NCBI GenBank assembly: GCA_008632985.1
Contig: QPGO01000199.1
Coordinates: forward strand, 62,001-126,000
DNA from: Psammoneis japonica
Taxonomy: Eukaryota
DNA length: 64,000 nucleotides
Direction of reading: 5' to 3'
In this document: positions 1 to 64,000 of the stretch, in pieces
Layout of the letters: every line of letters begins with the position of its first letter
Numbering within the stretch: the first letter of the stretch is position 1
Program-made: the position numbers and the translations under genes
The notes under the pieces: generated by a model
What the model was told of the DNA's origin: nothing
What the model saw: only the letters and a program-made list of their open reading frames with translations
The model's database searches: none

Positions 1-3000
1 CACCTCAAAACTCATGCTTTTCCACCAGGGCTGACAGATGAAAATGCTGACTTTCTGTTTCAGTGGGCCAAGACAACAAAAATCTTGCTGTTGTGTGGGG
101 TGCATGGGTTGAGAAGCTGACAAAGGCATTTGTGCCAGATGGGCCTCATTGGCTGGCATTTTTTGTGGTGTTTTCTGTGTGGCCAGAAGTTTGTGTGTCC
201 ACAGTGTGCAAAGTGCTTGTGGCACTGCCTTTGCAATGAACTCTTCTCATCAGACCACACAGGCCAATGGCTGTTGCAAAGTGGTTGTCTGTCCCCCTTT
301 CACAAAGTCTGTTGAGAAAACAGATGCTTTTGGTGCTCTTCAACTGGGGTGCTCTCATCACTGTTGCATGGATGACATTGGCATTGAATGTGCCCATGTC
401 CACACAAGCCTGTTCACCACCAAAAAACATGTGCTCTGAAAAAACATGTTGTCTCAACTGTGATCAGAATTTCAAACTGCTGACTGTGACAAACCGACAT
501 TGTGCTCTGTGCTCCAATTCAAACTGCTGACTGTGACAAACAGACACAGTGCCAAGCATGACAACAACAAACCACAAACTTTGTTGGCAGTCTTGCAAAC
601 AAACTGCAAGAGTGTGGCTGCATGAGTGGCCATGATTGGGAGGAGCTCAATGTTTCTGAGGGTCTCATGTTGCAAGCTGTGGTTGATGAATGCAAAAATG
701 AGGAGAAATGCTGAAAGAGATGCTGCTGCAGTGCGTGACAGACTGCTGCCATGACACCTTGACAATGGCTTGAAGAGCCAAAATGTGGTGCATTTCACAA
801 AGAAGTCTCTTCCTCTGATGCAGAGAGGAATCTGAGAGAGCAATGATGACAAGTGGTGCTTGTCACAGGACTGGAACCAGAGATGGAGGCAAGAATGCAC
901 ATCTTTGAGCAGCTGAGTTTTGTGCCATGCTGTTGGGCAACATCTGGGTGAGTTGCTCAAGGAACCACATGGCAGCTTGGTGGGTGGCAACCAGATGCCA
1001 GTGGCACAGTCTAATGACAGGGGAGCCACAGAAGTTGAGAGTTGGATGGAGGGAGATGCAAGCACAGCTTGGTGCTCAGCTGCTTGAGGATGATGCTCAG
1101 AGCTCAGGCAGAAAATGGCGGGCCTGGCAGGCAGCATTGGATGAAGCCCTCCAGCTGCAGAAAGGCGCGCCATTTGCTGGGGTCATTGCGAGACACCAGC
1201 ATGTTTTGGGATGGGCAGCCACAGCAGAGGTCAAGTGAAGAAGAGAGAGGGGGAGAGTGTGGTGCAAAAGACAGGGTTGGCATCAAAAACCTCCCTGCAA
1301 ATCTCACAAGAGCACTCATTAAAAACGTTGATGAGGTCAAGGGTGAAAAAGGAGTGTGTTGGAATTTCTTCATCCAAGCAGCAGCAGCAGCCAAGGCAGT
1401 TGAGGCCACCTTTGGTGGCTGCCATCCCTGAGAATTGTCTGTCTCTGGGAGGAGGGAGCAGAGGCAAGGGCAGGAGCCTTGGCAGTCATGGCAAAAGTGC
1501 CTTGACACACTGGGTGGCCATGGGGCGCAACTTGTTGGGGTTTGTTTGGTCTCTGTGTGGCGCCAGCACCAGATGGACAAAGCAGCTGGCTGGCATGAGC
1601 AGGCTGATCTCATCAGGGGGGCCGCCAAGCTGGCTTGAGCCAGGAGAATGAGCTGATTGAGTGTTGCAAAGCAGGGCCTTGTTTTGGATTTGAGGGTGGT
1701 GCAGAGACTTTCAAGAGGGGGCACAGGCCTGGAGTGCATGTCAGCAGCAGAGTCGACGCAACAGTGTGCCTGGCTTGCACACTTGCTGAGAGCTGCCAGG
1801 AGAAGAGCTGCTCATCTGGCATTTGAAGGGTGGGCAATTCGGGGAGGGCACAGGGATTGTGTGATGGGATGCGAACGGGGCATCATGGCATGGCTTGGGG
1901 GCATCGACAAGCAAAGAGCGGACAGACAGGCAGACGTTCACTTCTAAAAAGCGAGGGACGACATGGAAACCGCAAACGCACACACCCAAAAAATTTGGCG
2001 CGCGATGTTCTCGTGTTCCGCTTTGCGTGTTCGTTGCTTCCATGATGCTCCATGCACTGCACACACAAATGAACGAGAGAAAAATCGTGTCACCTTGAAC
2101 TTGATGCCGGATCCATCCTTCACCTCTTTCTCAACAACAACATCCATCTCGTTCGCATCAAGCATTGATGAAATTTTGACAGACATGAAGCACTTCAGTC
2201 TTCTCATTCTTGTTTCGACTCTTGCCAAGTCCATCAATGCTTTTGCGGGGGTGAGCACTCGCCCTTTTGCCGCTCATCATTCCCAGGCACCTCGGCCAAA
2301 ATTGATCCTCATTGGCGGGAGTCCTGGTGCTGGCAAATCAACTTTTGGCATGAGAGCGTGGCACTCGATCAGGGCATGCTGAGGTGCACATCTGCCGATG
2401 CAGTTCAAGCTGTCATGAGATCTTTTGTCAGAGAGGGTGTTAGTCCAGCCCTTCATTGTTCTTCCTGCGAACCATCGGGAGAAGATGACAACCCCGTCAA
2501 GAGCTGGAAAAAGACTTGCACAGTGCTGGAGGCGAGTTTGAGCAGTCTGGCTCTTGACGCCATTGAACGAGGCCAGAGCCTGGTGCTAGAGGGAGTGCAC
2601 ACAATGCCATCGTCCGACTTGATTGAACTGTGGGAAGCAAGCGGTGGAGTTGCGATTGGGTGTCTCTTGACCATCGCTGACGAAGAGGGGCACAAGGGAC
2701 AGCTGCACCGCCGTGGCCCAATGACTGGAAAGGATGCGCCAGAGGAGAAAAAGATCAAGTCCTTTGAGCGGATTCGAGCTGTTCAGGATGAGATGATGGC
2801 TCTCGCTCAAGCTTCCAAGAATTGGGTCCTTGTCGAACAGAATCTTGCGCCCAATCCGCTCGACATCATCCAGTCAAAAATTCTGGATTCCACTCTAGAA
2901 GCAACCAACTCTGGTGTGCCAACCCTCGAAGAATTGTCTCACTTGGAGCAGCATTTGGCACAAGTGGAGGAGGAAATGGATTTGGCGCCAACCGAGGAAG

Positions 3001-3090
3001 CATCGGAGGAAGATGTGCCTGGCGATGGTGTTCATCGCGAAGGAGCTTCATTCTGAGATCATGCTTTGAAAATGTGTGCAGGAATGCATG
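1..3090. other. TpA-depleted (hypermutated) block 1
   Basis: TA dinucleotides are almost absent. CG is also nearly absent in about 1-1000 but present from about 1750 onward. Overlapping Tyr-free, Cys/His-rich ORFs occur in all frames. TA resumes at about 3095 (gctagtctagctacc). Confidence 0.85.
2185..3056 (+). pseudogene. P-loop kinase-like (2-phosphoglycerate-kinase-like) protein with N-terminal signal peptide, TpA-mutated and frameshifted
   Basis: MKHFSLLILVSTLAKSINAF leader, Walker A LILIGGSPGAGKSTFG, frameshift near 2355, then ALDQG..C.S.D.V.AVMRSF...SPALH.SS and SLVLEGVH motifs. The protein contains no Tyr. Confidence 0.7.
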
Positions 3091-4594
3091 GTGCTAGTCT
3101 AGCTACCTTATGTGTAAAAGCGACCCTAACGCTGCCTAAAATCAATGTGTGTCAGCATCAATGCTCCTGCTCCGACAAGTCCCTGCAAAATGCAGCGGGA
3201 GAGAAGAATCATTTGTTCTGTCTCAGAGAGGAGATTTCCTGACCATCTGTCACTGTTGTCATTGCATGCAATGCAAGACACATTTTTTGGAAACATAAAT
3301 GCCATTGCATTCCTTCTCTCTAGTCTACTCTCTAGTCTCTAGAGAGCCTGCCGCAAAAAGGAAACAGGCTCTCGCACGTTTACCAGGACCAGACCGGCGG
3401 AGAGACACAAATCAGTCACGAAACGGTTGACACTCGTGACTGACTTCTCAAAGACCAGCGATAGACAGCAGATTGAAGATGGCAGATGCCATTGCGACCA
3501 ATTGCGACGATGTTGTAGTTGTAAATTGTGTGGCAATTCTCAACAGCGAACGAAACGAAGACTTGTTTTGCAACGGAACGGGCTTTATCAATTACCATGG
3601 CATTGCAAGAATCGTAATGCAATGATAAAGTGAGTTTGCTACTCTACGGGAGAGAGCATGACTGTTGTTGAAGCTCGGCAGGATTGTTCATTGCGTACCG
3701 GTACTCATTTCTCTTTGTGCCTACGTTCGCACTAGATTCCTCTCTCGATAACGAACGCCCCAACGGTTGCGGTGCTTCGACTAAAGACAGAACCAAAGGT
3801 GACGGATTTAGGAATGTGTGCGATTGAATGCAATGGAAAATCAAATGGAAGACAATTGGTGTAACAGTGGCGACGAAATAAATCGGGCCTGACAATCTTA
3901 CAACGCAATTACTTGAATACAAGAACGCGGAAAAGAAAAAAAGTTAGGAACAAAGAGTCGAGTCCGCACAAAGCAAGCGCAAGATGATCGAATGCAGATG
4001 GTTCATTCGCAATCACTGACGTGGGCATTGTACAATTCCTGGTGCCAAAGCTGGTGCAGATCCCACAAGTCGTTCGATGCAGAAACCTAACACTCTCGCA
4101 AATCTCCATACTCTCACAGTCACGACATTATCGCCTATAAAGAGCAAAAGACCCAACAATAACTCTCTTGAAGACTCCTGTTGTGATCGAAACTAAGGGA
4201 AAAATCGCGTTGTCTCCCTAACGAGGGTGCTGACTTGATGAACAAAATAAGAACTCTGGAATTGATAGATTGAAAATAAGCAACAGCGCATCTACAATTG
4301 GCACTTCCACGTCTGCTGGAGAAGCAACAGCGGAAAGTGATGGAAGTGAGACTAGCTAGAACACCGAACAGAACGTTGCAGTCCCAGCATACTGCGACAC
4401 CTCGTGACAAATATGCAGGCTAACGAGAATGTCCACAACAAAAACAGCAGTTACGGGATCGACTCTAGCCTCGAGAGTCACCGAATAAGCTTGACGAAAT
4501 GGCTGGAGAAATCATTATGTATGATCTTTGAGGATACTGATTAAAGCGAGAGTCAGTCCAGGTCGAGTGTGCTGAGAACTCTTCTGGCGACGGC

Positions 4595-5947
4595 TTGAAG
4601 CCATCGCGTCTGAATCAATGGATCGAGAAGATTTACAAGAAAATGAGCCTTTCAGAAGCGACTCGTACCAAACTCAATAAGCACAGCAAAAGTAGAAGGG
4701 GACATTCCAATTTAAACGCACGTGCTGTCTCTCCACCCAGCAGCCGCAGCGACGGCTCATCACCGAGCCCTGCTTCTGCTTACAGTAGAGCGAGCCAATA
4801 ACATCATGATGCGGAGCTCACGGCTGTGTGAGATTCAAATGAAGGCACAACAGACAGCACGGATGATCAAAGCATCACTCTAAGTTGTTTCTCTTTCACA
4901 ACTGAAGCGGGATTTCTCATACCTGGATTTCAGCGGACAAGTGGCTGTCGAACGCGGAACAATGTAGAGTACTTGGAAAGGCATCTCGGGGGTGCCACCC
5001 CCGGAGATATCTCTGCTGTCGTCTCCTCTGGTGACGTTAAATCTGCACAGCAACTTAACTCAAAAATAGCAGAGACGACGGGCATAGTTTCTTACAAGAG
5101 TTGACGAACCTGCGTCCCTTTCCAGTTTGCCAAGCTGACGTATTTGCTTGTCCTGGACGTTTCAAACTTGGGCTACTTGGGAGAGTTCAAACGAAAGGTA
5201 CTTCAGGGATTGCACGTTGTAAAAGACCTTCGGAATCGGCGGGAACTACTTCAATAGTCGAATTGGATTGGCAAGGCCAAGTCTCTCGAGTACCTTCGCG
5301 TTGAAAACGCAGGCATTACTTGCTCCTTCTACAGACATTATGAGTACTTCTCCCACGAAAAACACCCCGAGTAAGAAGCTCGTTTTCCCTGAAGAAGTCC
5401 CAGCGTTGTCAACGAAACGCAGAAAGAAGAGATCAACGCCCAAAAGGTTATGGATATGTTTCCCTCTGCTAAAAAGCTTATGGGAATGGACTTGGGAGAC
5501 TTGGCTTCTGCTCTTACTACGGCGTCTGTAAAACAGAATGATTTGAAATTTGAGAAGGATGTGTTGGAGTTAGCCATAAATCATCACTCCCCATTGGTTG
5601 AAAAGCGTGTTAATCCGCTCACCACCCAGACTGCCAAAGTGCATCCGCCACGGGCGCCGCATCCGACAAAATTTGGCTGAACGTGAGTTAAGCGGGTTGC
5701 TCAGCAAAAGAGACAAGTACTTCAATGACTTGGACCCGTCGGGTGGATTGCCATCCGAGATTTGTCGCCCATGACCTTTATGCAACAAAAGGCATTGGGT
5801 AAGTCCTTCCGTTCATCTCTGTGGTCGCTACGGACGATTCAGAGCACCGGGATTCCTCCCATGCCAGGAGCGCTGCCGAATACTCATATGAGTCGGGAAG
5901 TCTGTCTGGAAACTGTTCCACCACTTACTTCTTCAAACTTCTGTTGA
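4595..5947 (+). pseudogene. Fragmented hypothetical coding region
   Basis: Several adjacent protein-like ORF pieces (4595-4801, 5268-5531, 5450-5680). No recognisable domain. Confidence 0.2.
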
Positions 5948-6073
5948 CCAAAAGCAACAGCGACAGCTGACATTGCACGCTTCTCCTCTACGGCCCTTCA
6001 ACAACCTCGAAAAGATACGGGACAGCTAAGAACGGTTGAATCCAGTGCCGTAAGGTGTTATCAGGTTTGCTGG

Positions 6074-8089
6074 TTAATTGCTGGCGGTCCCGTTTGTGTG
6101 CTCTGTTTGTTTCCAAGTTGAAAGTGCAGTGGACACCTTGCAGCTTCTTTCATAGCTATGGAGGTAAATCCCAATACAGGCGATTGGTATGATGCTGCTT
6201 CGGAATCGGCGGGTCTGGCGAAACAAGCTCTCTAAGCGTCTTTGGGTATGAACGGCGCTTGGGTCTTGTGACCGCTCCTTAACCGTGGAGGAAAAGAAAC
6301 TGCCTCCTACTCTTTCGCTCATTCTTGATCATCGGTCCCGAGATTCAGAGCGCTTCCTTTTCAAGAGAGCGAGACAGTCGGCCAGAACAGATATCGAATC
6401 CTCCACAATGCAATGATTGAGAAGCGCAATCTCGTGATTCCTTCCCATAAGATCTAGAAATCCTCGCTTCAGCAGGCGACGAAGGACCGAGACGAAACCT
6501 TGCAATGACGATAATTTCTTTAAGGCAGTTTGATCCCGAAACATGACGGCGTCAATGAGGGAGCCTGACATATATCGCTGTCGAGCAGACAAAAATAGTC
6601 TTTCTTGCCGAGAGAGATAAGTTGCTAGCAACTCACAAGCTCTGCTTGCAATCCTGGTTGCTTCTGAGTGTCCTGAAATACTTGTCAGAGCTACTGAAAG
6701 GTAAAGCATCGCCGAAAGAGTCATGGGATGACAAAGCGGCAAGTGATGCTCACATCCTGCTACCAAAGTATGAAGAATATCATTGGACTTAAACCCATCG
6801 CCACGCTCCATGTGTAGACAAGCAATTCGAGACATGATGTCGTACGGGCGTTCCGTAGTTCGGTCAAGCGTGCTAACCAACCATCATTCCCACTGAAATC
6901 GCTTGATTCGCAACGTCAAGACATCGTGAAAGCGCCATCTCGCACCTAATTTCAATTCCAACTCCTTTCCTTTTCGAGACTTGCTCCCTTTGTTTCTAGC
7001 TGCACGAAACTTCGAAAGACAGTTTTTAAAAATAGCCAGGTCGCGCGGATTGTGGTGACCGTCTTTTGAAACGAACGTTGTGATGGTGTCCACTTCGTCA
7101 TCTTGCCAAGGCTATAGCAGCAATGTTGGTGACAACGCCCCTTGAAGAACCCAACGGTGGCCGTTGCTTTACCTTCTTCGCTTGTGTCGACGCAATATGT
7201 TTCATATCAGTATCTCCTGTTGCAGAATCATCGCTAGGCTTATTACTGGTTCTGGAAGATGCTGCCGCAGCAGCGGCGGCTGCGGCGATGCCACCAATGG
7301 GGGGTTCGGTGCTCCTTCTCTTACGACGAGATGCCGCCGCCACAGCAATAACCCCCGCCAGCGATAAAGGGAGGTGTGGCAGAACCAAGAGCTTTCTGTA
7401 GCTTCTTAATCATCTTTTCTGTACCAGTAGATGGTTCAAGGACTTCAACATGCGATTTCGCGTCGTCGGGCTTTCGTGAAGCATTCTCCCCTTCTGTTGG
7501 GAGGTGAAGTTAAAGTGGCAGTAGTGGCACGTGAAGGAGCACACGGTGATGGCTGCTTTGCCCATGGTGCTTTCGATGCAGAATGTACGTCACCAGCACT
7601 TTCATGATCGAGATGCTTCTTCTTAGCTTTCAAACGTGAAGCCGCTGCAGCAACCGCCGCTATTCCCCCACCGGTGGGTTTGGTTGACGGTTGACGTCGA
7701 CAGCAGTGGTAGCGTTTGCTGACGGACCCGTCGGAGACGCATGCGTTGCTTTCTGTGGCTCCGACAAAACATCCTGGGCACCACTGTTTTCGTCATCGCG
7801 GCAGCTGCAGCAATACCCCCGACAGAGATTAAGGGAGGCAGGGAAGAAACTAGATCACCCTGTCGCTCGTCAACAGTCACTGCTTCTGCTGGTTCAGAGA
7901 TTCCGGTACGTTCGCTGGGCTCTCTAGTGCTGCTTCATCCTTCGCTGTGAACGGTGGGGCGTCTGATGGTAAAGGCAAGCACGCGAGGCAGCTAAATGTG
8001 TCGAGTTTCCACAAGGCCTCCAGCTGTACGCAAAATTCAGATTGGAATATTTTCCGCATTGACAATCCAGATGTGGAATTTACCCGCAC
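6074..8089 (-). pseudogene. Interrupted hypothetical protein gene (low-complexity N-terminal part, helical C-terminal part)
   Basis: Chain of minus-strand ORFs (7877-8089, 7623-7880, 7445-7633, 7098-7388, 6884-7093, 6329-6880, 6074-6322) separated by TGA stops and frameshifts. Confidence 0.4.
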
Positions 8090-8264
8090 TGGGTGCCGTT
8101 GTTATCTGCACACTCCGACAATTCAACCGGTGTAGCCGCGTTTCGGAAGCAGAACATACACTATTAAGCTGGTGACGATACCATGGCACATATGCAGGCA
8201 AACAAAGAAACGTTGCAAAGCTTACTTTGAGGTCGCAAAGGCCTTGCGTTGGCGCCGTTAATGG

Positions 8265-8390
8265 TGACTGACTTGGAGCGGGACTCTTACTTGGAGCCGA
8301 GGTAGGCGATTAGCTTGGGGCCGGGTGTGTACTTGGAGCTGCCCTGGGTGTTTCGCTGGGAGCAGGACTCACACTTGGTGGCCGGGTCAT
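8265..8390 (-). other. Ser/Pro/Thr (PT-type) repeat coding fragment
   Basis: Minus-strand translation TRPPSVSPAPSETPRAAPSTHPAPS*SPTSAPSKSPAPSQSP with an internal stop. Confidence 0.4.
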
Positions 8391-9650
8391 ATGTATTGGC
8401 GAGTTGCGTGGGTGTCAACGAAGAAAAACCCAATATTCTATGCAGCTGTCAATTCTATTCGTCTCAAAGCCTCTAGTCGACCCTGAGGCGTGCATATCGA
8501 CGCGCTCAACAAGGCCAACTTCGAAGACAAGCTCGAGGATTCTGATTTGGATTGGAGACTTGTTTTGCGGCTGATGCAGGTATTCAATATTATCTAGCCA
8601 GGTGATGGATTCTTCACCTCAGAAAGAGGAAAAACGGAGCTTGGTACATACAGTCGGACAAATAAGCTCATGAATTTAGAATCGTTTGTTTATTTCTGGA
8701 GAGTATTCTAGCTAGCTACTTAATTAAGAATATTGATATTCTTCTGTTGCTCCGCCAGTTTGGCAGAACACGACGAATCTGAATCCATAAAAAACACAAG
8801 GCAATCAGCGCCGAAATAGTCCAGCACATACTGAATATCGTCTTGGAGCGTCCCGTAACGAATACCCCATCGTGGACCCAATCTGAAAAAAGAGAGCGGT
8901 GTGGTACGAAAACAGAAACGACGGCATCAAAGGATGCAACAACATCGCAATAAGCACTACGACCGTCATCGTAGTCCATTGACTTACGTACGGAATAACT
9001 TATGCGCAAATAGAGATTGCTATACTGTACTTTTAGTCTTTCTACTTCTCATTTGTAAAAGTTCAATTGTGTTTCGAATATTTGAAACACGCCAATATCA
9101 AAAGTTGATAGAAATCGGTCGCGTAGGATAACATTGCCTCAAGAGCACCATCAAAAGATGGAGCTCAAGCTTTTTCCTATTTTCGGGGTGGAAAACCATC
9201 CCCAAAAAAAGAAAAAGGGGGGACGTACTACGGAGACAACAAGAGAACTTGCGAATCAACCGCGTGCTAAATCAACACTCCCTACGAGTGAAGACTTACC
9301 GTACCACGTCACTGGTACGACGGAACCCCAAACCCCGCGTTCCGTCAACGGTATGATCTGCTTGGCGAGCTTTTGCTGCTTCGCAGACGAACGCTGCTGT
9401 CTGTTTCAACAGCCGTGACCTGACGGGTCAAGCGAACAGGCAACTTCCTACGGTCAAAGACACAGGAGTAACATGGACTCCAGGCCGGAGACACGCATTC
9501 GATTTGCCCCGACCTCCGGACTTAACTGGCAACACCTACGCCGCCTAGAGACAACACTTCGTGCAAGCAAAACATGTTGTGGAACACCAAACAAGAGAAA
9601 GCAATTAGAACCAGAGGAAGGGCGAGCCATCCTTGGGTATCGCTGCATTC

Positions 9651-9967
9651 TGCCCAATGGCGCCAGGAGATAGTTGATAATGTAGATGTTATACTGTTAG
9701 ATGCTCGAATTGTGAGACGAGATAGAACAGATCTCTCAGAGCTACTCTCTCGGAGATCTCGTGAAATGTGTAGAACGTAGTACTTGAAGCAGTGATCAGA
9801 AACCGAACCCAGACACACACAATAAGTCATTGAAAAGACTTATGGTGTTTAGGATAAGTCATTGAAATGACTTATAGAGAACACGGAGAACATTCTGAAG
9901 AACTCTGATGTATATGGATAAGACACGCACACGATACACTTACGGACAGACACATACACCCACAGCA
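9651..9967 (-). repeat. 3' LTR of gypsy element (largely unmutated)
   Basis: Direct repeat of 14357-14673, preceded on the minus strand by the PPT. Contains 23 TpA. Confidence 0.95.
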
Positions 9968-9980
9968 CTCGCTTCCCCAA
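9968..9980 (-). promoter_or_regulatory. Polypurine tract of gypsy element
   Basis: Minus strand ttggggaagcgag lies immediately before the TG of the 3' LTR. Confidence 0.8.
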
Positions 9981-9989
9981 CTGGACAGT

Positions 9990-12900
9990 TTAGAAGACAG
10001 GGTGAAGACGACGGATATTGATCCGTTCAGTGACGTTGGGAGAGCGCTGGATGGTGACTGTACCGTTGGTATGAATACGTACGATGCGAAAAGGACCCTC
10101 TTTAGGGTTTAACTTGCGTTGGACGTCCTTGGTGGTCACATAAACTTGATCACCGACCTTGTAATCGTAAGGTAAACGGTTGGCATTTTCACGTGCGTTG
10201 TTGCGTAGGACGTTTTGAGCGCGACGTTTATTGATAAATTTCCAATTAGCCAGATATGTCGCAGAAATGACCATGTCACGGCCGAAGACAAACTGAGCAG
10301 GAGTGGACATAAGGGCTGTATGGTAGGTACTGCGTAGAGCCCATGCGACGGATTGAAGTACACCTTCGATTGTTGAATCGTCAAAAGGTCTTGAGCTGAG
10401 ATCCATAGATCGGATGGAATCGCTGATGACTTGGTGGATGCGCTCGACAATCGCGTTTGCTTGTGGATTTTTAACGGTTGTAGGCTTGGGCTTAACTCCG
10501 TAGCTGTCAAGTAAGCCGGTAAATTCAGACGTGAATTCCGGTCCGTTGTCATAAATAACGGACTCGGGTCGCGGATAACGACAGAACCATACCCGATCTA
10601 CGATTAGTGAGATGTTTTCGGAGGTCTTGGAACTGTATGATGATAACTCGGGCCAACGAGTAGCAACGTCGATCATAGAGACGGCTTTGATAGATCGGTC
10701 AATGCCGCTAATATCGGTAAATGTCCAGGGCCCAAAGAGATCGGCTTGCATAACTTGCCACGGTTTGTACACGACATCTGGTGGCGGTAATTCGCCGTAC
10801 TGTTTCACGGTGCGTTTTTGTTTTTGACAAATTTGGCATTCACGAACGAAACGGCGAACCAATCCTTGCATGTTTCGAATGTAGAAGTGGGAAGCAAGAG
10901 TAAGGTAGGTGCGATTAGCTCCAGGATGACAGAGAGAATCGTGATACCAGCGTAACACGGCTGGGAACAAGGTGGATGGAAGGACGATCTTGTCGTTCCG
11001 TAGAATGATACGATGTTTCTGAAACTGATGGCTTGCATAAATGGAAGAGGTTGTCTTGCGAAGCTGAAGAGACTTGTCGGCGGCTTGATGTTCCGCAATA
11101 CGGTCATAGGTTACTGGAAATTCATTTTCAGAGAGTTCCAGAGTCATGGCTTCTTCAAAGTCGTCAGTAGAGACGTCGATGACTGGATGGCGACTCAAAA
11201 AGTCGGCGATGATGTTGTTTTTGCCAGGACAATATTCAAAAGTGTAATCATACTCTTCCAATAAGAGACGCCAACGTTTGACGCGTTCCGACTTAAACCT
11301 GTCAAAGGTTAAGTTTTTGTGGTCGGTCTTGGCATGTACTCGATATCCAAATAGGATGTTACGAAACGCATTCATTGTTTCGACGATGGATGGTAATTCC
11401 TTCTCCATAGTAGTATAATTGCGTTGAGCTCTGGATAGTTTGCGACTGTAGAATGCAATGGGCCACTCGCCGTCTTCAAATATCTGAGTTATGACGGCGC
11501 CGAGTTGATAATCGCTCGCGTCGGTATAGACATGGAAGTCGCGACCGAAATCAGGGAAGCGTAATAGAACTTGGCGAGCAATGCTTTTTTTCATAGCTTG
11601 AAAAGCTTGTTCTTCGACATCGGTCCACTTGAACTTGATTTTAGGAGAAACCATAGCCGATAGAGGTGCCATGGTGTGGCTCTTGCGGTGCCATAATTTC
11701 TTATAAAAATTGACGAACCCATTAAACGATCTGAGCTGACTTTTGTTCTTGGGAGAAGCAAAACGAAGGATGGGAATGATCTTTTCCTTCTGAGGTGTGA
11801 TGCCCTTTCTCGTGATATGATATCCTAAGAAGTCAACCTCAGGAGCAGCAAGAAAAGTGCCTTCAATGTGTGCTCGAAGGTTGCTCTCATCGAGTCGACG
11901 AAGCACGAGCTCGATTCGTTGGAGGTGCTGAGCGAAAGTTGATTTTGTAAACAAAAGAATGTTATCGAAGAAAGCACACATGTCTTCCATATCGCCAAAG
12001 TGTCGATTGACAAAGGCTTGGAAGATATCACTCGAAGGCATGGCTCCTTGAGGGAGTCGAAGGTAGCAATATTTGCCCCACGGCAAGATGATAGCACAGA
12101 GTTTGCTCGACTCTCGGTCGAGTACGAAATGACAGTAACCACGGTTGAGATCGAAACAAGTGGCATGCGTAAATCCGTTGATTTTCCAAATCATATCATC
12201 AGGATTTGGTATTGGATGAGGATGGCGAATGAGACATGAGTTGAGGTACCGTAAGTCGGTCAAGAAACGGACTCCGCCGTTTTTCTTTGGTCGGAATAAA
12301 CATGGCGCGCCCCACTCGGAAGTAACATCACGAGTAATAACGCCAATGTTTTCAAGTTCATCGACTTCTTTTCTCGCGATAGGATAAAGGGGTTGAGGTA
12401 TGGTATAAGCCCTAGCACAATAAGGCTTAGAGCCAGGCTTGACTCGGAGTTTGATCGGAGGACCAGGAACTGCACCGAGGGTTCCATCAAATAAATTGGG
12501 ATAGCGACCGAATAATTCCAATAGGTCGTCTTTTTGACTTTCAGTCAAATGGTTGCATCCCGACACCATCTTCTGATAGTTATGCTTGTCATACTCGTTG
12601 CTAGAAATAGCACGGGTCTGACGTTGAATAGCAGCTAGCATAAAATCAGGCAAAGCTGCATCGGCAGGATCGATATTTATAATTTCGTCTCGATCCATTG
12701 ATCCTTCTGGACGCATGGGAATAGCAACATCGTCCCATATAACACTCTTAGTCTTGAAATTGAAGATAAGACCAAGGCTTTGACATGTTCGGCGGCCAAT
12801 AACGATGTCATGGCGCCCGATTGCCTTCTCTTCGATATAAGCATCATTAGATACTTTTTTTGCACTCGTAAATTCTGGGAGTTTGATTTCAATAGTGGCA

Positions 12901-14261
12901 AGCTGTGAAGACTTGACTGCTTTATATCTTCCGTTGACTTTCGTATCCACAGTCTTGATAGAATGAGGAATAGACTTGAGCGCGTCACGCTTGACGAAAT
13001 TACCACGCGCTCCAGTGTCGAGTAGGCCAAGATAGTATTTATGTTGGCCTGTCTCGCGATTAAGAAACTGAATCGTCGCTTCCGTAGTCAATACAGGGTC
13101 CGGTACTTTCAATTGGGACTCCCGAATGGCATTCATCTCTTCAAACATATCGGAGATTTCGTTGATGTCTTGTGACGATACGCTATCAGCGTCGTTCGGA
13201 TTCGAGCGGAATTGAACCTGAGTCGAACGAGTAGGTTGATTCTGAACTTGATTGTTCTCTTCTGGAAGACGAGAACGGCTCCTTGTATTATACTGATGAC
13301 TTGGCTGAGTCCTCTGACTGTTCTGATTACGGTTGGAGCCTTGCTGTTGTTGACCGCGGTTAGTGCGGTTTTGTTGATACTGTTCGCGTTCTCGGCGAAT
13401 AATGTTACACTCCCTCCCACCGGGATGTACAACACCATGTATGGGACATGTGTTATTTGACTGTTGATTTCTTCTGTTGGAATTGGCACCTTGATTCCTG
13501 TAGTTACGATTCGTCTGGTTTCCACCACGACGATTGGGTGAATTATTTCGATTGTTCCGGCGATTCCCGCCAGAATTGTCTCGAGGATTGTTTGGCTCGA
13601 TACGTCGCAAGCCTTCATAGTACTGGACCTGTTGGTTGAGGCCCAATCCTCGAATATTGGCCTTGGTTTGGTCATGAATCCATGATTTGGGACCGGATTT
13701 TCTAATAACAACGACGAGTTCCGCTTCCGTGAACTTCGGAATTGGATCAACGTCATCTTCGTCCGTTGGTAAGGGTATAAATGGGATGAGATCGTTGATC
13801 TGGCGGACACGTTGAAGAAATGACTGTACGGTGTCATTACGTGGTTTCTTGAGGGACTGTAACCAATCCTTGGTGTCTACCGCAATGTCACGGGTCATCT
13901 TGGTTAAGATGTAATCTTCGCGTGCCGCAAGAAAAGTGTCTTGATCTCGATCTTCGTACTGATCGACAACAGTGTTCCAGTCATCCATCGGCTGGCCTGT
14001 CAAAAGGCGGTCGATTAGACGGAAACGTGGAATTCCCTCTGCAACGTTGAGGATAGCAGAGATTTCTTCATAACGCTTGAAGAAAGCGAGAGTGTCTTCA
14101 GGGTCATCACTGTCCAACACACGTGCTTCTATGGTGGACTTGAGTCCATCAGGATCATTTGGGTCGACTGGAGACTCGAAAGACACAAAACGATCTTTAC
14201 GACGTTCTTCGCTTGTTCGTTCCGGGCGAACAAGACGGAAAGGACAGTTTTCGGCTGACAT
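9990..14261 (-). CDS. Gypsy gag-pol polyprotein (gag, aspartic protease, RT, RNase H, integrase), 1423 aa
   Basis: Protease LLDTGA; RT RFLTDLRYLN and LPWGKYCYLRLPQG; RNase H VYTDASDYQLG and TDHKNL; integrase HDSLCHPG..CQIC, DNGPEF, NPQANAIVER. Domain order PR-RT-RH-IN. Confidence 0.95.
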   Translation of the reverse strand: MSAENCPFRLVRPERTSEERRKDRFVSFESPVDPNDPDGLKSTIEARVLDSDDPEDTLAFFKRYEEISAILNVAEGIPRFRLIDRLLTGQPMDDWNTVVDQYEDRDQDTFLAAREDYILTKMTRDIAVDTKDWLQSLKKPRNDTVQSFLQRVRQINDLIPFIPLPTDEDDVDPIPKFTEAELVVVIRKSGPKSWIHDQTKANIRGLGLNQQVQYYEGLRRIEPNNPRDNSGGNRRNNRNNSPNRRGGNQTNRNYRNQGANSNRRNQQSNNTCPIHGVVHPGGRECNIIRREREQYQQNRTNRGQQQQGSNRNQNSQRTQPSHQYNTRSRSRLPEENNQVQNQPTRSTQVQFRSNPNDADSVSSQDINEISDMFEEMNAIRESQLKVPDPVLTTEATIQFLNRETGQHKYYLGLLDTGARGNFVKRDALKSIPHSIKTVDTKVNGRYKAVKSSQLATIEIKLPEFTSAKKVSNDAYIEEKAIGRHDIVIGRRTCQSLGLIFNFKTKSVIWDDVAIPMRPEGSMDRDEIINIDPADAALPDFMLAAIQRQTRAISSNEYDKHNYQKMVSGCNHLTESQKDDLLELFGRYPNLFDGTLGAVPGPPIKLRVKPGSKPYCARAYTIPQPLYPIARKEVDELENIGVITRDVTSEWGAPCLFRPKKNGGVRFLTDLRYLNSCLIRHPHPIPNPDDMIWKINGFTHATCFDLNRGYCHFVLDRESSKLCAIILPWGKYCYLRLPQGAMPSSDIFQAFVNRHFGDMEDMCAFFDNILLFTKSTFAQHLQRIELVLRRLDESNLRAHIEGTFLAAPEVDFLGYHITRKGITPQKEKIIPILRFASPKNKSQLRSFNGFVNFYKKLWHRKSHTMAPLSAMVSPKIKFKWTDVEEQAFQAMKKSIARQVLLRFPDFGRDFHVYTDASDYQLGAVITQIFEDGEWPIAFYSRKLSRAQRNYTTMEKELPSIVETMNAFRNILFGYRVHAKTDHKNLTFDRFKSERVKRWRLLLEEYDYTFEYCPGKNNIIADFLSRHPVIDVSTDDFEEAMTLELSENEFPVTYDRIAEHQAADKSLQLRKTTSSIYASHQFQKHRIILRNDKIVLPSTLFPAVLRWYHDSLCHPGANRTYLTLASHFYIRNMQGLVRRFVRECQICQKQKRTVKQYGELPPPDVVYKPWQVMQADLFGPWTFTDISGIDRSIKAVSMIDVATRWPELSSYSSKTSENISLIVDRVWFCRYPRPESVIYDNGPEFTSEFTGLLDSYGVKPKPTTVKNPQANAIVERIHQVISDSIRSMDLSSRPFDDSTIEGVLQSVAWALRSTYHTALMSTPAQFVFGRDMVISATYLANWKFINKRRAQNVLRNNARENANRLPYDYKVGDQVYVTTKDVQRKLNPKEGPFRIVRIHTNGTVTIQRSPNVTERINIRRLHPVF

Positions 14262-14356
14262 GTTAGGTCAGGGCAATTCGCTAGACTTGCTGTCGACAAT
14301 GAGGGCTTCGCAGAAGCAAAGAACAAGTTGGATTTAGATGGGGAGTAAATTTGCTG

Positions 14357-14673
14357 TGCCCAATGGCGCCAGGAGACAGTTGACAATGTAGATGTTGTGC
14401 TGTTGGATGCTCGAATTGTGAGACGAGATGGAACAGATCTCTCAGAGCTGCTCTCTCGGAGATCTCGTAAAATGTGCAGAATGCAGCACTTGAAGCAGCG
14501 ATCAGAAACTGAACCCAGACACACACAATGAGTCATTGAAAAGACTCACGGTGTTTGGGATGAGTCATTGAAATGACTCACAGAGAACACGGAGAACATT
14601 CTGAAGAACTCTGATGCACATGGATGAGATGCGCGCACGATGCACTTGCGGACAGACACACACACCCACAGCA
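14357..14673 (-). repeat. 5' LTR of gypsy element (TpA-hypermutated)
   Basis: Aligns without gaps to 9651-9967 with 30 transitions. Only 2 TpA remain. Confidence 0.95.
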
Positions 14674-15480
14674 CATTCCGGCTTGGCGAACAACAAACAC
14701 ATCGTGCCGCAAACAACGAGTCGAAAAAGAGAGACAACACACCATCAAGCAAAATGAGTTGTGGAATGCCAAACAAATGCAAGGTCTCAATCCAGAGGAA
14801 GGGCGAGCCATCCTTGGCGACAACGGCACTCAGGCTTGGCAAACAACAAGCACATGGTGCGAGACGACGAGTTGTGAGCGAAAAACGAGCGCGGATTCTC
14901 AGAGATTTTGAGTCATGACCGTTGCTAAATTTCTCAATCACTGTCACTTTTGTGCATCCTCGCAGAGTTGTCACAGTGATTTCGCATGCACCGGAGGCAT
15001 GTGAACAGCAGCGAGCTTTTTTTCAGGATCGCCTCACAGACCCCAAGACCCATGTGTCGGTGGAAAGCTCTCGATGAGCTGAACAAGGTCAAATGCATGT
15101 TGCATTGGTCGGAGTGAGCAGAAAGCGAGCGTTTGTCGCTGAAAATTTGGCACTTGTTTGAAGAAAAACAACGGTCACATTCGCCTTTTTCCAATTGATT
15201 TTTGTGTTCACACACAAACATCAATCGCATCATAAATTTGACATTTAATCCGGAGTTCCAAAATCTCATCCAGGATTGCATGCTGTGCAAATTGCTTGTG
15301 GGACACCTTGTTTCTGTGCTTTGCTCTTGCTCTGCAGCTCTTGCAACTGAAGATGTCGAAAAAAGGCTTTGGTCAGTCGCTGCAACTGGGTGTGTTTTAG
15401 TGACTGACGAAAGCCGATTTTCGATGAGCATTTTTGGTGTCGAGATTTTTCAACAGCAAAAATAACTTCGCTGCTGTTTA
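14370..15480. other. TpA-depleted block 2
   Basis: Covers the gypsy 5' LTR, the flanking DNA and a MITE. TA is very rare while CG is largely retained. Confidence 0.85.
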
Positions 15481-15491
15481 CATGCCTCCGG
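14991..15491. mobile_element. MITE with 24-bp terminal inverted repeats
   Basis: ccggaggcatgtgaacagcagcga (14991-15014) versus tcgctgctgtttacatgcctccgg (15468-15491), one mismatch. Flanked by CA on both sides, probably an edited TA target site. Confidence 0.75.
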
Positions 15492-15535
15492 CACGGTAGA
15501 AGATTCGTGGGAACTCGGTGCTTTCAAAAATGCTA

Positions 15536-15984
15536 CAGGGGTCACCGATCTAGTGTTTATTATTTATTATCCCGGACGATTACTTATTCGTTAGACTTTA
15601 TTGGCGAAGAAACGTGACAATTGCATTTAGGTAACTTTTATATTCGAACATTTAGTGTGAGTTGAACTTACGTCAATAATGACGTCATAAGGGTCTTTCT
15701 GGGTAGGCGTGCGTCGGAACTGCCTGACACCGGCCTCGTTTGGCGTCGAAGGCTTAATTAAAATAGTAATAGATGATGTCATCAACTTAAGTAGGAAAAT
15801 GTTCGACGTGTCTTCATGTCTCACGGATTTTATTTATGAAAATAATAAACACTGCATTTACGGTCAAATATAGAAATAAAATTATTTGGATTCGTTAGCA
15901 ATACAATGCTCGTGGAAATAATACGAAAAACAATAAACACTAGATGTGCGCGCTGCGCGATTTCGATTAGATCAGCGATGCCTG
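15536..15984. mobile_element. Putative MITE, TA target site
   Basis: Imperfect TIR ta|caggggtcaccgatcta versus tagatcagcgatgcctg|ta. Internal inverted motif atctagtgtttatt / aataaacactagat. AT-rich and non-coding. Confidence 0.5.
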
Positions 15985-16068
15985 TACTGATTCCTACGCA
16001 TACACTTTACGATAACCGCCCGGGCTCCAGGACGCGCGACACTTGCGCACTGCGCGCCTCACCTCCTA

Positions 16069-16287
16069 CAGTATGGGGGGCGTCTTTGGAAGTGAGATCG
16101 TCGAAGGCAGTCTGATCGCCAGTGCGTTTGGGGGTTTTCCCAGTACATTTTGTACGCGCAAGAAAACACGTAGGATCTGTCCACAGGTCCCAAATACCCA
16201 ATCGCACTGATTGACAGACTGTTTTAGTACAAATTCTACGTAACTTTCTTCAACAGTCTCACTTCCGAAGACGTCACCCAAGTACTG
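16069..16287. mobile_element. Tc1/mariner-pogo-type MITE (CAGTA ends, TA TSD)
   Basis: ta|cagta..cgtctttggaagtgaga at the left end and tctcacttccgaagacg..tactg|ta at the right end. Confidence 0.65.
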
Positions 16288-16809
16288 TACCGCGCCGCAG
16301 AAATTATGGAAACGTCTGTTCCCCGGAAATCCTGCGCCTTTTCTCCCTACTCTAGCTAGAGTATTGAAACAACGAGAGTCAGTCTATATGTATGTACAAA
16401 CATACTTCTACCTAAGAAGATTATGCCATCGACAGTTATGCTTCAATGATACATTCATGTGTGACCGATGCGCCGACGCGTGGGCATTGTTTGTATCCTG
16501 CTTCGTCTGCATACTACTCTAGGCCATTTCAAAAATTGAAAAAAGACATGCTCGGTGTCACTTATGGTCCAACGCCTCTTTTTGGCAATGTGTGTCGCGT
16601 CAATCCAGCATGTGCTGCTTCACTCCAAAGCGCAACTTGTCGTTGACACCCGTAAAATGAGTACCGGCATGTGCGAGAAGCCCAAGTTTGAGGACAGGTG
16701 TAAGGTCAAATTTCAAAATTTTGAGTCTTGAACTCACAAAGTCATGCACCGAGGGCAGAGTTGAGAACAAAGCAAAAGTTTCTCACAATATCTTGAGGAC
16801 AAGATTGAA

Positions 16810-19800
16810 ATGAAGTCGCTTCCAAGGTTTGCTCCAGTGCTTGTCGCCTTTTTGCCCTTGGTCACGGGTCAGTTGCGTTCCTCTGAGATCCCTCTTCTTG
16901 ACCATGGCCAACGTGAGCTCTTTACCTGCGGTGACGATCCGATGCCTGCGTTTCGTCCCTCTGTCAAGGCGGAGAAGGTTGTGAGCTTTGCGGCTCTTGC
17001 TGATGGGCCCTATGCCTTGTCGGAAAGGTGTGTATGCCGCACTGCATCAGCAACTGTCCAGTTAGTTCTTTCTTCCTTTACATTCATCACTCACGCATCA
17101 GCTATCATCCATAATTTCATTATAGGTACTGTCTCAACCATCAGCTCCGCGAGCTCGACTTTGAGTCTCCTGATTCGCCATCCTTCTTGTTCCACCTCGG
17201 TGACATCAAACCCGGCGGGGGCAAATGCGGCGAATCTGTCTTTCGGGACGTTGCCAGGATCTATGCTCATCCGGATAATGCCGTGCGCTATAATCCCAAG
17301 GACGTGTTGTGGGTTGTGGGTGACAATGAGTGGAATGATTGCGCCGACCGTGAAGAAGCGTGGGAGCATTGGAAAAACTACTTTGGTCCTGGCAATCAGT
17401 TCGGGTTTGGCACCCTATCCTCAAAGGACAGCAAAGTCAAAAGGCAGTTTGGCGTAGAGAGACGCCCGGTGTTGACCGAGGAGAAAACTTTGCCTTTGTT
17501 AAAGACAATGTATTGTTCGTTGGGCTTCACATGGTTGGTAAGTCTCGCAATGACTGGCTATAGACCCTTTCCGAGGATGTGAGTCGTTATCTCATGTTTT
17601 CCCTATTCGTTCTGCTCAACCAGGAGGCGGTACCGTTGGTGAGTGGTGGTCCTTGTCTTTTTATGCGTTCCTTGCACTCACTCCCTCTGTTACTCACTAT
17701 TTGTCTCTCCGTCCGTCGCCATTTCTACTGAAACTGTAGGAGATGAAAGGTGAGTTCTAGAAATTCATACGTTCCCGTACGCATATGCCTTTGCGCTAAT
17801 ACATGTCACTCACGCATACTCCTTTTCATTTGCAGTGTTCGTGTTGCACAGAACTTTCAATGGGTGAGAAAGAATCTTCGTGAGCACAAGGATGAGATTG
17901 TTTCGGCGGTGATATTTGGCCACGCACGCATGGGCGGAGAACGGAGGAGGGACTTTGGTTTGCCCTTCCAAATTTTGCTTCGGGAGGAATTCAAGGAGGT
18001 TCCCGTTCTCTACCTGCATGGAGATGGTGCGTGCTTCTTTTTTCAATGATTTCTTGCTCCGAACGCCGTCGTTAGCGTCCCTGTACTTATCCCCGCTTTG
18101 CTGCTTGCTTTGCCCATCTAGGTCACGACTACTGTGTGAATTTACCTTGACGATAGGGATCCCAATCTGGTAGAAGTAGAACTCGTAGCGGTAGAAGAGG
18201 CCCCAGCAACGGTTTTTCTCTATTCTGCGCAATCCGGAGGATGGTACTCACATCTTTGATATTGATCGCAGGGGTGGAAAGTATTCTGGTCCTTGCCCGA
18301 GGGTTGTGCAAAACACGTGGAGCGGACCTGATGGACCACGTAGTCTAACACCCGAACCAGCTTCTCCCACCCTTCCGACTCCGCGGCCTATACCAGGTCC
18401 TACTCCTCCACCCACTCCAAAAAAACCGAGGGACCTGTTGGCGTCCGTTTCAGCCTTGTCTCGACAAATCTTGGTATTGCAGTCGAGACGACCGATCTCG
18501 ATGATTCTGTCAAGTCTGTAGAACTCTACATGAATGACACCATGGTGCGTCGAGAAGGAGAAGCTCCTTATCAGTGGGGACTAGCGAACCGGAAGGAAAA
18601 GGATCTAGAGCTTCTCAACTTGTCTTCCGGTGTCCATGAGCTTCGAGCCAAGGTCATTGACGGAAACGGACAAACCGCCACCTCCTCCGTTACGGTAACG
18701 ATTGATTTGTGCCCTGATGATCCAGACAAGCTTGACCCTGGTGTGTGTGGCTGTGGTATGACCGAGGAGCCTAATTGCGGCGTTGTTGATTTGTGTCCGA
18801 CGATCCGAACAAGACTCTCCCGGGGAAATGTGGCTGCGGCAACCCGGAACAAGACCCATGCGTGGATCTTTGTCCCACCGATCCTGGTAAATCGGAACCA
18901 GGAAAGTGTGGCTGTGGCAACATAGAGCGCAACCCCTGCTCTGGCGTCGACGACAACGTCCGTGCCTTGGACACAATCTTGGTGAGACCAGAAGGCAAGG
19001 GACCCATTATTGCTCCCATCACAGCATATACCTGGAGGGACGCGCGTGACTGGCCTGATAGTCGGTATGAGCTCCCAATCTACAAAACTCTTAACCGAGA
19101 TGACGACGAATATTGGAATTATTTGGTCGATGAGTTGCTCTTGTCGAGAGTGGATGTGGTTATGTTTCATGGCCGAGGATGTTTTGATGAGTCATCGGGT
19201 TTGCGCGGCCAAGGCGACTTGTGTCCTCGTAATTTGGAAAAGTTTGCCTCTGCAGTGGACCGTGCCGGGGCACGTCACGCGCTCAAGGTTGGCACGTGGG
19301 AAGACACGGCCGTCTACAACAAGGCAAGGCAACGTCTGGAGGGTCTTGAACCCGGAACCACCTTGGATCTCTCGAATCGGAACAACTGGAGGTACTTTTG
19401 GGATCTCAACATCAAGATTTGGTTCGACACGTTGCCCGAAGATATGTGGTTCTTGATGGACGGCAAGCCAGTTATTGCGTTTTGGAACTTGCATGACCGG
19501 TATTTTTTCAATCAGGAGGGTAATGCTTCAAAAATGCTTAAATTCATCATTGCCGAGTTTCAGACACGGCATGGGAGGGAACCCGCATTGATTCTTCAAG
19601 ACGATTGGTTCGAACAAGACTCCACCATTGACTCGAGCCTCGCGGTGGGAAGGCATGATTGGTTCAAGCCCGTCCATGACAACATGTCGAGCATTTACTC
19701 ATACATTGACTACAACGGAGCCAAGTGGGGATGCGTTGCACCCTCCTTTCGCACTGGCGGCGACCATAACCCAGGGTGCGGAACTGAGTGTCGTGAGGTG

Positions 19801-20414
19801 ACAAGGCGCAACGGAAAGACCCTGTCACAGGCGCTCGAGGCGGGCAAGGATGCCAACTTTATTCTTCTGGAAGGTTGGACAAACATGGCCGAGAGTGCTG
19901 GTTTCTACCGTAGCTCGGACTTGGAGTATCCAACCCAGTGTGTCAACATTGTACGGGAGTATGCCGACTTCTTTCCTGAAACGTTGAAGTTCCAAGCCGA
20001 GGGTGCGGATTCATTTCTTGATTCCACTCCCGCCAATCTCGGTGGTCACTACGCGGATCGTGGACTGGATGTGGGCAAGCTTAGTGACAACAGTGGATGG
20101 TATGTTGGCTGGACGACTAAGGGAGAGTGGTTAGAGTACAAGAATGTTCAACTTGGATGCGGGACGTATCGTTTCACGGCGCGTTTAGCAACCAAGGCTA
20201 TTGGCAAGAAACTCCGGCTGGACCTTGGTGGCTTGCCAAGCATTGAATTACCATTTACTGGTGGTGTCTTGACCATTGTCAGCTAGTTCATTTGGGCGAA
20301 GTCAAGCTACAGGAAGGCAAGCATGATTTACGGTTGGTCATGGAATCCACTGGCGGCCTCAACATTGATTGGTTCTTTGTAAAACGCAGCTCCACAAAAT
20401 GTGTTGGCGTGTGA
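16810..20414 (+). CDS. Secreted multidomain protein: calcineurin-like metallophosphoesterase, Pro-rich linker, Ig-like domain, Cys/Asp repeats, DUF5010-like domain, CBM6-like module
   Basis: Signal peptide MKSLPRFAPVLVAFLPLVTG; phosphoesterase motifs ADGPY, HLGDIK, VGDNEWNDC, IFGHA, LYLHGDG; repeats DLCPDDPDKLDPGVCGCG; VMFHGRG...LEGWTNMAES; C-terminal WYVGWTTKGEWLEY. Several GT-AG introns and frameshifts. Confidence 0.75.
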
Positions 20415-20856
20415 GCCCTTAATTTAGAGAAATGTTAGAAGAATAATGAACGTCAGAGATTAGAGAATGGTTGAACTACTCTCGATCATTGTAGGTCTCC
20501 CCGATCATCGCCTCTTTACTTTTGAATCCTGAAACAAACCACTTCTCGAGCATTTCTTCGTGTGGCAACACAGTGGGCCCCAACTACTTCTACTAACTGC
20601 AGTAACTAAACTCGCCATTTTTGGTGTCGTCGTCTTGCGGTCGTTCCCCATCACTCTTGATTGATTGGCGGTTCGACGGACATTCAGTCGTGCGTGACGT
20701 CACGCCGCTCGTGACGCGCCGCACCTACCGGTATCTACCAGGCAGAAGCCTCCTTCCGACGCATCAGTACCAAAATTCGACTCATCATTTGAAAGTTGTG
20801 TGTCACAATTTTTTCTTCGCAAACACACAGCACAGCACCTCGGGACTCGGACCGCC

Positions 20857-21680
20857 ATGTCTTCGAAGGAGCAAAACAAAAAGAAGAACCCGCTGTTGCA
20901 TTTGATTGCCGGTGGCTGTGCCGGGTTTGTGGAGAGTTCCGCATGTCATCCTCTCGATGCGATCAAGACTCGTATGCAGTTGCGTCGTCAGAATCAATCG
21001 ATTCAAGCCGTCAGGGCTCGAAGCAGTCTGAGCGAACCCGAGTATCTCTTCAACGTTTACGACATTCTCTTGCGGAGCCAGCTTTACGACTCAAGCATTC
21101 TTTGGCTGAACCCTTGGCGACTGTTTCTGGACACGGTCATGTGTTGAAAACGTCCCATATACACGAACCCAGCGCCACTCTGACCTTTCATACTCCTCCG
21201 CCGCGCCCGCATCGGCACCTGCGACCGTGGTGACGGCTCCGTTGGGTCCCTTTGGTACCGCACGTCGTATTGTGCAGCGAGAAGGCTTTATGAGTTTGTA
21301 CAAGGGCCTTACGGCGGTGTGGACGGGTATCGTGCCCAAAATGGCGATTCGATTCTTGTCTTTTGAAGAATATAAGGTCTTGTTGGCAAAGACGCCTCTC
21401 GGGACGACGAGTTATGCCGTGTTTTTAGCGGGACTAGCCTCAGGCTTGACAGAAGCCGTTATGGTTGTCACTGTAAGTGCGATGTCGTGCCTGAAGTGAT
21501 TGATGTTTCGTATGAAATTACTTTGTAACACTAATACTGTGTCTGTCTCTGAACTTTCTTGTTTACAGCCGGCAGAAGTCTGTAAGATTCGCATGCAATC
21601 GCAGTACCATTCGTTGTTGGATCCTTCTCAGGCGCAGCACCGCAAATACACGAATGTTTTGCAAACGGCCTTTACGATCA
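20857..21680 (+). pseudogene. Mitochondrial carrier (succinate/fumarate- or citrate-carrier-like), truncated after the second repeat
   Basis: AGGCAGFVESSACHPLDAIKTRMQ, EGFMSLYKGL..GIVPKMAIRF and VTPAEVCKIRMQ carrier signatures. Intron near 21473-21569. No third repeat. Confidence 0.8.
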
Positions 21681-21734
21681 CAAATCAAACAAGATCTTCA
21701 CGAAGAAGAAGAAGCCGGTACTCTTAAAATCACT

Positions 21735-22332
21735 TGCGCTCCGGCGCAGCATTGGTGTAGTCGCACACCGCGTGGGATCGAAATGTAAGGCTGTGGTGCT
21801 CCCTTGCGATGGAGTACAATCAAGATGCGCTCCACCAGCGTTTCTACTTTGCAGGTGACTCGGGATATCCAAGCGAGTTTCCGCTCTTTCGACAGATTGG
21901 TGATATGCTTGGGCCATTTGATTTGGCCGCCATTCGTAAGTTATGAGAGTACTACGTGTTGGGTTTACTCGTGATTCTGTAATTGTATCCCCCCATGCAG
22001 CGTCTCACTTTTTCTCTTTCTTATTCGCAGCGATTGGCGCATATGCACCACGGTGGTTCATGGCCGACAATCATGCATGCCCAAGGGAAGCTCTCCGAAT
22101 ACACAAGGATTTGAAATCAAAGAAATCCGTTGCGATTCATTGGGGTACGTTTGATTTGGCGGATGAAGATGTACAAGAACCTCCCTTGTTGCTACAGGAA
22201 GCATTACATGAACAAGACGATGAAATAGATTTTGTTGTTTTGCGTCACGGGTCGTCGGTGGAGTCCAATCCAGATGAACAGCACGAGTATCCAATCTACA
22301 ATCAGGAGAGGCAGAGATGCGAAACATCATGA
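21735..22332 (+). pseudogene. C-terminal part of a NAPE-PLD-like metallo-beta-lactamase
   Basis: PAQHWCSR, FYFAGDSGY, GPFDLAAI(intron)IGAYAPRWFM..H..P.EA..IH.DL....VAIHWGTF motifs. The N-terminal HxHxDH region is missing. Confidence 0.8.
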
Positions 22333-24419
22333 ATTGGGTCGAATGACGGGCCCGTAGACTAGCAGGAGATGCCGATTCAATGACGAAAAAATGTTGCTAC
22401 ACAACCGTAAGTTCCATTGCTATGTACGTTAGTGATAAATCTGTTTGTGATGTGCTATCTAGTTCGAATCGTTGTCATCACTGTCGTTGCCTTCGTCTTC
22501 CTCAAGATCAAACAGATCCACAGTGCCTTTCTTTTGTTGTAAACACACCTCCAATCCGACGTGAGTCACTCATCTTCGTTCTTCCTGTTTTCGACGACGA
22601 ATGACTATCGGTAGCTGCGATTCCAAATCGACTGTTTGCAGATGTCGCGCTGTGTATGTGTACATGTATAAAACGAGAGCAACAAGGTGTGAGGATTTGC
22701 TGCACGCTGGTAGAAGTTACAATACATACCATAGGTTGAACTTACTCGTGGCAAACACCGTCCATCATCGACTGTGGAGTCGTCACCTTTTTCTTGTATG
22801 GGCATGGGCTGAACGTTGACCACGCCGTGTGCATCCGACCAGTCGGACACCAATGTACCGCCCAAGATTTCTTTCTGCTATGATGGACTGGGAGCACTTG
22901 GAACACAGACACAACCGCAACTCCGTGGATACTGTTTCGTCAATGTTGCGGTGCACCAAAAGGGTCCTCTTTACCAGAACCACTATCCGAACCTGACGAC
23001 AGAGAGCTCTTGACGTCATCCCCACAATTACAGATTTCCTAGACGTGGCAGTTTAGATAGAGGTAGGCCGAAGCGACTCTTAAGGTAGTAGTCCATGGTA
23101 GCTTCTTCGATACATGCTCTCCGCTGGCACTGTCTAACTAAGCGGAGTACAAACAAGTCGGATAGAATCGCTTTGTCCCAAAGACTTGTGACACCGATTG
23201 CAATAATAGCAGCCCAATGACGGCTTAGCGAAAGAGCCTTGTCGGTACTATTATTGAGAAGGTGTGGAAAGAAGAATCCAGTCTATCGTCCGTTTGAGCG
23301 GCCACGTCGTTTTCGATTCCGATTCTTGTGGGGATCACAACAGCGCCACTTGCCGATGGCAAATTGAAACAAATTCATGTCACAGACTCTGTAACCACAA
23401 ACTCTGTAAGAGAACGCCTGGGCTGTTCAAGGACTTCATCGGCAAGGCGATGTACACTGCTAGCCGCGTTAACGATTGTGGGCGTTTCAATCTGAGATTT
23501 CTCTTGGCCTCCTGTGACTAAAACAAATGAGATCAGTAAAGCTCGTGTGAGCTACAACCAAGCTTAACAGCAACCACTCTTACAAACGACAGACCCGCAA
23601 CACAAGCTCACAGTTCAAAAATCTTCCTCGGCTGAATTTGGAGAACGGGGACGCAGTGCATGAGAACAGTCGCCAAGCTTCTAGAAAAAGTGCTCCTAAT
23701 TTTGGAGCCGCACCACAAACGCAAAAAAGTGTTGTTAGACACATTGTTGCATTGATGGCTTGGTTCGCTCACCAACAGTGGCAATCCCAACAAAGATTCA
23801 GTGATGCTTGCGCTGGTGCTTTCTTCCCCAAAGCACTCTGCGCTTGTTGAAAATGGTCAGCGGCACATGCCTTTTTTTGGAGTTTCCTCACAAGGCCAAG
23901 TCCTTCAATGCACCCTTGGCCTTGAAATATGACGCAACTGGCCTCAGCAATGTCATCAAATCTCTCAAACCGAAGTGGAAATCTGCCAGGAGGGCAATCC
24001 AAAATTGAGTCGTCACCAAGAGTGCATCACTGGTGCATGCCAACTCCTCAACAGCCTTGGGTTTCTTCATGTCAGTGGCCAGAGCCTTGCTGCATGTGTC
24101 TCCAACACGGCAAACAAAAAAAAAAGCTTGGGATTCTGCTTCAGCAACCACACTGCAGAGTGAGTGCTCCAATTGCCACACCAGCCAATCATTCACTTGA
24201 ACAATCCCCCAGAGAATTGATTCATGGCAGCAGATGATGCAGGCACATCATTGACACTCTGACCAGTGTGAGCTGAAACAAAACCTGGTGCACATGATCT
24301 TGTTTCACTGTGCACCTTTCAAGCACCAGTGGCTGAATGAGGCTCAGCAATTGTGCATCATCAAGTGGATGAAACACTGCCCACAGGGATGCCATGCAAT
24401 CTTGTCTGATCATTTTTGA

Positions 24420-25230
24420 GTGGCTTGCACATGCTTTGCAATTTTGCAATGTGGACAATTTGACAGTGATGTCAGTGGGCACAAAGCACAGGCATGTGCA
24501 TGGACATCCTGCTTGTCATCACAAAAGGCACGTTGGATGACCACATCAAGAAGGTGGGCGCCATGCTTCCTTGAGAAGCTTGAAGACACTGGACTTCAGG
24601 TCAGCACCTCAACATTGCTGTTCTGTGGAGTGGGCTTGTTCTTTGACTCTCAAGAAAAAAGGTTGAGAAATGTTGCCAGGCCAAAAAACAAGAAAGAACT
24701 TTGGTCATTCAGTGGCACAGTGAGCTCCTGCTGAGATGCATGGTTGCGCAGATTGAACATTTTGGCACCCCTTGCAAGATTTGCAGGCTGGGCCATGAAA
24801 TGGGAGGTGACTTCAGGCCATTGAAAGAGAAGTGCTTCTAAACTGTCAAGTGAGCAAAACATCAGAAGAGACACTTCTTGCATCTGGGTTTTGACAAACT
24901 GTTTGAAATCTTTGCCATTGGCTGCATTCAAACACACAACCCACAGCAGCAACATCTCAAAACAAAAACCTGTTACACTTTGCAGCAACAGACAGCTGAG
25001 CAGTGCTCAGCTGACTTGTGCAACAGCAGAGCAAGAATCATTTGCAATTTTGACACTCTGAAAAGTTCAGATCCACTTTCTGCAGCTGTGGTTGTTGCAC
25101 CATTGTGCACACAGATCACAAAAACTTCATGTGCAGAGCACTCAAAGCTTGGCATGAAAAGAATGCAGGCCTGAGCTGAGATGTGTAATTCCATCCCAAT
25201 TTAATTGCAGGCTGCTGTCTCAGCCATCTC
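24420..25230 (+). mobile_element. Heavily decayed gypsy pol relic (RT/RNase H/integrase remnants)
   Basis: ILLVITKGTLDDHIKKVGAML, PKNKKELWSFSGTVSSC*DAW.RR..ILAPL and HLGFDKLFEIF match the typical gypsy motifs YxDDLLxITKGT..DHL, P..K.ELRSFLG.VNYY and YPDF..PFEI. Confidence 0.65.
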
Positions 25231-25609
25231 AACCCAAGCCAGGCCAATTTTTGACTCTAAAAAATGTTGTCCAACAGTTGCAAAAACACACCTGAAGTGC
25301 ATGATCTTAACAAGGCCTTTGCAAATGAAGCAAGGGAGATTGCAATGACTCCCACCAGGTTCAACAAAAGCCAACTCAAACAGCCAAAAAATGGTCACCT
25401 GTTGCAAGACAGTTGCATTTTGCATGACTGTTCTGCACAGAAATTCTGTGAAGGAGAAATGAGAAAATGTCCAACAGACAGCTGGTTTGTTGATGAAACA
25501 AAATTTGAGTCACAAAATCAATCTCCTGTGTGAGAAGCTTCTGGTGAAAAAATGTGGCAGAGATTGTCCCTTTGAAAGCCTTTTGCATTTTTCAGAGATG
25601 TCATTGTCA

Positions 25610-27000
25610 GAAAAACCTCTGGTGGAAAAGTGTGAGTCAACAGAAAAAGTCACTTTTGCCAATGTTTTTGCACTTGCAACTTGAGCACATTCTTCCTTCA
25701 TGTCCCAAAAAATGACCTCAAAGGGGCAAGCACAGTTTGGGTGGCTTGCTTGACTGCAGTTGTGGCGGAAAAGCTGAGTTGGGGCAGGAGGCCAAGAAAC
25801 CTGGTGGCAAAGTGTCAGCCAGGAGAAACAAAGTCACTTCCACCACACATTGTCTGCACTCTCAGCATCTGAGTGCACTCTCCATGTCCCAAGAAACAAG
25901 CTCAAAGGGTTGATCATAGACTGGGTGGTTTGTTTGGCTGTGCTGCAGCTGTGGCGGCAGAGCAGCCTCTGGTGGGTGGGCAGATGTGCAGCTGGAGGCA
26001 AAGTGTCAAACCACAGAAAAAGTCACTTCTGCAAACATGTTTGCAGTTTTGGCTTCTGAGCACACTCCTTGTGTCCCAAGAAACATGCACAGAGGGTTGG
26101 GCACAGCTTGGGTGGCTTGCTCAGCTGCAACTGTGGTGGCAGTGTGAAATCTGGGCAGCAGGCAGAAAAGCAGTGTGTGGTGGGAAAGTGCCAGTTGGCA
26201 GAAAAAGTCACTTCTGCCACATTGTTTGCATTTTCATCTTTTGAGCACACTTTTCCTGTCCAGAAGCATCTTGTCAAACAGTTGAGCACAGTTTGGGTGG
26301 CTTTGGTTGGCTGCAGTTGTGGTGGCAGAGCAGCCTCTGGGTGGGCAGAAACTGCTTGAGGGCAAGTGTCAAACCACAGAAAAGTCACTTGTGCCAATGC
26401 ATTTGCAGCCAAGGATTCTGAGCACACTCTTCATTTCCCAAGAAACAACTGCAAAGAATTCAGCACAGTTTGTGGGGCTTGCCTGACTGCAGCCATGGCA
26501 ACAAAGCAAAGTTTCAGCAGCAGGCAGAGAAGTCTGGTGTGTTGAACCTCAAAGGGTCAAGCAAAGATTGCGTGGCCTTGTTTGACTCCAATGGTGGCAG
26601 CACAGCAAAATCTGGGCAGCAGACAAAGACAAAGAAGGGTGGCAGCAAAATGTCAGTTGGCAGAAAACATCACTTCTCCCAAATTGTTTTCACTTCCAGC
26701 ATCTGAGCACACTCTTCATGTCCAAAGGCATCTTCTGAAATGGTTGAGCACCATTTGGGTGGCTTGCTTGATTGCAGCTGTGATGGCAGAGCAGCCTCTG
26801 GGTGGGCAGAAACCCTTGCAGGCAAAGTGTCAAACCTCAGGAAAAGTCACAACTGCCAATGAATTTGCAGTCTTGGCTTCTGAGCACTCTTCCAAAAAAT
26901 TGCTTTTGCCAAACTTTCTGCACTCTCAGCCACTGCTGAGCACACTCTTCATGTGCCAAGAAACATCATAAAATGGTTGAGCACAGCTTTGGTGGCTTGC
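25610..27000. repeat. Degenerate tandem repeat, unit about 185 bp, about 7 copies
   Basis: Recurrent ggcaaagtgtca..cagaaaa(a)gtcactt..ctgagcacactct..tgtcccaagaaac..gcacagtttgggtggcttg near 25620, 25805, 25995, 26180, 26360, 26645 and 26820. Confidence 0.8.
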
Positions 27001-28978
27001 TTGATGAACACGCCAAGGCTTGCTGCTGTGCATTGCAGCTTCATTCTTGGACTGGGGTGCACTGGGCACTGGAGTGTTGGCATTCTTTCCTCAGGTTTTC
27101 CTGCTTTTGAATTCATCATCTTGAACAAAGGCTCGGGCGAATCGAGTGAGACATGGCAAAAGATGTGTTGCATGTCATTTTTTGCATGATGTGGAGTGGG
27201 CGACAAATCAAGATCGTCGCAGCGATGTGGCAGAATGTTTTGGAAAGTCCACCAAAATGAGCTGTGACAAGTGTTGTCACACAATTGGATTGTCAGACAT
27301 GAGCACTTCCCAGTTTGTTTTGTGAGCACAACAGCTCTTGCTCCTGCAACCTCTGTCGGTTTCATGATTTGATTTCACAGGTTCTTGAATGCACTGAAAA
27401 AGCTTCAGGCCCACAGACCAACCACCATTTGTGTGCATCAAACATTGCCAAACATGAACATTTAATCCTGCTTGCTTGACACAGAATGTCATCTCAAGAC
27501 ACTGCTGTTGATGAACTCAAAAGGCTTTCATTGACATTCTCAAGGGCTTTCTCCACAGGGGCTCTGTTCTGCCAACTCCAAAAGGGCAGAGAAGACCAGC
27601 CACCACCTGCCATTCCAAGAGGAAATCCCATGGCTTTGGCAGCTGCAGAAAGCAGGCCACCAAAGTTGTTTGTTCTGGGGCTGGCTGCAATGACTGCAGT
27701 CAACACAAGAGTGATGTCAATTTTTTCTTCTGCCACTTTGAGACTCTTTGATTCATCATCTGCATTTCTGTGAGACAGAAGTTCACCACAGCATCTGCCT
27801 TTGTTGGGCACCAACTTTCTCTTTGTGCTGTGTTCATGACTCTCCACTGATGCTGTCACAAAAATGTGCACACAAAGGACCTTCAACTGGAGCACCAAGC
27901 ACCTGCAATTTGTGCTGCAGTGCAACAAATCAATTCCTTGGCAATTCACATGGCAACCAAGAACTCATCCCCCCCAAAAGCAGCTGATGGCTGCTTCCCT
28001 CTCTGCAAATTTTGCTGCCACATTGGCTGAGAGCCAAAAATGACAGGAGAGCACTCTGCACAAAAGCCAACATGGCTTCAGAAGCTTTTTTGTGTTGAAA
28101 CAGTGGCTGCAAGCTCTGGTGGCTGTTGCAACAAATCTCAGGGCTAAAATGCACATGGGGACACTTGCAAATGTTGAAAGCCCGGCTCTGCACCTGCTGG
28201 GGTTGGAGCAGGCCAGTTGGTGCTCCGAGCTGATGGCTGCTGGCTGGCCCACTTCTCTGGTGGTGGCTGGCTGGCCAGCAGTGTGCAGCCCTCACTTGGG
28301 GGTGTCAAGCTGAGTGCAACAAAGAGCTTGCTTAAGGCATTGGCATGTCATGGTGGAATGCACCCAGCTCTGCAACATTTTGTCTTGCCTTGCTGCTGAC
28401 AGAGGCAACAGTGATCACCAGAAAGAGGAGCACGGGCAGCTCGGACAAAAGAAGCAGCAAGGAAGCCAGCGGTGGTTTGTTGCCAGCACAGGCAACAATG
28501 AATTGAGAGGCATCAATTTTTCAGCACCTTTGGACAGGAGCAACAGATGTGTTTGACTGCAGATGCTTTGGAAGAAACAACAAGAGGCAGAGTTGTTGCC
28601 AGTGCGCGGAGCCTCGACGGGGACGATGGGGCGGTTCGTTCGGCACTGTAGCACGAATCGCGTGCGACGTTCCCTGTGCACTTTTTACGTACGAGAGAAT
28701 CAACGTGTTGTGTTTGTGCAGTGCGAAAAGCGTGGACGTGCAAAAAACTGCGCTCCATCTGTCACTTGCTTGTTGCTGCTTGTCTCTGCTTCAGCGGCTT
28801 CGGGTGCCTGGCTCTAGGAGCAGTGTTGTGTGTTGTTGCTGTCTGCTGTTGCTGCTGCTGTTGCTGAAACCAACCCATCATCATCGAAACAAACCAAGCC
28901 ACGTCTTCTAAAGATCGAAACTTTCAAAAGCAAGCCTTGTTGCAAAAAAAAAAAGCCGTTTGAGCAGTTTGATTGAAT

Positions 28979-29232
28979 TGTGACTATTGACGTCTATTTA
29001 TGCCTCGCGACATCTACGACATTCGATTATCAATATTCGATTTCTATGGCCCCAAATTGTTTACACGTACGGCCCCCAAATTGTTGAAGACATCTCAAAC
29101 ACTTATTGGAAAACACTTATTGAGACGTTCGTCTTCTCACCTTTTCAAAATTCAAAGTAATCACAATTAGTTTATCTGTGTTCATCACAAGGCTAGTTGT
29201 CGACTTAGTTCTAATTAAACTATTAGCTCACA
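28979..29232 (+). repeat. 5' LTR of copia element
   Basis: No differences from 34896-35149 found by eye. Confidence 0.95.
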
Positions 29233-29350
29233 CGCTTCCTCTGCGATAAAGTGTTCTTAATCGAACCAGCAACGTTCTCTCCGAACCAACAAGATACGCC
29301 GTTTAACAAGAGGAGCACAAAGACGTGCTCAGGAACTTCAAGACCTCATT

Positions 29351-30692
29351 ATGGCGGACGCTGACGCGCTCGCTAACGCCATCGCACAAGCTGTCCAGGC
29401 GGCTGTCCAGCCGATTGTGAACAACATGCCTGCACCACCAGCAGCAGCTGCTCCAGGACCTTTCGCCAAGTCACCAGCGCTGGCCCGTGCAGACGTTTTG
29501 GACTACACCAAGAAAGGTGACGCGCTCGTTTTCGCAGACGCGACCAAGCCGTTGGACACCCAGTTCAGTCTTGAATCGCCCAACATCCCAGTCTTCCTAG
29601 AAGAACTCGCGGTCCGTTCTAAACCAATGGTTGGAACGACATTCTCACGATCAACATCAACCATGGCGCAGTTCCTGCTTTGCCAGCCGAGAACAAGGAC
29701 ATGCTCACCGAGTATGGACAAATCTCAGCTGAGCAGATTCGCACGGTATCCGCTACATACCTCAATCTGGCGCAACGCAACGCGCAGAATAACTACCAAC
29801 TCCTCGTATGTCTCCAGAGCACCCTAGACGAGCCCTCCAAGACCATCATGGCAACGGAAGAAAAGGCTGAGTACACTGTTGGAGACGAAGAATGCGGTGT
29901 AGCCTACCTCAAGGCACTTCTATCAAAGGCTCAAGTCGACACAAGGGCTACTGTCTCGGTAATCCGTGACCAAATGGGCAATCTAGACGCTTACATGGCT
30001 ACAATTGACGGTCAAAACATCAAGACTTTCAACAACCACGTCAAATCTTTGGAAAAGAAACTTGCTGCTCGCGGCCACACTAGTTCCGATCTGCTGAACA
30101 ACGTGTTCAAGGCTTACCTCACGTGCACCGACTCAGAATTCATCGAGTCCATCAAGAAGTACAAGAGCGACTATGAAGATGGATCAGATCTCGATGTACA
30201 TGCTCTCATGCTCAAGGCTGAAAACAAGTACAAGATCCTTATCGAATCTGAAAGTGGATGGCACCAACCAAAGAGCAAGAGACCATCGTAGCGCTACAAG
30301 CCGAAGTCAAGACCCTTCGTGACACCAAAGCTCGCAACGCTCCACGCTCTACTGGCAACAGCAACAAAACCACTCAGAGCTCCACCAAGGGCAACAAAAC
30401 GAAAGAATCGGGTTCCAACAATAACAACAGGCGCCAGAGGTTCAAGATCCTATCCAACGGATGCAAGAAATGCCTCTTCTACGGAAAACATGCCTGGCGC
30501 AACGCAGCTCCTAAAGACGGACAACCGCACACCAAGACGGTTGAGGGTAAAACATTCAAATGGTGCAAGAACCACGAGTATTGGTCCGCTCACCTTACCA
30601 AGGACTGCTCCACCGTCAAGGACAAGGCCGAATCAGACCTAACTGCCTCCATGGCAAATGTTGGCGTACAAGACGTATCAGAACAAGAATGA
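29351..30692 (+). CDS. Copia gag (two frameshifts, near 29625 and 30255)
   Basis: ORF pieces 29351-29827, 29680-30291 and 30258-30692. C-terminal WCKNH..W..H....C knuckle-like motif. Confidence 0.8.
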
Positions 30693-33600
30693 GTGTTCGC
30701 CAACACTGCATTACGAGTCAAGTTGTACTTACGGTTGTGGCTGTTCTGCGGTGTATGCTCAGTCTTCCTACCATTCTTCTGCGCACTCAACATGATCTAC
30801 TGCGCTATGGTGGAACTGCTGAACTGGCTCTACTCCTTTCCACTCCTGCGTTCCTGGTTACGACGAATGACGGAATATCTCCTGAGAAGTCGTAGACCAC
30901 CAAGGAAACCAAACTATCTCAAGACCAACATGCGTTATATCCGACGAAAACGCCGACACTTCATTATGTGCAACAAAGCCACTTACCGACTAATGGGTCT
31001 CAAGTCGCAGCACGCCTCATGCCATACCGCATCCTGCTCCCATGGCTGTAACTGCGACGGTCACCGCGATCACAACTTCGACACAGACTCGTTCAACATC
31101 GGAGTTGATAACCATGCCTCCTACTGCATGACGAATAACAAAGACGACTTCATTGAACCACCAACAAAGGTCAACGTTGTCGTGGAAGCTGCCAGTGGTA
31201 ACGCCAAATCGACCTTCAAGGGCAAAGTTAAATGGAAGGTTGAAGACGACGATGGCTTACTTCATGAATTTATCATACCGAACACGTACTACGTACCTAC
31301 GCTTCCAATTCGTCTTCTCTCGCCACAACACTTGGCACAAGTACTCGCACCAATTTCCAACAATCCGGATGGTACTTATGAAAAGACACTTCACGATCGA
31401 ACGATACTTCGATGGCAAGACGAGAAATACTCTCGCACTATGCCGCTCTCCAAGGCAAACGTACCAGTCTTCCGCTCCGCTCCATCCTATGACAAGCACA
31501 ACGAATTTGAGCGTGAGTACAACTCGCAAGCACGAGAACCTAAAGTATTTCAAAATGTACACATCATCGAACCCGAACCTGAAGACTTACCTGAAGAACA
31601 GACCACTGCACCAACTGCACGTCACACGTTCAACGAGGCCATCGATAACAGCAACTCAACAGCTGCTACAACGCCTACAAACTCAACTACGGCTACACCA
31701 GAAGCCACGACACCCAACACGGTGGACTTCTCGGATATGAACTTTGGCGTTCCAGTCGTCGAGGACCAAACATTCCCAGACGACCTGACTCCTACCAACG
31801 AACTACTACTTTGGCACTACCGACTCGGACACTTGCCATTCTCACGCATTAAACATATGGTTAACTCAGGAGACCTACCCAAGCGCCTCGCTGATTGCCG
31901 CGTACCCGTCTGCGCTGCATGCCGCTATGGTAAGCCACCAAGGTACCATGGCGAACCAAGGGCACACAACAAACCAAAATTTTCAAAGCCACTGCAGCCG
32001 GACAAGTAGTATCTGTCGACCAACTCGACGCCACCACGCCTGGACTAATAGCTCAACTCAAGGGCATACCAACACGTCAACGATATCGCTACGTCACGGT
32101 CTTCGTCGACCACTATAGCGACCTGTCATTCGTATACCTACAAAAATCGATCACCTCAGAAGAAACGCTACACGCCAAAGTTGCTTATGAAGCATTTGCC
32201 CGCTCCCTCGGAGTCCGTATCCAACACTATCACGCCGACAATGGACGATTCGCTGACAACGCATTCATCAAATCGGTACGTCAACAAGGGCAGCATATAA
32301 CCTATTGCGGAGTCAATGCACACTTTCAAAACGGCAGAGCAGAAAAACGCATTAGAGACCTACAAGAGCAAGCGAGAACACAACTTATACACGCTCACCA
32401 TCGCTGGCCAAACGCTATTGATCACCACTTATGGCCATATGCTATACGCTATGCCAACAACGTGCACAATCATACCGCCAGATCTCCTAGAAACGAATCT
32501 CCAATAGAGCTCTTCGCAAACGTGCAAGTCAAACCAAAACTACGACACTTCCACTCTTTTGGATGTCCTGTATATGTATTAAAGAACAAGTTACAGTCAG
32601 GCTCTCATCTACCAAAGTGGGAAACAAGAGCACGAGTGGGCATTTATCTCGGACCTTCACCCAGACACGCCAGATCTGTGGCACTTATCCTTAACCTTGA
32701 AACAGGACTTGCCTCTCCACAATACCATGTCAAATTTGACGACCTATTTGAGACTGTCAAAGGCTCATCCGTCATCCCTCGAAGTGTATGGCAAGAAAAG
32801 TGTCATTACAAGAAACAAGCACGCGTCAGATTCTCTGCAAAAACAACTGATAAGTCAAGACGTAAGGTGACTACAGCTCCTACTCCAGATGTATCGGACT
32901 TACCACCAACTGATATGGACAATACAAATGATACAGGATCATCTCTAAGCCACTCGGATCAAACAGAAACCGCTACTCCAACAAATGAGGGAGGTCCATC
33001 AACAACAAACGAGACTTCTGAAACTTCTGCAGCCGACTCAGGATCGCCAACACCAACGGTCACAACTCGCTCTGGTCGTAAAGTCCAAATGACCCAAAGG
33101 GCCATTGAGTCACAACTTCAACGTGAACAAAATATTGTCTCATACGCTGCAACCACTTATGAAGCTATTGCCCAGGACATGTATCTCATCGACAACGACC
33201 GAAATCAACTAGAAGACCCCATTTTGTACAGCATGAAAGCTTCCAATGACCCGGACACTCTCTACATGCACGAGGCTCTTCGCGAACCAGACGCTCACGA
33301 ATTCAAGAAAGCTATGGTTAAAGAAGTCCAAGACCATACCGATAGGAAACATTGGCGAGTTATTGAAAAGGCTGATGTACCACAGGGTGAGACTATTCTT
33401 CCTGCAATATGGTCTATGAAGCGCAAGCGACGTATCGGCACACGCAAAGTATACAAGTGGAAAAGTCGACTCAACTTGGGAGGACACAAAATGAAGAAAG
33501 GAAAACATTACGAGGAAACCTATGCTCCAACACTTTCTTGGACTATCATCCGTCTATTCCTTATTCTCTCCATCCTCTTCAAATGGAAATCAAGACAAGT

Positions 33601-34873
33601 TGACTTTGTATTGGCATATCCACACGCTGACATTCCAAGGCCCACCTTTATGGAACTACCAAGAGGCATCAACTTTCCTAATCTGGATCGTAACAAGCAT
33701 TGTTTGGAAGTATTGAAAAATATATATGGAGGAAAAGACGCTGGACGAACGTGGTTTATATTCTTACGAAACGTACTACTCGACATTGGTTTTACACAGT
33801 CTTCATTCGACGAATGTGTTTTCTACCGTGGAACAACCACATTCCTAGTTTATACCGACGACGGTCTTATATTCGATCCTTCGGATGCTAAGATTGATCA
33901 ATGTATCAAGGACCTCGGTACACGTACACGTATATCAGATGAAGGCGACATTGGTGACTACCTCGGCGTCAAAATCGAAACGTTGCCGGACGGCTCTTTC
34001 AAACTATACCAACCACAACTTATTGACAGTATTCTCCAAGACCTTGGTCTTATTGGCACTCGCAACAACTCGAATTCAAACAATACCAAAACACACGAGC
34101 TCCCAGCAAGCACTACAAAACTTATCGGACCCGATCCGGATGGTGCACCTTTTCAGGAATCATGGAACTACCGCTCTGTTGTTGGCAAACTGAACTTCTT
34201 AGAAAAATCAACAAGAGGTGACATTGCATATGCTACTCACCAATGCGCCCGCTTCACGTCGAATCCCAAAGCTTCTCACGGCGCTGCCATCAAACACATT
34301 GGAAGATATCTACTGGCCACCCGAAATGAAGGGTACATCATCAAACCAGACGACATATATGGCCTTGATTGCTATGTTGATGCTGATTTTTGTGGCAACT
34401 GGGACAAGGCTATCGCAGCAAACCATCCTGATACAGCTCGCTCTCGCTCTGGTTTTGCTATCAAATTTGCAAACGTGCCCCTATATTGGGCTTCCAAGCT
34501 GCAAACAATGTTTGCTCTCAGCAGTGCAGAATCTGAATACATTGCTCTCTCTACAGCTGCCAGACATGTGAAATCTATCATGTACCTGTTGGAAGAACTC
34601 AAGGAGAGAAACATTAATGTGAAAACGACACCTATCATGCATTGCACGATGTTCGAGGATAACTCCGCCGCACTGGAGATCGCTCGCGTACCCAAAATGC
34701 GCCCACGCACTCGACACTTCAACGTCATACTTCACCACTTTCGCGACGAAGTCGCCAACGGCCGTATCAAAGTTCAACCTATTCGTACTGCCGATCAACA
34801 AGCCGACATCTTCACGAAACAGCTACCTAAGGCGGTTTTCTATAAGCTCCGTCGTTTGCTTTTCGGCTGGTGA
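30693..34873 (+). CDS. Copia pol (protease, GAG-pre-integrase, integrase, RT, RNase H), frameshift near 31935
   Basis: Protease GVDNHASYCMT; WHYRLGH...CAACRYGK; integrase ADNG..F and QNGRAE; RT VDFVLAY, NIYGGKDAGR, LVYTDD; RNase H YVDADF, SSAESEY, EDNSAA, ADIFTK. Domain order PR-IN-RT-RH. Confidence 0.93.
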
Positions 34874-34895
34874 CCCATCTCATCGAATGAGGGAG

Positions 34896-35149
34896 TGTGA
34901 CTATTGACGTCTATTTATGCCTCGCGACATCTACGACATTCGATTATCAATATTCGATTTCTATGGCCCCAAATTGTTTACACGTACGGCCCCCAAATTG
35001 TTGAAGACATCTCAAACACTTATTGGAAAACACTTATTGAGACGTTCGTCTTCTCACCTTTTCAAAATTCAAAGTAATCACAATTAGTTTATCTGTGTTC
35101 ATCACAAGGCTAGTTGTCGACTTAGTTCTAATTAAACTATTAGCTCACA
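34896..35149 (+). repeat. 3' LTR of copia element
   Basis: Direct repeat of 28979-29232. Confidence 0.95.
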
Positions 35150-35253
35150 TGAATGTGTTCTGACGCGTGATTTGCTCGCTACCATAACTTACGCCTACAG
35201 TACCTCTGGCTCAACGCGCAGTATTCCTATTGCGATAGAACTTCAAAAGCAAG

Positions 35254-37443
35254 ATGACAACGCCAATGCGATCGTGCGCGGATTTTTCCGTTTCCTCCGA
35301 TGTTCCTTTCTCTGTGAAAGACGAAGATGAGAGCAATACTCCCGCAGTTGTTACCCCGATCTCAAAGGGTTCAGACGCGTCGGGCTTCCCTCGAGATCGC
35401 GATGGCGAATGCTGCGACAACGAGAATTTTGGAGCGCCGATGGCGAAAACTCCAAATATAAAGGAAGCTACAGCTCACTTTGATAGTCTCCTCTCCTTTC
35501 TTGGAATTCCATCTGGCTCTGCCGACGCCATAGCTGTATCTGCCCTGCTCGAAGAGCTTGGTGCTACGACGATCGGTGACCTGGAGTTTCTAGAGGAAAA
35601 GAATTTCCAGCCGTATCCATCGATTTCTAGATTTACCAAACGCAAACTCCTTCTTGCGGCATCTTTCCTTCAGAATGGGGGCTCATTGGATAATGTAAGC
35701 TCCTTTAAGGATCTACGCGACGCTGTGAAATCTGGAAAGGCTTCTGCGCGATTATCCTCGCATAAGTCTGAAGAGAACCCTCACCCGAAAAAAGAGCTTG
35801 GCCCTGTTGTCACCCTAAATGTTGGAGGCAACAAATTTACCGCTTCTCGTGACACGCTTTCAAGATTTCCAGGGTCGTTTTTGGAGAGTCTAGTCTCTGG
35901 ACGGCACCTCAACCCGGCCTGCAAAGACAAGGAAGGCGCCTACTTTATTTGTCGCGATGGTACGCACTTTCAGCACATCCTCAACTTTCTCCGCGTCGGA
36001 ACTGTAGTGACTCTTCCGAAAGGAGCCGCGGCCCGAGAGGCTCTTGTCGTTGAAGCTGATTTCTATGGTCTTGACGAGCTTGTCCGAGCAATCACCTTCC
36101 CCAAGATTGATATCGACGATTTCCTCGACGAGGAGACTATCAAGATTCGCAAGGAGGAGGATGTACTTCGTGAGGCCTTTGCAGCTGGATCAGCTGCCAG
36201 TTTTGATAGCCACAGGGGTCTCATTCCTCTTTTTTGTCCAGATGACGGTCCTCATCCCTGCCGTTGACTTTTCAACCTGAATCCCATTCAAGTGAAAATC
36301 ATTACTGGCTCATGAAAACCCTGCGCAAAGACGAAGCAACGAGCCTTACACCAGTTACGGTTGGAGCCCTTAGCGAGTTTGAGACCAATTTCAACCGTGA
36401 GCATCCAATGTGCTCCATAGGCTATCGGAAGTCCTTCGTGAGGAGCCTGTCGTGATTGCTGGTGGAGCGGTACTTCGTGGTCTCACCTCCAGTTCTGGCA
36501 TTCGCACGGCCAATTGGTGGGGGCAACAAAAGTGACATTGACATGTTCCTACACTGCAGCAACGTGGAAGAAGCCAATCGAATTGCGCGACGTATCTGGT
36601 ACGCATTGACGGTGGACAATGAAGCGTGGGTGATTGTACGAAGTCGTGGAGTTATCACCATCCATGACTGTGTGAGAGGCAGGAAAACGCAGACGCTTCA
36701 AATCGTTCTTCGACTGTATCAATCTCCTGCCGAGGTCCTTCTGGGTTTTGATTGCGACTGTTGCTGCTGCCTATATGACGGAAGATCCGTATGGGTGACC
36801 CCAAGATGGCTCCATGCTGTGCAGCACGGTGTCAATATCTTGATCCACTCCATGCATGGCCCAACAAACCTTCCCACGAGCTGCGCTTGGCAAAGTACGC
36901 TTATCGTAGTTTCGCTGTTGCCATTCCAGGACTGGATCAGACTCGTATTGACTATGACCGAATCCACCGCACGGATCTTTGTAATCTCAAGGGCTTGTCC
37001 AGGCTGTTGAAAGTATCGTTTGAAATCGAGTGCTCGCGCAGTCGTTCATCCGATGGTATTCGTAACATTGACGCTCTAAGAGGTGAACAAGATGGTTGTA
37101 CAGATATCCCAGAGCATGTGATCAATGGAAGAACCGGAGAGTATGACGGGATGGACGACGTTGCAGTGATTATCCCTTCTAATTTCAACCCCTACGGCGA
37201 TGTCACGGCTTCCATGTGGTGGTTTGACAACTTCAGGGATTTTGAATTCCCACTGGCCAGGCAATGCCGTGATAAGTCTGGGAAGCAATCGAAAACAATG
37301 AAAACCCTCCCAACGGGGTGCCAGGTCGTCTCTCGGACTCCTGGAACCTCGAGAAGAAATCTCGTGAGTATTTGAACGCCACCATGGATAAGTTCGATCT
37401 GGACAATTTGTACTACATGCAGGCGTACAAGACCGACGATTGA
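35254..37443 (+). CDS. BTB/POZ (KCTD-type) domain fused to a putative nucleotidyltransferase-like domain (frameshifted)
   Basis: VTLNVGGNKFTASRDTL..FPGSFL...YFICRDGTHFQHILNFLR..EADFYGL, then IAGGAVL..SDIDMF, QIVLRLYQSPAEVLLGFDCDCCCCLYDG and E.RLAKYAYR. Confidence 0.7.
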
Positions 37444-37607
37444 TGAGGGCGGGAGCTCATTTAGTACTTGAAATGGGGGAGAGTGTATTGGGAGACATAT
37501 GTTGCTTCAAGAACCAACATTTGTGATAGCGCTACTGTAGTATGAATTTCGAATCGAGGACCTATCCTCAAATTACCATGCATGTCTTAGGTAATGAACT
37601 ATTCATT

Positions 37608-39350
37608 TTACAACAACACAGCTAGCTTTAATATGCGTTCCTTGAGCTTGTCTTTGTCGAACGCGTCGTCTTGAGGCAGGGAACGTACGAATCGAATCAG
37701 ACAAGACAAGAGACCCGTCTGTTTCGCCAAGACGCGTTGATTGCATACGGGTGTAGAAAGACTCATCAAGGTCTTGACAGCCAACCGTCGGACTTGGTCA
37801 ATGTTGTCCATGTTGTTCTGGGAAGCTACTGAAATCAATGCTTCCAACGCTCGGGGAGTGCGAACCAAGATTGTCAATAGCTCTCGTGTTTGTGCTAGCT
37901 TCCAAAAGGTTTGCACCACCCGCAACTTTGTTTCTCGTGTTGAAAATTCACTGGATGCCACGTGACTCAATGCCACTAGTATTTCGTTACTGCAGATTCG
38001 CTCTTGTAGTAGAAGCGTGTCGTTTTCATTCTCTACATATTCCAAAACAGTGCGTAAGCAATAGCCACAACCTCTTGATTGTTGCAAAACATCATGGCCG
38101 CCAGGCTTTCGAGTGCGTGAAGGATATGTTGCGAAGAAAACCCATTGTTGCACATGAAGCAAAAGAAGTTTGTAATCAACAGTGTCGCTTCCAAGCATGT
38201 AGTAGCGTTTGCGTTCACGTCGCGTTGCTTCTCCAGCACAAGTTCCTCGAGAGACTCGAGTAGCTCATCAACCTTGTCGGGCGGCGCGTGTTGCATGAGC
38301 GGTTTGACACTTACGCGCGTCAATTCACGCAATCCGTCAATTGCGTTTTGTCGTACGGACAAGATACACACAATATCGACAAGAGCTTCCAACAACAATG
38401 GCATGTGACAAACGAAACCACAACTCCTTACCATTTCCGCGAGACACGTCGTGGCGTCCATTGCAATGTCGGAACGACTATTCTTCGTGACAAGAGTGTG
38501 CAATGTATTTGCAAGTTGTGTGCAAACGACAAGTCGTCTGCCATTTCGGTTGAGTAGCAGAGGCATTCCACAGACAAGAGCAAGTCTCGAGTTGAATGAG
38601 TATTGACAAACAAGTTGTTCCAATCGATTTCGTCTTGTTTGCCACAGAGTAGCTGTTGAGCTAAGAAACTGTACTTGTGAATCTTCGGCATTGTTTTTGT
38701 AATGACACTAGCGGCAGCGTATATCGTTATTGCTGTGTTGCTGCTTGAATGAGTCAAAGGCTTGAGTATTTGCAGTACCATAGTTGTCATTTGTTTTTGT
38801 TCTTGTCGTCCTTGTCGACCAACCAGCAATCGCACAAGACACTTGAGCAGGCTAGTCGTTTTCGCGCACTCTTGTCGGTATGCGTCGTGTCTTGCCAAGA
38901 GCCAAGCAATTTGTAAACAATACCTTTGGATAGAAGTGGATCGTTGGCTTTTCAGTACAAGACTCAATATCTGCAACACCTCCTTGTACTCGTCAAAATT
39001 AATTCCATGTATTGTTGTTGATAATTGGTAGTCTCGTAGAGTTGCACAAGACAATGACAAGCTAGACCAATGACTTGTTCGTTTCCTGTTGTAGTATTTA
39101 TGCAATACCCTAAATGTACCAAGAGAACATTTTGAATGGATTGTGCTGTTGAAATTGGTAGTATACCGCCCGGACGTCGTATTTTCGTCAAAAGAATCTC
39201 GAGCAAACCAATTCGTTTAGTGTGTCGTTGCAAATGGACAAGTCTTGAAAAATCGTGTCGAGTACATCATGGTCTTGAACAATAGCAGTGGACGATCGAT
39301 GTCTTGATATTTTTCGTTTCTTTGTACATGGCACGTTGTTGTCACTCATC
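37608..39350 (-). CDS. Armadillo/HEAT-like helical repeat protein (frameshifted)
   Basis: Overlapping Leu-rich helical ORFs 37608-38198, 38033-38623, 38428-39105 and 38964-39233, for example AVKTLMSLS..NQRVLAKQTGLLSCLIRF. Confidence 0.55.
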
Positions 39351-39623
39351 ATCATGGTTGATTATAGTGGTGGGAGTTTCACCACATTTTTTGAGTGAGC
39401 TTGGCGATGAAAATGTGAGCTCGGGTCGCCAACCGTTGGAAAAGCGTTAGGTGGATAAATATACTATATGAGTCTGAATAAATAATATAAAATTCATCCG
39501 TTAGAACTATTCTGAGTCGATTGAATCAAAGATCGGTCATTGCTCGCGCGACATACAACACGCGCGCGAAGCAACAACACGGCAGAAACAAAACACAACA
39601 CAACAAACGCAAAACGCAACACC

Positions 39624-41131
39624 ATGAGCTACAAACAAAACGCCGCCGCCAACCGCGACGCCCTCTTTGGAGGAGCCAGTGGTAAGAAAAAGAACTCTTC
39701 CAAAAAGAATAATTACAAGCAAGATGCGTCAGCGAATCGCGATGCTTTGTTTAGCGGTGCATCAGCAGGAAGGAGGAGCTCGCGCTGCATCATCAGCCAT
39801 CAGCATCCACAACTCGCCCCAGCACGAGTAGTCAATCAACAGCCGAAAAACCAAAAACAACGTCATCCGGTTCTTCTGGTTACATATACGGTGTCAAGAC
39901 GACGTATGGTCAATCGAAAAAGCCGACACGCCCAACTCTCTCGGGAGAAGCCCGTGTTGCGAAATTAAACGAAGCCGACGAGCATCGCAAACAGGCCAAG
40001 AAACTCACCGCCGAAGCCTATATGCAATGTGGTGAAGTACGTTTGGAAAGAATTCATCGCATTGCTTCGGCGGATTGTCAAGCACGACAGGGAGCGTAGG
40101 CGAATGTGTGCGTGCGGCCGAGCTTGTGGAGGAATCGTCGAATGAAATGAGTTTGGAAGAACAACGCAACGAAGCGTCTCGATTGTATCTGCAAGCAGCA
40201 GAGAATTTTACGCAAATGAATGAACCCGCCAAGACTGGTAAATACAGAATCAAGGCAGCCATGGCGTGGACATATGGTGATGATTCGGGAGTGCTGGATA
40301 AGCGCACCATGGTGGCGCTCGAAGAAGCCATTGAAGGGTATTGTCCTGATTTGCTCAATCGACGCGCTCGATACCGACAAACGGGAACGAGTGCTTTTGT
40401 CAATCCCGAACACCCCGAACCCACACCGGAAGACATGCAAATGGCCAAGCATCACTTGGTCACGTCTTCGTATGCGCACGAGCCCGTCATGGATTTGGTC
40501 TATGTCTTTGTGGAGAACAGCGAATAACCCTCGGCCTTGTACGCAGCAGGATCCGCGTCTGCCATTTTGGAAAAGGACGGCATTTCCACCCTGACGTTGG
40601 GACGCACGTTTGTGGTGGAAACGATGTTGCTACTCGCCATGGGCAATCCCGTCGGTGCCGAACAGCTCTTTTTAAATACGCACGTGCAACAAACATCCTA
40701 TTTGAGTTCAAGAGAATGCCGATTGGCCGAAGACTTGTTTCGTGCCGTGCTACAGCGAGATGGAGATGCGCTCGAGGAGACGCGATCCCCGCATGGGCCC
40801 AACCGTGCCGCTCTGGCCAATTTGCATCCCAAGGCACGAGAGCTCGTGATGCAACTCCGCATAAGTGGCGTAGCAAAAAAAACGAGTAGCACGAAAAAGA
40901 AGACAACGCCGGTTGCACCGGTTGTACAACAAGAAGAGGATGATGATGAGTTTGTTTCGTCCAATCCTGAAACCGAGGCACCACCGCCATCGGCAGCAGC
41001 ACAACAAACCGACATTGATGAGTTGCATGCTGAAATGGACGATTTACTCAATGACATGGGACTCGGATCCGATACGGAAAGTGAAGGGGAAGAAGATTCC
41101 GATGACGATGAATGAATTGGATTTGCGTTAG
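39624..41131 (+). CDS. Gamma-SNAP-like (soluble NSF attachment protein) with acidic tail
   Basis: EASRLYLQAAENF, ETMLLLAMGNPVGAE, YLSSRECRLAEDLFRAV..D.DALE and a D/E-rich C terminus. Interrupted by frameshifts and a stop. Confidence 0.6.
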
Positions 41132-41417
41132 ATACATTAATGTACTGTAGTTGTTAGGTCGTTATTGTTTTTCACGCACACAAGTACTTGTATGGTGTTT
41201 TGCAGTGGCGAAAGATCCATTTGACATCATAATATAGGGTAGAAAAACGTGCTGCAACAGACAGCAGCTGCCTATTCTACTTTACCCGGGAATAAACGAA
41301 GTCGAAGATTCGGATGACGTGAATTGGTTTCGCGTTTGTATGATATGACTCTAGTTAGTGTACTGCTCATACTGTGGCTAGTGTGATCTCACATCTAATT
41401 GTGTAAAACTCGTGTTG

Positions 41418-42484
41418 CTAGAGTGTGCTATTCTCGTCATCCTGCTCTCCTTGCGGCAAAAAGAGATTATGCTTGCCACATCCACAACCATCTTCAATTT
41501 CTTGTTCCTCTTGGGTCATGCGCATCATGGCAGCCCGTGCTGACAATTCTCGTCTCGACAAATGTTGCTCTTGTGGACTAGTAGTAGTGCCACCAAGGCG
41601 ATACGCACCGCCCTCGTACAATGTGTCACTGTCTTCGCCATGACTACCAGTAGACAATCCCGCTCCACCAGTCCAATCCATTTCATTGCACTCTCGTTCA
41701 ATCTGTCTCATTAACTGAAAAAAGTTGTTGTCATGCTCGGAATGGACATTGTGACTTAATTCGTGAAATAGCACTTTGCGGATGCTGAGAATCCTACGAA
41801 AACCTTGCAAATCATCGGTACGAAGTCTCAGCAATATCTTTTGTCCCTTGTTTTGATTGAGACCCATGACACAAACGGCCCACTCGCCTACTTTACCATC
41901 GGGTGCCAGCTCTGCTAGACATGCCACGTTCCATTGGTGCTTGGCCATGCACGCCAAAATGCCAGGGTCCTTGGCGAGGCTTTCCAGAATCGCGTGTGCC
42001 TTTCCGCGATTCGGAAATTGCGGGAGGGTTTCAATTCTGCCAAATCCATATTGTGGAATATTTGTATAGCTAGAACGCGATGCTTTCTTCATGGCTTGTC
42101 GGCCCAACCACTGTCGCCTCTTGATATCGGCTTGTCCTTGTTTCGTCAAGTCGCCCTTGATTCGAGGTGCATTCTGGAATTCTTCTTGCATGGCCTTGAC
42201 TTGGCTTGGGGAAACGCCACTTGCCAAGAGACGATAATGTTTCTTTCTGCTTTGTTAGTGTTGTAATACTTCAAACAAGTCGTCTTGGTTATTCAAAACT
42301 TTTCCCTTGAACATGAGCTTGATGTGTTGACACGTTATAAATCATTACTGTCAATGGACGACGACACGAGCCGTTCTTTCACTGTTTCGACTGTCGTTCC
42401 TGGAACCAGCGGTTCTTCAAACTTAACACCACAAAAGGCAACACTGATGATAGGTGGAGCTTCTTGTTGTACTGTGGACGCCAT
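41418..42484 (-). CDS. Ubiquitin-like domain plus WLM (Wss1-like) zinc metalloprotease
   Basis: MGLNQNKGQKILLRLRTDDLQGFR and VLFHELSHNVHSEHD (HExxH) motifs. The upstream frameshifted segment begins MASTVQQE. Confidence 0.8.
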
Positions 42485-42554
42485 GGTTTAGCCTCGTTGG
42501 GGAATGGAGAAATAATAATAATGCCATTTCACCATGGTCATGCGCGCGTTGCGT

Positions 42555-43946
42555 TTATTTTTCGCCAGACGATACATCAGAGCGAGCCTGAAAGACTTCA
42601 TTAGCATGAGCCTCGTCCATCCACGCGGCAGCAAAGCGTGCCGCTTCAGCCGCTGATGAATATGTTCGGCCTGTTCCGGCGTCGACCCTTGAGGCGGCAC
42701 AACATGTACTTGAGTCAAGACATCGATTCCATCGGCACAAAGCCATAGATTCAGCGAAAGGTCCAAATCAGAAGCCCGTGCAGTCTCGAGTGACATATCT
42801 TGAGAAGGGAGATCCATGTAGGTCTCCAGCCGAAGTGCGGTTGCCACGCCATCCACCACAGGAGAAGGATAAGAGTTTCCATTGTCCAACGCCAAGTCTG
42901 CTCCAGTGGCCGCAGAGCTTTGCTTCTTCAAGGCAAAATCAAAAGACTTCTGCTCCATAGAATTTGACCCTTCAACGGAAAACGACACGGCATTCGAAAG
43001 TTTTTGCGCGACGGCGTGATCCACCTCTGCAATAATCGGCGGAGGAACAATTAACGCTGAAGTGATTGGTTTCAACCAAGTGTGGTCTTGTAGTGTTGCC
43101 CCCTGTTGCAATAATACCAAAATAAGATCTTCTTCCTGTGACTTTAAGCCGGATGCTTCGTGCTTTTTCGCCAAGAGGTTCACAAAATCGACGGCATCAG
43201 AGCGTGAAGCAGCCATCCTCTGTTTTTCTTTGGAAAACAGAACTTGAACTTTGCCAGTGTGTCTTTCCTTATCGTCTTCCTTCATCGGCTCCTCGTGGAC
43301 ATGCGGTCTCAATCCATGCCTAGTATGGTTTTGGTGATGAAACAAAAGTGTGTTAAATAAACCGTACCTGCGCGAAGAGGCATCAGCATTTCGAACGCAA
43401 CATTTGGAAGCTTACCAATGCGGAACAGAACCTTCGTCTATGTAGTTTAGTCTTGACACAAGGGTCTCGTCACTTTCGACACCATCCATAACAGCACACA
43501 CGAGAAACAGCCGATTTCGATCCGTATTTCTGTCGTCGCAAAAGCAAGAGCTTCAGCGTCAGTACACTTCAACTCAGAATTGACATGAAACATACCGATT
43601 TTTTTCATGCTCACCGAAACACACTCTCAACCGACGCTGCTACCTTCTCTGCATCATCCCCAACAATGACAAATGCTACACGAGGATGCGTAGGAGAGTA
43701 CCCAAGTATATCTACTCGATTGAGAATGTTATGGATCATAGTCTTGCCGGGCGCAACAACGGATGCTGAATTCGATCTCACTCCGCCTCCGCCCGGAGAC
43801 GAAGCGCTGAACAACGCCATAATAACCAACGGCCAGACACACGCAAGAAGCAGAAAGAGCCGTGCTTTTGTCGCATCACTGAAGTCATCTTGCGGAAGAC
43901 CCCGTGCCCTTGATGTGCGACGCTGTGGAGGACGACGGCTCGCCAT
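42555..43946 (-). CDS. Type II membrane glycosyltransferase, polypeptide GalNAc-transferase-like (spliced)
   Basis: N-terminal TM LFLLLACVWPLVIMALF, PRVAFVIVG..SVESVF, WLKPITSAL, SLNLWLCADGIDVL, ARFAAAWMDE. Confidence 0.6.
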
Positions 43947-45520
43947 GGTCGACACTTCGTTTTTTTTTTCGGTGTCGGCCAGAAAATGACCGCGGCAGGA
44001 ATGAGAGGCGTGAGTACTTGCCTTTTCGTACCTTTCTACATACGAAAGATCGTACCGAATATTCAATACTGATGATGCGTAGGCTCTACTGCCAGACTTC
44101 CAGCCCGCCCGCCCAGATCATATCAAATCAGATTGACAACGATCCTGAATTGCATGGATGGTTGAATGCAAGGATTTATAAGTCTGTCAGGATGTACAAG
44201 CTACGTAGAACGCGTGTTGCCATGCGTGGTCAACAGCCTCTAAGTAATCTTGACGGTGCGAACTCCGCCGTTAAAGTATATAAATTTATCTATTTTGTAT
44301 ATGTATTTGTAAAGCAAGAGACCGGACACGAGACTTCCAGTCTCCTCATTTTTTCAAGGGTTCGCGCATCATTCAAAAAGGCACCACACACCATGATAAT
44401 CGGAGCGGCTTATTAGACTATTGACGATCCTTTCAACAATACCAACGCTATCTACTAGTCTTTACCTTCATATATAAACAGCTTATGTTGCTTTTTCGAA
44501 GGTAAGCAGCCAATAGTAAGGTGAAAAAAGGATTTTGTATTGACACCACGGTTCGAGACTCATTATCGCTCTCTGTCGCAATCGAATTATATTGCGCTTT
44601 TGTTTCGGCATCTCACTCATTTTCTTTGACATGTTCGTCTTTATAACTCATATAGAGAAGATCTTGAGCAATGTATCACCCCTACGGACGAACAATGGCT
44701 CATAGTTTCGTGTCGGTGTCGACACCATTTTTTCTTTTCAACTCATGTTCTTCCTTATATCGGAATGGGGCTGTGGTGTGTCCTACGCTCTCTTTTGGCC
44801 TGAGCCAAGAAACATACAGTTGATACTATCACGAATAATGACAATTATAATGTGCAATGGGTTGGATATTGACGTCCATGACCTTGCCGAGTGCCGGTTA
44901 GTAGTACTCCCTCGTTCAGGGACCGAAAACTGGGGTAAATCTTGGTGGCGTGGAGACTCTGCTATTGGAATGCGAGCGAGCGGGCTGGAATCTCGTGCAG
45001 TTTACTTCTGAAGGATGTGTACAATAAGGTATGTTTACATTTAAAGCAGTATTGATGCATCATGCATACAGTACTGGTATGAGGATTTACAAACTGACAA
45101 TTTCATTCTCCGTCTCCATTTTTCCCATGTAGGCGGTGTCTTAATTTTGTTTCTTGCGGCCTTTCGGATCTACAAAGGAGGACGGGAACGACTTGTACCT
45201 TATCAATCTAGGGTTGTCGTCATTAGGTCCATAATTTGTGGTGACGAGGTGTCTGTTAGTTGCAGGAACTAAGACGCACCTCACGGAGTGCCGGTACCCC
45301 AAGACGCACCTCAAGACGACGCACCACCATGTGTGCATTATTTTATGTTTCTTGTTGCCTTTCAATCTGCAAAGGAGGTCTGAGACACGACCTGAATAAT
45401 TTTGGATCGTTGTTGGGAACGACTTGTACCTTACACTTCTAGGGTTGTCGTCAGAAGACCGTGTGCTTTGTGGTGACGAGGTGTCAACGAGTTTTGCAAA
45501 CTTAAGACATACAGTACAGT

Positions 45521-46013
45521 GCCTCAAGAAATACAGCACCTCAAGACACCATCACGGAACACGGTACATTATACCTCAAGTTCGTCTCATTTCTTGTCAA
45601 GTGGTGCATGACTGTCCTCTCTGTACTGCAGCAAGGTTGCGGTGTGCGCTGGATGAGTTGAGACAGCGCCTCAAGAAATACAGCACCTCAAGACACCATC
45701 ACGGAACACGGTACATTATACCTCAAGTTCGTCTCATTTCTTGTCAAGTGGTGCATGACTGTCCTCTCTGTACTGCAGTAAGGTTGCGGTGTGCGCTGGA
45801 TTAGTTGAGACAGCGCCTCAAGAAATACAGCACCTCAAGACACCATCACGGAACACGGTACATTATACCTCAAGTTCGTCTCATTTCTTGTCAAGTGGTG
45901 CATGACTGTCCTCTCTTTACTGCAGTAAGGTTGCGGTGTGCGCTGGATGAGTTGAGACAGCGCCTCAAGAAATACAGCACCTCAAGACACCATCACGGAA
46001 CATAGTACATTAT
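45521..46013. repeat. 147-bp tandem repeat, about 3.3 near-identical copies
   Basis: Units start at 45521, 45668, 45815 and 45962 (gcctcaagaaatacagcacc...). Confidence 0.95.
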
Positions 46014-46178
46014 GTACGGTATCCATGCACATGATCGGCATACTTTCTTATAGGCTTGAGTGCCTTTTCAAGTGGAAGTCTTTACTGTAAGTAACCCAAA
46101 CCCCACCAAATGGATAGGGCAATCTGGAGCAGAGAGCGCTTTAGAGAAACCAACTGAGAGTGATCAAACAGAACGTGT

Positions 46179-49100
46179 TTAAAAGTTACTTGTGACCTCG
46201 ACGCTTGACTTTTTGACTTGAGCTCTGAGATTCTGTTGGAATGCAACGTCTGACGAGCCTTTTGCATAATGCCCTGTGTTGTCCTCTTTGTACTTGTCTG
46301 TAACAGCCCCGAATCTTGCGTGAGCTGTCTTCGAAATAAGCTGCTTGTATACTTTGAGCTTGTCGTCCGTCGTAATTGAGTTGTCACTCTCGAAGCACTT
46401 GAGAAAAGCTTTCTCCAAATCCTTGTGCCCCATGATACTCTCATATGCTTCCTTGACACATTCTTTTCCCTTGCTTTTCATAGTTCCTTCGTTGCACCCC
46501 AATCGGATACAACCCAACAACCTCTTCCCGAAGTGGAATACTATGGTGCCACCAAGGTAAGTCCGCCTCTGTTTCGAATCTTGTCAGAAGTAGCGTAGCA
46601 GTTAGCCATGTAGTTCTCATCTTTGAGTGCCTCGTGGTGCAAAATTCTCATCCGTTTCAGGAAATCGATTTTGGCTTGGGTCTTGTCGCTAACTTCCTCC
46701 GAGAGTTCGTCATTGTTCAGATGAATCGTCTTTTGCAGTACGTCTTTAATTGCCCAGCCAAAGATTCGATTGACTTCGGAATTCGCATCATCTACCGACA
46801 CCTCAATGCCAGTAGACTTCCTCTTGCGTGTTGATGCACCCCCCGCCTTCTTGACAAGCTCATGATGAACTTTGTCCATAGCCGAAAGGACCCAACCAAC
46901 AAACATCTCACCTATCGTCATCCCTACCAAACACCACGGCAGACGTTCTCGCATACCCTCAGGAGCCAGCTTGCTCGCCTCGTCAATAGTACCGCTCTGA
47001 AGACATCGCCAGATTTGAAGGTAGAAGCTGTTATAGACAGATGCACTTGTGATGATGGACATTTCAAGGTAAGAAAGTAGCTTGTCTGTAATCGTCTTGC
47101 ACGCTCTATCAAACGACTCATGCTCGCTTGCATTCAATTGGAACAGCTTTTCGAAAAAGCCTTGAGATTGCGTGAACATGCTTGCCCATGCTATCTTGGA
47201 GAAGTCTCCAAATTCGAGCAGAGTCGGAGCGAAGTGCTTTGAGAGACATTGCTCACGGAGCTTTGACACCGCCAAAGAACCGGCGGTTCCAAGAAATTCC
47301 ATGTCTGGATCGCTGGTGTCAGAGAAGCAGGAAATATCAACGTCTCCTTGCACCGACTGGGGAGATTTCAGCTTGGTAAGCCACTCATCCCTCTTCTTAT
47401 CGCGACGTAAAAATACACGCTCCATCTGATTCGCGCCCTTCTCTTCTTCTGGGGTCTCTTCGACGTCATCCGCAGAGTAGCATTTGTTGTTCGCCAGGGC
47501 TTGTTTTCCTCTTGACTTGTCCATGCACGACACAGCAGCTCTGTATCCAACGGCAGTATCGCGATTCTTGGACCGAACCAGGGAAAACCAAGCCTCTATT
47601 GAGCTCTGGTTGGAGTGAAGAAAAGGCACATATGCCGGTCCATTCTCCATATTCAGGACATATCGTGCATACCCAAAGAATCCCACGACACCGACCCGCA
47701 TATTGAGGTACGTTTCACTTGATAAGAACTTCTTCTCCCACAATGGATCCTTCTGTGCTTTCAACTCAAGCTGTTTCTTCTTCCATTTTTCAAAGTAGTC
47801 AAGAGCCTCTCTCGTCTTCAACTCGCACTCGTCAATGTTATCCTTGGTGAGGTTTCGCATTTTCTTCATGAACGTCTCGTTGTAAATACACGAAACGTTG
47901 ACTGCATACTCAAGACAACACAGCGTCTGACGAATCGGCTCTGGGGCTTTGCTATCCAATTCAGACACCTTTTCCTTCAGTATCTTCAATCGATCCTGCA
48001 TGAGTTGAACGTTCCCAATATCCTTGCCCGTATTTCCTTCTGTCATGAGGTCGCTCACACAGCCAAGTTCGGATCCAAGGTAAGTCATCTGCTCCGTGAT
48101 TGTGTCATAGGTAAAGGGAGCCTTGGCGTCGGATACTCCCATCATGTTCCATTTGTTTGGATACGTGGAGGATTTGCGGAGGTCTGTCTGTTGGAGGGAT
48201 CTTCGCATGTCTCGTTTGTAAGTATTTTCCACCTGTGGCCAGCCAAACTTGGTGCCGTCCATTTCAAATTGCCTTGGTGCGCTCACTGTTTCTTGTCCCC
48301 CCTTTTTCTTGCAGATGCCGTCGTCGTCGTGATTGGTACCATTGTCATTAGACCCTTCAACCTCGACCTCTCCGACACTCACGCCGGCCACTTTCTTGGC
48401 GACTGCGTCGCTCCCTGTTGCAGCGATGATGACTTGCTCGGTGGCAGAATCAGCTTCTATCGGAGTGGCTTTGGCTGTCTCAGCGGTTGAATCATCATTC
48501 CCAGCTTCTTGTCCGCGTTTCTTCAAGGATCTTCGTCTGCCATTCGTTGCCTTGTCCATCAACTTCTTGCTAACTCTCTTCCTCTTGCTCTTTTTCGTTT
48601 TGGAAGCAGGACGCACCTTGGGAGGTCTACTCTTCTCGAGAGCATTCCTCACAGCCTTGAGGTTGTGAGTGCTGCAATGCCACAGCCATATCTTCCGTAG
48701 AGGGTCGACCGGATGAATAATCGATACAAATTCATCGGTAAGCCACGCTTGGTCCGGCACCGCTCGTCCCTGCCTCAACAGCTTGTACATTCGTGCATTG
48801 TTTCCTCCTGCATCGCATACCAAACCATGAATATGTATACCAACCATTTCATACAGGAGCACAACGTGCGTGAATTGGCGTACAAGATCGTCTCCAGACA
48901 GAGAATTAACGAAAAAGTACTCAGCATTGTGAGTCTCGTTATAAAAGGATCGGAATCGCCATTGATTGACGCTAACAGCAGGCTCCTTGTCCTGAGCATC
49001 TTGAGGTGAGTACTCTTTGTCATCTTCAACCAACATATTCCTGAGCTCTTCTTTGACATTCAAACTTTTTGATTCGCTTGTAAACCCCGCCATATGGTGA

Positions 49101-51208
49101 GTCGTTGAACTCCAGGAGATCCCATGCTTCGTATGCAATTCATCACACATTACGTGGCCATCCAGACGCTTCCCTGGCTTCCTTGAATCGGTTTCATCGT
49201 TTTTCCATGCATACACTTCAGGGGCATAGCCGTCACTGTACATCATGGCCGCTTTCGTCTTTTTCAGCTTGGACTCGGATGGCATAATCTGAAGGGACGT
49301 CTCTTGGAACTCTTTGTACGCAGTAGGAGAAGTGAGCCAGAGAGATAGAGCCATTCGGATAACACCCGCCGAATACTCAAGAGCCGTGTGTTTGCCGGCC
49401 ATTTTCTTGCCGTGCTTTTCGATTTCGTCTGATATGAGGGCAGCGATTCTCTCACGTTCATCGTCATCCATTTTCGACCCACCTTGATCTTCCGTCTCAA
49501 GCTCGAGTAAGACTGAAACTATCTTTTTCCGAAATGCTGCCTTGTTTTCCTTGCAGGCAGCAAAAGCTTTCTCCAGGACGGACTTCATTTGCTCGTCGCT
49601 GTCCTGTACCTCGATCTTGTCGTTCAGCTTTTTTAATTTGGCTTCTAACCGCTTGAATCTGATTTGTTGCTTCTTCTTCTCTTTTTGTACATTGCGGAGA
49701 CGTTCGTCTTTTTCTTCGGGGCTCAAGAAGCGAAGATTCGTTTTGGAGTTGCTAACGGTTTGCTGCTTACGGTTGCTTTCCTTTCGCTTGATTCGACGTG
49801 CTTCATTTCGTAAAATGTTCTTGCAAGAATGGCATTCGTTTGTTTCGGGACTGGGTTCTACCGCGAGGTAAAGGCCATTGCAGTCGGGTGATCGCTGCTC
49901 ACTGCATTGATGGAGGAGCAATCCTTTCTCAAGCTCAATCGGGAAGCAATCGCTTTCGTGCAGGTCCAACAAACGAACGAGTTGGTTTACTTCCCGTGAG
50001 TTCAGAAAATTCGATACGTTCTTGTCGGACGAGTTCCAAGAGAATCCGAGTTTGAAAGATATTTGATCAATCGGCGGTAGCATCTCTTGTACGGAATGCT
50101 CTTCAATGAAGAGAAATGGGAACCTGTCCTTTCGAATATTTTGGTCGCAATAGAAGCACTTATCACACTGTCGAGTCGTGCTCTTTGGAGACGCCACACC
50201 TGTGCAGTCAATGCTTCGCCATGTTTTACTCTTTCGATAGTAGTCAAAGAATTCAAGGCACTTTCCTCGAATATGAGGTGAGACCGTACATCTTTCAAGT
50301 CTTCTGTTTCGCATGCCGACGCAGCTCGAGTCGAGACTGTCGTGCGATCGTTGCTCACTCTCGCTTGGTGTGATCTGGACAGGATTGGGCTCTGGACTTT
50401 TGTTTTCTTTGTTGGTCTCCCCCATCGACAGTTCCACGAGCGGTTTTGTGGTTGTATCAAGTGACGTTCGTATTGATGGAGTTGCGCAGGTCGTCTCGAT
50501 AGGATTTGGAGAAAGAAGAGTCGGGCCTTGTTCAAGTCGACGCGAGTCTGTTGAAGTTCCTTTCTCGGCATCCTGCATTTCGACAGTTGTGAGGGAAGTT
50601 GACGTTGATGGAATGTCTGTATTGCCGGCTGTGATAGAAGCATTCGACAAAAGCGCGCGTTCGATGGCAATTGTCCGTTCTGTGGACGACTCTTGCGGCT
50701 CTTGTGGCGTTTGTTCCGGCGAGGATAGACTGTCAATAAAAGCTGAAACGACTTCGTGTTTGCAGCAAGAGGCTTGTACGAAAAGTGTTTTGTTACTGTC
50801 AATGGCGTCGCGGCTGTTATTCATACCGAACGAGTTTGCTTCTTCGAAAGAAAGCGGCGAAACCCATTGTGGCTTGACGTTGCAGGAGTCACGGAACTCC
50901 CAGAATTCTCTCGGCCAGTGATGAGGGGCAATGCATAAAATTTTTGTGCTTCTCTCGGGCTTCAAGTAATGGACAATGCTTTCGACGAGACGCTTGCATC
51001 GTGTGTTTTGCGTCACGCGTATCCTTGCCAGCGGGCGACCCCAAAGTGGATCATTAGCGTGAATCAGCGCTTGTCGAAACACATGACAATTTGGGGAACT
51101 ACAGCAGCATACATCATCACTCATCGTTGCAACAATCAATCGGTCATTGGGTTGATTGTCATCGGCGGCAGATTTTCCTTTTGAATTTCCATTTCGTCTG
51201 TCTTCCAT
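46179..51208 (-). CDS. P-element-like transposase (1555-aa ORF plus frameshifted C-terminal 46179-46520)
   Basis: THAP-like CCSSPNC...IAPHHW; ALSLWLTSPTAYKEF..MPSESKL; catalytic-type VMCDELH, GLVCDAGGNN, HCSTHNLKAVRN, NQSSIEAWFSLVR; RGGLTLV at the C terminus. Confidence 0.85.
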
Positions 51209-51291
51209 CCACCATCACATTTCGTGCCGTCTGTTATCCCCCCTCCATCACGTTTCGTGCCGTCTGTTTTCCCCCCTCCATCACGTTTCGT
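51209..51291. repeat. 33-bp tandem repeat, about 2.5 copies, upstream of the transposase
   Basis: cc(a/t)ccatcac(a/g)tttcgtgccgtctgtt units. Confidence 0.8.
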
Positions 51292-51489
51292 CTTCGAGGT
51301 ATATATGATATTTGTGAATGTTTATTTATAAATGATAAGTTCGTCCCGTCAGAAGCCCTACGTAGACTGCCGTAAAATGCAGTACAAATTTTAACGGTGT
51401 TCGTACCACGCATGGCAACAGGCTCGCACGTAGATTTGTACCGGAGCTTGTACATCCTGATAGACTTATAAATCCTTGCCTACTCTAGA

Positions 51490-51810
51490 GTCGTTGGAGC
51501 GGAGAGGTCGTTGCTGCTCTTGCTGTTGCTTGCTTGTTGGTGCTGTTTCTGGCTAGAGATACGGTACTAAACCCTACGACAACTGTAAAGTGTGAGTTAA
51601 AAGGAATACAATAAACGAGTATTTTGTGTGAAGCCTCAAGATGGATCATCGCTCAATCAAACGGCCAAGGTCAGAGGTCAGAGGCGGCCACGACAGTTTC
51701 AAGTTGGTAAGCAGGTATTTTCCAACTTCCAACGTACTTGAATGTGCTTACACGTCGCCTCACTTTCTCTTACATCCTAAAAAAAAATCTGTTGCTTCAG
51801 TCTATCGAGC
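51490..51810 (+). repeat. Diverged direct duplication, second copy at about 53460-53780
   Basis: Shared gaggtcgttgct.ctcttgctg, gagatacggtact, gaagcctc.agatg.atcatcgctcaat and ggtaagcaggtattttccaacttccaacgta. Confidence 0.8.
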
Positions 51811-52035
51811 CGGAAGAAAAGGGACCTAAGCCTACCAAGCCCACAATAACAACAAAGAAGCAGAAAAAGTCGAAATAATCGGAAAAGACAAACAAGAACA
51901 GCAACGAAGAGAAAACGTCATTGTCTTCAAGAGTATCGCAAGTATCGAGAGTGAATATCATGCCTTGCCTAAAACTTTAATCTTTGGTTGTGCTGATGCT
52001 TCATCTCCTCTCTGCACCTTCTGTCGGTATTCAGC

Positions 52036-52130
52036 ATGGCAACAGCCGACGGGCAAGCAATGGCTCAGGTGCTGAGTACGTTTAATCGCATGGAACGGGT
52101 TCGTTTTGAAGCTTTCATGACATCTGAATC
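52036..52130 (+). pseudogene. Possible TAF11-like histone-fold fragment
   Basis: MAQVLSTFNRMERVRFEAF resembles the TAF11 helix (..F...Q..R(Y/F)E.(Y/F)RRS). Similarity ends abruptly. Confidence 0.3.
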
Positions 52131-52225
52131 TCCGACCCCTCACAAAATTCAACGCGCCGCAAATACTCAACAACTTTTCTCGAAAGACACAACCCGCACA
52201 ATACATAAGAAAGCAAAGCATCAAT

Positions 52226-53030
52226 TTGAATCATGGCACCGCAATATTGCAACAAGAGAGTCTCTTTGACGAGGTGGAAATCAGCAATGAAATATTTATG
52301 GAGTCAGGAACAGATAATGATGATGTCTTTGCAAATAAGTCTGCTTGCTACTCTGCACCAGCATCCGAAAACAACGAGACTACATCCTATTGGAGACACC
52401 GCAAGTTTCGCATCATCGCCGTCATACTCACCGCCGTCGTGGCGATTGTGATTGGAGTTTTCGTCATTGTAAGGGGTAGTGCCAATCCCAATGCTCTCTT
52501 TGTTCCTGTTGATCCACCCGGCAAGGAGAAAGCGGATCGTTGGGATGGCGTTTGCGTGTCGTGAATGCATGCAGTGACGGCGAATGGACGGCTCTGTTTG
52601 ATGCTTCCCTCAGTGATTGGAACTCAGATCCATCGCTGCAATTGACGCCGATTCGATCGACACATGATCCGGATTGTCAACCGGAAATGAAACGACTCAA
52701 GTTTTCAACGGCAATTATGGAAATACGGTTTGGCAAGGACTCAATACGATTTTGTTGAGACGAGAAGTGATTGTGTGAAGTACGGTACGGCTCAATTATG
52801 ATCAATCCATGGATAGTGAGCGAAAGTATTATAATGTGAGTGTGCTTGGTTGCCATCATTTGCAATTTTGGTTTTAGGTGCCACGAATTGGGTCACGGAT
52901 TTGGTTTGCCACATTCCGACGAAAATCATTTTTGCATTAACTTAAGGGATTTCATGGATTACACAACCCGGCCCCGTTCCAACAAGCTGCCGGGACAGCA
53001 CAATTTAAACCCCCTTAAAAAAGCTCCATG
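52226..53030 (+). pseudogene. Membrane-anchored zinc metalloprotease (HExxHxxGxxH), fragmented
   Basis: TM IIAVILTAVVAIVIGVFVIV, LRVVNAC..EW..LFD.SLSDW and CHELGHGFGLPHSDE..FMDYT. Confidence 0.65.
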
Positions 53031-54089
53031 GTTCGCCCGACGAGCCACTTGTGTTTGGTGCGGCTGCCGATGTGAGTGGTACTACTTCTGGAAACTTACG
53101 TCCCAATCGAAATGGCAATACTCGATGAATGGAAAGCAATGTGTTAAATGGTGACAATTCCACCCGTGTGGACGAGTCCGTGAACAAAAGCACCACCAGC
53201 ACTATTGTACAAGAATCATCCGAAGAAGAAGAAGAGTCGGATGAAGAATCAAGTGACGAGGAGCCTGTTTCAATGGATATATTCAACAAGCGGCACTTGA
53301 ACAATATCTCTGTGCAAGGAGGATTTTTGTACCGTCTTTTTGGGACGAGATTATCGAGTCGAAATCAACAAGTTACGATTCTAACTAACACTCGCCTACT
53401 AGAGTAGAGAGTTCAATCAACGACGACTCCCTCCAAGTTGAGTGAGAGTTGCTGTTGCTGGTAGTTGGAGCTGAGGTCGTTGCTACTCTTGCTGCGTTGC
53501 TTAATGGTTGGGGCTGTTTCTGGCTGGAGATACGGTACTCTACTCGACAGCAACCGCAGAGTGTGAGTTGAAACGAATACATTAGACGTGCATTTTGGTT
53601 GAAGCCTCGAGATGAATCATCGCTCAATAAAACGGCCAAGGTCAGCCACGACAGTTGGTAAGCAGGTATTTTCCAACTTCCAACGTAATTGAATGTGCTT
53701 CGTCAGAAGGAATGTCAAAGTTCTGTACACGTAGCCTCGCTTTCTCTTACATCCTTAATATCTGTCGCTTCAATCTATAGAATATTCCCACGCTTCGACA
53801 GTTGTTTCGACGCCTCCTTGTGCTGGCCCTCACATCGCTGCTTAAACTCTCTAATTTCTTACTTAGAAAACTATGAACTAACAGATAAGTAACTAACGGT
53901 GTTTAGGTATAGCCGAATTGGGGAACACCATAATAAAATGCTACACGATTCTTACTGTCTACGGTACCTACAACACGTACATAGCTCTCTCTACCAGTAG
54001 AGAGTATTGTTCTTCTAGGTAATCGCGTGACTAGGACATTATACTTTGTCACATACCCCTCGCGTCCACTTCTTATTGTGCTTCTCCTA

Positions 54090-55440
54090 CGATCACATCA
54101 TCTTCTTCTTCGATTATATGTGCTCTCATTGCGTCGTCAAAGAATATGCTGACGGCAAGATCTTTTGACACGTGTCTTTGTTAATAGCTCTCGAGCCAGC
54201 CAATGAGGAGGGCTGGGTTCCAACGGGTGCAACATGATATTACGATCCAAAGGATCGCCCGGAACAACTGCTCAATGGTCAAAAGCAGAATACACCATGG
54301 CCTGTCCCTGTGTAAAGCTTCGAATTTAAGTCTCTAGTCCAAAGCAATCAAGGACGGGAATGAAGCCTTTGACGACATGAAGTGTCGATCCCGCCATTGG
54401 TTTGTCTTGCACGACGTGTCCTCTTCGTTTGGTCAGGAGTGGCTGAATAGCGTCCACGATTTCACCGGGGCATTGGATTTGCAATCTGTATGGGCTCCAT
54501 AAGTCGCGGAGTTGCAGTAAGAAGTAACGAATGAACGGTGCGCCTTGAGGTCGGGATCATCTGACCACCGCCACGATGAATAGGTTTATCTGCCAAGACT
54601 GCGTCTAGAATCTTGATTTTGGTACCTCGGACTGGTTCTTCACACAAAGGACCTTCCCGTGTTGCCCACTGGAAGCCTTGAACAATGCTGGATCGATACG
54701 TGCTCAGCAATGTCTTGTCTACCTCACTCGGCAGCGTATCGTCCATCAGAATGTTGGTACCGTGAGTGGGCGACGCGCCAAACGCCCATACGGAACGAGA
54801 AGAAAGCAAATCCCAATCGTACTGCTTTTGAAAGAATCGCCCGAGCTGAAAGAAACGACCAGACACAAGTAGTGTGAGTTGAGTCAAGTAGACAAATCTA
54901 ATGATCCGCGCAAGGCGCTTACCTTCCTGTTTTCCCAATTCAAATTCACTTTTCCCGCCTCGATTTTTTCAGCAAGGCCGTCGTCAAGAGGCTCCGCAAT
55001 AAAGGTGAGCTTACTTCGCTTATTTGCAGTCTGAAGAACACAAAGCGGCGAGTTTGAGAACTACTGAAATAGGAACACGTGAAACAATTGACACTACTGT
55101 ACTCGTTTCAACCACAGTCTCGCGGAATCCAACGACAGGGTCGGCGACTTTGACTTCAATATCCGAGTACACATGGCGAAGATCGTGCATGACACAGTCG
55201 ATCGTCGTCCCGGCAAGGTGCCATCTATTTGTAGACTTGCGAGTAACGATGGCGTGGTTGGGATGGACCAGCTTCGACGGTATTGCGGATAGTTGTTGGG
55301 GATTCACGCCCGGCACCAGCTTTCCGAGCTCGTCTGTAAGTAGGATATGATTATACATGTACAGTCAATGTTTTCCAGAGTCTCGGAAGCCCTTCCAGTG
55401 ACCCTATACACTAGCAGCGCATTAATGGCGGCACTCTTTC
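54090..55440 (-). pseudogene. EFTUD2: C-terminal fragment of the U5 snRNP GTPase Snu114/EFTUD2
   Basis: [84 protein letters not shown]. Contains stops, frameshifts and an apparent insertion. No GTPase N terminus. Confidence 0.8.
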
Positions 55441-58400
55441 ATGCATAAATTGTCGGTGAAAGTGCCGAGCGCTTCGAATGTGAGGGCTGTGGATCAACGC
55501 CTCATGCAGATACCAATAAGCCACAACGAATTATAATAAGGACTGAAAACCTGGATCGTGACGAGAGATAGCCGAATCCGTGAGTGAGTGAGTACATTTC
55601 TTTTTAAAAAAAAATAGAGAGAGCCATTTTGTAGCAAACGCAAGAACAACGGTAATTCTCCAAGAAAGACAAATCCATTGCAGGACAACAACGAAAAGAC
55701 ACACGCGCGTTTCCATACCACTACTTGGAACTTACGAGATGCAATGGATGTGAAAAATCAACGGTTCATAGATCACTTCTTGATGATGATTCAGTGTCAT
55801 TGGATGTGTTTGTCACATTGTCCTTGTATTTGGGCAATGCAATACAAAAGAGAAATAGGTCCGAAGTTGGAAGGATGAAAGTAATGAACACAACTGATTG
55901 ACACAACGTGGCTTCATCCCAATTCAAAGCAAACGGCTTAAGCTCAGCAATCCAAAAACGCCATGGGAACTCCATTCACTCTAGCAGAGTTTTCGGCGTT
56001 TGTCTCTTAAGCTTCAAAACGAAATATTTGTCAAACGAACGCAATCTCGTCTGTAGGTTTGTGGCTTCTTTCATCCCTCCGGTCCTCCGTGGTGTTTGAC
56101 TCGGTAAAGGATGTCCGCTGTTGAACGTGAGCTGTGATTGGAATGTTCCAGCGACTAATGGCCACTAGCTAGAGAGCGCTTCAACCTGCGCTTCAGCTTG
56201 GTCGGTGAAAGACGTGCGCGGCATATTCCCTCATTCTCATTCTTTGTGACTTTGGTGTTGCTGGTAGATGGCACTGCAGCTGTTCCGCCGTGGAATAAGC
56301 TGCAAGACAGAACAGCATGATGATGCTTTGTTCCACTGTGGTCGACGCATCAAGATTGCACACATCATCAAAGATTTGAAACGCGCGAAAGATCCGCAAT
56401 CCGCATAACGCGTTGAAGAGTGTTCATCCTCCTGCTGAAGATTCAAACATGACTCTGCCTCCGACTGGTGTTCTATGCACTGCCCATCCTAAAGGACTTC
56501 TTGAGGATGTGCCAGCTTGTGGCCAACAGGACACTTCCCCTTCCGGCAACACTCACGGATGCGGGAAAGCTGTTGTGCTTCCTGCTGCATCTGTGACCTG
56601 TCCCATGCATTCTCATGGATTTAAGGCATCCAAGCTGGGCCCAGTTGCTGGGTCCAGTGCATGTGACACTGATGCTGCTGTTGTGTCTCATGTCACAGGT
56701 GCGCTCGCTGTGGACACTCGGATGGATCCTACGGATGCTAGTTCCTTGACTGTCAAGTCCACTGTGTCTGTCATGGAATCTGTTGGCAAGCCATCTGCAG
56801 TTGTTGACACTGGATCCCTCGAACTTCCCACCGAATCGGTGGCACTTCCTGCTGAAGTCCAATCCTGCCTGCTCGAGACCCCAAAGTTTTTTGTTTCTGG
56901 CCATTTTGTTGTTCCACACAAAGATGGCCATGTTCGCCCCAGTTGTGGACCATCCTCTGTTGTCAAGGTTGCACCCGAGTTGCTTGCCACCCACACGCCG
57001 CCGTCGTCTGTTGCTCATGGACGCTGCCAGTGCTTTGTTGGTTGTCAAGTTGATTCAAAATTGGATTTTTGGTTCGGCCGTCGTTGGTTTCGGATGTGCG
57101 ATGCTGCCGTTCCTTCTCTTGTCCGATCAAGACCAGCGGAAGCGGGGCAACCCTGAAAGAGGGCCACCGGGTCTCATTGCCTCCCGCCATTTCATCTCTT
57201 TCCTCTGTTGTCAGGGCTGTTGTCGCATCCATTTGTGCTTTTCACGGTGCTCCGGACCTGTCCACCATTGCCGATGATGATCCCACATTTTTTGATCAGG
57301 GAAGGGATTCCCATGGTGCAGAGGAAACATGTCAGGCCATTGAGAACTCAATCTTCCGCCAAGACACCTTGCTTGACGATCACTTTTTGAACGCCGTGCG
57401 ATGCTCACCTCCGATGCGTCACTGTTCTTCCAACGTTGAGCAACTTCATGATGTGTTCTGTTTCTCTAACATGTTTTTCAAGGGCGACACAAAGTGTGGT
57501 GGCAGCATTGGTTTGCCAGGTGGGATGCCATTGCTTCATTTTCAACGCATCACTTGCCATGGTGGATTTCCAATTTTTGGCCCCATCTCTTCCGATGATC
57601 TTTGGCAACAGGATGACTCGCCAGAGTGTCCCGTTGCAGTCGATTGTTTGTGGATTGACAAAATTCTTCTCTGGTGCACGACTCAATTTGTCCAAAAGAT
57701 TCATTGGGAACTGCCTTTGACATTTTTTGTCAAAGACCGACGCGCTGAGCATGAGATGGATGTTTCATTCCCGACATGCTCGTCCCTTGATGGGATGTCA
57801 TCATTGATTGTTGTCATGTTTGCGGACCAAGTCTTGGCCATTTCTTTTGGTGCTCTTCTTTGTTCTGCTGTTCTGGCCCTCTCTTTTTGTTTGGATCGTC
57901 TCTTTCTTGTTGAGCATTGCATTGCTCATCAGGGGAGGGTGACAGACATCCGAGATGGGGAGCACACTCCCTTGTGTCGGACAGACCAGCATGGACAGCA
58001 TGGAGAGATCCGATGTTCTCTCCTTTGCTCACTTTCTTTCTGATCCAGCACATGATCATCATCTGTCCTAGACATCCGTTAGATTGTCCCGATGCCACCA
58101 GTCCATAAATTGCAAATGTTCCATGAGACTCTTTGGTTCCTGGTGCCTCTGAAAAATCCACAAAAGATGCCATTTGTGGTCATTTTCATGTTCAAAACTT
58201 CTCTGTCAACAAAGAGACGGCATTCCACATCTCCTGCTTGCACCTCTTCCTCCATTTCTTTTCCTCATTTGGGTGGCCTTGGTGGAGACGTTTGCTGTGT
58301 TGCTGCTTCTTGACAGTGGCAACATTGAGACACACAAATCCTTTTGATCAGACCTCGCCCAGAGAATCAGAGCAAATGATTCACAAAAGGGTTGACAGCA

Positions 58401-58889
58401 GGCAGCAGGACAGTCACAATGACCAAACAAATGTTTGCAAGACACAAGATGCATCATGCACCAGGGTTTCATGAATTTTTGTCAACTGCTTCTTTCTTTT
58501 GGCTGGACTTGGACGGGTGTGGCACGTTGCCACTTTGTGATGATGGTTTGCACTGCTTTGATCCACTTGATTTGGATGAGACAGAAGAAGCCCAACTTTT
58601 GCAACCTCCGTGCATTCAGGAAACCAATGCCGCCCCCCATGAAGCTTCATTCCATCAAGAATGAGTTGGCTGTGATGACAAAGATGTCTCTCCCACCAGC
58701 TGCACAAGTCTTTTTTTCTGTCTTGGGCCAAGCATGCCAAGGAGAGTGATTGCAAGTGCAAGTCTTTGTCCTGCTCTGCCACTTTGCATTGCCATCAACA
58801 AAACAGCTGGCTGCTCTTCTCCGCTCAACAAGCAAATGACAGAAGCCATGAAATCCAACAAATGAAGTCAAACCAATGAGCATGGTCAG

Positions 58890-60500
58890 GGAGCAAAATC
58901 TTTGTCTTGGGCAGCAGCAACCCATTGCATGAATCCACTGGAGACACAAAGATTCCCAGCTGCACAAGGTGTGCAAGCCTGAGGCCCACAGATGTGGCAA
59001 AAGAGGTGCGCAGTTGTCTTGGGATGATGCTGGGATGTGTCTTGGGCAGCAGCAGCCCCTTGCATGACTCAACAAACAGGAAGGAGTTGCACATCTGTGC
59101 AAGTCGTGCTGGAAGCATGAGGCCCACAGATGTGGCAGAGGAGGTGTGCAGCTGTCTTGGGGTGGCCTTGGACAACTCCAACAGGTCCCAAGGGACGCAA
59201 CAGCAACAATGATTGGATGGCAAAGGCCTTGTCTTGTGTCAACACAGCCCCTTGTTGCTCTGACATGTGACTGGCTTGCACACCCAGCCACCCCACCCAC
59301 AGAGACAAGGGAGCTTCCTGTGCTGACAAGAACAATGGCTGGGAAGCAAAGGCCTTGTCTTGTGTCAATGCACTCCCTTGTCTTTCTGACATGACTGGGT
59401 TTGGCCCAGCTCTCCACCTGCAGAGAACACCAGGGAACCATCTGTGTGACAGAGCAAGTGCACAAACATCCAAGATGACTCCATTGTGTTCCAGAGGACA
59501 CAACAACAACAACGGCTGGGGAGCAAAGGCCTTGTCTTTTGTCAACACAGCACCTTGTCTTGCTGAGATGACTGGGCTCCATTGCCCAGTCACCCAACCT
59601 GCAGAGAACAGGGAACAATCCAGCATGTGACAGCACAAGTGCCAAGTTGCCTTGGGACAGCTTTTGGTGACTCCATTGGGTCCCAAGAGACACAACAGCA
59701 ACAATGTTTGGGGAGCAAAGGCCTTGTCTTGTGTCAACACAGCACCTTGCCTCTCTGACATGACTTGGTTTGGCCCAGTCATCACCGCCACACCTGCAGA
59801 GACAAGTGAGCCACCTGTGCAACAGTGCAAGTGCTCAGTTGTCTTGGGATGGCTTTTGATCACTCCATTGGATTCCAGGGGAGCCAACAACAAGAACAAC
59901 TGGGAAGCAAAGGCCTTGTCTTGTGTCAATGCAGCACCTTCTTGATCTGACAGGACTGGGTTTGGCCCACCCAACCAAGCTGGAAAGACAAGGGAGCCAT
60001 CTGTGTGACAGCGCAAGCACTCAGTTGTCTCAAGGCAGGTGCAAGAAGCTCCATTGGGAGACACCAGTGGAGGCAGCAACAACAATGGTTGAGAACAGAA
60101 AGCCTTGTCTTGGGCTGACACAGCTCCTTTTCTCTCCCATGTGACTGGCTTGTTTTTTGGCCCACTGGCCACCACAGCACCTGCCTGCAGAGACAAGAGA
60201 ACCATCTGCACAACCATGGGATGGCATTTCAACAATGAGCAGGAAGCAAAGGCCTTGTCTTGTGTCAATGCACCCCCTTGTCCCTCTGACATGTCTGGCT
60301 TTCACCCAGCTGCTGCACCTGCAAAGACAAGCACTGACAATGGCTGGGAAGGGAGCGCCTTGTCTTGGGCCAATGCAGCTCCTTTTGTCTCTCTTGATGT
60401 GACTGGTTTGCTTTTTGGCCTGGCTGCTGGCTGGCACACCTGCCTGCAGAGACAAGGGAGCCATCTGCACGACAGTGCAAGTGCTCAGTTGTTTGAGGTG
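58890..60500. repeat. Degenerate tandem repeat array, unit about 110-190 bp
   Basis: gcaaaggccttgtcttgtgtcaa..cctgcagaga recurs near 59220, 59346, 59523, 59715, 59907, 60100, 60246 and 60357. A related pair lies at 58905-59160. Confidence 0.8.
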
Positions 60501-60969
60501 AAATGATTGGAGTGGGGGTCATGGGCCACAGCATTCTTGGTGGCAGGTGGATGGTGGATTTGTTGTTGACAGAGGTGGCAGCAGTGGCAGGTTGTCAGCC
60601 AGAGTTCTGCAACAGCTCCAGTGTGGCAGAGCCTTCATTTGTCTTGGGGCTCCTTGTGCTGCACACTTGTGGCTGAGGTGGAGCACCATGACCAAGACTG
60701 CTGCCAGCACTGGAATGGTTGGCAGCACACGGATGGCTGCCGCTGCCTCCACAAAGAGTTTTTTCACATTTTTTTTTTGCGGCCTTGTTGCAACACATCA
60801 AAAAGAAAATGTGGTTGTGAGGGCAAGCAGATTGTGAAGATTGAAGCATCGGAACATTGAAAAAAGATGGTGTGTGGCAGCAAAACTGTAAAAAATTCCA
60901 TCTCAACAAGAGCACACATGCAAAACCTCATCCAAGTCATCTCAAATCATTTGAACCTTCAGAGCTGAA

Positions 60970-63900
60970 TGTGAGCATGAAATTTAAACAAAGTTGTCAC
61001 TTGGGACGAACAAATCCCGATGCAGTCGCATGAGACAATGTCACACCTTGAGCCTGAGAGTGGCAGTGACAAACAAAGCAAACCCTGTTCCGATTGTGTT
61101 GTGTGAGATTGTGCGGGAAAGAACAACAGCCAAACCGTGCGCGCCAGCCCCGGACCAGGGGCTGACCGCCCCATCCAGATTTGCTTGGTGGCAGTCACAA
61201 TGCCGATTCGTCTAAACGCAGAACATCCTCTCAAAGAGAGGCAAACACAAAAACCCAAATTCAAACCACCAGCTGTGCTGGCTTGGGAGGCCAAGACACG
61301 TGGGCGTGAACCGCAGGTGCCTGGCCTTGGCGTTGGGACGCCACCAAAAAATGCAAGAACAAAGCTTCCAGCACCGCTCGCCTGTCACCAACTTCGTAAA
61401 CAAATCCGCCAAGTTCGTGTCTGTGTCCTCCTTTCCAAAGCGAATGACACCAGCTGCTGCCGCCTCACAAACCACATGACAGTTAACGGCATTGTGCTTC
61501 TTGTGCAGTGCAGATTCCGGGACACTGACATTCTTCACCATGCCGTGGTCATTGCAAAATACATTGGCAGGGCCTTCGATCAGTGCTCCAAACATGCGAA
61601 GCTTGCAATGCAAAGCAACAGTCAACTCCTTGCAAATTCGCATCGCACAACCAACTCGCCACCAAACATTGCTGACTCCACTGTGTTCTGCCGCTTGCCA
61701 AACCAAATGATCAGAGCATTGTTCACAAATGTCAAGATCCCGCTGTGTGACCTGCGAGCAATGACATTCCCCGCATGGTCAGCATCAACAAATCCAGACA
61801 CATTTGCTGGGTTGCCACGGGGCTTGGGCATCCGTGGCAGCAACTCCTCCTCAACGTCCCCACAGAACTCCATCCAATCTGCAGCAGAATTGAAAACAGA
61901 TTCATCAATCTCAGGCATCTTCGGATCAGTGACCAACATTCAAATGCTTCTTCATGTGCGCAAACACGTGATGCAATGCTTCGAGGTGCCCTTTCCTTGG
62001 GTTGGCCTGGCACTGAGAGAGAACAGAAACTTCATGCAAGATGTCGACATGCCCCAATTCAATTGCCCAGCGACAAATGCCAATCAGCTGCAAATGTCCA
62101 TCCACCGAATTGGGTCCCAACTCATCTGTCACGTCCAATTCCGGCTTGCACTTGGAAGGCAATGGATCCTTGGCATTGCTCTTCAAGACTGCGCCATCTC
62201 CATCCTCTTCCAACAGACCTTCCACCGTCTTGATCGCCGACTTGATGTGTGATTTCGGTGAGCTTGCCCAAATGGTGCGCCCATCTTCGGTCTGAACCTT
62301 CTTGACATTGGCTCCAAGGCACAACGCCAGTTCTCCTTCGCTCCCAGGTTTGACAGCAAACGATTCACCTGTGCTCTTGACGATGGACTTTCCTTGATGG
62401 GAAATGATTAGAATGTCATCAACACACACGAGTGGCATTTCACAATGCTCGTGCCCATCATCGCGAGTTGCTGCACAAATGCACATGTTGGGATCCACCT
62501 TCGCAGATTCAAAACCCACACCCCACAAAACCGTTGGTCCTGAACTCTTCAAACCATGCAGCGCTCGGGTCACAATTGGCACCTTGCCTTGATGCTCCCC
62601 GCATTCCTTGCCACCTTCGAACCAAATCTTTTCCGCGCACGGGGCATTCAAACACGCGTTCTCCAGGTCGACAGCCATGGCATCCACTCCATTCAAAGCT
62701 GCCAATGGAAATCCTGACCACACGCTGTCCCTCGAAATGACACTTGAATGTGTGATCTATGATGGTGTCTCTGCAGTGTGACCTCCTGCAACAAATCTGG
62801 CCTTCCCAGTGAAATCCATCTTGACGTCAAACACCAAGTGGCAGCTGATCTCCTGATGACCTCACAAAGTTGTGCTCTTGCCTTCCCGGACAACTTGAGG
62901 GGTTTCAGCTTCGTGTTCGCGCCACGCGACCTTGCGCGCGACCTTGACCTCATTCATCTCCTTGTTGGTTGCACGAGCCCAACAGTCTGTCCCCGTTTCC
63001 TGGTCAATCTTCAAAGCATCTTCCGCAGACTTGGGCAAATGCGTGCCGAACTTGTGGGCAGTGTGCCAACATTTCTTCTTAACCTTTGAAATGATCCGAT
63101 TCCGCTTGCGCAATGCGTGCGCAACCCACCAAGCAAAAGCTGGCTCTTCGGTCAACCTGTTCGCAACAGCATGCTCAGCAACTTCAATTGGGTTAGATTC
63201 CTTTAGATCCTTGAGCTTCACCCATGACAAGCCACCATCTTTCCATGTGACCAGTGACTTCCATCCTTTCGCAGTTGTCTTCTTGTGTTCCTTCCCGTCA
63301 GCCACATGGACTGTCCCTTCCTGGGTCGGCATCGCTTTGCCAGTCTTCTCATGGTCCTGCATCTCCTGCAAGATAGAATGTTGGTTGCCTTCGCTGTCAA
63401 CTTGAGCAAACATGTTCTCCGCGACTGCATTGGCAGCACACTTGTCCATGGCACCATCAGTGCATTCAATCTCACATTCGCGGGTGTCAAACAATGGACT
63501 CTGATGTCGGGTCCCAATCGGTCGCCCATCCTGGCCCGTGCTCGTTTTGCTGCGACTCCTTGTTGCTCAGCATTGGTTCCAACATCAAACACAAGCTCCA
63601 TTCCCAGATGTTGGTCGATGGCCTCTTCGTTGTTGTCCTCGGGTCGTTCTCCTGGCAACAACATGTCCCCGCATTCCTCATCGGTTGGTGTCACACCACC
63701 TTCATGCTCCACTCCGGGGTTGCCGTCGATCGCGACATCATCCAAAACAAATGCCGGTGCTGCTTCATCACCTTGCAAAACGAAGTTCGTGTCATCCAAT
63801 TGTGTCTCCAGTTGTTTGTTGAATTTGTCGACTTTCACACGAATGTCCGGTTGCACCATGTCAGCCTGTGTTGCGTGCTCGACTGAAGTCTTCGAAACTG

Positions 63901-64000
63901 TCTTCCCGGATTCCGTGACAATCCAATGGCACATGTCTGATGCAACACACAGCTGCTGATAAGAGTCAATGTATCACGGCGACGTGTTGCAGCATTTAAA
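60970..64000 (-). mobile_element. Second Ty1/copia element (3' half, runs off the window), TpA-hypermutated
   Basis: RT DLENACLNAP, ALHGLKSSG, LVCVDDIL; RNase H FVDADHAG, QNTVESAMFG, NLADLFTK; PPT gagagga near 61226-61232; candidate 3' LTR about 60970-61225. Confidence 0.88.

Follow-up and report, generated by a model that had tools for sequence, protein, structure and literature searches.

The closest described counterpart of the process reported here is the TpA>TpG/CpA hypermutation of Bigelowiella natans, which was seen in mutation-accumulation lines to act on integrated NCLDV and virophage DNA (Mettrop et al., bioRxiv 10.64898/2026.01.13.699255). As that preprint describes it, the rate is raised ~1000-fold in some lines only. 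An adenine deaminase is proposed, for which an ADAT2-like protein is a candidate that is not demonstrated, and transposons are suggested as further targets, with no targeting mechanism given (bioRxiv 10.64898/2026.01.13.699255). Its main text makes no mention of diatom, trinucleotide or context, and its Table S2 may hold flanking context. In a literature search that took in few subscription papers, this account from an unrelated alga was the only published case of TpA hypermutation found, and no diatom report was found. The papers listed on 2-phosphoglycerate kinase and on duplication in diatoms offered nothing of use. Two further systems are relevant: RIP, which has been reported to leak from repeats into adjacent single-copy genes (Rouxel et al. 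2011, PMC3105345), and the DNMT5-dependent CG methylation reported to mark diatom transposons (Hoguin et al. 2023, PMC9998398).

Here, the target is a diatom host gene lying beside a repeat block that holds a Copia element, unlike the viral DNA struck in B. natans. The locus is in a 64,000-nucleotide stretch of contig C199 of Psammoneis japonica (the whole stretch is called the window); coordinates without a contig prefix are window positions, and C199, C1, C21, C47 and C7 are contigs of the same genome assembly. As in B. natans, where the reported clusters are TpA-poor and rich in CpA and TpG, the changes are TpA transitions on both strands confined to discrete regions. What this locus adds to the B. 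natans report, as far as the preprint describes it, is a paired intact copy that fixes the direction of change, a movable edge, CpG decay and a TAY preference. Conversely, rate and ongoing activity were measured in B. natans, whereas here the process is known from sequence comparison. The resemblance to RIP lies in the dense, dinucleotide-specific transitions over repeats and in the ~1.7 kb overrun into a gene in one copy. However, RIP is a C>T change, mostly CpA>TpA, which makes TpA, while here A>G removes TpA and no TA is gained; moreover, RIP answers duplication, and here the copy inside the domain alone was struck. Fungal RIP is premeiotic and is tied to the RID/DIM-2 methyltransferases. 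DNMT5-dependent CG methylation of diatom transposons would explain the 12 CpG changes in the gene and the decay of the block, but not the TA changes. The locus works like RIP leakage with the chemistry reversed, and is best classed with the B. natans process.

The gene and its elements are as follows.

2185..3056, plus strand: broken copy of a 2-phosphoglycerate-kinase-like P-loop kinase gene (own-genome DNA search, profile and homolog matches)
2185..2244, plus strand: hydrophobic N-terminus ending ...SINAF, signal-peptide-like (from the sequence; homologs have a similar hydrophobic stretch before AF)
2317..2343, plus strand: Walker A loop, in which Thr49 is changed to Ala by TA>TG (Thr in 119 of the 119 homologs that have the residue)
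2352..2353, plus strand: 2-nt insertion that shifts the frame (copy alignment; also in the X1 contig identical to the window)

An earlier note on this DNA had called the gene kinase-like, and the profile matches agree, placing it among P-loop kinases related to 2-phosphoglycerate kinase (NCBIfam PRK12337, E 1e-32; PRK04220, E 3e-28), although both scores are far under the curated cut-offs (113 vs 603 bits and 99 vs 343 bits for the equivalogs). It shares the Walker A motif and the kinase core with the archaeal/bacterial family (PRK12337, PRK04220 and PRK12339, E 1e-32 to 5e-12) but differs in its N-terminal leader and its sub-cut-off scores, and the substrate assignment is a predicted one. The leader (2185..2244) may be a targeting sequence, possibly for the plastid. 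There were 362 homologs at E<=1e-10, those with names being mostly diatoms, and a search by sequence for a solved structural relative found none. The kinase-like gene is in itself ordinary.

The earlier note had proposed a search for an unedited copy in the genome, and such a copy was found on C1 (L002:1599-2468), the sole other copy returned by a DNA search of the same genome. It has an open frame of 289 aa, the Walker A P-loop GSPGTGKST and 27 TA steps, and is 94% identical to the window copy, 52 of 870 aligned positions being different. A third, older paralog, found on C7 by protein search, has 64% identity, an open frame and a normal TA content. In the window copy, the frame that opens at ATG 2185 ends after 65 aa at a stop at 2380-2382 because of the 2-nt insertion at 2352-2353, and this copy is a pseudogene. 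Neither the frameshift, the CpG decay nor the pseudogene state had been mentioned in the earlier note; the four peptides that it quoted are all present, but owing to the insertion they are spread over two frames.

The broken gene contains exactly 3 TA steps in 872 nt (at 2441, 2587 and 2896; O/E 0.06), matching the approximate count of 3 in 870 bp given before. Control tiles of the same length (128 in all) had a median of 33; seven of them had 10 or fewer, all from a TA-poor block of C1, and outside that block 121 of 121 tiles had more than 10. Compared with C1, 24 of the 27 TA steps are changed (14 to TG, 9 to CA and 1 to CG) and none is gained, versus 13 of 150 changed in the duplicated control (p 3e-17) and 9 of 377 non-TA A/T sites changed in the gene itself. 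The differences from the intact copy are therefore concentrated in TA context, and the process does reach beyond transposons, both as had been suggested. Of the 52 differences, 25 fall within the 24 TA steps and 12 are CpG>TpG/CpA changes; nine more are A>G or T>C at non-TA sites, two TG/CA swaps account for four, and the last two are a G>A and a transversion. The A>G and T>C changes outside TA were also raised over the controls (9/377 vs 26/3821, p 0.003), with three of them adjoining TA changes, and so was CpG change (12/47 vs 14/247 in the control, p 1e-4), which suggests that this copy may have been methylated in the way diatom transposons are. The TA changes strike synonymous, upstream and downstream sites and lie on both strands.

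The direction of change was judged on 120 of the 362 homologs. The C1 residue, not that of the window, was favoured at 12 of the 13 non-synonymous TA-context changes, with votes (C1 residue to window residue) of 119:0 at T49, 118:0 at I64, 119:0 at T72, 102:0 at Y94 and 117:2 at I199. S44 was ambiguous (49:57), and the differences at S96 and V204, together with S44, look C1-derived or ambiguous. Near-invariant residues that have gone from the window copy are T49, I64, T70, T72, R74, R91, Y94 and D223. A host gene has been struck by TpA>TpG/CpA change, in a direction set by these 120 homologs; the reverse, a gain of TA by C1 through RIP, is ruled out by the same 12 of 13 sites. The ortholog alignment that the earlier note had called for hence supports the TA-loss direction it assumed, and three of the ancestral peptides it had reconstructed, QGIL.CIS.D, ALHRSSY and GVHI.P, fit C1 (QGILKCISTD, ALHRSSY and GVHIIP). 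The fourth, MKYF, was mistaken, since the intact copy also reads MKHF and therefore no descent from MKYF took place. Within ALHCSSC, Y>C (Y94) is a TA-context change as supposed, but R>C (R91C) is CGT>TGT, a CpG change. The absence of Tyr is true of the window copy but is a weak sign, as the intact copy has one Tyr only and 3 of the 120 homologs have none.

The surroundings of the gene divide into the following zones, none of which has a strand.

1..1850: last part of a repeat block poor in TA and CG, common to C1, that starts ~16 kb upstream of the window (base composition and comparison with C1)
1860..3056: inner extension of the mutated zone, in the window copy only (29 of 32 C1 TA steps changed)
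2030..2083: 54-bp stretch absent from C1, ~100 bp upstream of the ATG, with no TA (indel direction unpolarised)
3057..3610: outer shoulder (at 3057-3600, 14 of 29 TA steps are changed; the conversions end at 3604)
3601..8091: internal control, equally duplicated and unmutated (137 of 150 TA steps kept)
16066..16295: right junction, C1-like sequence ending near 16066 and C21-like backbone again from 16295

The same repeat block flanks both copies. On C1, TA steps resume ~325 bp upstream of the ATG, while in the window copy the edge of the mutated zone lies ~550 bp past the stop, ~1.7 kb farther than in C1. The zone is continuous with the block, takes in 5 of 5 TA steps upstream of the gene and 24 of 27 within it, and fades across 3057-3610; its outer part has a TG:CA ratio of 16:3 vs 12:10 inside (Fisher p 0.052, for a boundary picked post hoc). 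In the control at 3601-8091, seven TA steps became TG or CA and eight changes ran in the reverse direction, and a second duplicated control (C199:34144-38387) kept 120 of 127. Since the C1 gene and the ~8.5 kb of duplicated controls retain TA, duplication was not the trigger; position was. Of the two origins that the earlier note had offered, spreading from the adjacent repeat block fits these data, whereas a RIP-like targeting of the duplicated copy does not. Several stretches within 3500-7700 match other contigs at 70-85% and keep their TA steps, and repetition alone is therefore insufficient for being struck.

The sequence from C199:34144 to about window position 16066 is collinear with C1:275278-299331 (~24 kb), barring transposon insertions. 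C199 tracks C21 on both sides of this C1-like segment, and C47 farther on. Since C21 is uninterrupted across the insertion site, in both C21 copies seen, and the C1 flanks have no second copy in the assembly, the window copy is at a derived position. About 32 bp of C21-like sequence is absent at the junction. Neither terminal repeats (400 bp at each segment end) nor a target duplication were found, and transport of the 24-kb segment by a mobile element was rejected on these grounds. A plain allele on a collinear haplotig was also rejected, as the flanks differ, C199 following C21 on both sides and then C47. On balance we lean towards the window copy being an extra duplicate.

The Copia element (C199:49057-56068, ~7 kb, upstream of the window) has 276-bp LTRs that are 93% identical and a 5-bp target duplication. 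It is present in the C199 block only and absent from the C1 block. Genome-wide the element has at least 35 copies, TA-intact ones as well as TA-poor ones. Compared with two of the TA-intact copies, the element of the C199 block has lost 122 of 158 and 136 of 172 TA steps (77-79%), and either comparison shows 3 changes in reverse; rates were taken from these two copies, and the other three of the five compared, TA-poor themselves, were left out. Since this C199-only element is heavily TA-depleted, the mutator was active after the copies split. Its CpG loss is ~8%, and that of the gene 26%. The mutator outpaces CpG decay. The Copia insertion was considered as a trigger of the zone expansion and found unsupported, the gene having lost more CpG than the element. 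Among the other elements nearby is one of 7 kb that has a TNP-like transposase domain. Two copies of it, >99.5% identical, are found (C199:38388-45913 and window 44169-51302); one of them, of normal TA content, lies precisely where the TA-poor block begins on the left. A Gypsy-type element at 9651-14674, absent from the C1 copy, has an open 1425-aa frame, normal internal TA and LTRs that are 90.6% identical; the LTR at 14357-14674 alone is within a TA-poor patch (~14300-15400).

The TA steps that survive give a footprint. All three in the gene are YTAG, and survivors in the TA-poor blocks of C199 and C1 are 126 YTAR to 19 RTAY vs 738:1429 in the controls, a comparison confounded because coding controls avoid stop codons. 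The Copia pairs do not suffer from this, and in them TA was kept at 14 of 33 YTAR vs 4 of 51 RTAY (p 3e-4; second reference 13/30 vs 4/45, p 7e-4). Per-strand rates over the two TA-intact references were 0.51-0.57 for TAC, 0.39-0.41 for TAT, 0.27-0.30 for TAA and 0.27 for TAG. By preceding base, A>G occurred in Copia at 106 of 283 TA, 12 of 579 AA, 16 of 834 CA and 4 of 812 GA, together with 7 A/T transversions. Off-target A>G lay within 5 nt of a same-strand TA change in 7 of 32 events, vs 162 of 2193 (p 0.009, from 32 events only), a proportion above expectation, and near an opposite-strand TA change in 4 of 32 (p 0.32). No long strand-coordinated tracts were found (longest TG run, p 0.43; adjacent same-strand Copia changes, p 0.69). 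ADAR likes UAG, which is opposite to the footprint here. TadA has been reported to act on UACG, and evolved TadA to prefer TA/YAC (PMC12265680, PMC12703980). The footprint of TAC>TAT>TAA~TAG with weak same-strand bystanders would suit a TadA/ADAT-like DNA adenine deaminase, an attribution that we favour by a small degree. Among the 9 PF00383 matches of the genome are two TadA-like loci (on C38 and C26), which resemble ordinary housekeeping tRNA deaminases. Tandem dCMP-deaminase-like matches were seen on two contigs, L033/L036 (C41:505477-506590) and L034/L039 (C317).

Over 2284-2591, the contigs of read run X1 come in two versions: one, at depth 49.5, matches the window letter for letter and carries the insertion, and the other, at depth 52.3, has 25 other letters and a 2-nt gap; X1 may be the source sample of the assembly and is thus not independent support. 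Run X2 gave a single contig of 1026 nt that covers the gene with short flanks (2126-3145); its 63 differences from the window and its 3 gaps are those of the C1 copy. The X2 contigs (30 Mb in total, longest 16 kb) are transcript-like in shape and are not recorded as RNA; contigs indicate presence, not absence, and X2 says nothing on expression of the window copy. Run X3 had no cover over the region.

We propose, with a probability of roughly 0.7, that a position-guided A>G mutator acts on silent transposon domains, and that the edge of one such domain overran a spare gene copy and broke the gene. The mutator would work at the DNA level within silenced domains rich in transposons, turning the A of 5'-TA into G on one strand or the other and so giving TA>TG or TA>CA. 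The ~24 kb C1 segment, with its already TA-poor block as well as the gene, has also come to be placed within the C21-like sequence of C199, and in this copy the domain edge has moved: on C1 it is ~325 bp ahead of the ATG, and here it is ~550 bp beyond the stop codon. The gene would then have lost 24 of its 27 TA steps, lost CpG as methylated DNA does and acquired the frameshift; these changes are observed, whereas the methylation and the order of events are what the model supposes. It is likely that the duplication let the damage persist rather than triggering the mutation, the copy being presumably dispensable because C1 is intact and the 64%-identical C7 paralog is present. As to the chemistry, the likeliest would be that a TadA/ADAT-like enzyme deaminates adenine where the DNA is locally opened.

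A RIP-like process, sensing the duplication itself and mutating the duplicated gene, would account for the damage being in a second copy with 94% identity to C1. However, RIP strikes both duplicated copies over their whole duplicated length, while here one copy alone was struck, the ~8.5 kb of duplicated controls keep TA (137/150 and 120/127) and the mutated zone is continuous with the repeat block, making this explanation very improbable. It is less far-fetched, though in our view unlikely, that silencing came first, a promoter indel or the frameshift having ended expression so that the dead gene was then absorbed and struck by the same mutator. Both lesions exist, the 54-bp indel lying ~100 bp upstream of the ATG, and the zone approximates the transcription unit, fading ~550 bp behind it; yet the indel cannot be polarised, and the non-coding TA sites between block and gene were all changed too. 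Such an order of events is compatible with the position-guided mutator, and the two are not exclusive.

The status of the copy and the chemistry each have a rival as well. The window copy may be a translocated allele, one copy per haplotype, leaving the cell functionally hemizygous for the gene; this we hold to be possible but the less probable of the two origins. The equal depth of both versions in X1 (49.5 vs 52.3; 63.7 vs 63.3) with no third version would fit it, as would a background divergence that is similar to C1, C21 and C47 (2.5-4.4%), but equal depth is compatible with both models. Furthermore, the assembly contains one copy each of the C1 flanks, the C7 paralog and 5 of 6 deaminase-family loci. 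This suggests that the genome is mostly collapsed and that second copies diverging by 2.5% are paralogs. With regard to chemistry, error-prone synthesis or repair at TA, or the decay of a modified A or T, could replace deamination, and both the lack of a dedicated deaminase among the PF00383 matches of the genome and the absence of long strand-coordinated runs speak for it. We are doubtful of it, as the changes are almost purely transitions (7 A/T transversions only in Copia); polymerase eta at WA motifs would be expected to give far more AA changes and transversions, a pattern different from the low AA rate and few transversions seen. A sequencing or consensus artefact at modified bases, which has only its general possibility in its favour, is negligibly probable, given that the two versions are separate phased X1 contigs of equal depth and that the changes lie on both strands, are graded by context and occur alongside CpG decay and an indel. 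The TA loss is real, and is due neither to chance nor to artefact.

The locus represents a natural controlled experiment: a single block occurs in two copies with different edges, and long stretches of duplicated DNA were spared. It thereby separates position-guided from homology-guided targeting and shows that the process can destroy host genes. The enzyme class is narrowed down by the preference for flanking bases, which can be compared with the B. natans mutation list. Tyr-poor, Cys/His/Met-rich diatom gene models beside TA-poor blocks may be edited pseudogenes. More tentatively, it may be that diatoms own a natural editor of DNA adenines that is guided by chromatin and leaves a TadA-like footprint. 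Aimed by silent-domain position and not by homology, with edges that move by kilobases between copies, it would irreversibly erase redundant host genes inside. If so, an adenine editor would shape the loss of duplicated genes besides serving in genome defence.

Other sharply bounded blocks that are poor in TA and CG are found at 23950-28640 and 56500-64000, the former being shared with C47 near 300-305 kb. The whole C199 contig is a patchwork of C21-, C1-, C47- and C92-like segments with abrupt junctions and several TA-poor blocks.

Follow-up and report, generated by a model that had tools for sequence, protein, structure and literature searches.

The window, as the 64-kb stretch of DNA analysed here is called, contains a Ty3/gypsy insertion whose two LTRs differ mainly at the dinucleotide TpA. 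If the differences were made by a cytosine-directed process such as RIP, then TpA was gained in one LTR and the other is ancestral. In contrast, if TpA was lost, the change is A>G or T>C within 5'-TA-3', which is the opposite polarity. The locus raises the question of which LTR was changed, by what kind of process, and how far that process extends into neighbouring DNA.

Structure of the insertion

The element has direct LTRs with TG..CA termini, a short TSD, and the order reverse transcriptase, RNase H, integrase, and belongs to Ty3/gypsy by these features. Its parts are as follows.

9646..9650, no strand: left TSD copy, CATTC, supported by an empty-site joint
9651..9967, minus strand: 3' LTR, 317 bp, unedited, 23 TpA (o/e 0.89)
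9968..9981, minus strand: purine-rich tract next to the 3' LTR, a candidate polypurine tract as read by eye
9990..14267, minus strand: Ty3/gypsy gag-pol frame without stops, 1425 aa, unedited, with reverse transcriptase, RNase H and integrase
14357..14673, minus strand: 5' (promoter) LTR, 317 bp, edited, 2 TpA (o/e 0.10)
14674..14678, no strand: right TSD copy, CATTC

The minus-strand frame, with matches to RVT_1 (660-818), RNase H (881-1006) and integrase (1097-1268), is the only long stop-free frame in the element. The right, TpA-poor LTR is thus the 5' LTR, in agreement with the initial annotation, which had named the promoter LTR as the edited copy. The internal part of the element has a TpA o/e of 0.65. 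Contigs from public sequencing runs (four from run X1, one from run X2) contain the empty site, joining 9645 to 14674 with five shared letters, which confirms the TSD and the boundaries of the insertion.

Differences between the two LTRs

The LTRs align without gaps over their 317 bp and differ at 30 positions, every one of them a transition (30/30). At the 23 TpA of the 3' LTR, the 5' LTR reads TG in 11 cases and CA in 11, and retains TpA in one; a single site runs in the opposite direction (TG in the 3' LTR, TA in the 5' LTR). The remaining differences are five sites with CG versus TG/CA and one with CA versus TG. Realignment and recounting reproduced each figure given earlier for this pair, namely its length, the TSD, the absence of gaps, the 30 transitions, the 22 of 23 TpA changed to TpG or CpA, and the minor classes. 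Sorted by the 5' neighbour, A>G changes affect 0/24 adenines after A, 0/39 after G, 2/26 after C (both CpG-linked) and 11/23 after T, which bears out the claim that no adenine in AA is changed. Sorted by the 3' neighbour, T>C changes affect 0/13 thymines before T, 0/14 before C, 2/23 before G and 11/23 before A. Two processes, on our reading, cover all 30 differences: 23 fall to TpA (22 in the 5' LTR and one in the 3' LTR) and seven to CpG, the latter split about evenly between the LTRs, with no difference in any other context. The flanking bases do not predict whether a single site reads TG or CA (8 fit and 6 misfit by hand count), and thus a simple single-strand 'TAY' preference is unsupported.

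The polarity of the pair, in which two copies and no third are compared, rests on composition and context. The base composition of the 5' LTR predicts 19.9 TpA, where the LTR has 2. Among 926 ordinary 317-bp windows, none has two or fewer, and 45 have 23 or more. The depletion continues from the 5' LTR through 780 bp of flank. The abnormal composition is that of the 5' LTR, not of the 3' LTR, and together with the depleted flank and the Tyr to Cys/His replacements in a copia gene (see below) it supports the direction proposed initially, that of TpA loss. The core of that proposal, a near-saturating, strand-symmetric A>G/T>C process limited to 5'-TA-3' and acting on transposon DNA after integration, is likewise supported. 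Its description as 'reverse-RIP-like' holds for the direction, which is opposite to that of RIP, but not for a RIP-like trigger: the 3' LTR, its twin in sequence, is unedited and serves as an internal control, so that homology alone is insufficient as a trigger.

TpA-poor blocks across the window

Four TpA-poor blocks of 1.1-7.5 kb, one of which includes the 5' LTR, make up 16,796 bp, or 26% of the window. They are listed here with the two copia sequences discussed below.

1..3100, no strand: block at the window start, continuing off it; TpA o/e 0.04, CpG 0.36
14357..15450, no strand: domain of about 1.1 kb, comprising the 5' LTR and about 780 bp of flank; 6 TpA, o/e 0.08, CpG 0.83
23700..28800, no strand: TpA-/CpG-free block, TpA o/e 0.05, CpG 0.17; degenerate tandem array of about 185 bp
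28979..35149, plus strand: unedited Ty1/copia element used for comparison, adjoining an edited block; TpA o/e 0.58-0.84
56500..64000, no strand: block at the window end, continuing off it; TpA o/e 0.05, CpG 0.46
61344..63946, minus strand: hypermutated Ty1/copia pol, aligned to residues 552-1423 of P0122

In the first block, CpG is almost absent from positions 1-1000. The domain that includes the 5' LTR has its left edge between the TpA at 14346 and the first edited site at 14377, and its right edge between 15398 and 15463; the flank is a high-copy repeat, as judged by copy number from the run contigs. To the right of the third block, TpA is sparse as far as position 28979, where the left LTR of the young copia element begins. 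The LTRs of that element (28979-29232 and 34896-35149, 254 bp each) are 100% identical. In the last block there is a tandem array of about 192 bp, and a stretch of 2783 bp (58106-60889) has no TpA at all.

Inside the blocks the o/e values are 0.05 for TpA, 0.38 for CG, 1.71 for CA and 1.69 for TG, versus 0.60, 1.03, 1.14 and 1.18, respectively, in the rest of the window. The counts of CA and TG in the blocks (1796 vs 1780) are strand-symmetric. Deficits of 587 TA and 677 CG stand beside gains of 599 CA and 544 TG, such that about 90% of the missing TA and CG is matched by the excess of CA and TG. The distribution of TpA o/e is bimodal, with 61 of 255 windows below 0.15 and only eight between 0.15 and 0.30. 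No Pfam match was found in block DNA other than the copia pol and the LTR domain. The targets that can be identified are transposons or repeats, and the TpA loss is distributed domain-wise, all-or-none and with sharp edges.

Loss of tyrosine from a copia pol

The copia pol in the last block keeps none of 22 conserved Tyr columns, which now read Cys (11), His (10) and Phe (1). Conserved residues other than Tyr are kept at 62-100% (for instance K 26/26, G 42/44 and W 13/14), and six of 29 conserved Arg columns have become Cys, His or Trp. As a control, the unedited gypsy ORF keeps 16/22 of its conserved Tyr columns. A Pfam search found no RVT_2 match in the edited copia reverse transcriptase. 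Among its best 150 representative relatives, nine are almost Tyr-free and have C or H at the conserved Tyr columns, a biased rate in that a Tyr-free query favours Tyr-free matches. The Tyr-free relatives come from Logan, ENA and JGI/IMG records. One metagenome locus (L007) has a TpA o/e of 0.14, a CG o/e of 0.91 and no Tyr, and its 10 conserved Tyr columns read H in five cases and C in five; the relatives of this locus, L001-L006, are normal.

CpG loss and the context of surviving TpA

CpG depletion is nested within the TpA-free blocks, and no 1-kb window combines low CpG with normal TpA. The loss of TpA precedes that of CpG, as the domain of the 5' LTR shows (TpA 0.08, CpG 0.83). Surviving TpA are in the context YTAR in 31/51 cases in the blocks vs 310/1970 elsewhere (odds ratio 8.3, p=1e-12), and in the context RTAY in 4/51 cases vs 630/1970 elsewhere. 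RTAY is thus the context erased most completely, and YTAR the one that survives best.

Proposed mechanism and alternatives

These observations are very probably explained by a post-integration hypermutation of TpA to TG/CA in the 5' LTR and its flank, with the wider blocks being saturated by it, in a process like that of Bigelowiella natans. After integration of the gypsy element, a process acting at the DNA level would have turned nearly every 5'-TA-3' into TG or CA within a domain of 1.1 kb, formed by the 5' LTR and the adjoining flank, and would have spared the remainder of the element. The equal frequency of the TG and CA outcomes would then correspond to A>G on either strand. Other transposon-derived blocks in the window may have been saturated by the same process, after which a slower CpG>TpG/CpA decay would have followed in the blocks, most simply by 5mC deamination of methylated transposons. 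As chemistry we infer adenine deamination: adenine in DNA would be converted enzymatically to hypoxanthine, which is read as G at replication. The candidate enzyme is a deaminase of the TadA/ADAT2 type or another deaminase, putatively directed to silenced or foreign chromatin. Its role may be one of genome defence, spoiling promoters and proteins without making stop codons. The strand symmetry would fit a primary lesion of either kind, A>G or T>C.

A wider reading is conceivable but rather unlikely. The erasure of TpA and of CpG would be two arms of one chromatin-directed system, which collapses both palindromic steps to TG/CA, recognises duplex sites (RTAY preferred) and works domain-wise, its edges being defined to within a few tens of bases. 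It would employ a single DNA deaminase complex with dual A/C activity or paired base-modifying enzymes, and would occur widely among marine SAR algae, namely diatoms, chlorarachniophytes and the hosts of the Tyr-free metagenome copia. If such a two-arm system were true, it would be an old eukaryotic genome defence comparable to RIP.

There is some chance, though a small one, that the chemistry is a different one, without direct deamination of adenine. For example, a TET/JBP-type enzyme would oxidise the T of TpA to 5-hydroxymethyl- or 5-formyluracil, and the product would mispair with G or be repaired incorrectly; a methylated adenine would be another route. The symmetry of the outcomes (11 TG : 11 CA in the LTR and 11 C : 10 H in copia) suits either base of the palindrome. 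Survival of TpA follows the double-strand tetranucleotide, RTAY being lost and YTAR kept, and a choice of TG or CA that is blind to the flanks fits the recognition of a duplex site better than that of a single strand. CpG, which is also a modified palindromic step, is lost in the same blocks. However, the sole paper on the process, in its available text, favours adenine deamination, itself a proposal (10.64898/2026.01.13.699255).

It is improbable that the contrast between the LTRs reflects a chimera of haplotypes or copies, or gene conversion, by which an unedited copy was joined to an edited allele or paralogue inside the LTR repeat. Even so, the TpA erasure would be real, and the join would account only for the impression that one LTR alone was hit. 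The left boundary of the edited domain (14346-14377) does lie at most 30 bp from the inner LTR edge (14356/14357). The run contigs and the window are 14-37 letters per kb apart in single-copy parts, a divergence also put at 1-2%, and therefore a second haplotype or strain exists. Among the matches listed, which are only a selection, reads differ from the window at 13 or more positions inside the gypsy element: at least four are TA in the window and CA/TG in the reads, at least three are pairs of TG vs CA, and at least one is CA vs TA. These differences imply that another copy with its own TpA edits exists. Nevertheless, the CATTC found on either side and the joint at the empty site show a single insertion event, and the edges of the three other blocks are sharp, too, with no LTR at any of them.

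A base-calling artefact is very improbable; the DNA would then truly have TA, and silent chromatin would carry a modified base there that is miscalled as G or C. The domain-wise effect would be expected of a chromatin mark. However, k-mer contigs of X1, which may not be independent of the assembly, match a TpA-free stretch over 1337 bases with a single mismatch (word depth, about 70), and Tyr-free copia copies occur in three independent record sources and a metagenome contig. The changes described in the available text of the preprint are new mutations in Illumina data from mutation-accumulation lines (10.64898/2026.01.13.699255), and the CpG loss in the blocks behaves as real decay (Arg>Cys/His/Trp, 6/29 columns).

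Scarcely credible is RIP or another cytosine deamination with reversed polarity (CpA/TpG to TpA in the 3' LTR, the 5' LTR being ancestral): two copies alone give no direction, C>T or G>A is a formally valid reading of all 30 differences, and the 22/69 CA/TG sites that would have been changed are a RIP-like fraction, but the reading is already contradicted by composition, flank and Tyr>Cys/His, since the RIP polarity (CpA>TpA) needs an ancestral LTR with 1-2 TpA in 317 bp (ordinary windows that low, 0/926), the flank adjacent to the 5' LTR is also TpA-poor, RIP indices are absent from the window (maximum TpA/ApT per 1 kb, 1.07), the copia replacements run the opposite way, and the host seems to be a diatom rather than a fungus. 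The initial annotation had ruled out RIP as the cause on the same ground of polarity.

Comparison with known systems

The initial annotation knew of no description of such a system, a statement that is now superseded. According to the available text of a preprint (Mettrop et al. 2026, bioRxiv 10.64898/2026.01.13.699255), the process arises de novo in Bigelowiella natans, where 231 of 302 de novo mutations lay in two viral inserts. Every mutation in these inserts was on TpA and nearly every one was A>G or T>C, and the de novo rate in living lines was about 1000-fold above background (10.64898/2026.01.13.699255). TpA-poor coding sequences of B. natans are enriched in reverse transcriptase and transposase domains, and the preprint's candidate is an ADAT2-like deaminase, from sequence and predicted-structure likeness only (10.64898/2026.01.13.699255).

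As far as the available text of the preprint goes, the two cases share A>G/T>C changes at TpA only (here 22/23 TpA of the LTR changed and 0/22 copia Tyr kept), the making of both TpG and CpA, and a local, domain-wise action on foreign or mobile DNA with clusters of TpA-depleted, CpA- and TpG-enriched 1-kb windows. They differ in that B. natans is a chlorarachniophyte (rhizarian) whereas a diatom (stramenopile) is the most likely host here, in that an NCLDV region there has a Rho of 0.45 whereas erasure here is near-complete (TpA o/e 0.05), and in that the targets there are giant-virus and virophage inserts whereas here they are LTR retrotransposons and repeats. The same text, in which the words CpG, LTR, trinucleotide and context do not occur, does not mention nested CpG loss, a twin-LTR clock, edges defined to within 30 bp, or a preference for RTAY over YTAR. 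The evidence described for B. natans is de novo mutation, whereas the evidence here is comparative only.

RIP, in Neurospora and other fungi, changes C to T at CpA, creates TpA and stop codons, and mutates both duplicates. Like RIP, the process seen here disables transposon copies by dense, dinucleotide-preferring transitions in DNA after integration. Unlike RIP, it destroys TpA with a gain of CA/TG, it made 22 TpA changes in the 5' LTR and at most one in the 3' LTR, and it cannot create stop codons. CpG decay by 5mC deamination accounts for seven differences out of the 30 between the LTRs, for the CpG o/e of the older blocks (0.17-0.46) and for the copia Arg>Cys/His/Trp replacements, but it cannot remove TpA, and here it lags behind TpA loss.

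TadA and ADAT2-ADAT3 are tRNA adenosine deaminases whose natural substrates are tRNA anticodon loops, and adenine base editors have been derived from TadA. To our knowledge, DNA activity of the TadA/ADAT2 type at this scale is not established in any wild organism. These enzymes resemble the putative activity in converting A to I (read as G) at an adenine after U or T, whereas the tetranucleotide pattern found here points to a duplex site, not a loop. Editing by ADAR or APOBEC before integration leaves a single-strand sign and is copied into both LTRs, and APOBEC changes C to T. The likeness lies in a deaminase-made hypermutation of a retroelement that is fixed in the genome. RNA editing (ADAR/ADAT) fixed via reverse transcription was rejected for the present locus: both signs are equally frequent, the LTRs differ and the flank is edited. 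APOBEC-edited LTR retrotransposons are the reported subject of one study (PMC4866542).

Implications

A natural TA to TG/CA process in DNA has been reported once before, in a rhizarian alga, according to the available text of a 2026 preprint (10.64898/2026.01.13.699255). The present locus most likely adds a second lineage for TpA hypermutation, a probable diatom, and it adds near-complete saturation, sharp domain edges and the preference for RTAY over YTAR. Its occurrence at saturation in a probable diatom, and its occurrence in environmental copia elements, suggest that the process is widespread in marine algae. Genetically tractable diatom species exist, in which the enzyme could be found, and a natural TA-directed DNA adenine editor would interest base-editing work.

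There are also consequences for annotation and dating. Since the process removes TAA/TAG and cannot give rise to stop codons, the frames of edited transposons stay open over long distances; such elements escape Pfam and can therefore be annotated as orphan genes. LTR divergence (9.5% here) is unusable as a clock, since two hypermutable dinucleotides supply all 30 differences and ordinary sites supply none.

The view of the host as a probable diatom comes from host genes in the window: the named relatives of an ORF with a WLM domain are diatoms, at 55-61% identity.

The LTRs of the gypsy element differ at TpA and CpG sites

The gypsy insertion has the following features in the window:

9651-9967 and 14357-14673: LTR pair, aligned without gaps over 317 bp, with 30 differences
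Outer side of both LTRs: target-site duplication CATTC, matched letters
9990-14267, minus strand: gypsy frame of 1425 aa, the sole long open frame, with reverse transcriptase, RNase H and integrase domains

Because the minus-strand frame carries these three domains, the insertion is an intact-looking Ty3/gypsy element and its TpA-poor right LTR is the 5' (promoter) LTR, as had been proposed in the initial annotation. Every count reported there for the LTR pair (30 transitions, 22 of 23 TpA, the other classes and the spared adenines) was reproduced. All 30 of the 30 differences are transitions. At the 23 TpA sites of the left LTR, the right LTR has TG at 11, CA at 11 and an unchanged TA at one; the remaining differences are one reverse TG/TA site, five sites with CG versus TG/CA, and one with CA versus TG. 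Adenines are unchanged after A (0/24) and after G (0/39), as are thymines before T (0/13) and before C (0/14). Two classes can account for all of the differences: 23 changes at TpA, of which 22 lie in the 5' LTR and one in the 3' LTR, and seven at CpG that are split about evenly; no other site is involved. Since all of them lie at TpA or CpG, background substitution since insertion has been negligible, and the 9.5% LTR divergence is uninformative on age. The edits form nine strand runs (12 +/- 2.3 expected), and their clustering is not significant. The idea that flanking bases determine whether an LTR site becomes TG or CA was rejected (8 fit and 6 against, by hand count).

A joint at 9645>14674 with five shared letters was present in k-mer contigs from two public sequencing runs, X1 (four contigs) and X2 (one contig). 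The joint corresponds to the unoccupied site as carried by other copies of the surrounding sequence, and it verifies both the ends of the insertion and its target-site duplication. No second copy of the gypsy element or of the flanking repeat was found elsewhere within the 64-kb window.

TpA was lost from the 5' LTR

From two copies alone, a RIP-like change of CA/TG to TA in the 3' LTR could be written equally well, although a RIP-like composition is absent elsewhere in the window. This reversed polarity is contradicted by four results that settle the change as a loss of TpA in the 5' LTR, and that likewise support the direction and TpA specificity first proposed for it: the composition of the LTRs, the edited flank, further TpA-poor blocks, and the conversion of conserved tyrosines to cysteine or histidine in a copia element. 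The 5' LTR contains 2 TpA against 19.9 expected, an observed/expected ratio (o/e) of 0.10, compared with 0.89 in the 3' LTR and 0.65 inside the element. Among ordinary 317-bp windows (n = 926), none has two or fewer TpA, and 45 have at least 23. The TpA-poor state extends from 14357 to approximately 15450, 780 bp into the flank, with six TpA in total; TpA is normal to the left of 14346 and dense again from 15463. Three further blocks, at 1-3100, approximately 23700-28800 and 56500-64000, are nearly free of TpA, and one TpA-less run spans 2783 bp.

The protein-level evidence comes from the following element:

61344-63946, minus strand: edited pol of a Ty1/copia element; its many full-length relatives are approximately 60% identical

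Tyrosine is encoded by TAY, cysteine by TGY and histidine by CAY. Columns were considered conserved if at least 70% agreed among at least 20 of 58 long relatives. All 22 conserved tyrosine columns are changed in the edited copia (11 Cys, 10 His and 1 Phe), whereas 62-100% of the conserved columns of other residue types are kept. In the same test the gypsy frame retains 16 of 22 conserved tyrosines, and the inside of that element is thus unedited. The named relatives of the edited copia are from a diatom. Its reverse transcriptase region (61929-62756, minus strand) has no Pfam RVT_2 match at E<=0.01, although HMMER gives 944 relatives at E<=1e-10. Domain annotation can miss edited transposon genes even though their long open frames persist.

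Editing is confined to sharply bounded domains

The four blocks sum to 16,796 bp, or 26% of the window.

Dinucleotide o/e in the four TpA-depleted blocks and in the rest of the window
TpA: blocks 0.05, rest 0.60
CpG: blocks 0.38, rest 1.03
CpA: blocks 1.71, rest 1.14
TpG: blocks 1.69, rest 1.18

Measured against the rest of the window, the blocks show deficits of 587 TA and 677 CG and surpluses of 599 CA and 544 TG; the surplus makes up for approximately 90% of the deficit. TpA o/e is bimodal in 500-bp windows (n = 255): 61 windows are below 0.15, eight, mostly at edges, are at 0.15-0.30, and the others centre on 0.4-0.8. Therefore, editing is domain-wise and near all-or-none, and the domain edges are defined to within tens of bases. 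CpG depletion is nested within TpA depletion, and no 1-kb window combines low CpG with normal TpA. For instance, TpA and CpG o/e are 0.08 and 0.83 in the LTR domain and 0.03-0.12 and 0.67-0.79 in the copia part, and both are near zero in the oldest-looking block parts. For the CpG loss, the simplest explanation is the decay that methylated CpG is known to undergo in silenced transposons; more boldly, one dual-activity enzyme might cause both losses.

The two strands are affected equally, with 11:11 TG and CA outcomes in the LTR, 11:10 in the copia, and 1796 CA versus 1780 TG in the blocks, where the CA/TG asymmetry is about +/-0.2 at most in full 500-bp windows. YTAR is enriched among the 51 surviving TpA of the blocks (31/51 versus 310/1970 elsewhere; odds ratio 8.3, p=1e-12), and RTAY accounts for 4/51 versus 630/1970 elsewhere. 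Together with the flank-independent choice of TG or CA, this bias looks like a tetranucleotide preference read in the duplex, with the strand chosen at random, and it slightly favours some duplex-reading enzyme.

Targeted and spared sequences

One of the blocks is the edited copia element, and another consists of the LTR and its adjoining flank. Word depth in the gypsy flanks (8801-9650 and 14674-16800) is 2,600-4,900, compared with approximately 100-170 in single-copy parts, which places the gypsy element within a high-copy repeat. This repeat is TpA-poor only in its right-hand 780 bp, and 15463-15900 is very TpA-rich. A 90-bp direct repeat (9547-9636 and 14730-14817, 80% identical) lies astride the insertion. 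The two large TpA/CpG-free blocks contain degenerate tandem arrays with units of approximately 185-192 bp (25619-27003 and 59135-60490). The array units often differ by CA versus TG at the same site, and the count of such CA/TG co-occurrence among units is 38, versus 6-16 for other double-transition pairs; this weighs little because the families overlap and CA/TG is common in the blocks.

With the exception of a weak IN_DBD_C match, Pfam searches of the block ORFs gave no match at E<=0.01, and at E<=1 a single marginal Zeta_toxin P-loop match (1948-2379). In block 1-3100, Tyr-free frames at 1948-3053 (plus strand) have a P-loop and marginal Zeta_toxin/AAA matches (best E 9e-5). They may represent a kinase-like gene, of the host or carried as transposon cargo, that was trapped in the edited block.

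A second copia element is spared:

28979-35149, plus strand: young Ty1/copia with a pair of fully identical (100%) 254-bp LTRs; its gag/pol frames, both open, span 30693-32009 and 31934-34873

This element looks like a very recent insertion. It is unedited though it adjoins an edited block, having inserted exactly at the end of TpA/CpG-free sequence. The edited copia ORFs had no significant BLASTP match to this intact copia; the two are different families. The twin LTR of the gypsy element is unedited as well, as is the left part of the high-copy repeat around that element. Target choice is not explained by sequence identity or copy number alone.

The edge of the edited domain coincides with the inner edge of the gypsy 5' LTR. 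This could reflect a chromatin boundary, but it could also be a haplotype or copy switch in the assembly. In favour of a switch, run contigs and window show 1-2% divergence in single-copy parts, and the differences among the gypsy rows listed are mostly TA versus CA/TG or TG versus CA, which suggests a further copy that carries edits of its own.

The signature in other sequences

Among the best 150 representative relatives of the edited reverse transcriptase, nine, from three different sources, are nearly Tyr-free with cysteine or histidine at conserved tyrosine columns, a proportion that is a biased rate. The metagenome scan used a single protein as query, and the Tyr-free relatives were too divergent in alignment. 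One metagenome locus, L007, carries a copia fragment (176-841) with TpA o/e 0.14 and CpG o/e 0.91; its 222 aa include no tyrosine, and ten conserved tyrosine columns are occupied by five histidines and five cysteines. The same signature is therefore present in another host. Six relatives of this locus (L001-L006) are normal and unedited. Compared with their majority, L007 has A>G at 7/13 adenines after T and T>C at 5/11 thymines before A, versus 6-23% elsewhere, a spectrum that is noisy at approximately 25% divergence and agrees with TpA editing.

Mechanism and relation to a published system

These results show a post-integration, DNA-level process of TpA-specific, strand-symmetric transitions that acts on bounded mobile-DNA domains faster than CpG decay. 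Adenine in DNA would be deaminated enzymatically, with targeting via silent chromatin; thymine modification may be an alternative route. The process would serve in defence: promoter words in the 5' LTR are destroyed, and substitutions fall on every Tyr codon, on many codons for Ile, Val and Leu and on TA at codon boundaries, and a stop codon is never created.

A literature search for such a process in diatoms or elsewhere found only one report, a preprint on Bigelowiella natans (B. natans), and none for diatoms; term look-ups in PMC2806351 (diatom transposons) and PMC9258296 returned nothing relevant. According to the preprint, 231/302 new single-nucleotide mutations in B. natans mutation-accumulation lines fell in two integrated viral regions, and the mutations were nearly all A>G or T>C, every one on TpA (Mettrop et al., 10.64898/2026.01.13.699255). 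Reverse-transcriptase and transposase domains were enriched in TpA-poor coding sequences, and an ADAT2-like DNA adenine deaminase was proposed from sequence and model likeness only; the text makes no mention of CpG, LTRs or wider sequence context (10.64898/2026.01.13.699255). The statement in the initial annotation that no description was known has thus been overtaken by this single 2026 preprint (10.64898/2026.01.13.699255). The case in the window belongs to the same newly described kind, in a second algal lineage, and contributes new detail: saturation, a timing from the twin LTRs, CpG loss nested in the blocks, sharp edges and a preference at the tetranucleotide level. The window is most likely from a diatom and is not from B. 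natans.

Other features of the window

The WLM-domain host ORF has no relative above 64% identity in the protein collection, and all named members of its best 120 relatives are diatoms (Seminavis, Fragilaria, Mayamaea and Ditylum). The Atlas lead for the BTB ORF also points toward diatoms, with a low score. An X2 contig skips 96 bp with GT..AG ends (21472>21569, bases 21473-21568), probably a host-gene intron removed by splicing, and this skip suggests that X2 may be RNA. X2 cover is nearly nil across the gypsy inside and 24142-28800, which carries no conclusion on expression.

An intron-less 498-aa frame at 18790-20286 (plus strand) has a DUF5010 and a CBM35/CBM6 module (glycan-acting). Most of its relatives are bacterial, and a paralogue at approximately 82% identity is present in the run contigs. 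At 46541-51214 (minus strand), a stop-free frame of 1557 aa with a TNP-like RNase H N-terminal domain (PF21787, E 1.3e-7) probably encodes a large DNA-transposon transposase; TpA o/e there is somewhat low (0.38-0.51) and not erased. A 147-bp tandem repeat at 45516-46013 (3.4 copies, 98% matches) lies in DNA of normal composition.

What the first reader, a model, noticed from the sequence alone, without database searches (positions are those of the whole stretch)
23950..28640. TpA erasure occurs in kilobase-scale blocks with sharp edges that ignore element boundaries
Seen: TA is almost absent here and in about 1-3090, 14370-15480 and 56410-64000, while intervening DNA has normal TA. Block 2 starts inside a retrotransposon (5' LTR only) and continues through flanking DNA and a MITE. 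Inference: targeting is regional (a chromatin domain or a processive tract on genomic DNA) rather than editing of retroelement RNA or cDNA. That alternative would be single-stranded and confined to the element, whereas both TG and CA outcomes are interspersed here.
Basis: partly seen in the sequence, partly recalled or inferred. Interest (0 to 1): 0.8.

Follow-up and report, generated by a model that had tools for sequence, protein, structure and literature searches.

The report
Blocks of DNA stripped of TA
In this probably diatom genome, kilobase stretches of chromosomal DNA have had nearly every TA changed to TG or CA after the DNA was already in place, a mutational genome defence so far reported only once, in an unrelated alga.

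Summary
Four blocks (1-3095, ~14377-15430, ~23928-28649, ~56739-64000) have TA observed/expected 0.03-0.06, against 0.60 elsewhere. The TA loss plus CG loss matches the TG+CA gain. Near-total CpG loss is nested inside three blocks.

The direction of change is shown twice. A Gypsy element with an intact 5-bp target duplication has 22 of 23 TA converted (11 to TG, 11 to CA) in its 5' LTR only, with the tract continuing into flanking DNA. A Copia remnant has His or Cys at 13 of 15 conserved Tyr columns.

Contigs from a sequencing run of the same organism reproduce the sequence at normal depth, so an assembly artefact is unlikely.

The closest known case is a 2026 preprint that measured TpA-to-TpG/CpA hypermutation in Bigelowiella natans. 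This window's best named protein hits are diatoms, so it is probably a second, distant lineage.

Not mentioned in that preprint's main text: near-saturation, a 3'-base rule (TAY fast, YTAR survives), the nested CpG erasure, and a cellular gene that was hit. The enzyme is unknown; an adenine deaminase is inferred.

The parts
1..3095 (.). Block 1 (cut by the window start): TA-free DNA. CpG is also erased in 1-1526.
   Evidence: 7 residual TA in 3095 nt. CG-free gaps cover 1-1526.
2176..2888 (+). Remnant of a conserved cellular P-loop (AAA_33-like) gene inside block 1. It is read in two frames (2176-2352 and 2355-2888), so it is frameshifted at 2353-2354.
   Evidence: 230 relatives, best E 4.6e-58 at 58% identity; the relatives carry weak AAA_33/Zeta_toxin P-loop matches; tblastn shows the two frames. 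Substitutions seen: Tyr to Cys, Ile to Met (ATG), Ile to Thr (ACA), Arg to Cys.
9651..9967 (-). 3' LTR of the Gypsy element, unconverted (23 TA). It serves as the reference copy.
9990..14267 (-). Gypsy polyprotein frame of 1425 aa, uninterrupted, with normal TA content.
   Evidence: RVT_1, RNase H, integrase zinc-binding and rve domains.
14357..14673 (-). 5' LTR of the same Gypsy element. 22 of 23 TA are converted (11 to CA, 11 to TG), plus 2 CG to TG.
   Evidence: 30 differences in 318 nt. TSD CATTC at 9646-9650 and 14674-14678.
14377..15430 (.). Block 2: converted tract covering the 5' LTR, the flanking high-copy repeat and most of a MITE-like element. CpG is largely kept.
   Evidence: Word depth is 1700-2300.
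14991..15491 (.). MITE-like element with 33-nt terminal inverted repeats (88% complementary). The right edge of block 2 (15398-15463) lies inside it.
   Evidence: TA at 15463 and 15479 in the outer repeat arm are kept. One of these two TA is TG in the inner arm.
23928..28649 (.). Block 3 (the finding): TA-free, and CpG-free over 24108-28433. No recognisable protein domain.
   Evidence: 11 residual TA in 4720 nt; none of its 21 ORFs of 90 aa or more reaches a Pfam cut-off. X1 contigs confirm the sequence.
25620..27007 (.). Diverged tandem repeats (period about 177-190 nt, 61-84% alike) in the core of block 3. They are multi-copy in the genome.
   Evidence: Word depth is 470-610 against about 100.
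56739..64000 (.). Block 4 (cut by the window end): TA-free, with a thinning zone from about 56300. The CpG-free core is 58356-61007.
   Evidence: 19 residual TA in 7261 nt, and one TA-free gap of 2783 nt.
59135..60492 (.). Diverged tandem repeats (period 189-192 nt) in the core of block 4. They are unrelated in sequence to those of block 3.
   Evidence: no cross-match of 80 nt or more between the two arrays.
61929..62756 (-). Remnant of a Copia-type reverse transcriptase (RVT_2 relatives) inside block 4, with no Tyr codon left.
   Evidence: 169 relatives, best E 1.9e-107 at 62% identity; at the 15 Tyr-consensus columns the window has His 7, Cys 6, Phe 1, Ala 1, Tyr 0.

Best explanation
A host process hits defined stretches of chromosomal double-stranded DNA after integration. 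It converts the TA step to TG or CA by a transition (A to G on one strand or the other) until almost none is left.

Shown:
- The change happens at the DNA level and after integration.
- It is regional, running from about 1 kb to more than 7 kb.
- It is blind to what lies in the tract: an LTR, a MITE-like element, a Copia remnant, tandem repeats, and a cellular gene.
- Both strands are hit about equally and the outcomes are interleaved.
- It is fast relative to ordinary mutation.

Inferred:
- Each strand is hit independently with first-order kinetics. The rate is about 3.4 times higher when the A is followed by a pyrimidine (T-A-Y, best T-A-C) than by a purine. Sites with a purine after the A on both strands (Y-T-A-R) are therefore the survivors.
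- The agent is a DNA adenine deaminase of the TadA/ADAT2 kind, or another enzyme that reaches both strands of duplex DNA. I put this step at about 0.45.
- The tract is set by a silenced chromatin domain.
- The nested, narrower loss of CpG (to TG/CA) is a second process, most simply deamination of 5-methylcytosine in the methylated core of each domain.

Consequences: the process destroys TATA-like motifs, all Tyr and ATA codons, and all TAA/TAG stops. It thereby disables transposons, here the promoter-bearing LTR of an otherwise intact Gypsy element. It is the same kind of process as the TpA hypermutation measured in Bigelowiella natans, found here in what is probably a diatom.
For: Composition:
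- TA observed/expected is 0.03 in the cores and 0.06 in the shells, against 0.60 in normal DNA.
- The deficit of TA+CG is 92.8 per kb (cores) and 53.9 per kb (shells). The excess of TG+CA is 86.0 and 50.5 per kb.

Direction and timing:
- The LTR pair has 30 differences in 318 nt: 22 are TA to TG/CA, 2 are CG to TG, 3 are the reverse CpG type, and 3 are other.
- The TSD is intact.
- The 3 'other' differences fall at only two places (about 0.6% of 318 sites), while 96% of TA are gone. The rate is therefore orders of magnitude above background.

Independent comparators:
- Copia remnant against 20 homologues: at the 15 Tyr columns the window has His 7, Cys 6, Phe 1, Ala 1.
- P-loop gene against 18 homologues: Tyr to Cys, Ile to Met or Thr.

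Other genomic copies:
- Of the 20 A-to-G or T-to-C differences that one search listed and one search checked, 8 lie at TA.
- These include 5 of 6 inside the Gypsy interior.
- One search listed 40 differences; 943 more were not shown.

Context:
- Survival by the base after TA: TAC 0.01-0.02, TAT 0.01-0.04, TAG 0.04-0.15, TAA 0.13-0.17.
- Residual TA are YTAR in 26 of 40 cases, against 304 of 1946 in normal DNA.
- The two-strand model predicts 16.7 mixed-context survivors; 12 were observed.
- TTAC gives TTGC at 3.45 per kb but TCAC at only 0.25 per kb.

No strand patches.

Not an artefact: X1 contigs match exactly or nearly so, at normal depth.

Precedent (bioRxiv 10.64898/2026.01.13.699255; Results and Discussion read):
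- 230 of 231 de novo mutations in two integrated viral regions were A-to-G or T-to-C.
- All of these GC-biased mutations fell on TpA.

Organism:
- The best named hits of the WLM protein and of the Copia reverse transcriptase are diatoms, at 47-61% identity.
- No listed hit exceeds 70% identity; the three searches had best hits of 70%, 63% and 62%.
Against: No enzyme, intermediate or mutation rate was observed here. Which base of the T:A pair is attacked cannot be told from duplex sequence.

The context rule predicts which strand wins in only 8 of 14 mixed-context LTR sites (my count). The Tyr codons (all TAY) split 7 His to 6 Cys rather than favouring Cys. The 3'-base effect therefore rests on survival and composition, which are confounded by CpG loss and by background differences.

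The direction of change is shown for blocks 2, 4 and (weakly) 1, but not for block 3 itself, which has no comparator.

The left edge of block 2 coincides with the inner LTR boundary. This could point to recombination with an older converted LTR rather than a tract edge.

The amphioxus ADAT2, the only natural ADAT shown to deaminate A in DNA, prefers GAA and TCG, not TA (PMC10354150, passages read).

None of the best 80 of 591 related Copia loci from metagenomes is TA-depleted, so the process is not general among such elements.

X1 may be the data the assembly was built from.
Confidence: 0.8

Rival explanations
1. Same regional process, but the attacked base is the thymine. An enzyme of the TET/JBP kind oxidises T in R-T-A to 5-hydroxymethyluracil (or another modified T), which mispairs with G and gives T to C.
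For: TA is a palindrome, so T to C on one strand equals A to G on the other. Every count fits R-T-A with T as target as well as it fits T-A-Y with A as target. That thymine modification at TpA exists in some protists is recalled, not tested here.
Against: Nothing in the window distinguishes the two. The preprint's authors favour adenine deamination, but also without biochemical data.
Confidence: 0.1
2. The cores of blocks 1, 3 and 4 are foreign or satellite DNA that arrived already poor in TA and CG. Under this reading only the shells and block 2 were mutated in place.
For: None of the block ORFs that lie in the cores reaches a Pfam cut-off (90 ORFs across all four blocks). The cores carry their own tandem repeats. 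Block 3 has no comparator that shows direction.
Against: Mass balance in the cores matches conversion from host-like composition: a deficit of 92.8 per kb against an excess of 86.0 per kb. Residual TA show the same context bias. The shells grade into the cores without a break in TA loss. CA/TG is the commonest double difference between repeat units (12 and 14 columns; a weak signal).
Confidence: 0.05
3. Sequencing or assembly artefact: heavily modified DNA (for example methylated A at TA and methylated C at CG) is miscalled strand by strand, and the consensus picks TG or CA.
For: Strand-dependent miscalls at palindromic sites would also give interleaved TG and CA. The library type of X1 is not on record, and X1 may be the assembly's own data.
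Against: X1 contigs of 1382 and 438 nt match the block with 1 and 0 differing letters, at word depth about 69. Strand-dependent calls would break the word graph at every site, roughly every 24 nt. The same signature was obtained with Illumina reads in B. natans.
Confidence: 0.03
4. A-to-I editing of retroelement double-stranded RNA (ADAR-like), or deamination of cDNA, followed by integration of the edited copy.
For: A to G with a 5' U/T preference is typical of ADAR and TadA-type enzymes (stated in the preprint's Discussion).
Against: Only one of two LTRs of a single integration event is converted, the interior is untouched, and the tract continues about 750 nt outside the element. A cellular gene and non-element DNA are converted too.
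Confidence: 0.01
5. Reverse polarity: the blocks are the original state and the rest of the genome gained TA by RIP-like C to T at CpA/TpG.
For: The LTR pair alone does not give polarity.
Against: Homologues from many organisms have Tyr where the block has His or Cys. The normal DNA holds intact genes, a Copia element with identical LTRs, and an ordinary TA observed/expected of 0.60. An ancestor with zero TA across unrelated sequence classes is implausible.
Confidence: 0.01

Closest known systems
TpA hypermutation of integrated viral DNA in Bigelowiella natans (Mettrop et al., bioRxiv 10.64898/2026.01.13.699255; abstract, Results and Discussion read)
   Same: Only TpA is hit. Both TpG and CpA result. 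The process is confined to discrete genomic regions. The long-term footprint is TpA depletion with CpA+TpG enrichment, in clusters of 3 kb or more. Transposon-type domains are enriched among depleted genes, and most genes inside lack annotation.
   Different: - The host here is probably a diatom (Stramenopila), not a chlorarachniophyte (Rhizaria).
- Erasure here is near saturation (observed/expected 0.03-0.06, against 0.45 for their NCLDV region).
- The targets seen here are LTR elements, a MITE-like element, tandem repeats and a cellular gene; no viral gene was recognised.
- A 3'-base rule and nested CpG erasure are seen here. Their main text contains none of the words CpG, context, trinucleotide, LTR or boundary; their supplements could not be opened.
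- No rate was measured here.
Repeat-induced point mutation (RIP) of Neurospora and other fungi
   Same: A DNA-level, regional, dinucleotide-specific transition hypermutation that acts on both strands, disables transposons, and can spill into neighbouring single-copy DNA.
   Different: RIP changes C to T mainly at CpA and so creates TpA and AT-rich DNA, the opposite of what is seen here. RIP needs duplicated sequence and the sexual phase. Here most of block 3 has single-copy depth, and GC content does not fall (0.49-0.51 against 0.47).
ADAR hyper-editing and APOBEC3 editing of retroelements
   Same: Deamination-based mutation of mobile elements. ADAR and TadA-type enzymes favour a 5' U/T.
   Different: Those act on RNA or single-stranded cDNA before integration. 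They are one-stranded and end at the element's limits. Here one LTR of an integrated element plus its flank is converted, on both strands.
TadA/ADAT2 deaminases, including amphioxus BjADAT2, which deaminates A and C in DNA (PMC10354150; passages read)
   Same: The chemistry could produce A to G (and C to T) in DNA. The natural tRNA substrate has U before the edited A and C after it (recalled), which resembles T-A-C.
   Different: The BjADAT2 contexts found in E. coli were GAA and TCG, not TA. No regional targeting is known for it. No such gene could be looked for here because no genome is held.
CpG decay of methylated DNA; TCG hypermutation of repeats in Pucciniomycotina (PMC3318451, seen in a search listing only)
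   Same: CpG changes to TpG/CpA in silenced repeats, as in the cores here.
   Different: Here CpG loss is nested inside a wider TA-free tract. In the young block 2 it is about 15 times slower than TA loss (2 of 11 CG against 22 of 23 TA).

Membership tests
B. natans-type regional TpA hypermutation | Mutations are A to G or T to C transitions falling on TpA and giving TpG or CpA. | tested here: met
   22 of 30 LTR differences, and 22 of 23 TA sites; 13 of 15 Tyr columns are His or Cys.
B. natans-type regional TpA hypermutation | [quoted passage not shown] | tested here: met
   four blocks. TA observed/expected is 0.03-0.06 against 0.60, and TG and CA are 1.56-1.84 against 1.16. Only 64 kb could be examined.
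B. natans-type regional TpA hypermutation | Mutation rate in the region raised by orders of magnitude and still active (mutation-accumulation lines). | not testable with these tools
   Indirect evidence only: 96% of TA are gone while other LTR differences fall at only two places in 318 nt.
B. natans-type regional TpA hypermutation | Targets are of foreign origin (integrated virus, transposon). | tested here: inconclusive
   Transposon parts are hit. A conserved cellular-type P-loop gene is also hit. The cores are unidentifiable. No viral domain was found.
B. natans-type regional TpA hypermutation | Host carries an ADAT2-like deaminase candidate. | not testable with these tools
   No whole genome is held for this window.
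RIP (repeat-induced point mutation) | C to T at CpA (or another CpN), raising TpA and AT content. | tested here: not met
   TA is removed, not made, and block GC (0.49-0.51) is not lower than normal (0.47). The polarity is fixed.
RIP (repeat-induced point mutation) | Acts only on duplicated sequence. | tested here: inconclusive
   word depth is about 70-180 (single-copy level) over 23444-25435 and 27428-28755 of block 3, but 470-3500 over its tandem repeats and over block 2. Contig depth is a poor measure of copy number.
Editing of retroelement RNA or cDNA (ADAR, APOBEC3) | The change is confined to the element, is shared by both LTRs, and is biased to one strand. | tested here: not met
   one LTR only, a tract running about 750 nt beyond the element, and outcomes of 11 TG to 11 CA.

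The most novel reading that the evidence does not exclude
Diatoms, and perhaps much of the SAR supergroup, have a RIP-like genome defence of opposite chemistry. An enzyme working on duplex chromosomal DNA inside silenced domains deaminates the adenine of T-A-Y on either strand until TA is extinct. A coupled but narrower CpG-erasing activity acts in the domain core. The domain can spread over neighbouring cellular genes. If so, this would be a natural, sequence-context-specific adenine editor of double-stranded DNA. It would also be a major unrecognised source of 'orphan' open reading frames and pseudogenes in protist genomes.
Probability: 0.3. Interest if true: 0.9.

Novelty: new member of a known kind. 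Interest (0 to 1): 0.7.

Why it matters
A naturally occurring, regionally targeted A-to-G mutator of chromosomal DNA has so far been reported only once, in a 2026 preprint on one chlorarachniophyte, with no enzyme identified.

Finding its saturated footprint in what is probably a diatom places it in a second, distant and ecologically dominant algal lineage. It also shows that the process acts on transposons and can overrun cellular genes.

The window gives testable specifics:
- a T-A-Y context rule,
- equal use of both strands,
- edges sharp to tens of bases,
- a nested CpG-loss core.

These specifics narrow the search for the enzyme; natural adenine deaminases acting on DNA are of interest for base editing. 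They also narrow the search for the signal that defines the tract.

In practice, such blocks lack TAA/TAG stops and Tyr codons. Gene finders will therefore call long spurious ORFs there.

Tried and rejected
- No whole genome is held, so no genome-wide profile, no other repeat copies and no deaminase search were possible.
- Rfam: no match in the window.
- Earlier findings of this scan: five look-ups gave nothing on this genome or on this phenomenon.
- Pfam on 90 stop-to-stop ORFs of 90 aa or more from the four blocks. Only a 22.4-bit P-loop match (Zeta_toxin model, cut-off 22.3) at 1948-2379 appeared. The Copia remnant was missed by Pfam and was found only by the protein search.
- BLASTP of two block 4 ORFs against the window's own intact Copia polyprotein: no significant match, so it is a different Copia lineage.
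- The tandem repeats of blocks 3 and 4 are unrelated to each other.
- CA/TG double differences between repeat units are the commonest class (12 and 14 columns). These two dinucleotides are also the most abundant there, so I give this little weight.
- Runs test on the LTR outcomes: z = -1.3, not significant.
- Metagenome survey: none of the best 80 of 591 related Copia loci has a 1-kb window with TA observed/expected below 0.15 (minimum 0.33). The best-scoring loci are biased towards intact copies.
- Cluster look-up of the Tyr-less protein P0225 returned no name.
- The protein atlas gave no useful taxon.
- Sequencing runs: only three runs of one sample and one study were listed, and no RNA holder was listed. 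X2 behaves like RNA (a 96-nt GT..AG skip) and has no cover over 22780-26763 and 27428-28755 (depth 1.23 in the bin between). This is not evidence of silence.
- Literature: eight searches found no report of TpA-directed hypermutation in diatoms or in any organism other than B. natans. The library lacks most subscription journals, and the preprint's supplements were closed.

Full report
OBSERVATION

In 500-nt bins, TA observed/expected falls to 0-0.16 in 32 of 128 bins. These bins form four contiguous runs. Five bins are intermediate (three of them on block edges) and the rest are 0.37 or higher.

The longest TA-free gaps are 2783, 1052, 1012 and 911 nt. At the TA density of the remaining DNA (0.0418 per nt), a 1000-nt gap has P about 7e-19.

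The edges, read from individual TA positions:
- Block 1 ends between 2896 and 3095.
- Block 2 runs from 14346-14377 to 15398-15463.
- Block 3, the finding itself, runs from 23736-23928 to 28333-28649.
- Block 4 starts at 56739, after a thinning zone from about 56300, and runs off the window.

Each core is nested inside a TA-free block. In the surrounding 'shells' and in block 2, CpG is largely kept (0.66).

The books balance. Relative to normal DNA, the cores lack 92.8 TA+CG per kb and gain 86.0 TG+CA per kb. The shells lack 53.9 and gain 50.5. This is what conversion of TA and CG into TG/CA predicts.

DIRECTION AND TIMING

Gypsy element:
- A Gypsy element (polyprotein frame 9990-14267 on the minus strand) has LTRs at 9651-9967 and 14357-14673.
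- It carries the same 5-bp target-site duplication, CATTC, on both sides. It therefore integrated as one unit with identical LTRs.
- The LTRs now differ at 30 of 318 positions. Of these, 22 are TA in the 3' LTR against CA (11) or TG (11) in the 5' LTR.
- Of the remaining 8 differences, 2 are CG to TG, 3 are the reverse CpG type and 3 are other.
- In all, 22 of 23 TA are converted, while the 'other' differences fall at only two places in the LTR.
- The converted tract continues about 750 nt into the flank and ends inside a MITE-like element (33-nt terminal inverted repeats, 14991-15491). The outer repeat arm of that element keeps its two TA, one of them in the highly susceptible TAC context.

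Copia remnant in block 4:
- ORF 61929-62756 (minus strand) is a Copia-type reverse-transcriptase remnant (169 relatives, best E 1.9e-107).
- At the 15 columns where at least 70% of 20 homologues have Tyr, the window has His 7, Cys 6, Phe 1, Ala 1 and no Tyr.

Cellular gene in block 1:
- Positions 2176-2888 encode a conserved cellular-type P-loop protein (230 relatives, best E 4.6e-58).
- It is now frameshifted at 2353-2354 and carries Tyr to Cys, Ile to Met (ATG) and Ile to Thr (ACA).

Polarity is thus fixed for blocks 2 and 4 and, weakly, for block 1. Block 3 has no comparator.

NOT AN ARTEFACT

Three runs of one sample hold the stretch. Contigs of X1 cover 27464-28839, across the right edge of block 3, with 1 differing letter, and cover 26940-27377 exactly. 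Word depth in the single-copy parts of block 3 is about 70-180; the flanking bins read 120-141.

Strand-dependent miscalling of modified bases would break the word graph at every former TA site. X1 may be the assembly's own data, so an independent library is still desirable.

The differences between the window and other genomic copies in X1 are dominated by transitions: A to G 227, T to C 239, C to T 139 and G to A 150, with each transversion class at 18-29. Of the 20 A-to-G or T-to-C differences that were listed and that I checked, 8 lie at TA. These include 5 of 6 inside the Gypsy interior. Other copies of this element elsewhere in the genome therefore appear to be converted too. Only 40 of 983 differences were listed.

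HOW IT BEHAVES

Both strands are used equally and at fine grain:
- The LTR gives 11 TG to 11 CA in 9 runs against 12 expected (z = -1.3).
- The Tyr columns give His 7 to Cys 6.
- The variance of the TG-versus-CA skew in the blocks is 1.15-1.45 in bins of 100-800 nt. That is near binomial and below the 1.66-3.30 of normal DNA.

There are thus no strand-coordinated patches of the kind left by a deaminase working on exposed single strands.

Survival depends on the base after TA. The block-to-normal ratio is 0.01-0.02 for TAC, 0.01-0.04 for TAT, 0.04-0.15 for TAG and 0.13-0.17 for TAA. Residual TA are Y-TA-R in 26 of 40 cases against 304 of 1946 in normal DNA, and R-TA-Y in 2 of 40 against 630 of 1946.

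I modelled each strand as hit independently, fast if its A is followed by a pyrimidine and slow if followed by a purine, with a rate ratio of 3.4. This reproduces the mixed class (16.7 expected, 12 observed). Composition agrees: TTAC yields TTGC at 3.45 per kb but TCAC at only 0.25 per kb.

Against this rule, the direct outcome at mixed-context LTR sites follows it in only 8 of 14 cases (my count), and the Tyr codons do not favour Cys. I hold the rule as moderately supported.

Survival of slow sites, and the gradient at the left edge of block 4, argue for many rounds of hits rather than one complete pass.

CpG LOSS

In the young block 2, 2 of 11 CG are lost against 22 of 23 TA, which is about 15-fold slower.

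The cores have lost 92% of CG, yet they still keep some TA (1.76 per kb against 3.66 in the shells). The cores are therefore not simply shells exposed 12 times longer.

I infer a second process with a narrower domain. The simplest candidate is deamination of 5-methylcytosine in a methylated core. This is untested.

WHAT IS INSIDE THE BLOCKS

- Block 2: an LTR, a high-copy repeat and a MITE-like element.
- Block 4: a Copia remnant, a CpG-free core with 189-192-nt tandem repeats, and unidentified DNA.
- Block 1: a cellular-type gene and an unidentified core.
- Block 3: unidentified DNA with 177-190-nt tandem repeats.

Of 90 ORFs of 90 aa or more from the blocks, none gave a convincing Pfam match. 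The long ORFs there are expected, because only TGA stops remain.

One edge, the left edge of block 2, coincides within about 20-30 nt with the inner LTR boundary. The other edges lie inside or away from elements. 'Ignores element boundaries' is therefore mostly right, but not entirely.

COMPARISON WITH WHAT IS KNOWN

A full-text search turned up a 2026 preprint (bioRxiv 10.64898/2026.01.13.699255). I read its abstract, Results and Discussion.

What the preprint reports:
- In mutation-accumulation lines of Bigelowiella natans, 231 of 302 nuclear single-nucleotide mutations fell in an integrated giant-virus region and a virophage region.
- Of these, 230 were A to G or T to C.
- All of these GC-biased mutations fell on TpA.
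- The rate was about 6e-7 per site per generation.
- The genome contains 124 clusters of TpA-depleted, CpA+TpG-enriched 1-kb windows.
- An ADAT2 homologue is proposed as the agent.

This is the same kind of process.

The present window is not B. natans. The best named hits of its WLM protein are diatoms (Seminavis, Fragilaria, Mayamaea, Ditylum; 55-61% identity). The best named hits of its Copia reverse transcriptase are Fragilaria. No listed hit exceeds 70% identity in the three searches. The diatom assignment is an inference from those hits.

The preprint's main text contains none of the words CpG, LTR, retrotransposon, boundary, context, trinucleotide or diatom. Its supplements could not be opened and may hold context data.

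Eight literature searches found no other report.

Other comparisons:
- Fungal RIP is the closest well-studied analogue in logic, but its chemistry is opposite: it makes TpA.
- ADAR and APOBEC editing of retroelements is excluded by the single converted LTR with an intact TSD.
- The amphioxus ADAT2, which can deaminate A and C in DNA, prefers GAA and TCG (PMC10354150, passages read). It is a proof of chemistry, not a match of specificity.

A LEAD ON WIDER OCCURRENCE

Among the 120 listed relatives of the Copia remnant, one protein from another public assembly (P0225, 684 aa, unnamed) has 2 Tyr in 684 residues against a median of 3.5%. At 21 Tyr-consensus columns it shows His 11, Cys 6, Phe 1, Glu 1 and Tyr 2. 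That is the same footprint in a different Copia lineage. Its DNA could not be fetched.

In contrast, none of the best 80 of 591 related metagenome loci is TA-depleted.

VERDICT

The phenomenon is a new member of a kind described once, very recently, and this one is in a different major lineage. It adds:
- proof of post-integration action,
- near-saturation,
- a context rule,
- equal use of both strands,
- collateral damage to a cellular gene,
- a nested CpG-loss core.

The enzyme and the signal that defines the tract remain unknown.

Noticed in passing
window 28979-35149: Copia-type element with 254-nt LTRs that are 100% identical (28979-29232 and 34896-35149) and normal TA content. It lies only about 330 nt from the right edge of block 3. 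Its gag/pre-integrase frame (30693-32009) and its RVT_2 frame (31934-34873) are in different frames.
   Followed up: partly
window 46541-51214 (minus strand): Uninterrupted 1557-aa frame whose only Pfam match is the TNP-like RNase H N-terminal domain (E 1.3e-07). It is probably a large DNA-transposon transposase.
   Followed up: no
window 18790-20286 (plus strand): DUF5010 + CBM35/CBM6 gene without introns. Its named relatives are bacterial (Planctomycetes, Myxococcota) and the best hit is 70% identical. It is covered by one 1357-nt contig of the RNA-like run X2. This is a candidate horizontally acquired, expressed gene.
   Followed up: partly
window 2353-2354: The P-loop gene remnant in block 1 changes reading frame between ...TFGM and SVALDQG.... 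This is either a real frameshift in a dead gene or an assembly indel.
   Followed up: partly
window 9645/14674 (joints): Contigs of X1 (4) and X2 (1) join 9645 directly to 14674 with 5 shared letters. These are other copies of the surrounding high-copy repeat, or the other haplotype, lacking the Gypsy insertion.
   Followed up: no
window 45516-46013: Three or more copies of a 147-nt tandem repeat, 98-99% identical, in normal-TA DNA.
   Followed up: no
window 21473-21568: A contig of run X2 skips 96 nt with GT..AG ends. This indicates a spliced intron, so X2 is probably RNA although recorded as 'DNA?'.
   Followed up: no
protein P0225: An unnamed 684-aa Copia polyprotein fragment from another public assembly that is almost free of Tyr (2 residues), with His or Cys at 17 of 21 conserved Tyr columns. 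This is the same footprint outside this window.
   Followed up: partly
window 9841-9843, 9873-9875, 9911-9913, 9691-9693 against the 5' LTR: Where two TA overlap or adjoin (TATA, TATAT), or where a TA neighbours a TG, both changes went the same way. This happened in 4 of 4 cases (CACA three times, TGTG once). It hints at very short-range strand coupling or a context effect.
   Followed up: no

Follow-up and report, generated by a model that had tools for sequence, protein, structure and literature searches.

The window, by which we mean the whole stretch of 64,000 bases that was analysed, contains a copia-type retrotransposon remnant from which every tyrosine codon has been lost, and the repeat block holding this remnant has probably been hit after integration, at the level of DNA, by a local hypermutation of TpA to TpG or CpA that left the copia element dead. 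The change is directional, specific for one dinucleotide, symmetric between the strands, later than integration, locally confined and saturated. Its direction is given by two internally controlled proofs, the conserved tyrosine codons of the remnant and a pair of LTRs bounded by a target site duplication. The mutation process is rare, has been described only recently and seems to disable repeated DNA.

In the proposed mechanism TpA would be turned into TpG or CpA, an A:T to G:C transition occurring equally often on either strand, until TA is almost gone. Because TpA would be converted in this way, all tyrosine codons (TAY) would become histidine (CAY) or cysteine (TGY) codons, including that of the YxDD box of reverse transcriptase (RT), and ATA, TTA, CTA and GTA codons as well as TAA and TAG stops would vanish, with a residual TAG at 62757-62759.

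Structure of the copia pol remnant

The remnant and its parts are the following.

61344..63946, minus strand: Ty1/copia-type polyprotein gene remnant (IN-RT linker, RT, RNase H), delimited by tblastn of 249 intact relatives and by phmmer
61926..62756, minus strand: RT domain ORF of 276 aa, in which NACLNAP, ALHGLKSSG and LVCVDD replace NAYLNAP, ALYGLKSSG and YVDD
62424..62426, minus strand: TGT (Cys) codon at the Tyr position of the RT YxDD box, which reads CVDD
61344..61939, minus strand: RNase H domain, split over two frames, with VDADHAGN, LHCKLRMFG, HNAVNCH and TNLADLFTK
62862..62864, minus strand: in-frame TGA stop
62757..62759, minus strand: in-frame TAG stop, including one of the few residual TA

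By phmmer 3521 library proteins were matched, the best at 2e-71. The homology-guided reading path runs through 63946-63551, 63548-61938, 61936-61649 and 61646-61344 and comprises 854 codons; the frame is broken by three frameshifts, near 63550, 61937 and 61648, and the two in-frame stops were read through. At position 62758, within the residual TAG, other copies in a sequencing run (X1) carry G. The 5' part of the element lies past the window end at base 64000. Pfam RVT_2 (PF07727) reaches merely 12.2 bits on the window copy (E 0.13, cut-off 31.6), compared with 76-86 bits in the intact relatives P0002 and P0003 and 38-86 bits across relatives. Along full-length relatives RT is followed by RNase H and then by the protein end, which is the copia order, with RT at residues 810-1030 in relatives of ~1350 aa; no rve domain was found by Pfam at E <= 0.001 in relatives P0002, P0003 and P0152. 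An active element would combine an intact YxDD box with an open frame, and the window copy has neither. By its RT type and its order of RT and RNase H it is, judged from its sequence, a dead remnant of a Ty1/copia-type family. Neither tblastn nor blastn found a second copy of pol within the 64-kb window. An intact copia element at 30693-34873 was tried as a close relative of the remnant and proved unusable (best BLASTP E 0.2).

The few named relatives include a diatom, Fragilaria crotonensis, with an RT that matches at 56% across 52% of the query; Alexandrium tamarense follows at 37%. Like the CoDi elements, which are Ty1/copia-like elements of diatoms (PMC2806351), the remnant has a copia-type pol in which RNase H comes after RT, and in view of its named relatives the window copy may belong to CoDi. 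In the passages of PMC2806351 examined, neither TA loss nor tyrosine recoding is mentioned, and its main text does not once contain the terms "dinucleotide", "tyrosine", "degenerate" or "point mutation".

Tyrosine loss and direction of change

An earlier note on this DNA had quoted seven motifs with recoded tyrosines, all of which were recovered on the minus strand with the codons given there.

62426, minus strand: LVCVDD, TGT
62558, minus strand: ALHGLKS, CAT
62654, minus strand: ENACLNAP, TGT
61607, minus strand: ALHCKLRMFG, TGC
61481, minus strand: HNAVNCH, TGT
63173, minus strand: EVAEHA, CAT
61973 and 61958, minus strand: EALHHVFAH, CAT and CAC

The accompanying statement that the minus-strand pol ORFs are free of Tyr holds for the path from 63946 to 61344, where none of the 854 codons encodes Tyr, and fails at the start of the stop-to-stop ORF 63218-63973, which begins with YIDSY. 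The two Tyr codons concerned (63973-63959) lie upstream of the first aligned residue and just beyond 61300..63950, the region for which the statement was made.

For comparison with relatives, a consensus Tyr column was defined as one with Tyr in at least half of the 249 intact relatives. Alignment to these relatives, the check that had been proposed, bears out the recoding: at the 23 consensus Tyr columns the window copy carries His 11 times, Cys 11 times, Phe once and Tyr never, and 379 of the 487 other consensus columns are preserved. Eight intact control loci retain 16-30 of 17-31 Tyr columns, and the YxDD position is Tyr in 95% of 195 aligned relatives. Since relatives with long open polyprotein frames carry Tyr at the recoded positions, TA is ancestral and TG/CA derived, as the earlier note had argued.

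The changes are also concentrated in TA contexts, in line with a further prediction. Single-step changes of TA to TG or CA account for 44 of the 131 changes from consensus in the pol remnant (TA>TG 23, TA>CA 21) versus only 1-7 of 59-118 changes in the eight control loci; a further 22 of the 131 are CG to TG or CA. The side changes anticipated in Ile, Leu and Val codons are present (I>T 5, I>M 1, V>A 8, L>S 1, L>P 1), and I>V is found 8 times. TAC-derived codons ended as TGC in 4 cases versus CAC in 2, TAT-derived codons as TGT in 7 versus CAT in 9. Overall, the 2651 bases from 61300 to 63950 contain 9 TA versus 154.6 expected from base composition, the lowest TA count among 2000 shuffles of this region being 125. 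Residual TA lie, for instance, at 62758, 63080 and 63194.

Polarity and timing from a gypsy LTR pair

The second proof of direction comes from a gypsy element near the other end of the window.

9651-14673, minus strand: intact gypsy element with two LTRs and a 5-bp target duplication, CATTC, at 9646-9650 and 14674-14678
9651..9967, minus strand: gypsy 3' LTR (LTR A), of ordinary composition, 23 TA
14357..14673, minus strand: gypsy 5' LTR (LTR B), hypermutated, 2 TA

Given the 5-bp target duplication, the two LTRs were identical at insertion. They now show 30 differences over 318 positions, 22 of which are TA in LTR A versus TG (11) or CA (11) in LTR B; the others are 1 reverse change, 2 that form one CA/TG double difference and 5 CpG transitions, with nothing further. 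These 22 TA conversions separate two LTRs that integrated together and must therefore postdate the integration. Moreover, 22 of 23 TA were converted in LTR B and no substitution fell outside TA and CG, so that a rate more than 100-fold above background is needed rather than selection. Both strands are affected, with TG:CA ratios of 11:11 in the LTR and 23:21 in pol and with 11 His versus 11 Cys at the Tyr columns. Taken together, the Tyr columns and the LTRs indicate a local process that works on both strands of chromosomal DNA once an element has integrated. Regarding sequence context, GTA became GCA in 4 of 4 cases in the LTR pair and xTAC became xTGC in 4 of 5; the sites are few, and the pattern is suggestive only of a neighbour-base rule for strand choice, for which no claim is made.

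A pairwise difference of TA versus TG/CA has no polarity of its own and could in principle be read backwards, with the TA-bearing copies mutated by a RIP-like C>T change at CpA/TpG and the window copy ancestral. Such a reversal is extremely improbable. The 249 relatives, which come from many sources, have Tyr at the 23 columns, and a polyprotein devoid of Tyr even in the YxDD box would be an implausible ancestor. In addition, LTR A is ordinary in TA, CA and TG (o/e 0.89, 1.19 and 1.41) and LTR B is the aberrant one (TA o/e 0.10). The ordinary composition of the TA-bearing LTR and the Tyr of the relatives rule out RIP acting on the other copy, which the earlier note had likewise rejected.

The same symmetry and timing bear on A-to-I editing of retrotransposon RNA by an ADAR- or ADAT-like enzyme with 5' U preference, fixed by reverse transcription. 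The target is indeed a retroelement, and a preprint on TpA hypermutation cites a preference of ADAR-type enzymes for U on the 5' side of the edited A (bioRxiv 10.64898/2026.01.13.699255). However, editing would produce A>G on the sense strand only and hence turn Tyr into Cys alone, against the 11 His versus 11 Cys observed; sense-strand T>C and A>G are equally common here, the LTRs of a single integration differ by conversions that postdate it, and the TA-free blocks described below extend over flanking DNA and tandem arrays and over a copy of a kinase gene. RNA editing is therefore a very unlikely source of the changes.

TA-free blocks in the window

Hypermutation of TpA in chromosomal DNA is seen in the window as blocks almost without TA, to which no strand is assigned.

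1..3094, no strand: TA-free block, CG-free in 1-1500, with a frameshifted 2-phosphoglycerate-kinase-like gene copy
14357..15397, no strand: TA-free block consisting of the gypsy 5' LTR and ~0.7 kb of flank, CG normal
23929..28648, no strand: TA- and CG-free block with a diverged tandem array of a ~185-base unit
56490..64000, no strand: TA-free block holding the pol remnant, TA o/e 0.00-0.13 per 500 bases, CA/TG o/e 1.3-2.0
58900..60500, no strand: diverged tandem array of a ~180-190-base unit in the TA- and CG-free part of the preceding block

Three blocks span at least ~3 kb (1-3094, 23929-28648 and 56490-64000; TA o/e 0.0-0.13), and the fourth, at 14357-15397, measures ~1 kb only. Mean CA/TG o/e is 1.59-1.86 in fully depleted 2-kb windows and 1.35-1.53 in edge windows. 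Between the TA-free blocks (16,000 bases) and the remaining 48,000 bases, TA+CG goes down by 0.073 and CA+TG up by 0.069. In block 56490..64000 CG is near zero in 58001-61000 and just mildly low in 61001-64000. A separate and slower decay of CpG to TpG or CpA is overlaid on part of the blocks, for which deamination of 5-methylcytosine is a plausible cause.

The three large blocks (compared as 1-3100, 23900-28700 and 56700-61300) showed no similarity to one another, and the gypsy flank at 14675-15450 matches, outside itself, only 9547-9636. None of the 22 ORFs scanned in 23929..28648 has a Pfam match at E <= 0.01, and in all TA-free blocks other than that of the pol remnant 58 of 59 ORFs are without a family at this threshold; the single match, Zeta_toxin, covers 22 residues, only the P-loop of the kinase-like gene. 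Tandem Repeats Finder returned one weak row for the arrays; CA/TG counts by repeat unit would be ambiguous in parts that have lost CG as well.

Across the whole window TA is mildly under-represented (o/e ~0.5-0.8), as might be expected from selection against TA, be it avoidance of a TA-cutting nuclease or of a TA-inserting transposon, or from biased gene conversion. As an origin of the blocks this can be given very little credence, since the loss ruins residues conserved in the enzymes that the element itself encodes, the block edges are sharp to tens of bases, and the near-complete conversion confined to TA and CG in LTR B needs the rate given above.

Block 56490..64000 starts ~50-300 bases from a junction between unique and multi-copy sequence. 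Normal TA is kept in the internal part of the gypsy element, in its other LTR, in the intact copia element at 30693-34873 and in a 1557-aa TNP-like ORF. Intact elements a few kb away are spared, and of two LTRs identical at insertion just one was affected, so being repeated is not enough to make a sequence a target; and since a cellular-type kinase gene copy lies inside a TA-free block, the targets are not strictly foreign DNA. What guides the process may be a repeat or silent-chromatin domain and not homology of sequence in itself.

Further copies in sequencing data and protein libraries

The stretch occurs in one run only, X1, which is possibly the sample behind the window assembly and whose library type is not on record, and it could be imagined that a modified base at TA was miscalled in sequencing or assembly. 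X1 being possibly the source sample, this run alone does not exclude a platform artefact. Nevertheless, such an artefact is most improbable. Exact k-mer contigs of X1 at a depth of 55-80 match 58232-59249 and 62354-62611 with 0 differences, and the sites read unambiguously as CA or as TG, without a mixture that would also give CG. Among the X1 copies 123 of 134 differences are transitions, and the CA<>TG double differences between paralogous copies, 6 among 32 listed events, are what real independent conversions would be expected to leave. Furthermore, Tyr-free relatives are found as proteins from three other sources (ENA, JGI/IMG and Logan).

Summed X1 depth is ~74 and climbs to hundreds and thousands from ~56534 on. 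Most X1 copies resemble the window at 90-99% and agree with it in the majority of TG/CA choices; either, then, much of the conversion came before the repeat multiplied, or context governs which strand is changed. That an element without Tyr went on multiplying is hard to square with a simple story in which defence kills the element.

Outside the window, Tyr loss is known from proteins alone. Seven of the best 150 library relatives are Tyr-free, and one of them clusters with a 1377-aa full-length polyprotein that has 0 Tyr. Grouping by best-hit identity puts the 20 Tyr-poor relatives into 11 groups, or 12 once the window copy is counted, and for 9 of these 12 an intact protein is the closest listed relative from outside the group. 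Copies without Tyr that belong to the same retrotransposon family are scattered across environmental data. Among 78 metagenome loci, drawn from the best 80 of 531 relatives by conserved-motif patterns and not a prevalence estimate, none consists of TA-free DNA (TA o/e 0.38-0.94). The viral contigs scanned with a Tyr-free polyprotein gave no match.

Comparison with known systems and chemistry

Targeted hypermutation as a means of genome defence has, as far as is known, just two well-established forms, RIP in fungi and the deaminases of animals. RIP makes TpA from CpA/TpG, lowers GC and mutates both copies of a duplication. The process described here is like ascomycete RIP in being a local, saturating and dinucleotide-specific transition hypermutation that ruins repeated DNA; unlike RIP, it destroys TpA instead of gaining it, raises GC, and affected a single LTR of an identical pair. 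In animals, APOBEC (G>A) and ADAR (A>G) enzymes act on replication intermediates or RNA and leave a strand-asymmetric pattern common to both LTRs. Deaminase-type transitions, a neighbour-base preference and inactivated retroelements are likenesses to these enzymes, whereas the pattern here is strand-symmetric, arose after integration and differs between the LTRs of one element.

As for the chemistry, an enzyme that deaminates adenine following a T in chromosomal DNA, giving inosine that is read as G, would account for the pattern, and adenine deamination is the reaction that we infer. With the same targeting, the T of TpA could instead be modified; a TET/JBP-type dioxygenase, for instance, might oxidise it to 5-hydroxymethyl- or 5-formyluracil, which would mispair with G and give T>C on either strand. 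The signature is symmetric (21 vs 23 in pol, 11 vs 11 in the LTR), which makes A>G on one strand indistinguishable from T>C on the other; moreover, in dinoflagellates TpA is a preferred site of thymine hypermodification, and mutagenesis by 5-formyluracil goes in the T>C direction. We nevertheless consider such a thymine modification unlikely. The window gives no information on base modification, and the sole study of the signature favours adenine deamination and an ADAT2-like candidate, albeit without enzymology (Mettrop et al., bioRxiv 10.64898/2026.01.13.699255).

In that preprint, the only report of TpA-directed hypermutation that was found in the literature, with none found in diatoms, de novo mutations of the alga Bigelowiella natans fall only on TpA and yield TpG or CpA. 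It describes 124 clusters poor in TpA and rich in CpA+TpG, an enrichment of RT and DDE domains in low-TpA coding sequences, and hypermutation aimed at integrated viral and other foreign DNA (bioRxiv 10.64898/2026.01.13.699255). The window agrees with this account in that only TpA is hit, giving TpG or CpA by strand, in that clusters of several kb are poor in TpA and rich in CpA+TpG, in that RT sequence is hit, in that the process is local and not constitutive, and in that many affected sequences are without annotation. It differs in several respects. The host genes in the window look diatom-like rather than chlorarachniophyte-like, and the sequences hit comprise LTR retrotransposons, tandem arrays and a copy of a kinase gene in place of the giant-virus or virophage inserts of B. 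natans. Depletion is saturated (TA o/e 0.0-0.1, as against 0.45 in the NCLDV region of B. natans), and some blocks show a CpG loss that the Results and Discussion on B. natans do not report. The B. natans work draws on mutation-accumulation data, whereas the LTR pair provides an indirect rate contrast.

For TpA-directed, GC-increasing hypermutation the one prior description is a 2026 preprint on one alga, and the window adds a saturated case in a diatom-like genome, at a locus where the process acted after integration and is confined in cis. Its biological role may be defence against mobile DNA. Tentatively, a RIP-like defence of reverse direction, that is a TpA-directed deamination aimed in cis at silent or repeat chromatin, could operate in diatoms too and be widespread in marine and freshwater protists. 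If so, aiming in cis would let a single LTR of an otherwise intact element be erased. Diatoms are a major phytoplankton group, some species of which are transformable, and the question of which enzyme acts and how it is aimed becomes directly testable. Removal of every Tyr codon and TAA/TAG stop would, on the same premise, leave long "ghost" ORFs and Tyr-free polyproteins in public databases; TA-free DNA yields long spurious ORFs in all six frames, which serves as a warning.

A copia pol remnant without tyrosine

Overlapping stop-to-stop ORFs on the minus strand at 61.2–64.0 kb encode retrotransposon reverse transcriptase (RT) and RNase H motifs. When 1.84 billion representative proteins were scanned in full with HMMER at E ≤ 0.001, 3521 matched this pol, 78 of them at E ≤ 1e-30 and the best at 2e-71 with 51% identity. 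Many matches are polyproteins of ~1330–1420 aa, in which the pol part lies near residues 850–1150, and since RNase H follows RT up to the C-terminus of the relatives, the gene order is that of copia. Intact relatives score 76–86 bits for Pfam RVT_2. With 249 relatives as guides a reading path of 854 codons was built, containing three frameshifts and two in-frame stops; the window end truncates the element, whose 5' part lies beyond it.

Features of the copia pol remnant
63946–63551, 63548–61938, 61936–61649, 61646–61344, minus strand: homology-guided reading path
62864–62862, minus strand: in-frame stop TGA in the reading path
62759–62757, minus strand: in-frame stop TAG in the reading path
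61926–62756, minus strand: RT ORF, RVT_2 12.2 bits, E 0.13 (below the cut-off of 31.6)

The seven motifs that an earlier note had quoted were all found with the codons as described there, and its statement that pol lacks Tyr holds for the entire path; two Tyr codons lie at 63973–63959, just beyond the interval it covered. Tyr is missing because the dinucleotide TA is almost wholly absent, with 9 occurrences in 61300–63950 versus 154.6 expected from base composition and a minimum of 125 in 2000 shuffles.

In which direction did the sequence change? The note had proposed that Tyr codons were recoded to His or Cys, TA being ancestral and TG/CA derived. In an alignment of the 249 relatives, which have at least 2.5% Tyr, pol retains 379 of the 510 columns in which at least half of the relatives agree, but none of the 23 Tyr columns (11 His, 11 Cys, 1 Phe). 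Tyr is likewise kept at 0 of 16 columns at 70% agreement (9 Cys, 7 His) and at 0 of 6 at 90% (4 Cys, 2 His). Given 78% retention elsewhere, we calculate a chance probability of ~1e-15 for the loss of all 23. The other recodings predicted were also present (I>T 5, I>M 1, I>V 8, V>A 8, L>S 1, L>P 1), along with T>A (4) and S>G (2). The changed columns were typed by one-step codon path and neighbouring bases.

Types of change at the 131 changed consensus columns of pol
TA>TG: 23
TA>CA: 21
CG>TG/CA: 22
Other transitions: 15
Transversions: 24
Multi-step: 26

Eight intact metagenome loci (L001–L005, L008, L009, L012) passed through the same pipeline as controls showed, in contrast, only 1–7 TA-type changes among 59–118 and kept Tyr at 16–30 of 17–31 columns. 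The proposed polarity is therefore borne out, and the same comparison rules out RIP-like mutation of the other copies, which the note had dismissed. The conversion of TA has destroyed the coding capacity of the copia pol.

Conversion after integration

A second test of polarity is provided by a gypsy element in the same window.

9651–14673, minus strand: gypsy element with intact 1425-aa ORF (3' LTR 9651–9967, 5' LTR 14357–14673)

The LTRs of 317 bases, flanked by the 5-bp target-site duplication CATTC (9646–9650 and 14674–14678), stem from one integration and were thus identical at insertion. They now differ at 30 positions, of which 22 have TA in the 3' LTR versus TG (11) or CA (11) in the 5' LTR; the remainder comprises one reverse case, two positions forming one CA/TG double difference, and five CpG transitions. 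The 3' LTR contains 23 TA (observed/expected, o/e, 0.89) and the 5' LTR 2 (o/e 0.10). These differences indicate conversion of chromosomal DNA after integration, with 22 of the 23 TA sites of the 5' LTR converted, both strands affected equally and zero changes outside TA and CG in ~250 bases, which we estimate as a more than 100-fold rate contrast. Together with the Tyr columns, the LTR pair supports the interpretation of the earlier note, whose underlying observation was confirmed.

Conversion is confined to the 5' LTR and ~0.7 kb of flank, with an edge between 14346 and 14377, no more than ~30 bases from where the LTR meets the internal region. As the identical 3' LTR and the gypsy interior escaped, a sequence is not singled out as a target by its repetition alone. 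Fungal RIP is rejected as the cause: it works the other way round and alters each copy of a duplication, whereas here TA is lost, and in one LTR only. When ADAR- or APOBEC-type enzymes edit retroelements, they do so before integration and leave a strand-asymmetric pattern; this alternative fails on both counts, as both strands were changed after integration.

In the 3' LTR, one TG where the 5' LTR keeps TA (9763) and the CA/TG double difference (9924–9925) may be low-level TA conversions outside saturated blocks. A 90-base stretch left of the 3' LTR (9547–9636) is 80% identical to 14730–14817, right of the 5' LTR; an older repeat may have been the site of the gypsy insertion.

TA-free blocks across the window

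TA depletion extends beyond pol to four sharply edged blocks.

TA-free blocks (TA o/e 0.00–0.13)
1–3094
14357–15397
23929–28648
~56490–64000, containing pol

TA o/e outside the blocks is mostly 0.4 to 1.0, and CA/TG o/e inside them ~1.3–2.2. Compared with the other 48,000 bases, the blocks (16,000 bases) have 0.038 fewer TA, 0.035 fewer CG and 0.069 more CA+TG per base, a balance that fits conversion within pyrimidine-purine dinucleotides. CG is almost absent from 1–1500, 24001–28500 and 58001–61000, mildly low over pol (o/e 0.6–0.95) and normal in 14501–15500; its loss is a process separate from that of TA.

Diverged tandem arrays lie in TA- and CG-depleted parts at 25600–27000 (period ~185 bases) and 58900–60500 (period 180–190), with no detectable similarity between the two. 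In TA-free DNA (56000–64000, 1–3094, 23929–28648) TGA is the sole stop codon, which leads to long ORFs in all six frames, such as one of 381 aa antisense to pol (61107–62252). The first block also holds a 2-phosphoglycerate-kinase-like P-loop gene copy (1948–3053, plus strand) with a +2/-1 frameshift near 2365 and 52–64% identity to homologues, including marine protist transcripts (MMETSP, EukProt); the only organism label legible among these starts 'Cosc...' and may denote the diatom Coscinodiscus. The one Tyr in the consensus of the kinase-like gene has become Cys (TGC), and 8 of its 40 consensus changes are TA-type and 5 CG-type, indicating that a cellular-type gene copy is affected too. 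TA is normal in a copia element that belongs to another lineage and looks intact (30693–34873, plus strand; RVT_2 4e-29, gag_pre-integrs), and in an ORF of 1557 aa whose RNase H domain is TNP-like (46541–51214, minus strand), both a few kb from hypermutated blocks.

Depth was taken from the single public sequencing run matching the window (run X1), which may be its source sample. Contigs at depth 55–80 match parts of the last block without difference, e.g. 58232–59249 and 62354–62611. The unique contig stops at 56440, whereupon summed depth rises from ~74 to hundreds, thousands and finally 16,629 at 63743–64000; the TA-free block thus begins where multi-copy DNA begins. Differences between copies are mostly transitions (123/134), and 32 listed events include 11 sites with CG in other copies versus TG/CA in the window, two with TA in other copies and six CA<>TG double differences, the pattern that separate conversions of a single ancestral TA (or CG) in two copies would leave. 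Most TG/CA choices are common to most copies, so either much of the conversion predates the multiplication of the repeat or strand choice depends on context.

Mechanism and comparison with known systems

What the process leaves in integrated DNA are A:T>G:C transitions specific to TpA, on either strand, locally confined and at saturation. An enzyme deaminating A following T most likely produces them; oxidation of T in TpA is a rival chemistry for which the sequence would read alike. The probable target of the process is a domain of chromatin or repeats, from which it may extend in cis to an adjacent LTR. The process might serve as defence, although the Tyr-free repeat is multi-copy, nearby intact elements are untouched and one block includes a cellular-type gene copy, all of which argue against simple defence.

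Full-text searches of the literature turned up one description of this signature. According to this preprint, two integrated viral regions of Bigelowiella natans mutation-accumulation lines carried 231 mutations, of which 230 were A>G or T>C, each of these on TpA; the genome has 124 TpA-poor, CpA+TpG-rich clusters, RT, endonuclease-RT and DDE domains are over-represented in low-TpA coding sequences, and adenine deamination by an ADAT2-like enzyme was proposed as defence (bioRxiv 10.64898/2026.01.13.699255). Our locus agrees with the preprint on every sequence-testable feature and is a further case of this very recently described kind of hypermutation. It differs in host lineage, the host not being Bigelowiella to judge by its homologues, in what is hit, namely LTR retrotransposons, tandem arrays and a copy of a cellular-type gene, in its saturation and in added CpG loss. 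It contributes two clean polarity tests and evidence that the process acts in cis and on DNA already integrated, and extends the signature to a diatom-like genome and environmental copies. Passages of the CoDi paper (PMC2806351) hold nothing comparable, and none of the terms 'dinucleotide', 'tyrosine', 'degenerate' and 'point mutation' appears in its main text.

Tyrosine-poor relatives and other genes

Among the best 150 of the 3521 library relatives (median Tyr 4.3%), seven lack Tyr and three have less than 1%; His+Cys in the Tyr-poor ones is 7.5–11.4% versus a median of 4.3%. One cluster holds a full-length polyprotein of 1377 aa (P0152) with 0 Tyr, reading FVCVDD, NACLNAP and LRCKLRMFG. By best-hit identity 20 Tyr-poor relatives, from ENA, JGI/IMG and Logan assemblies, form 11 groups, or 12 with the window copy. 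For 9 of the 12, the closest of the listed relatives that do not belong to the group is an intact protein, which, at the level of protein sequences, points to repeated independent events of Tyr loss. No TA-free DNA occurred among 78 metagenome loci fetched from the best 80 of 531 relatives, and a viral-contig scan gave no match to a Tyr-free relative. Gene callers evidently turn TA-free DNA into proteins, and Tyr-free polyproteins as long as P0152 stand in public collections.

An intron-less 498-aa ORF (18790–20286, plus strand) with normal TA, DUF5010 (1e-68) and carbohydrate-binding CBM35/CBM6 modules looks like an ordinary host or transferred glycan-related gene.

41418–42254: WLM-domain ORF (Pfam 6e-41)

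Homologues of this ORF and of the kinase-like gene suggest that the host is most likely a diatom, or something closely related to diatoms, that lacks a near neighbour in the database. The named best matches of the WLM ORF are all diatoms (Seminavis robusta, Fragilaria crotonensis, Mayamaea pseudoterrestris, Ditylum brightwellii and a 'Trice...' transcriptome) at 55–62% identity; no match exceeds 64% over most of the query, and the highest local value, 70%, applies to 70% of the query.
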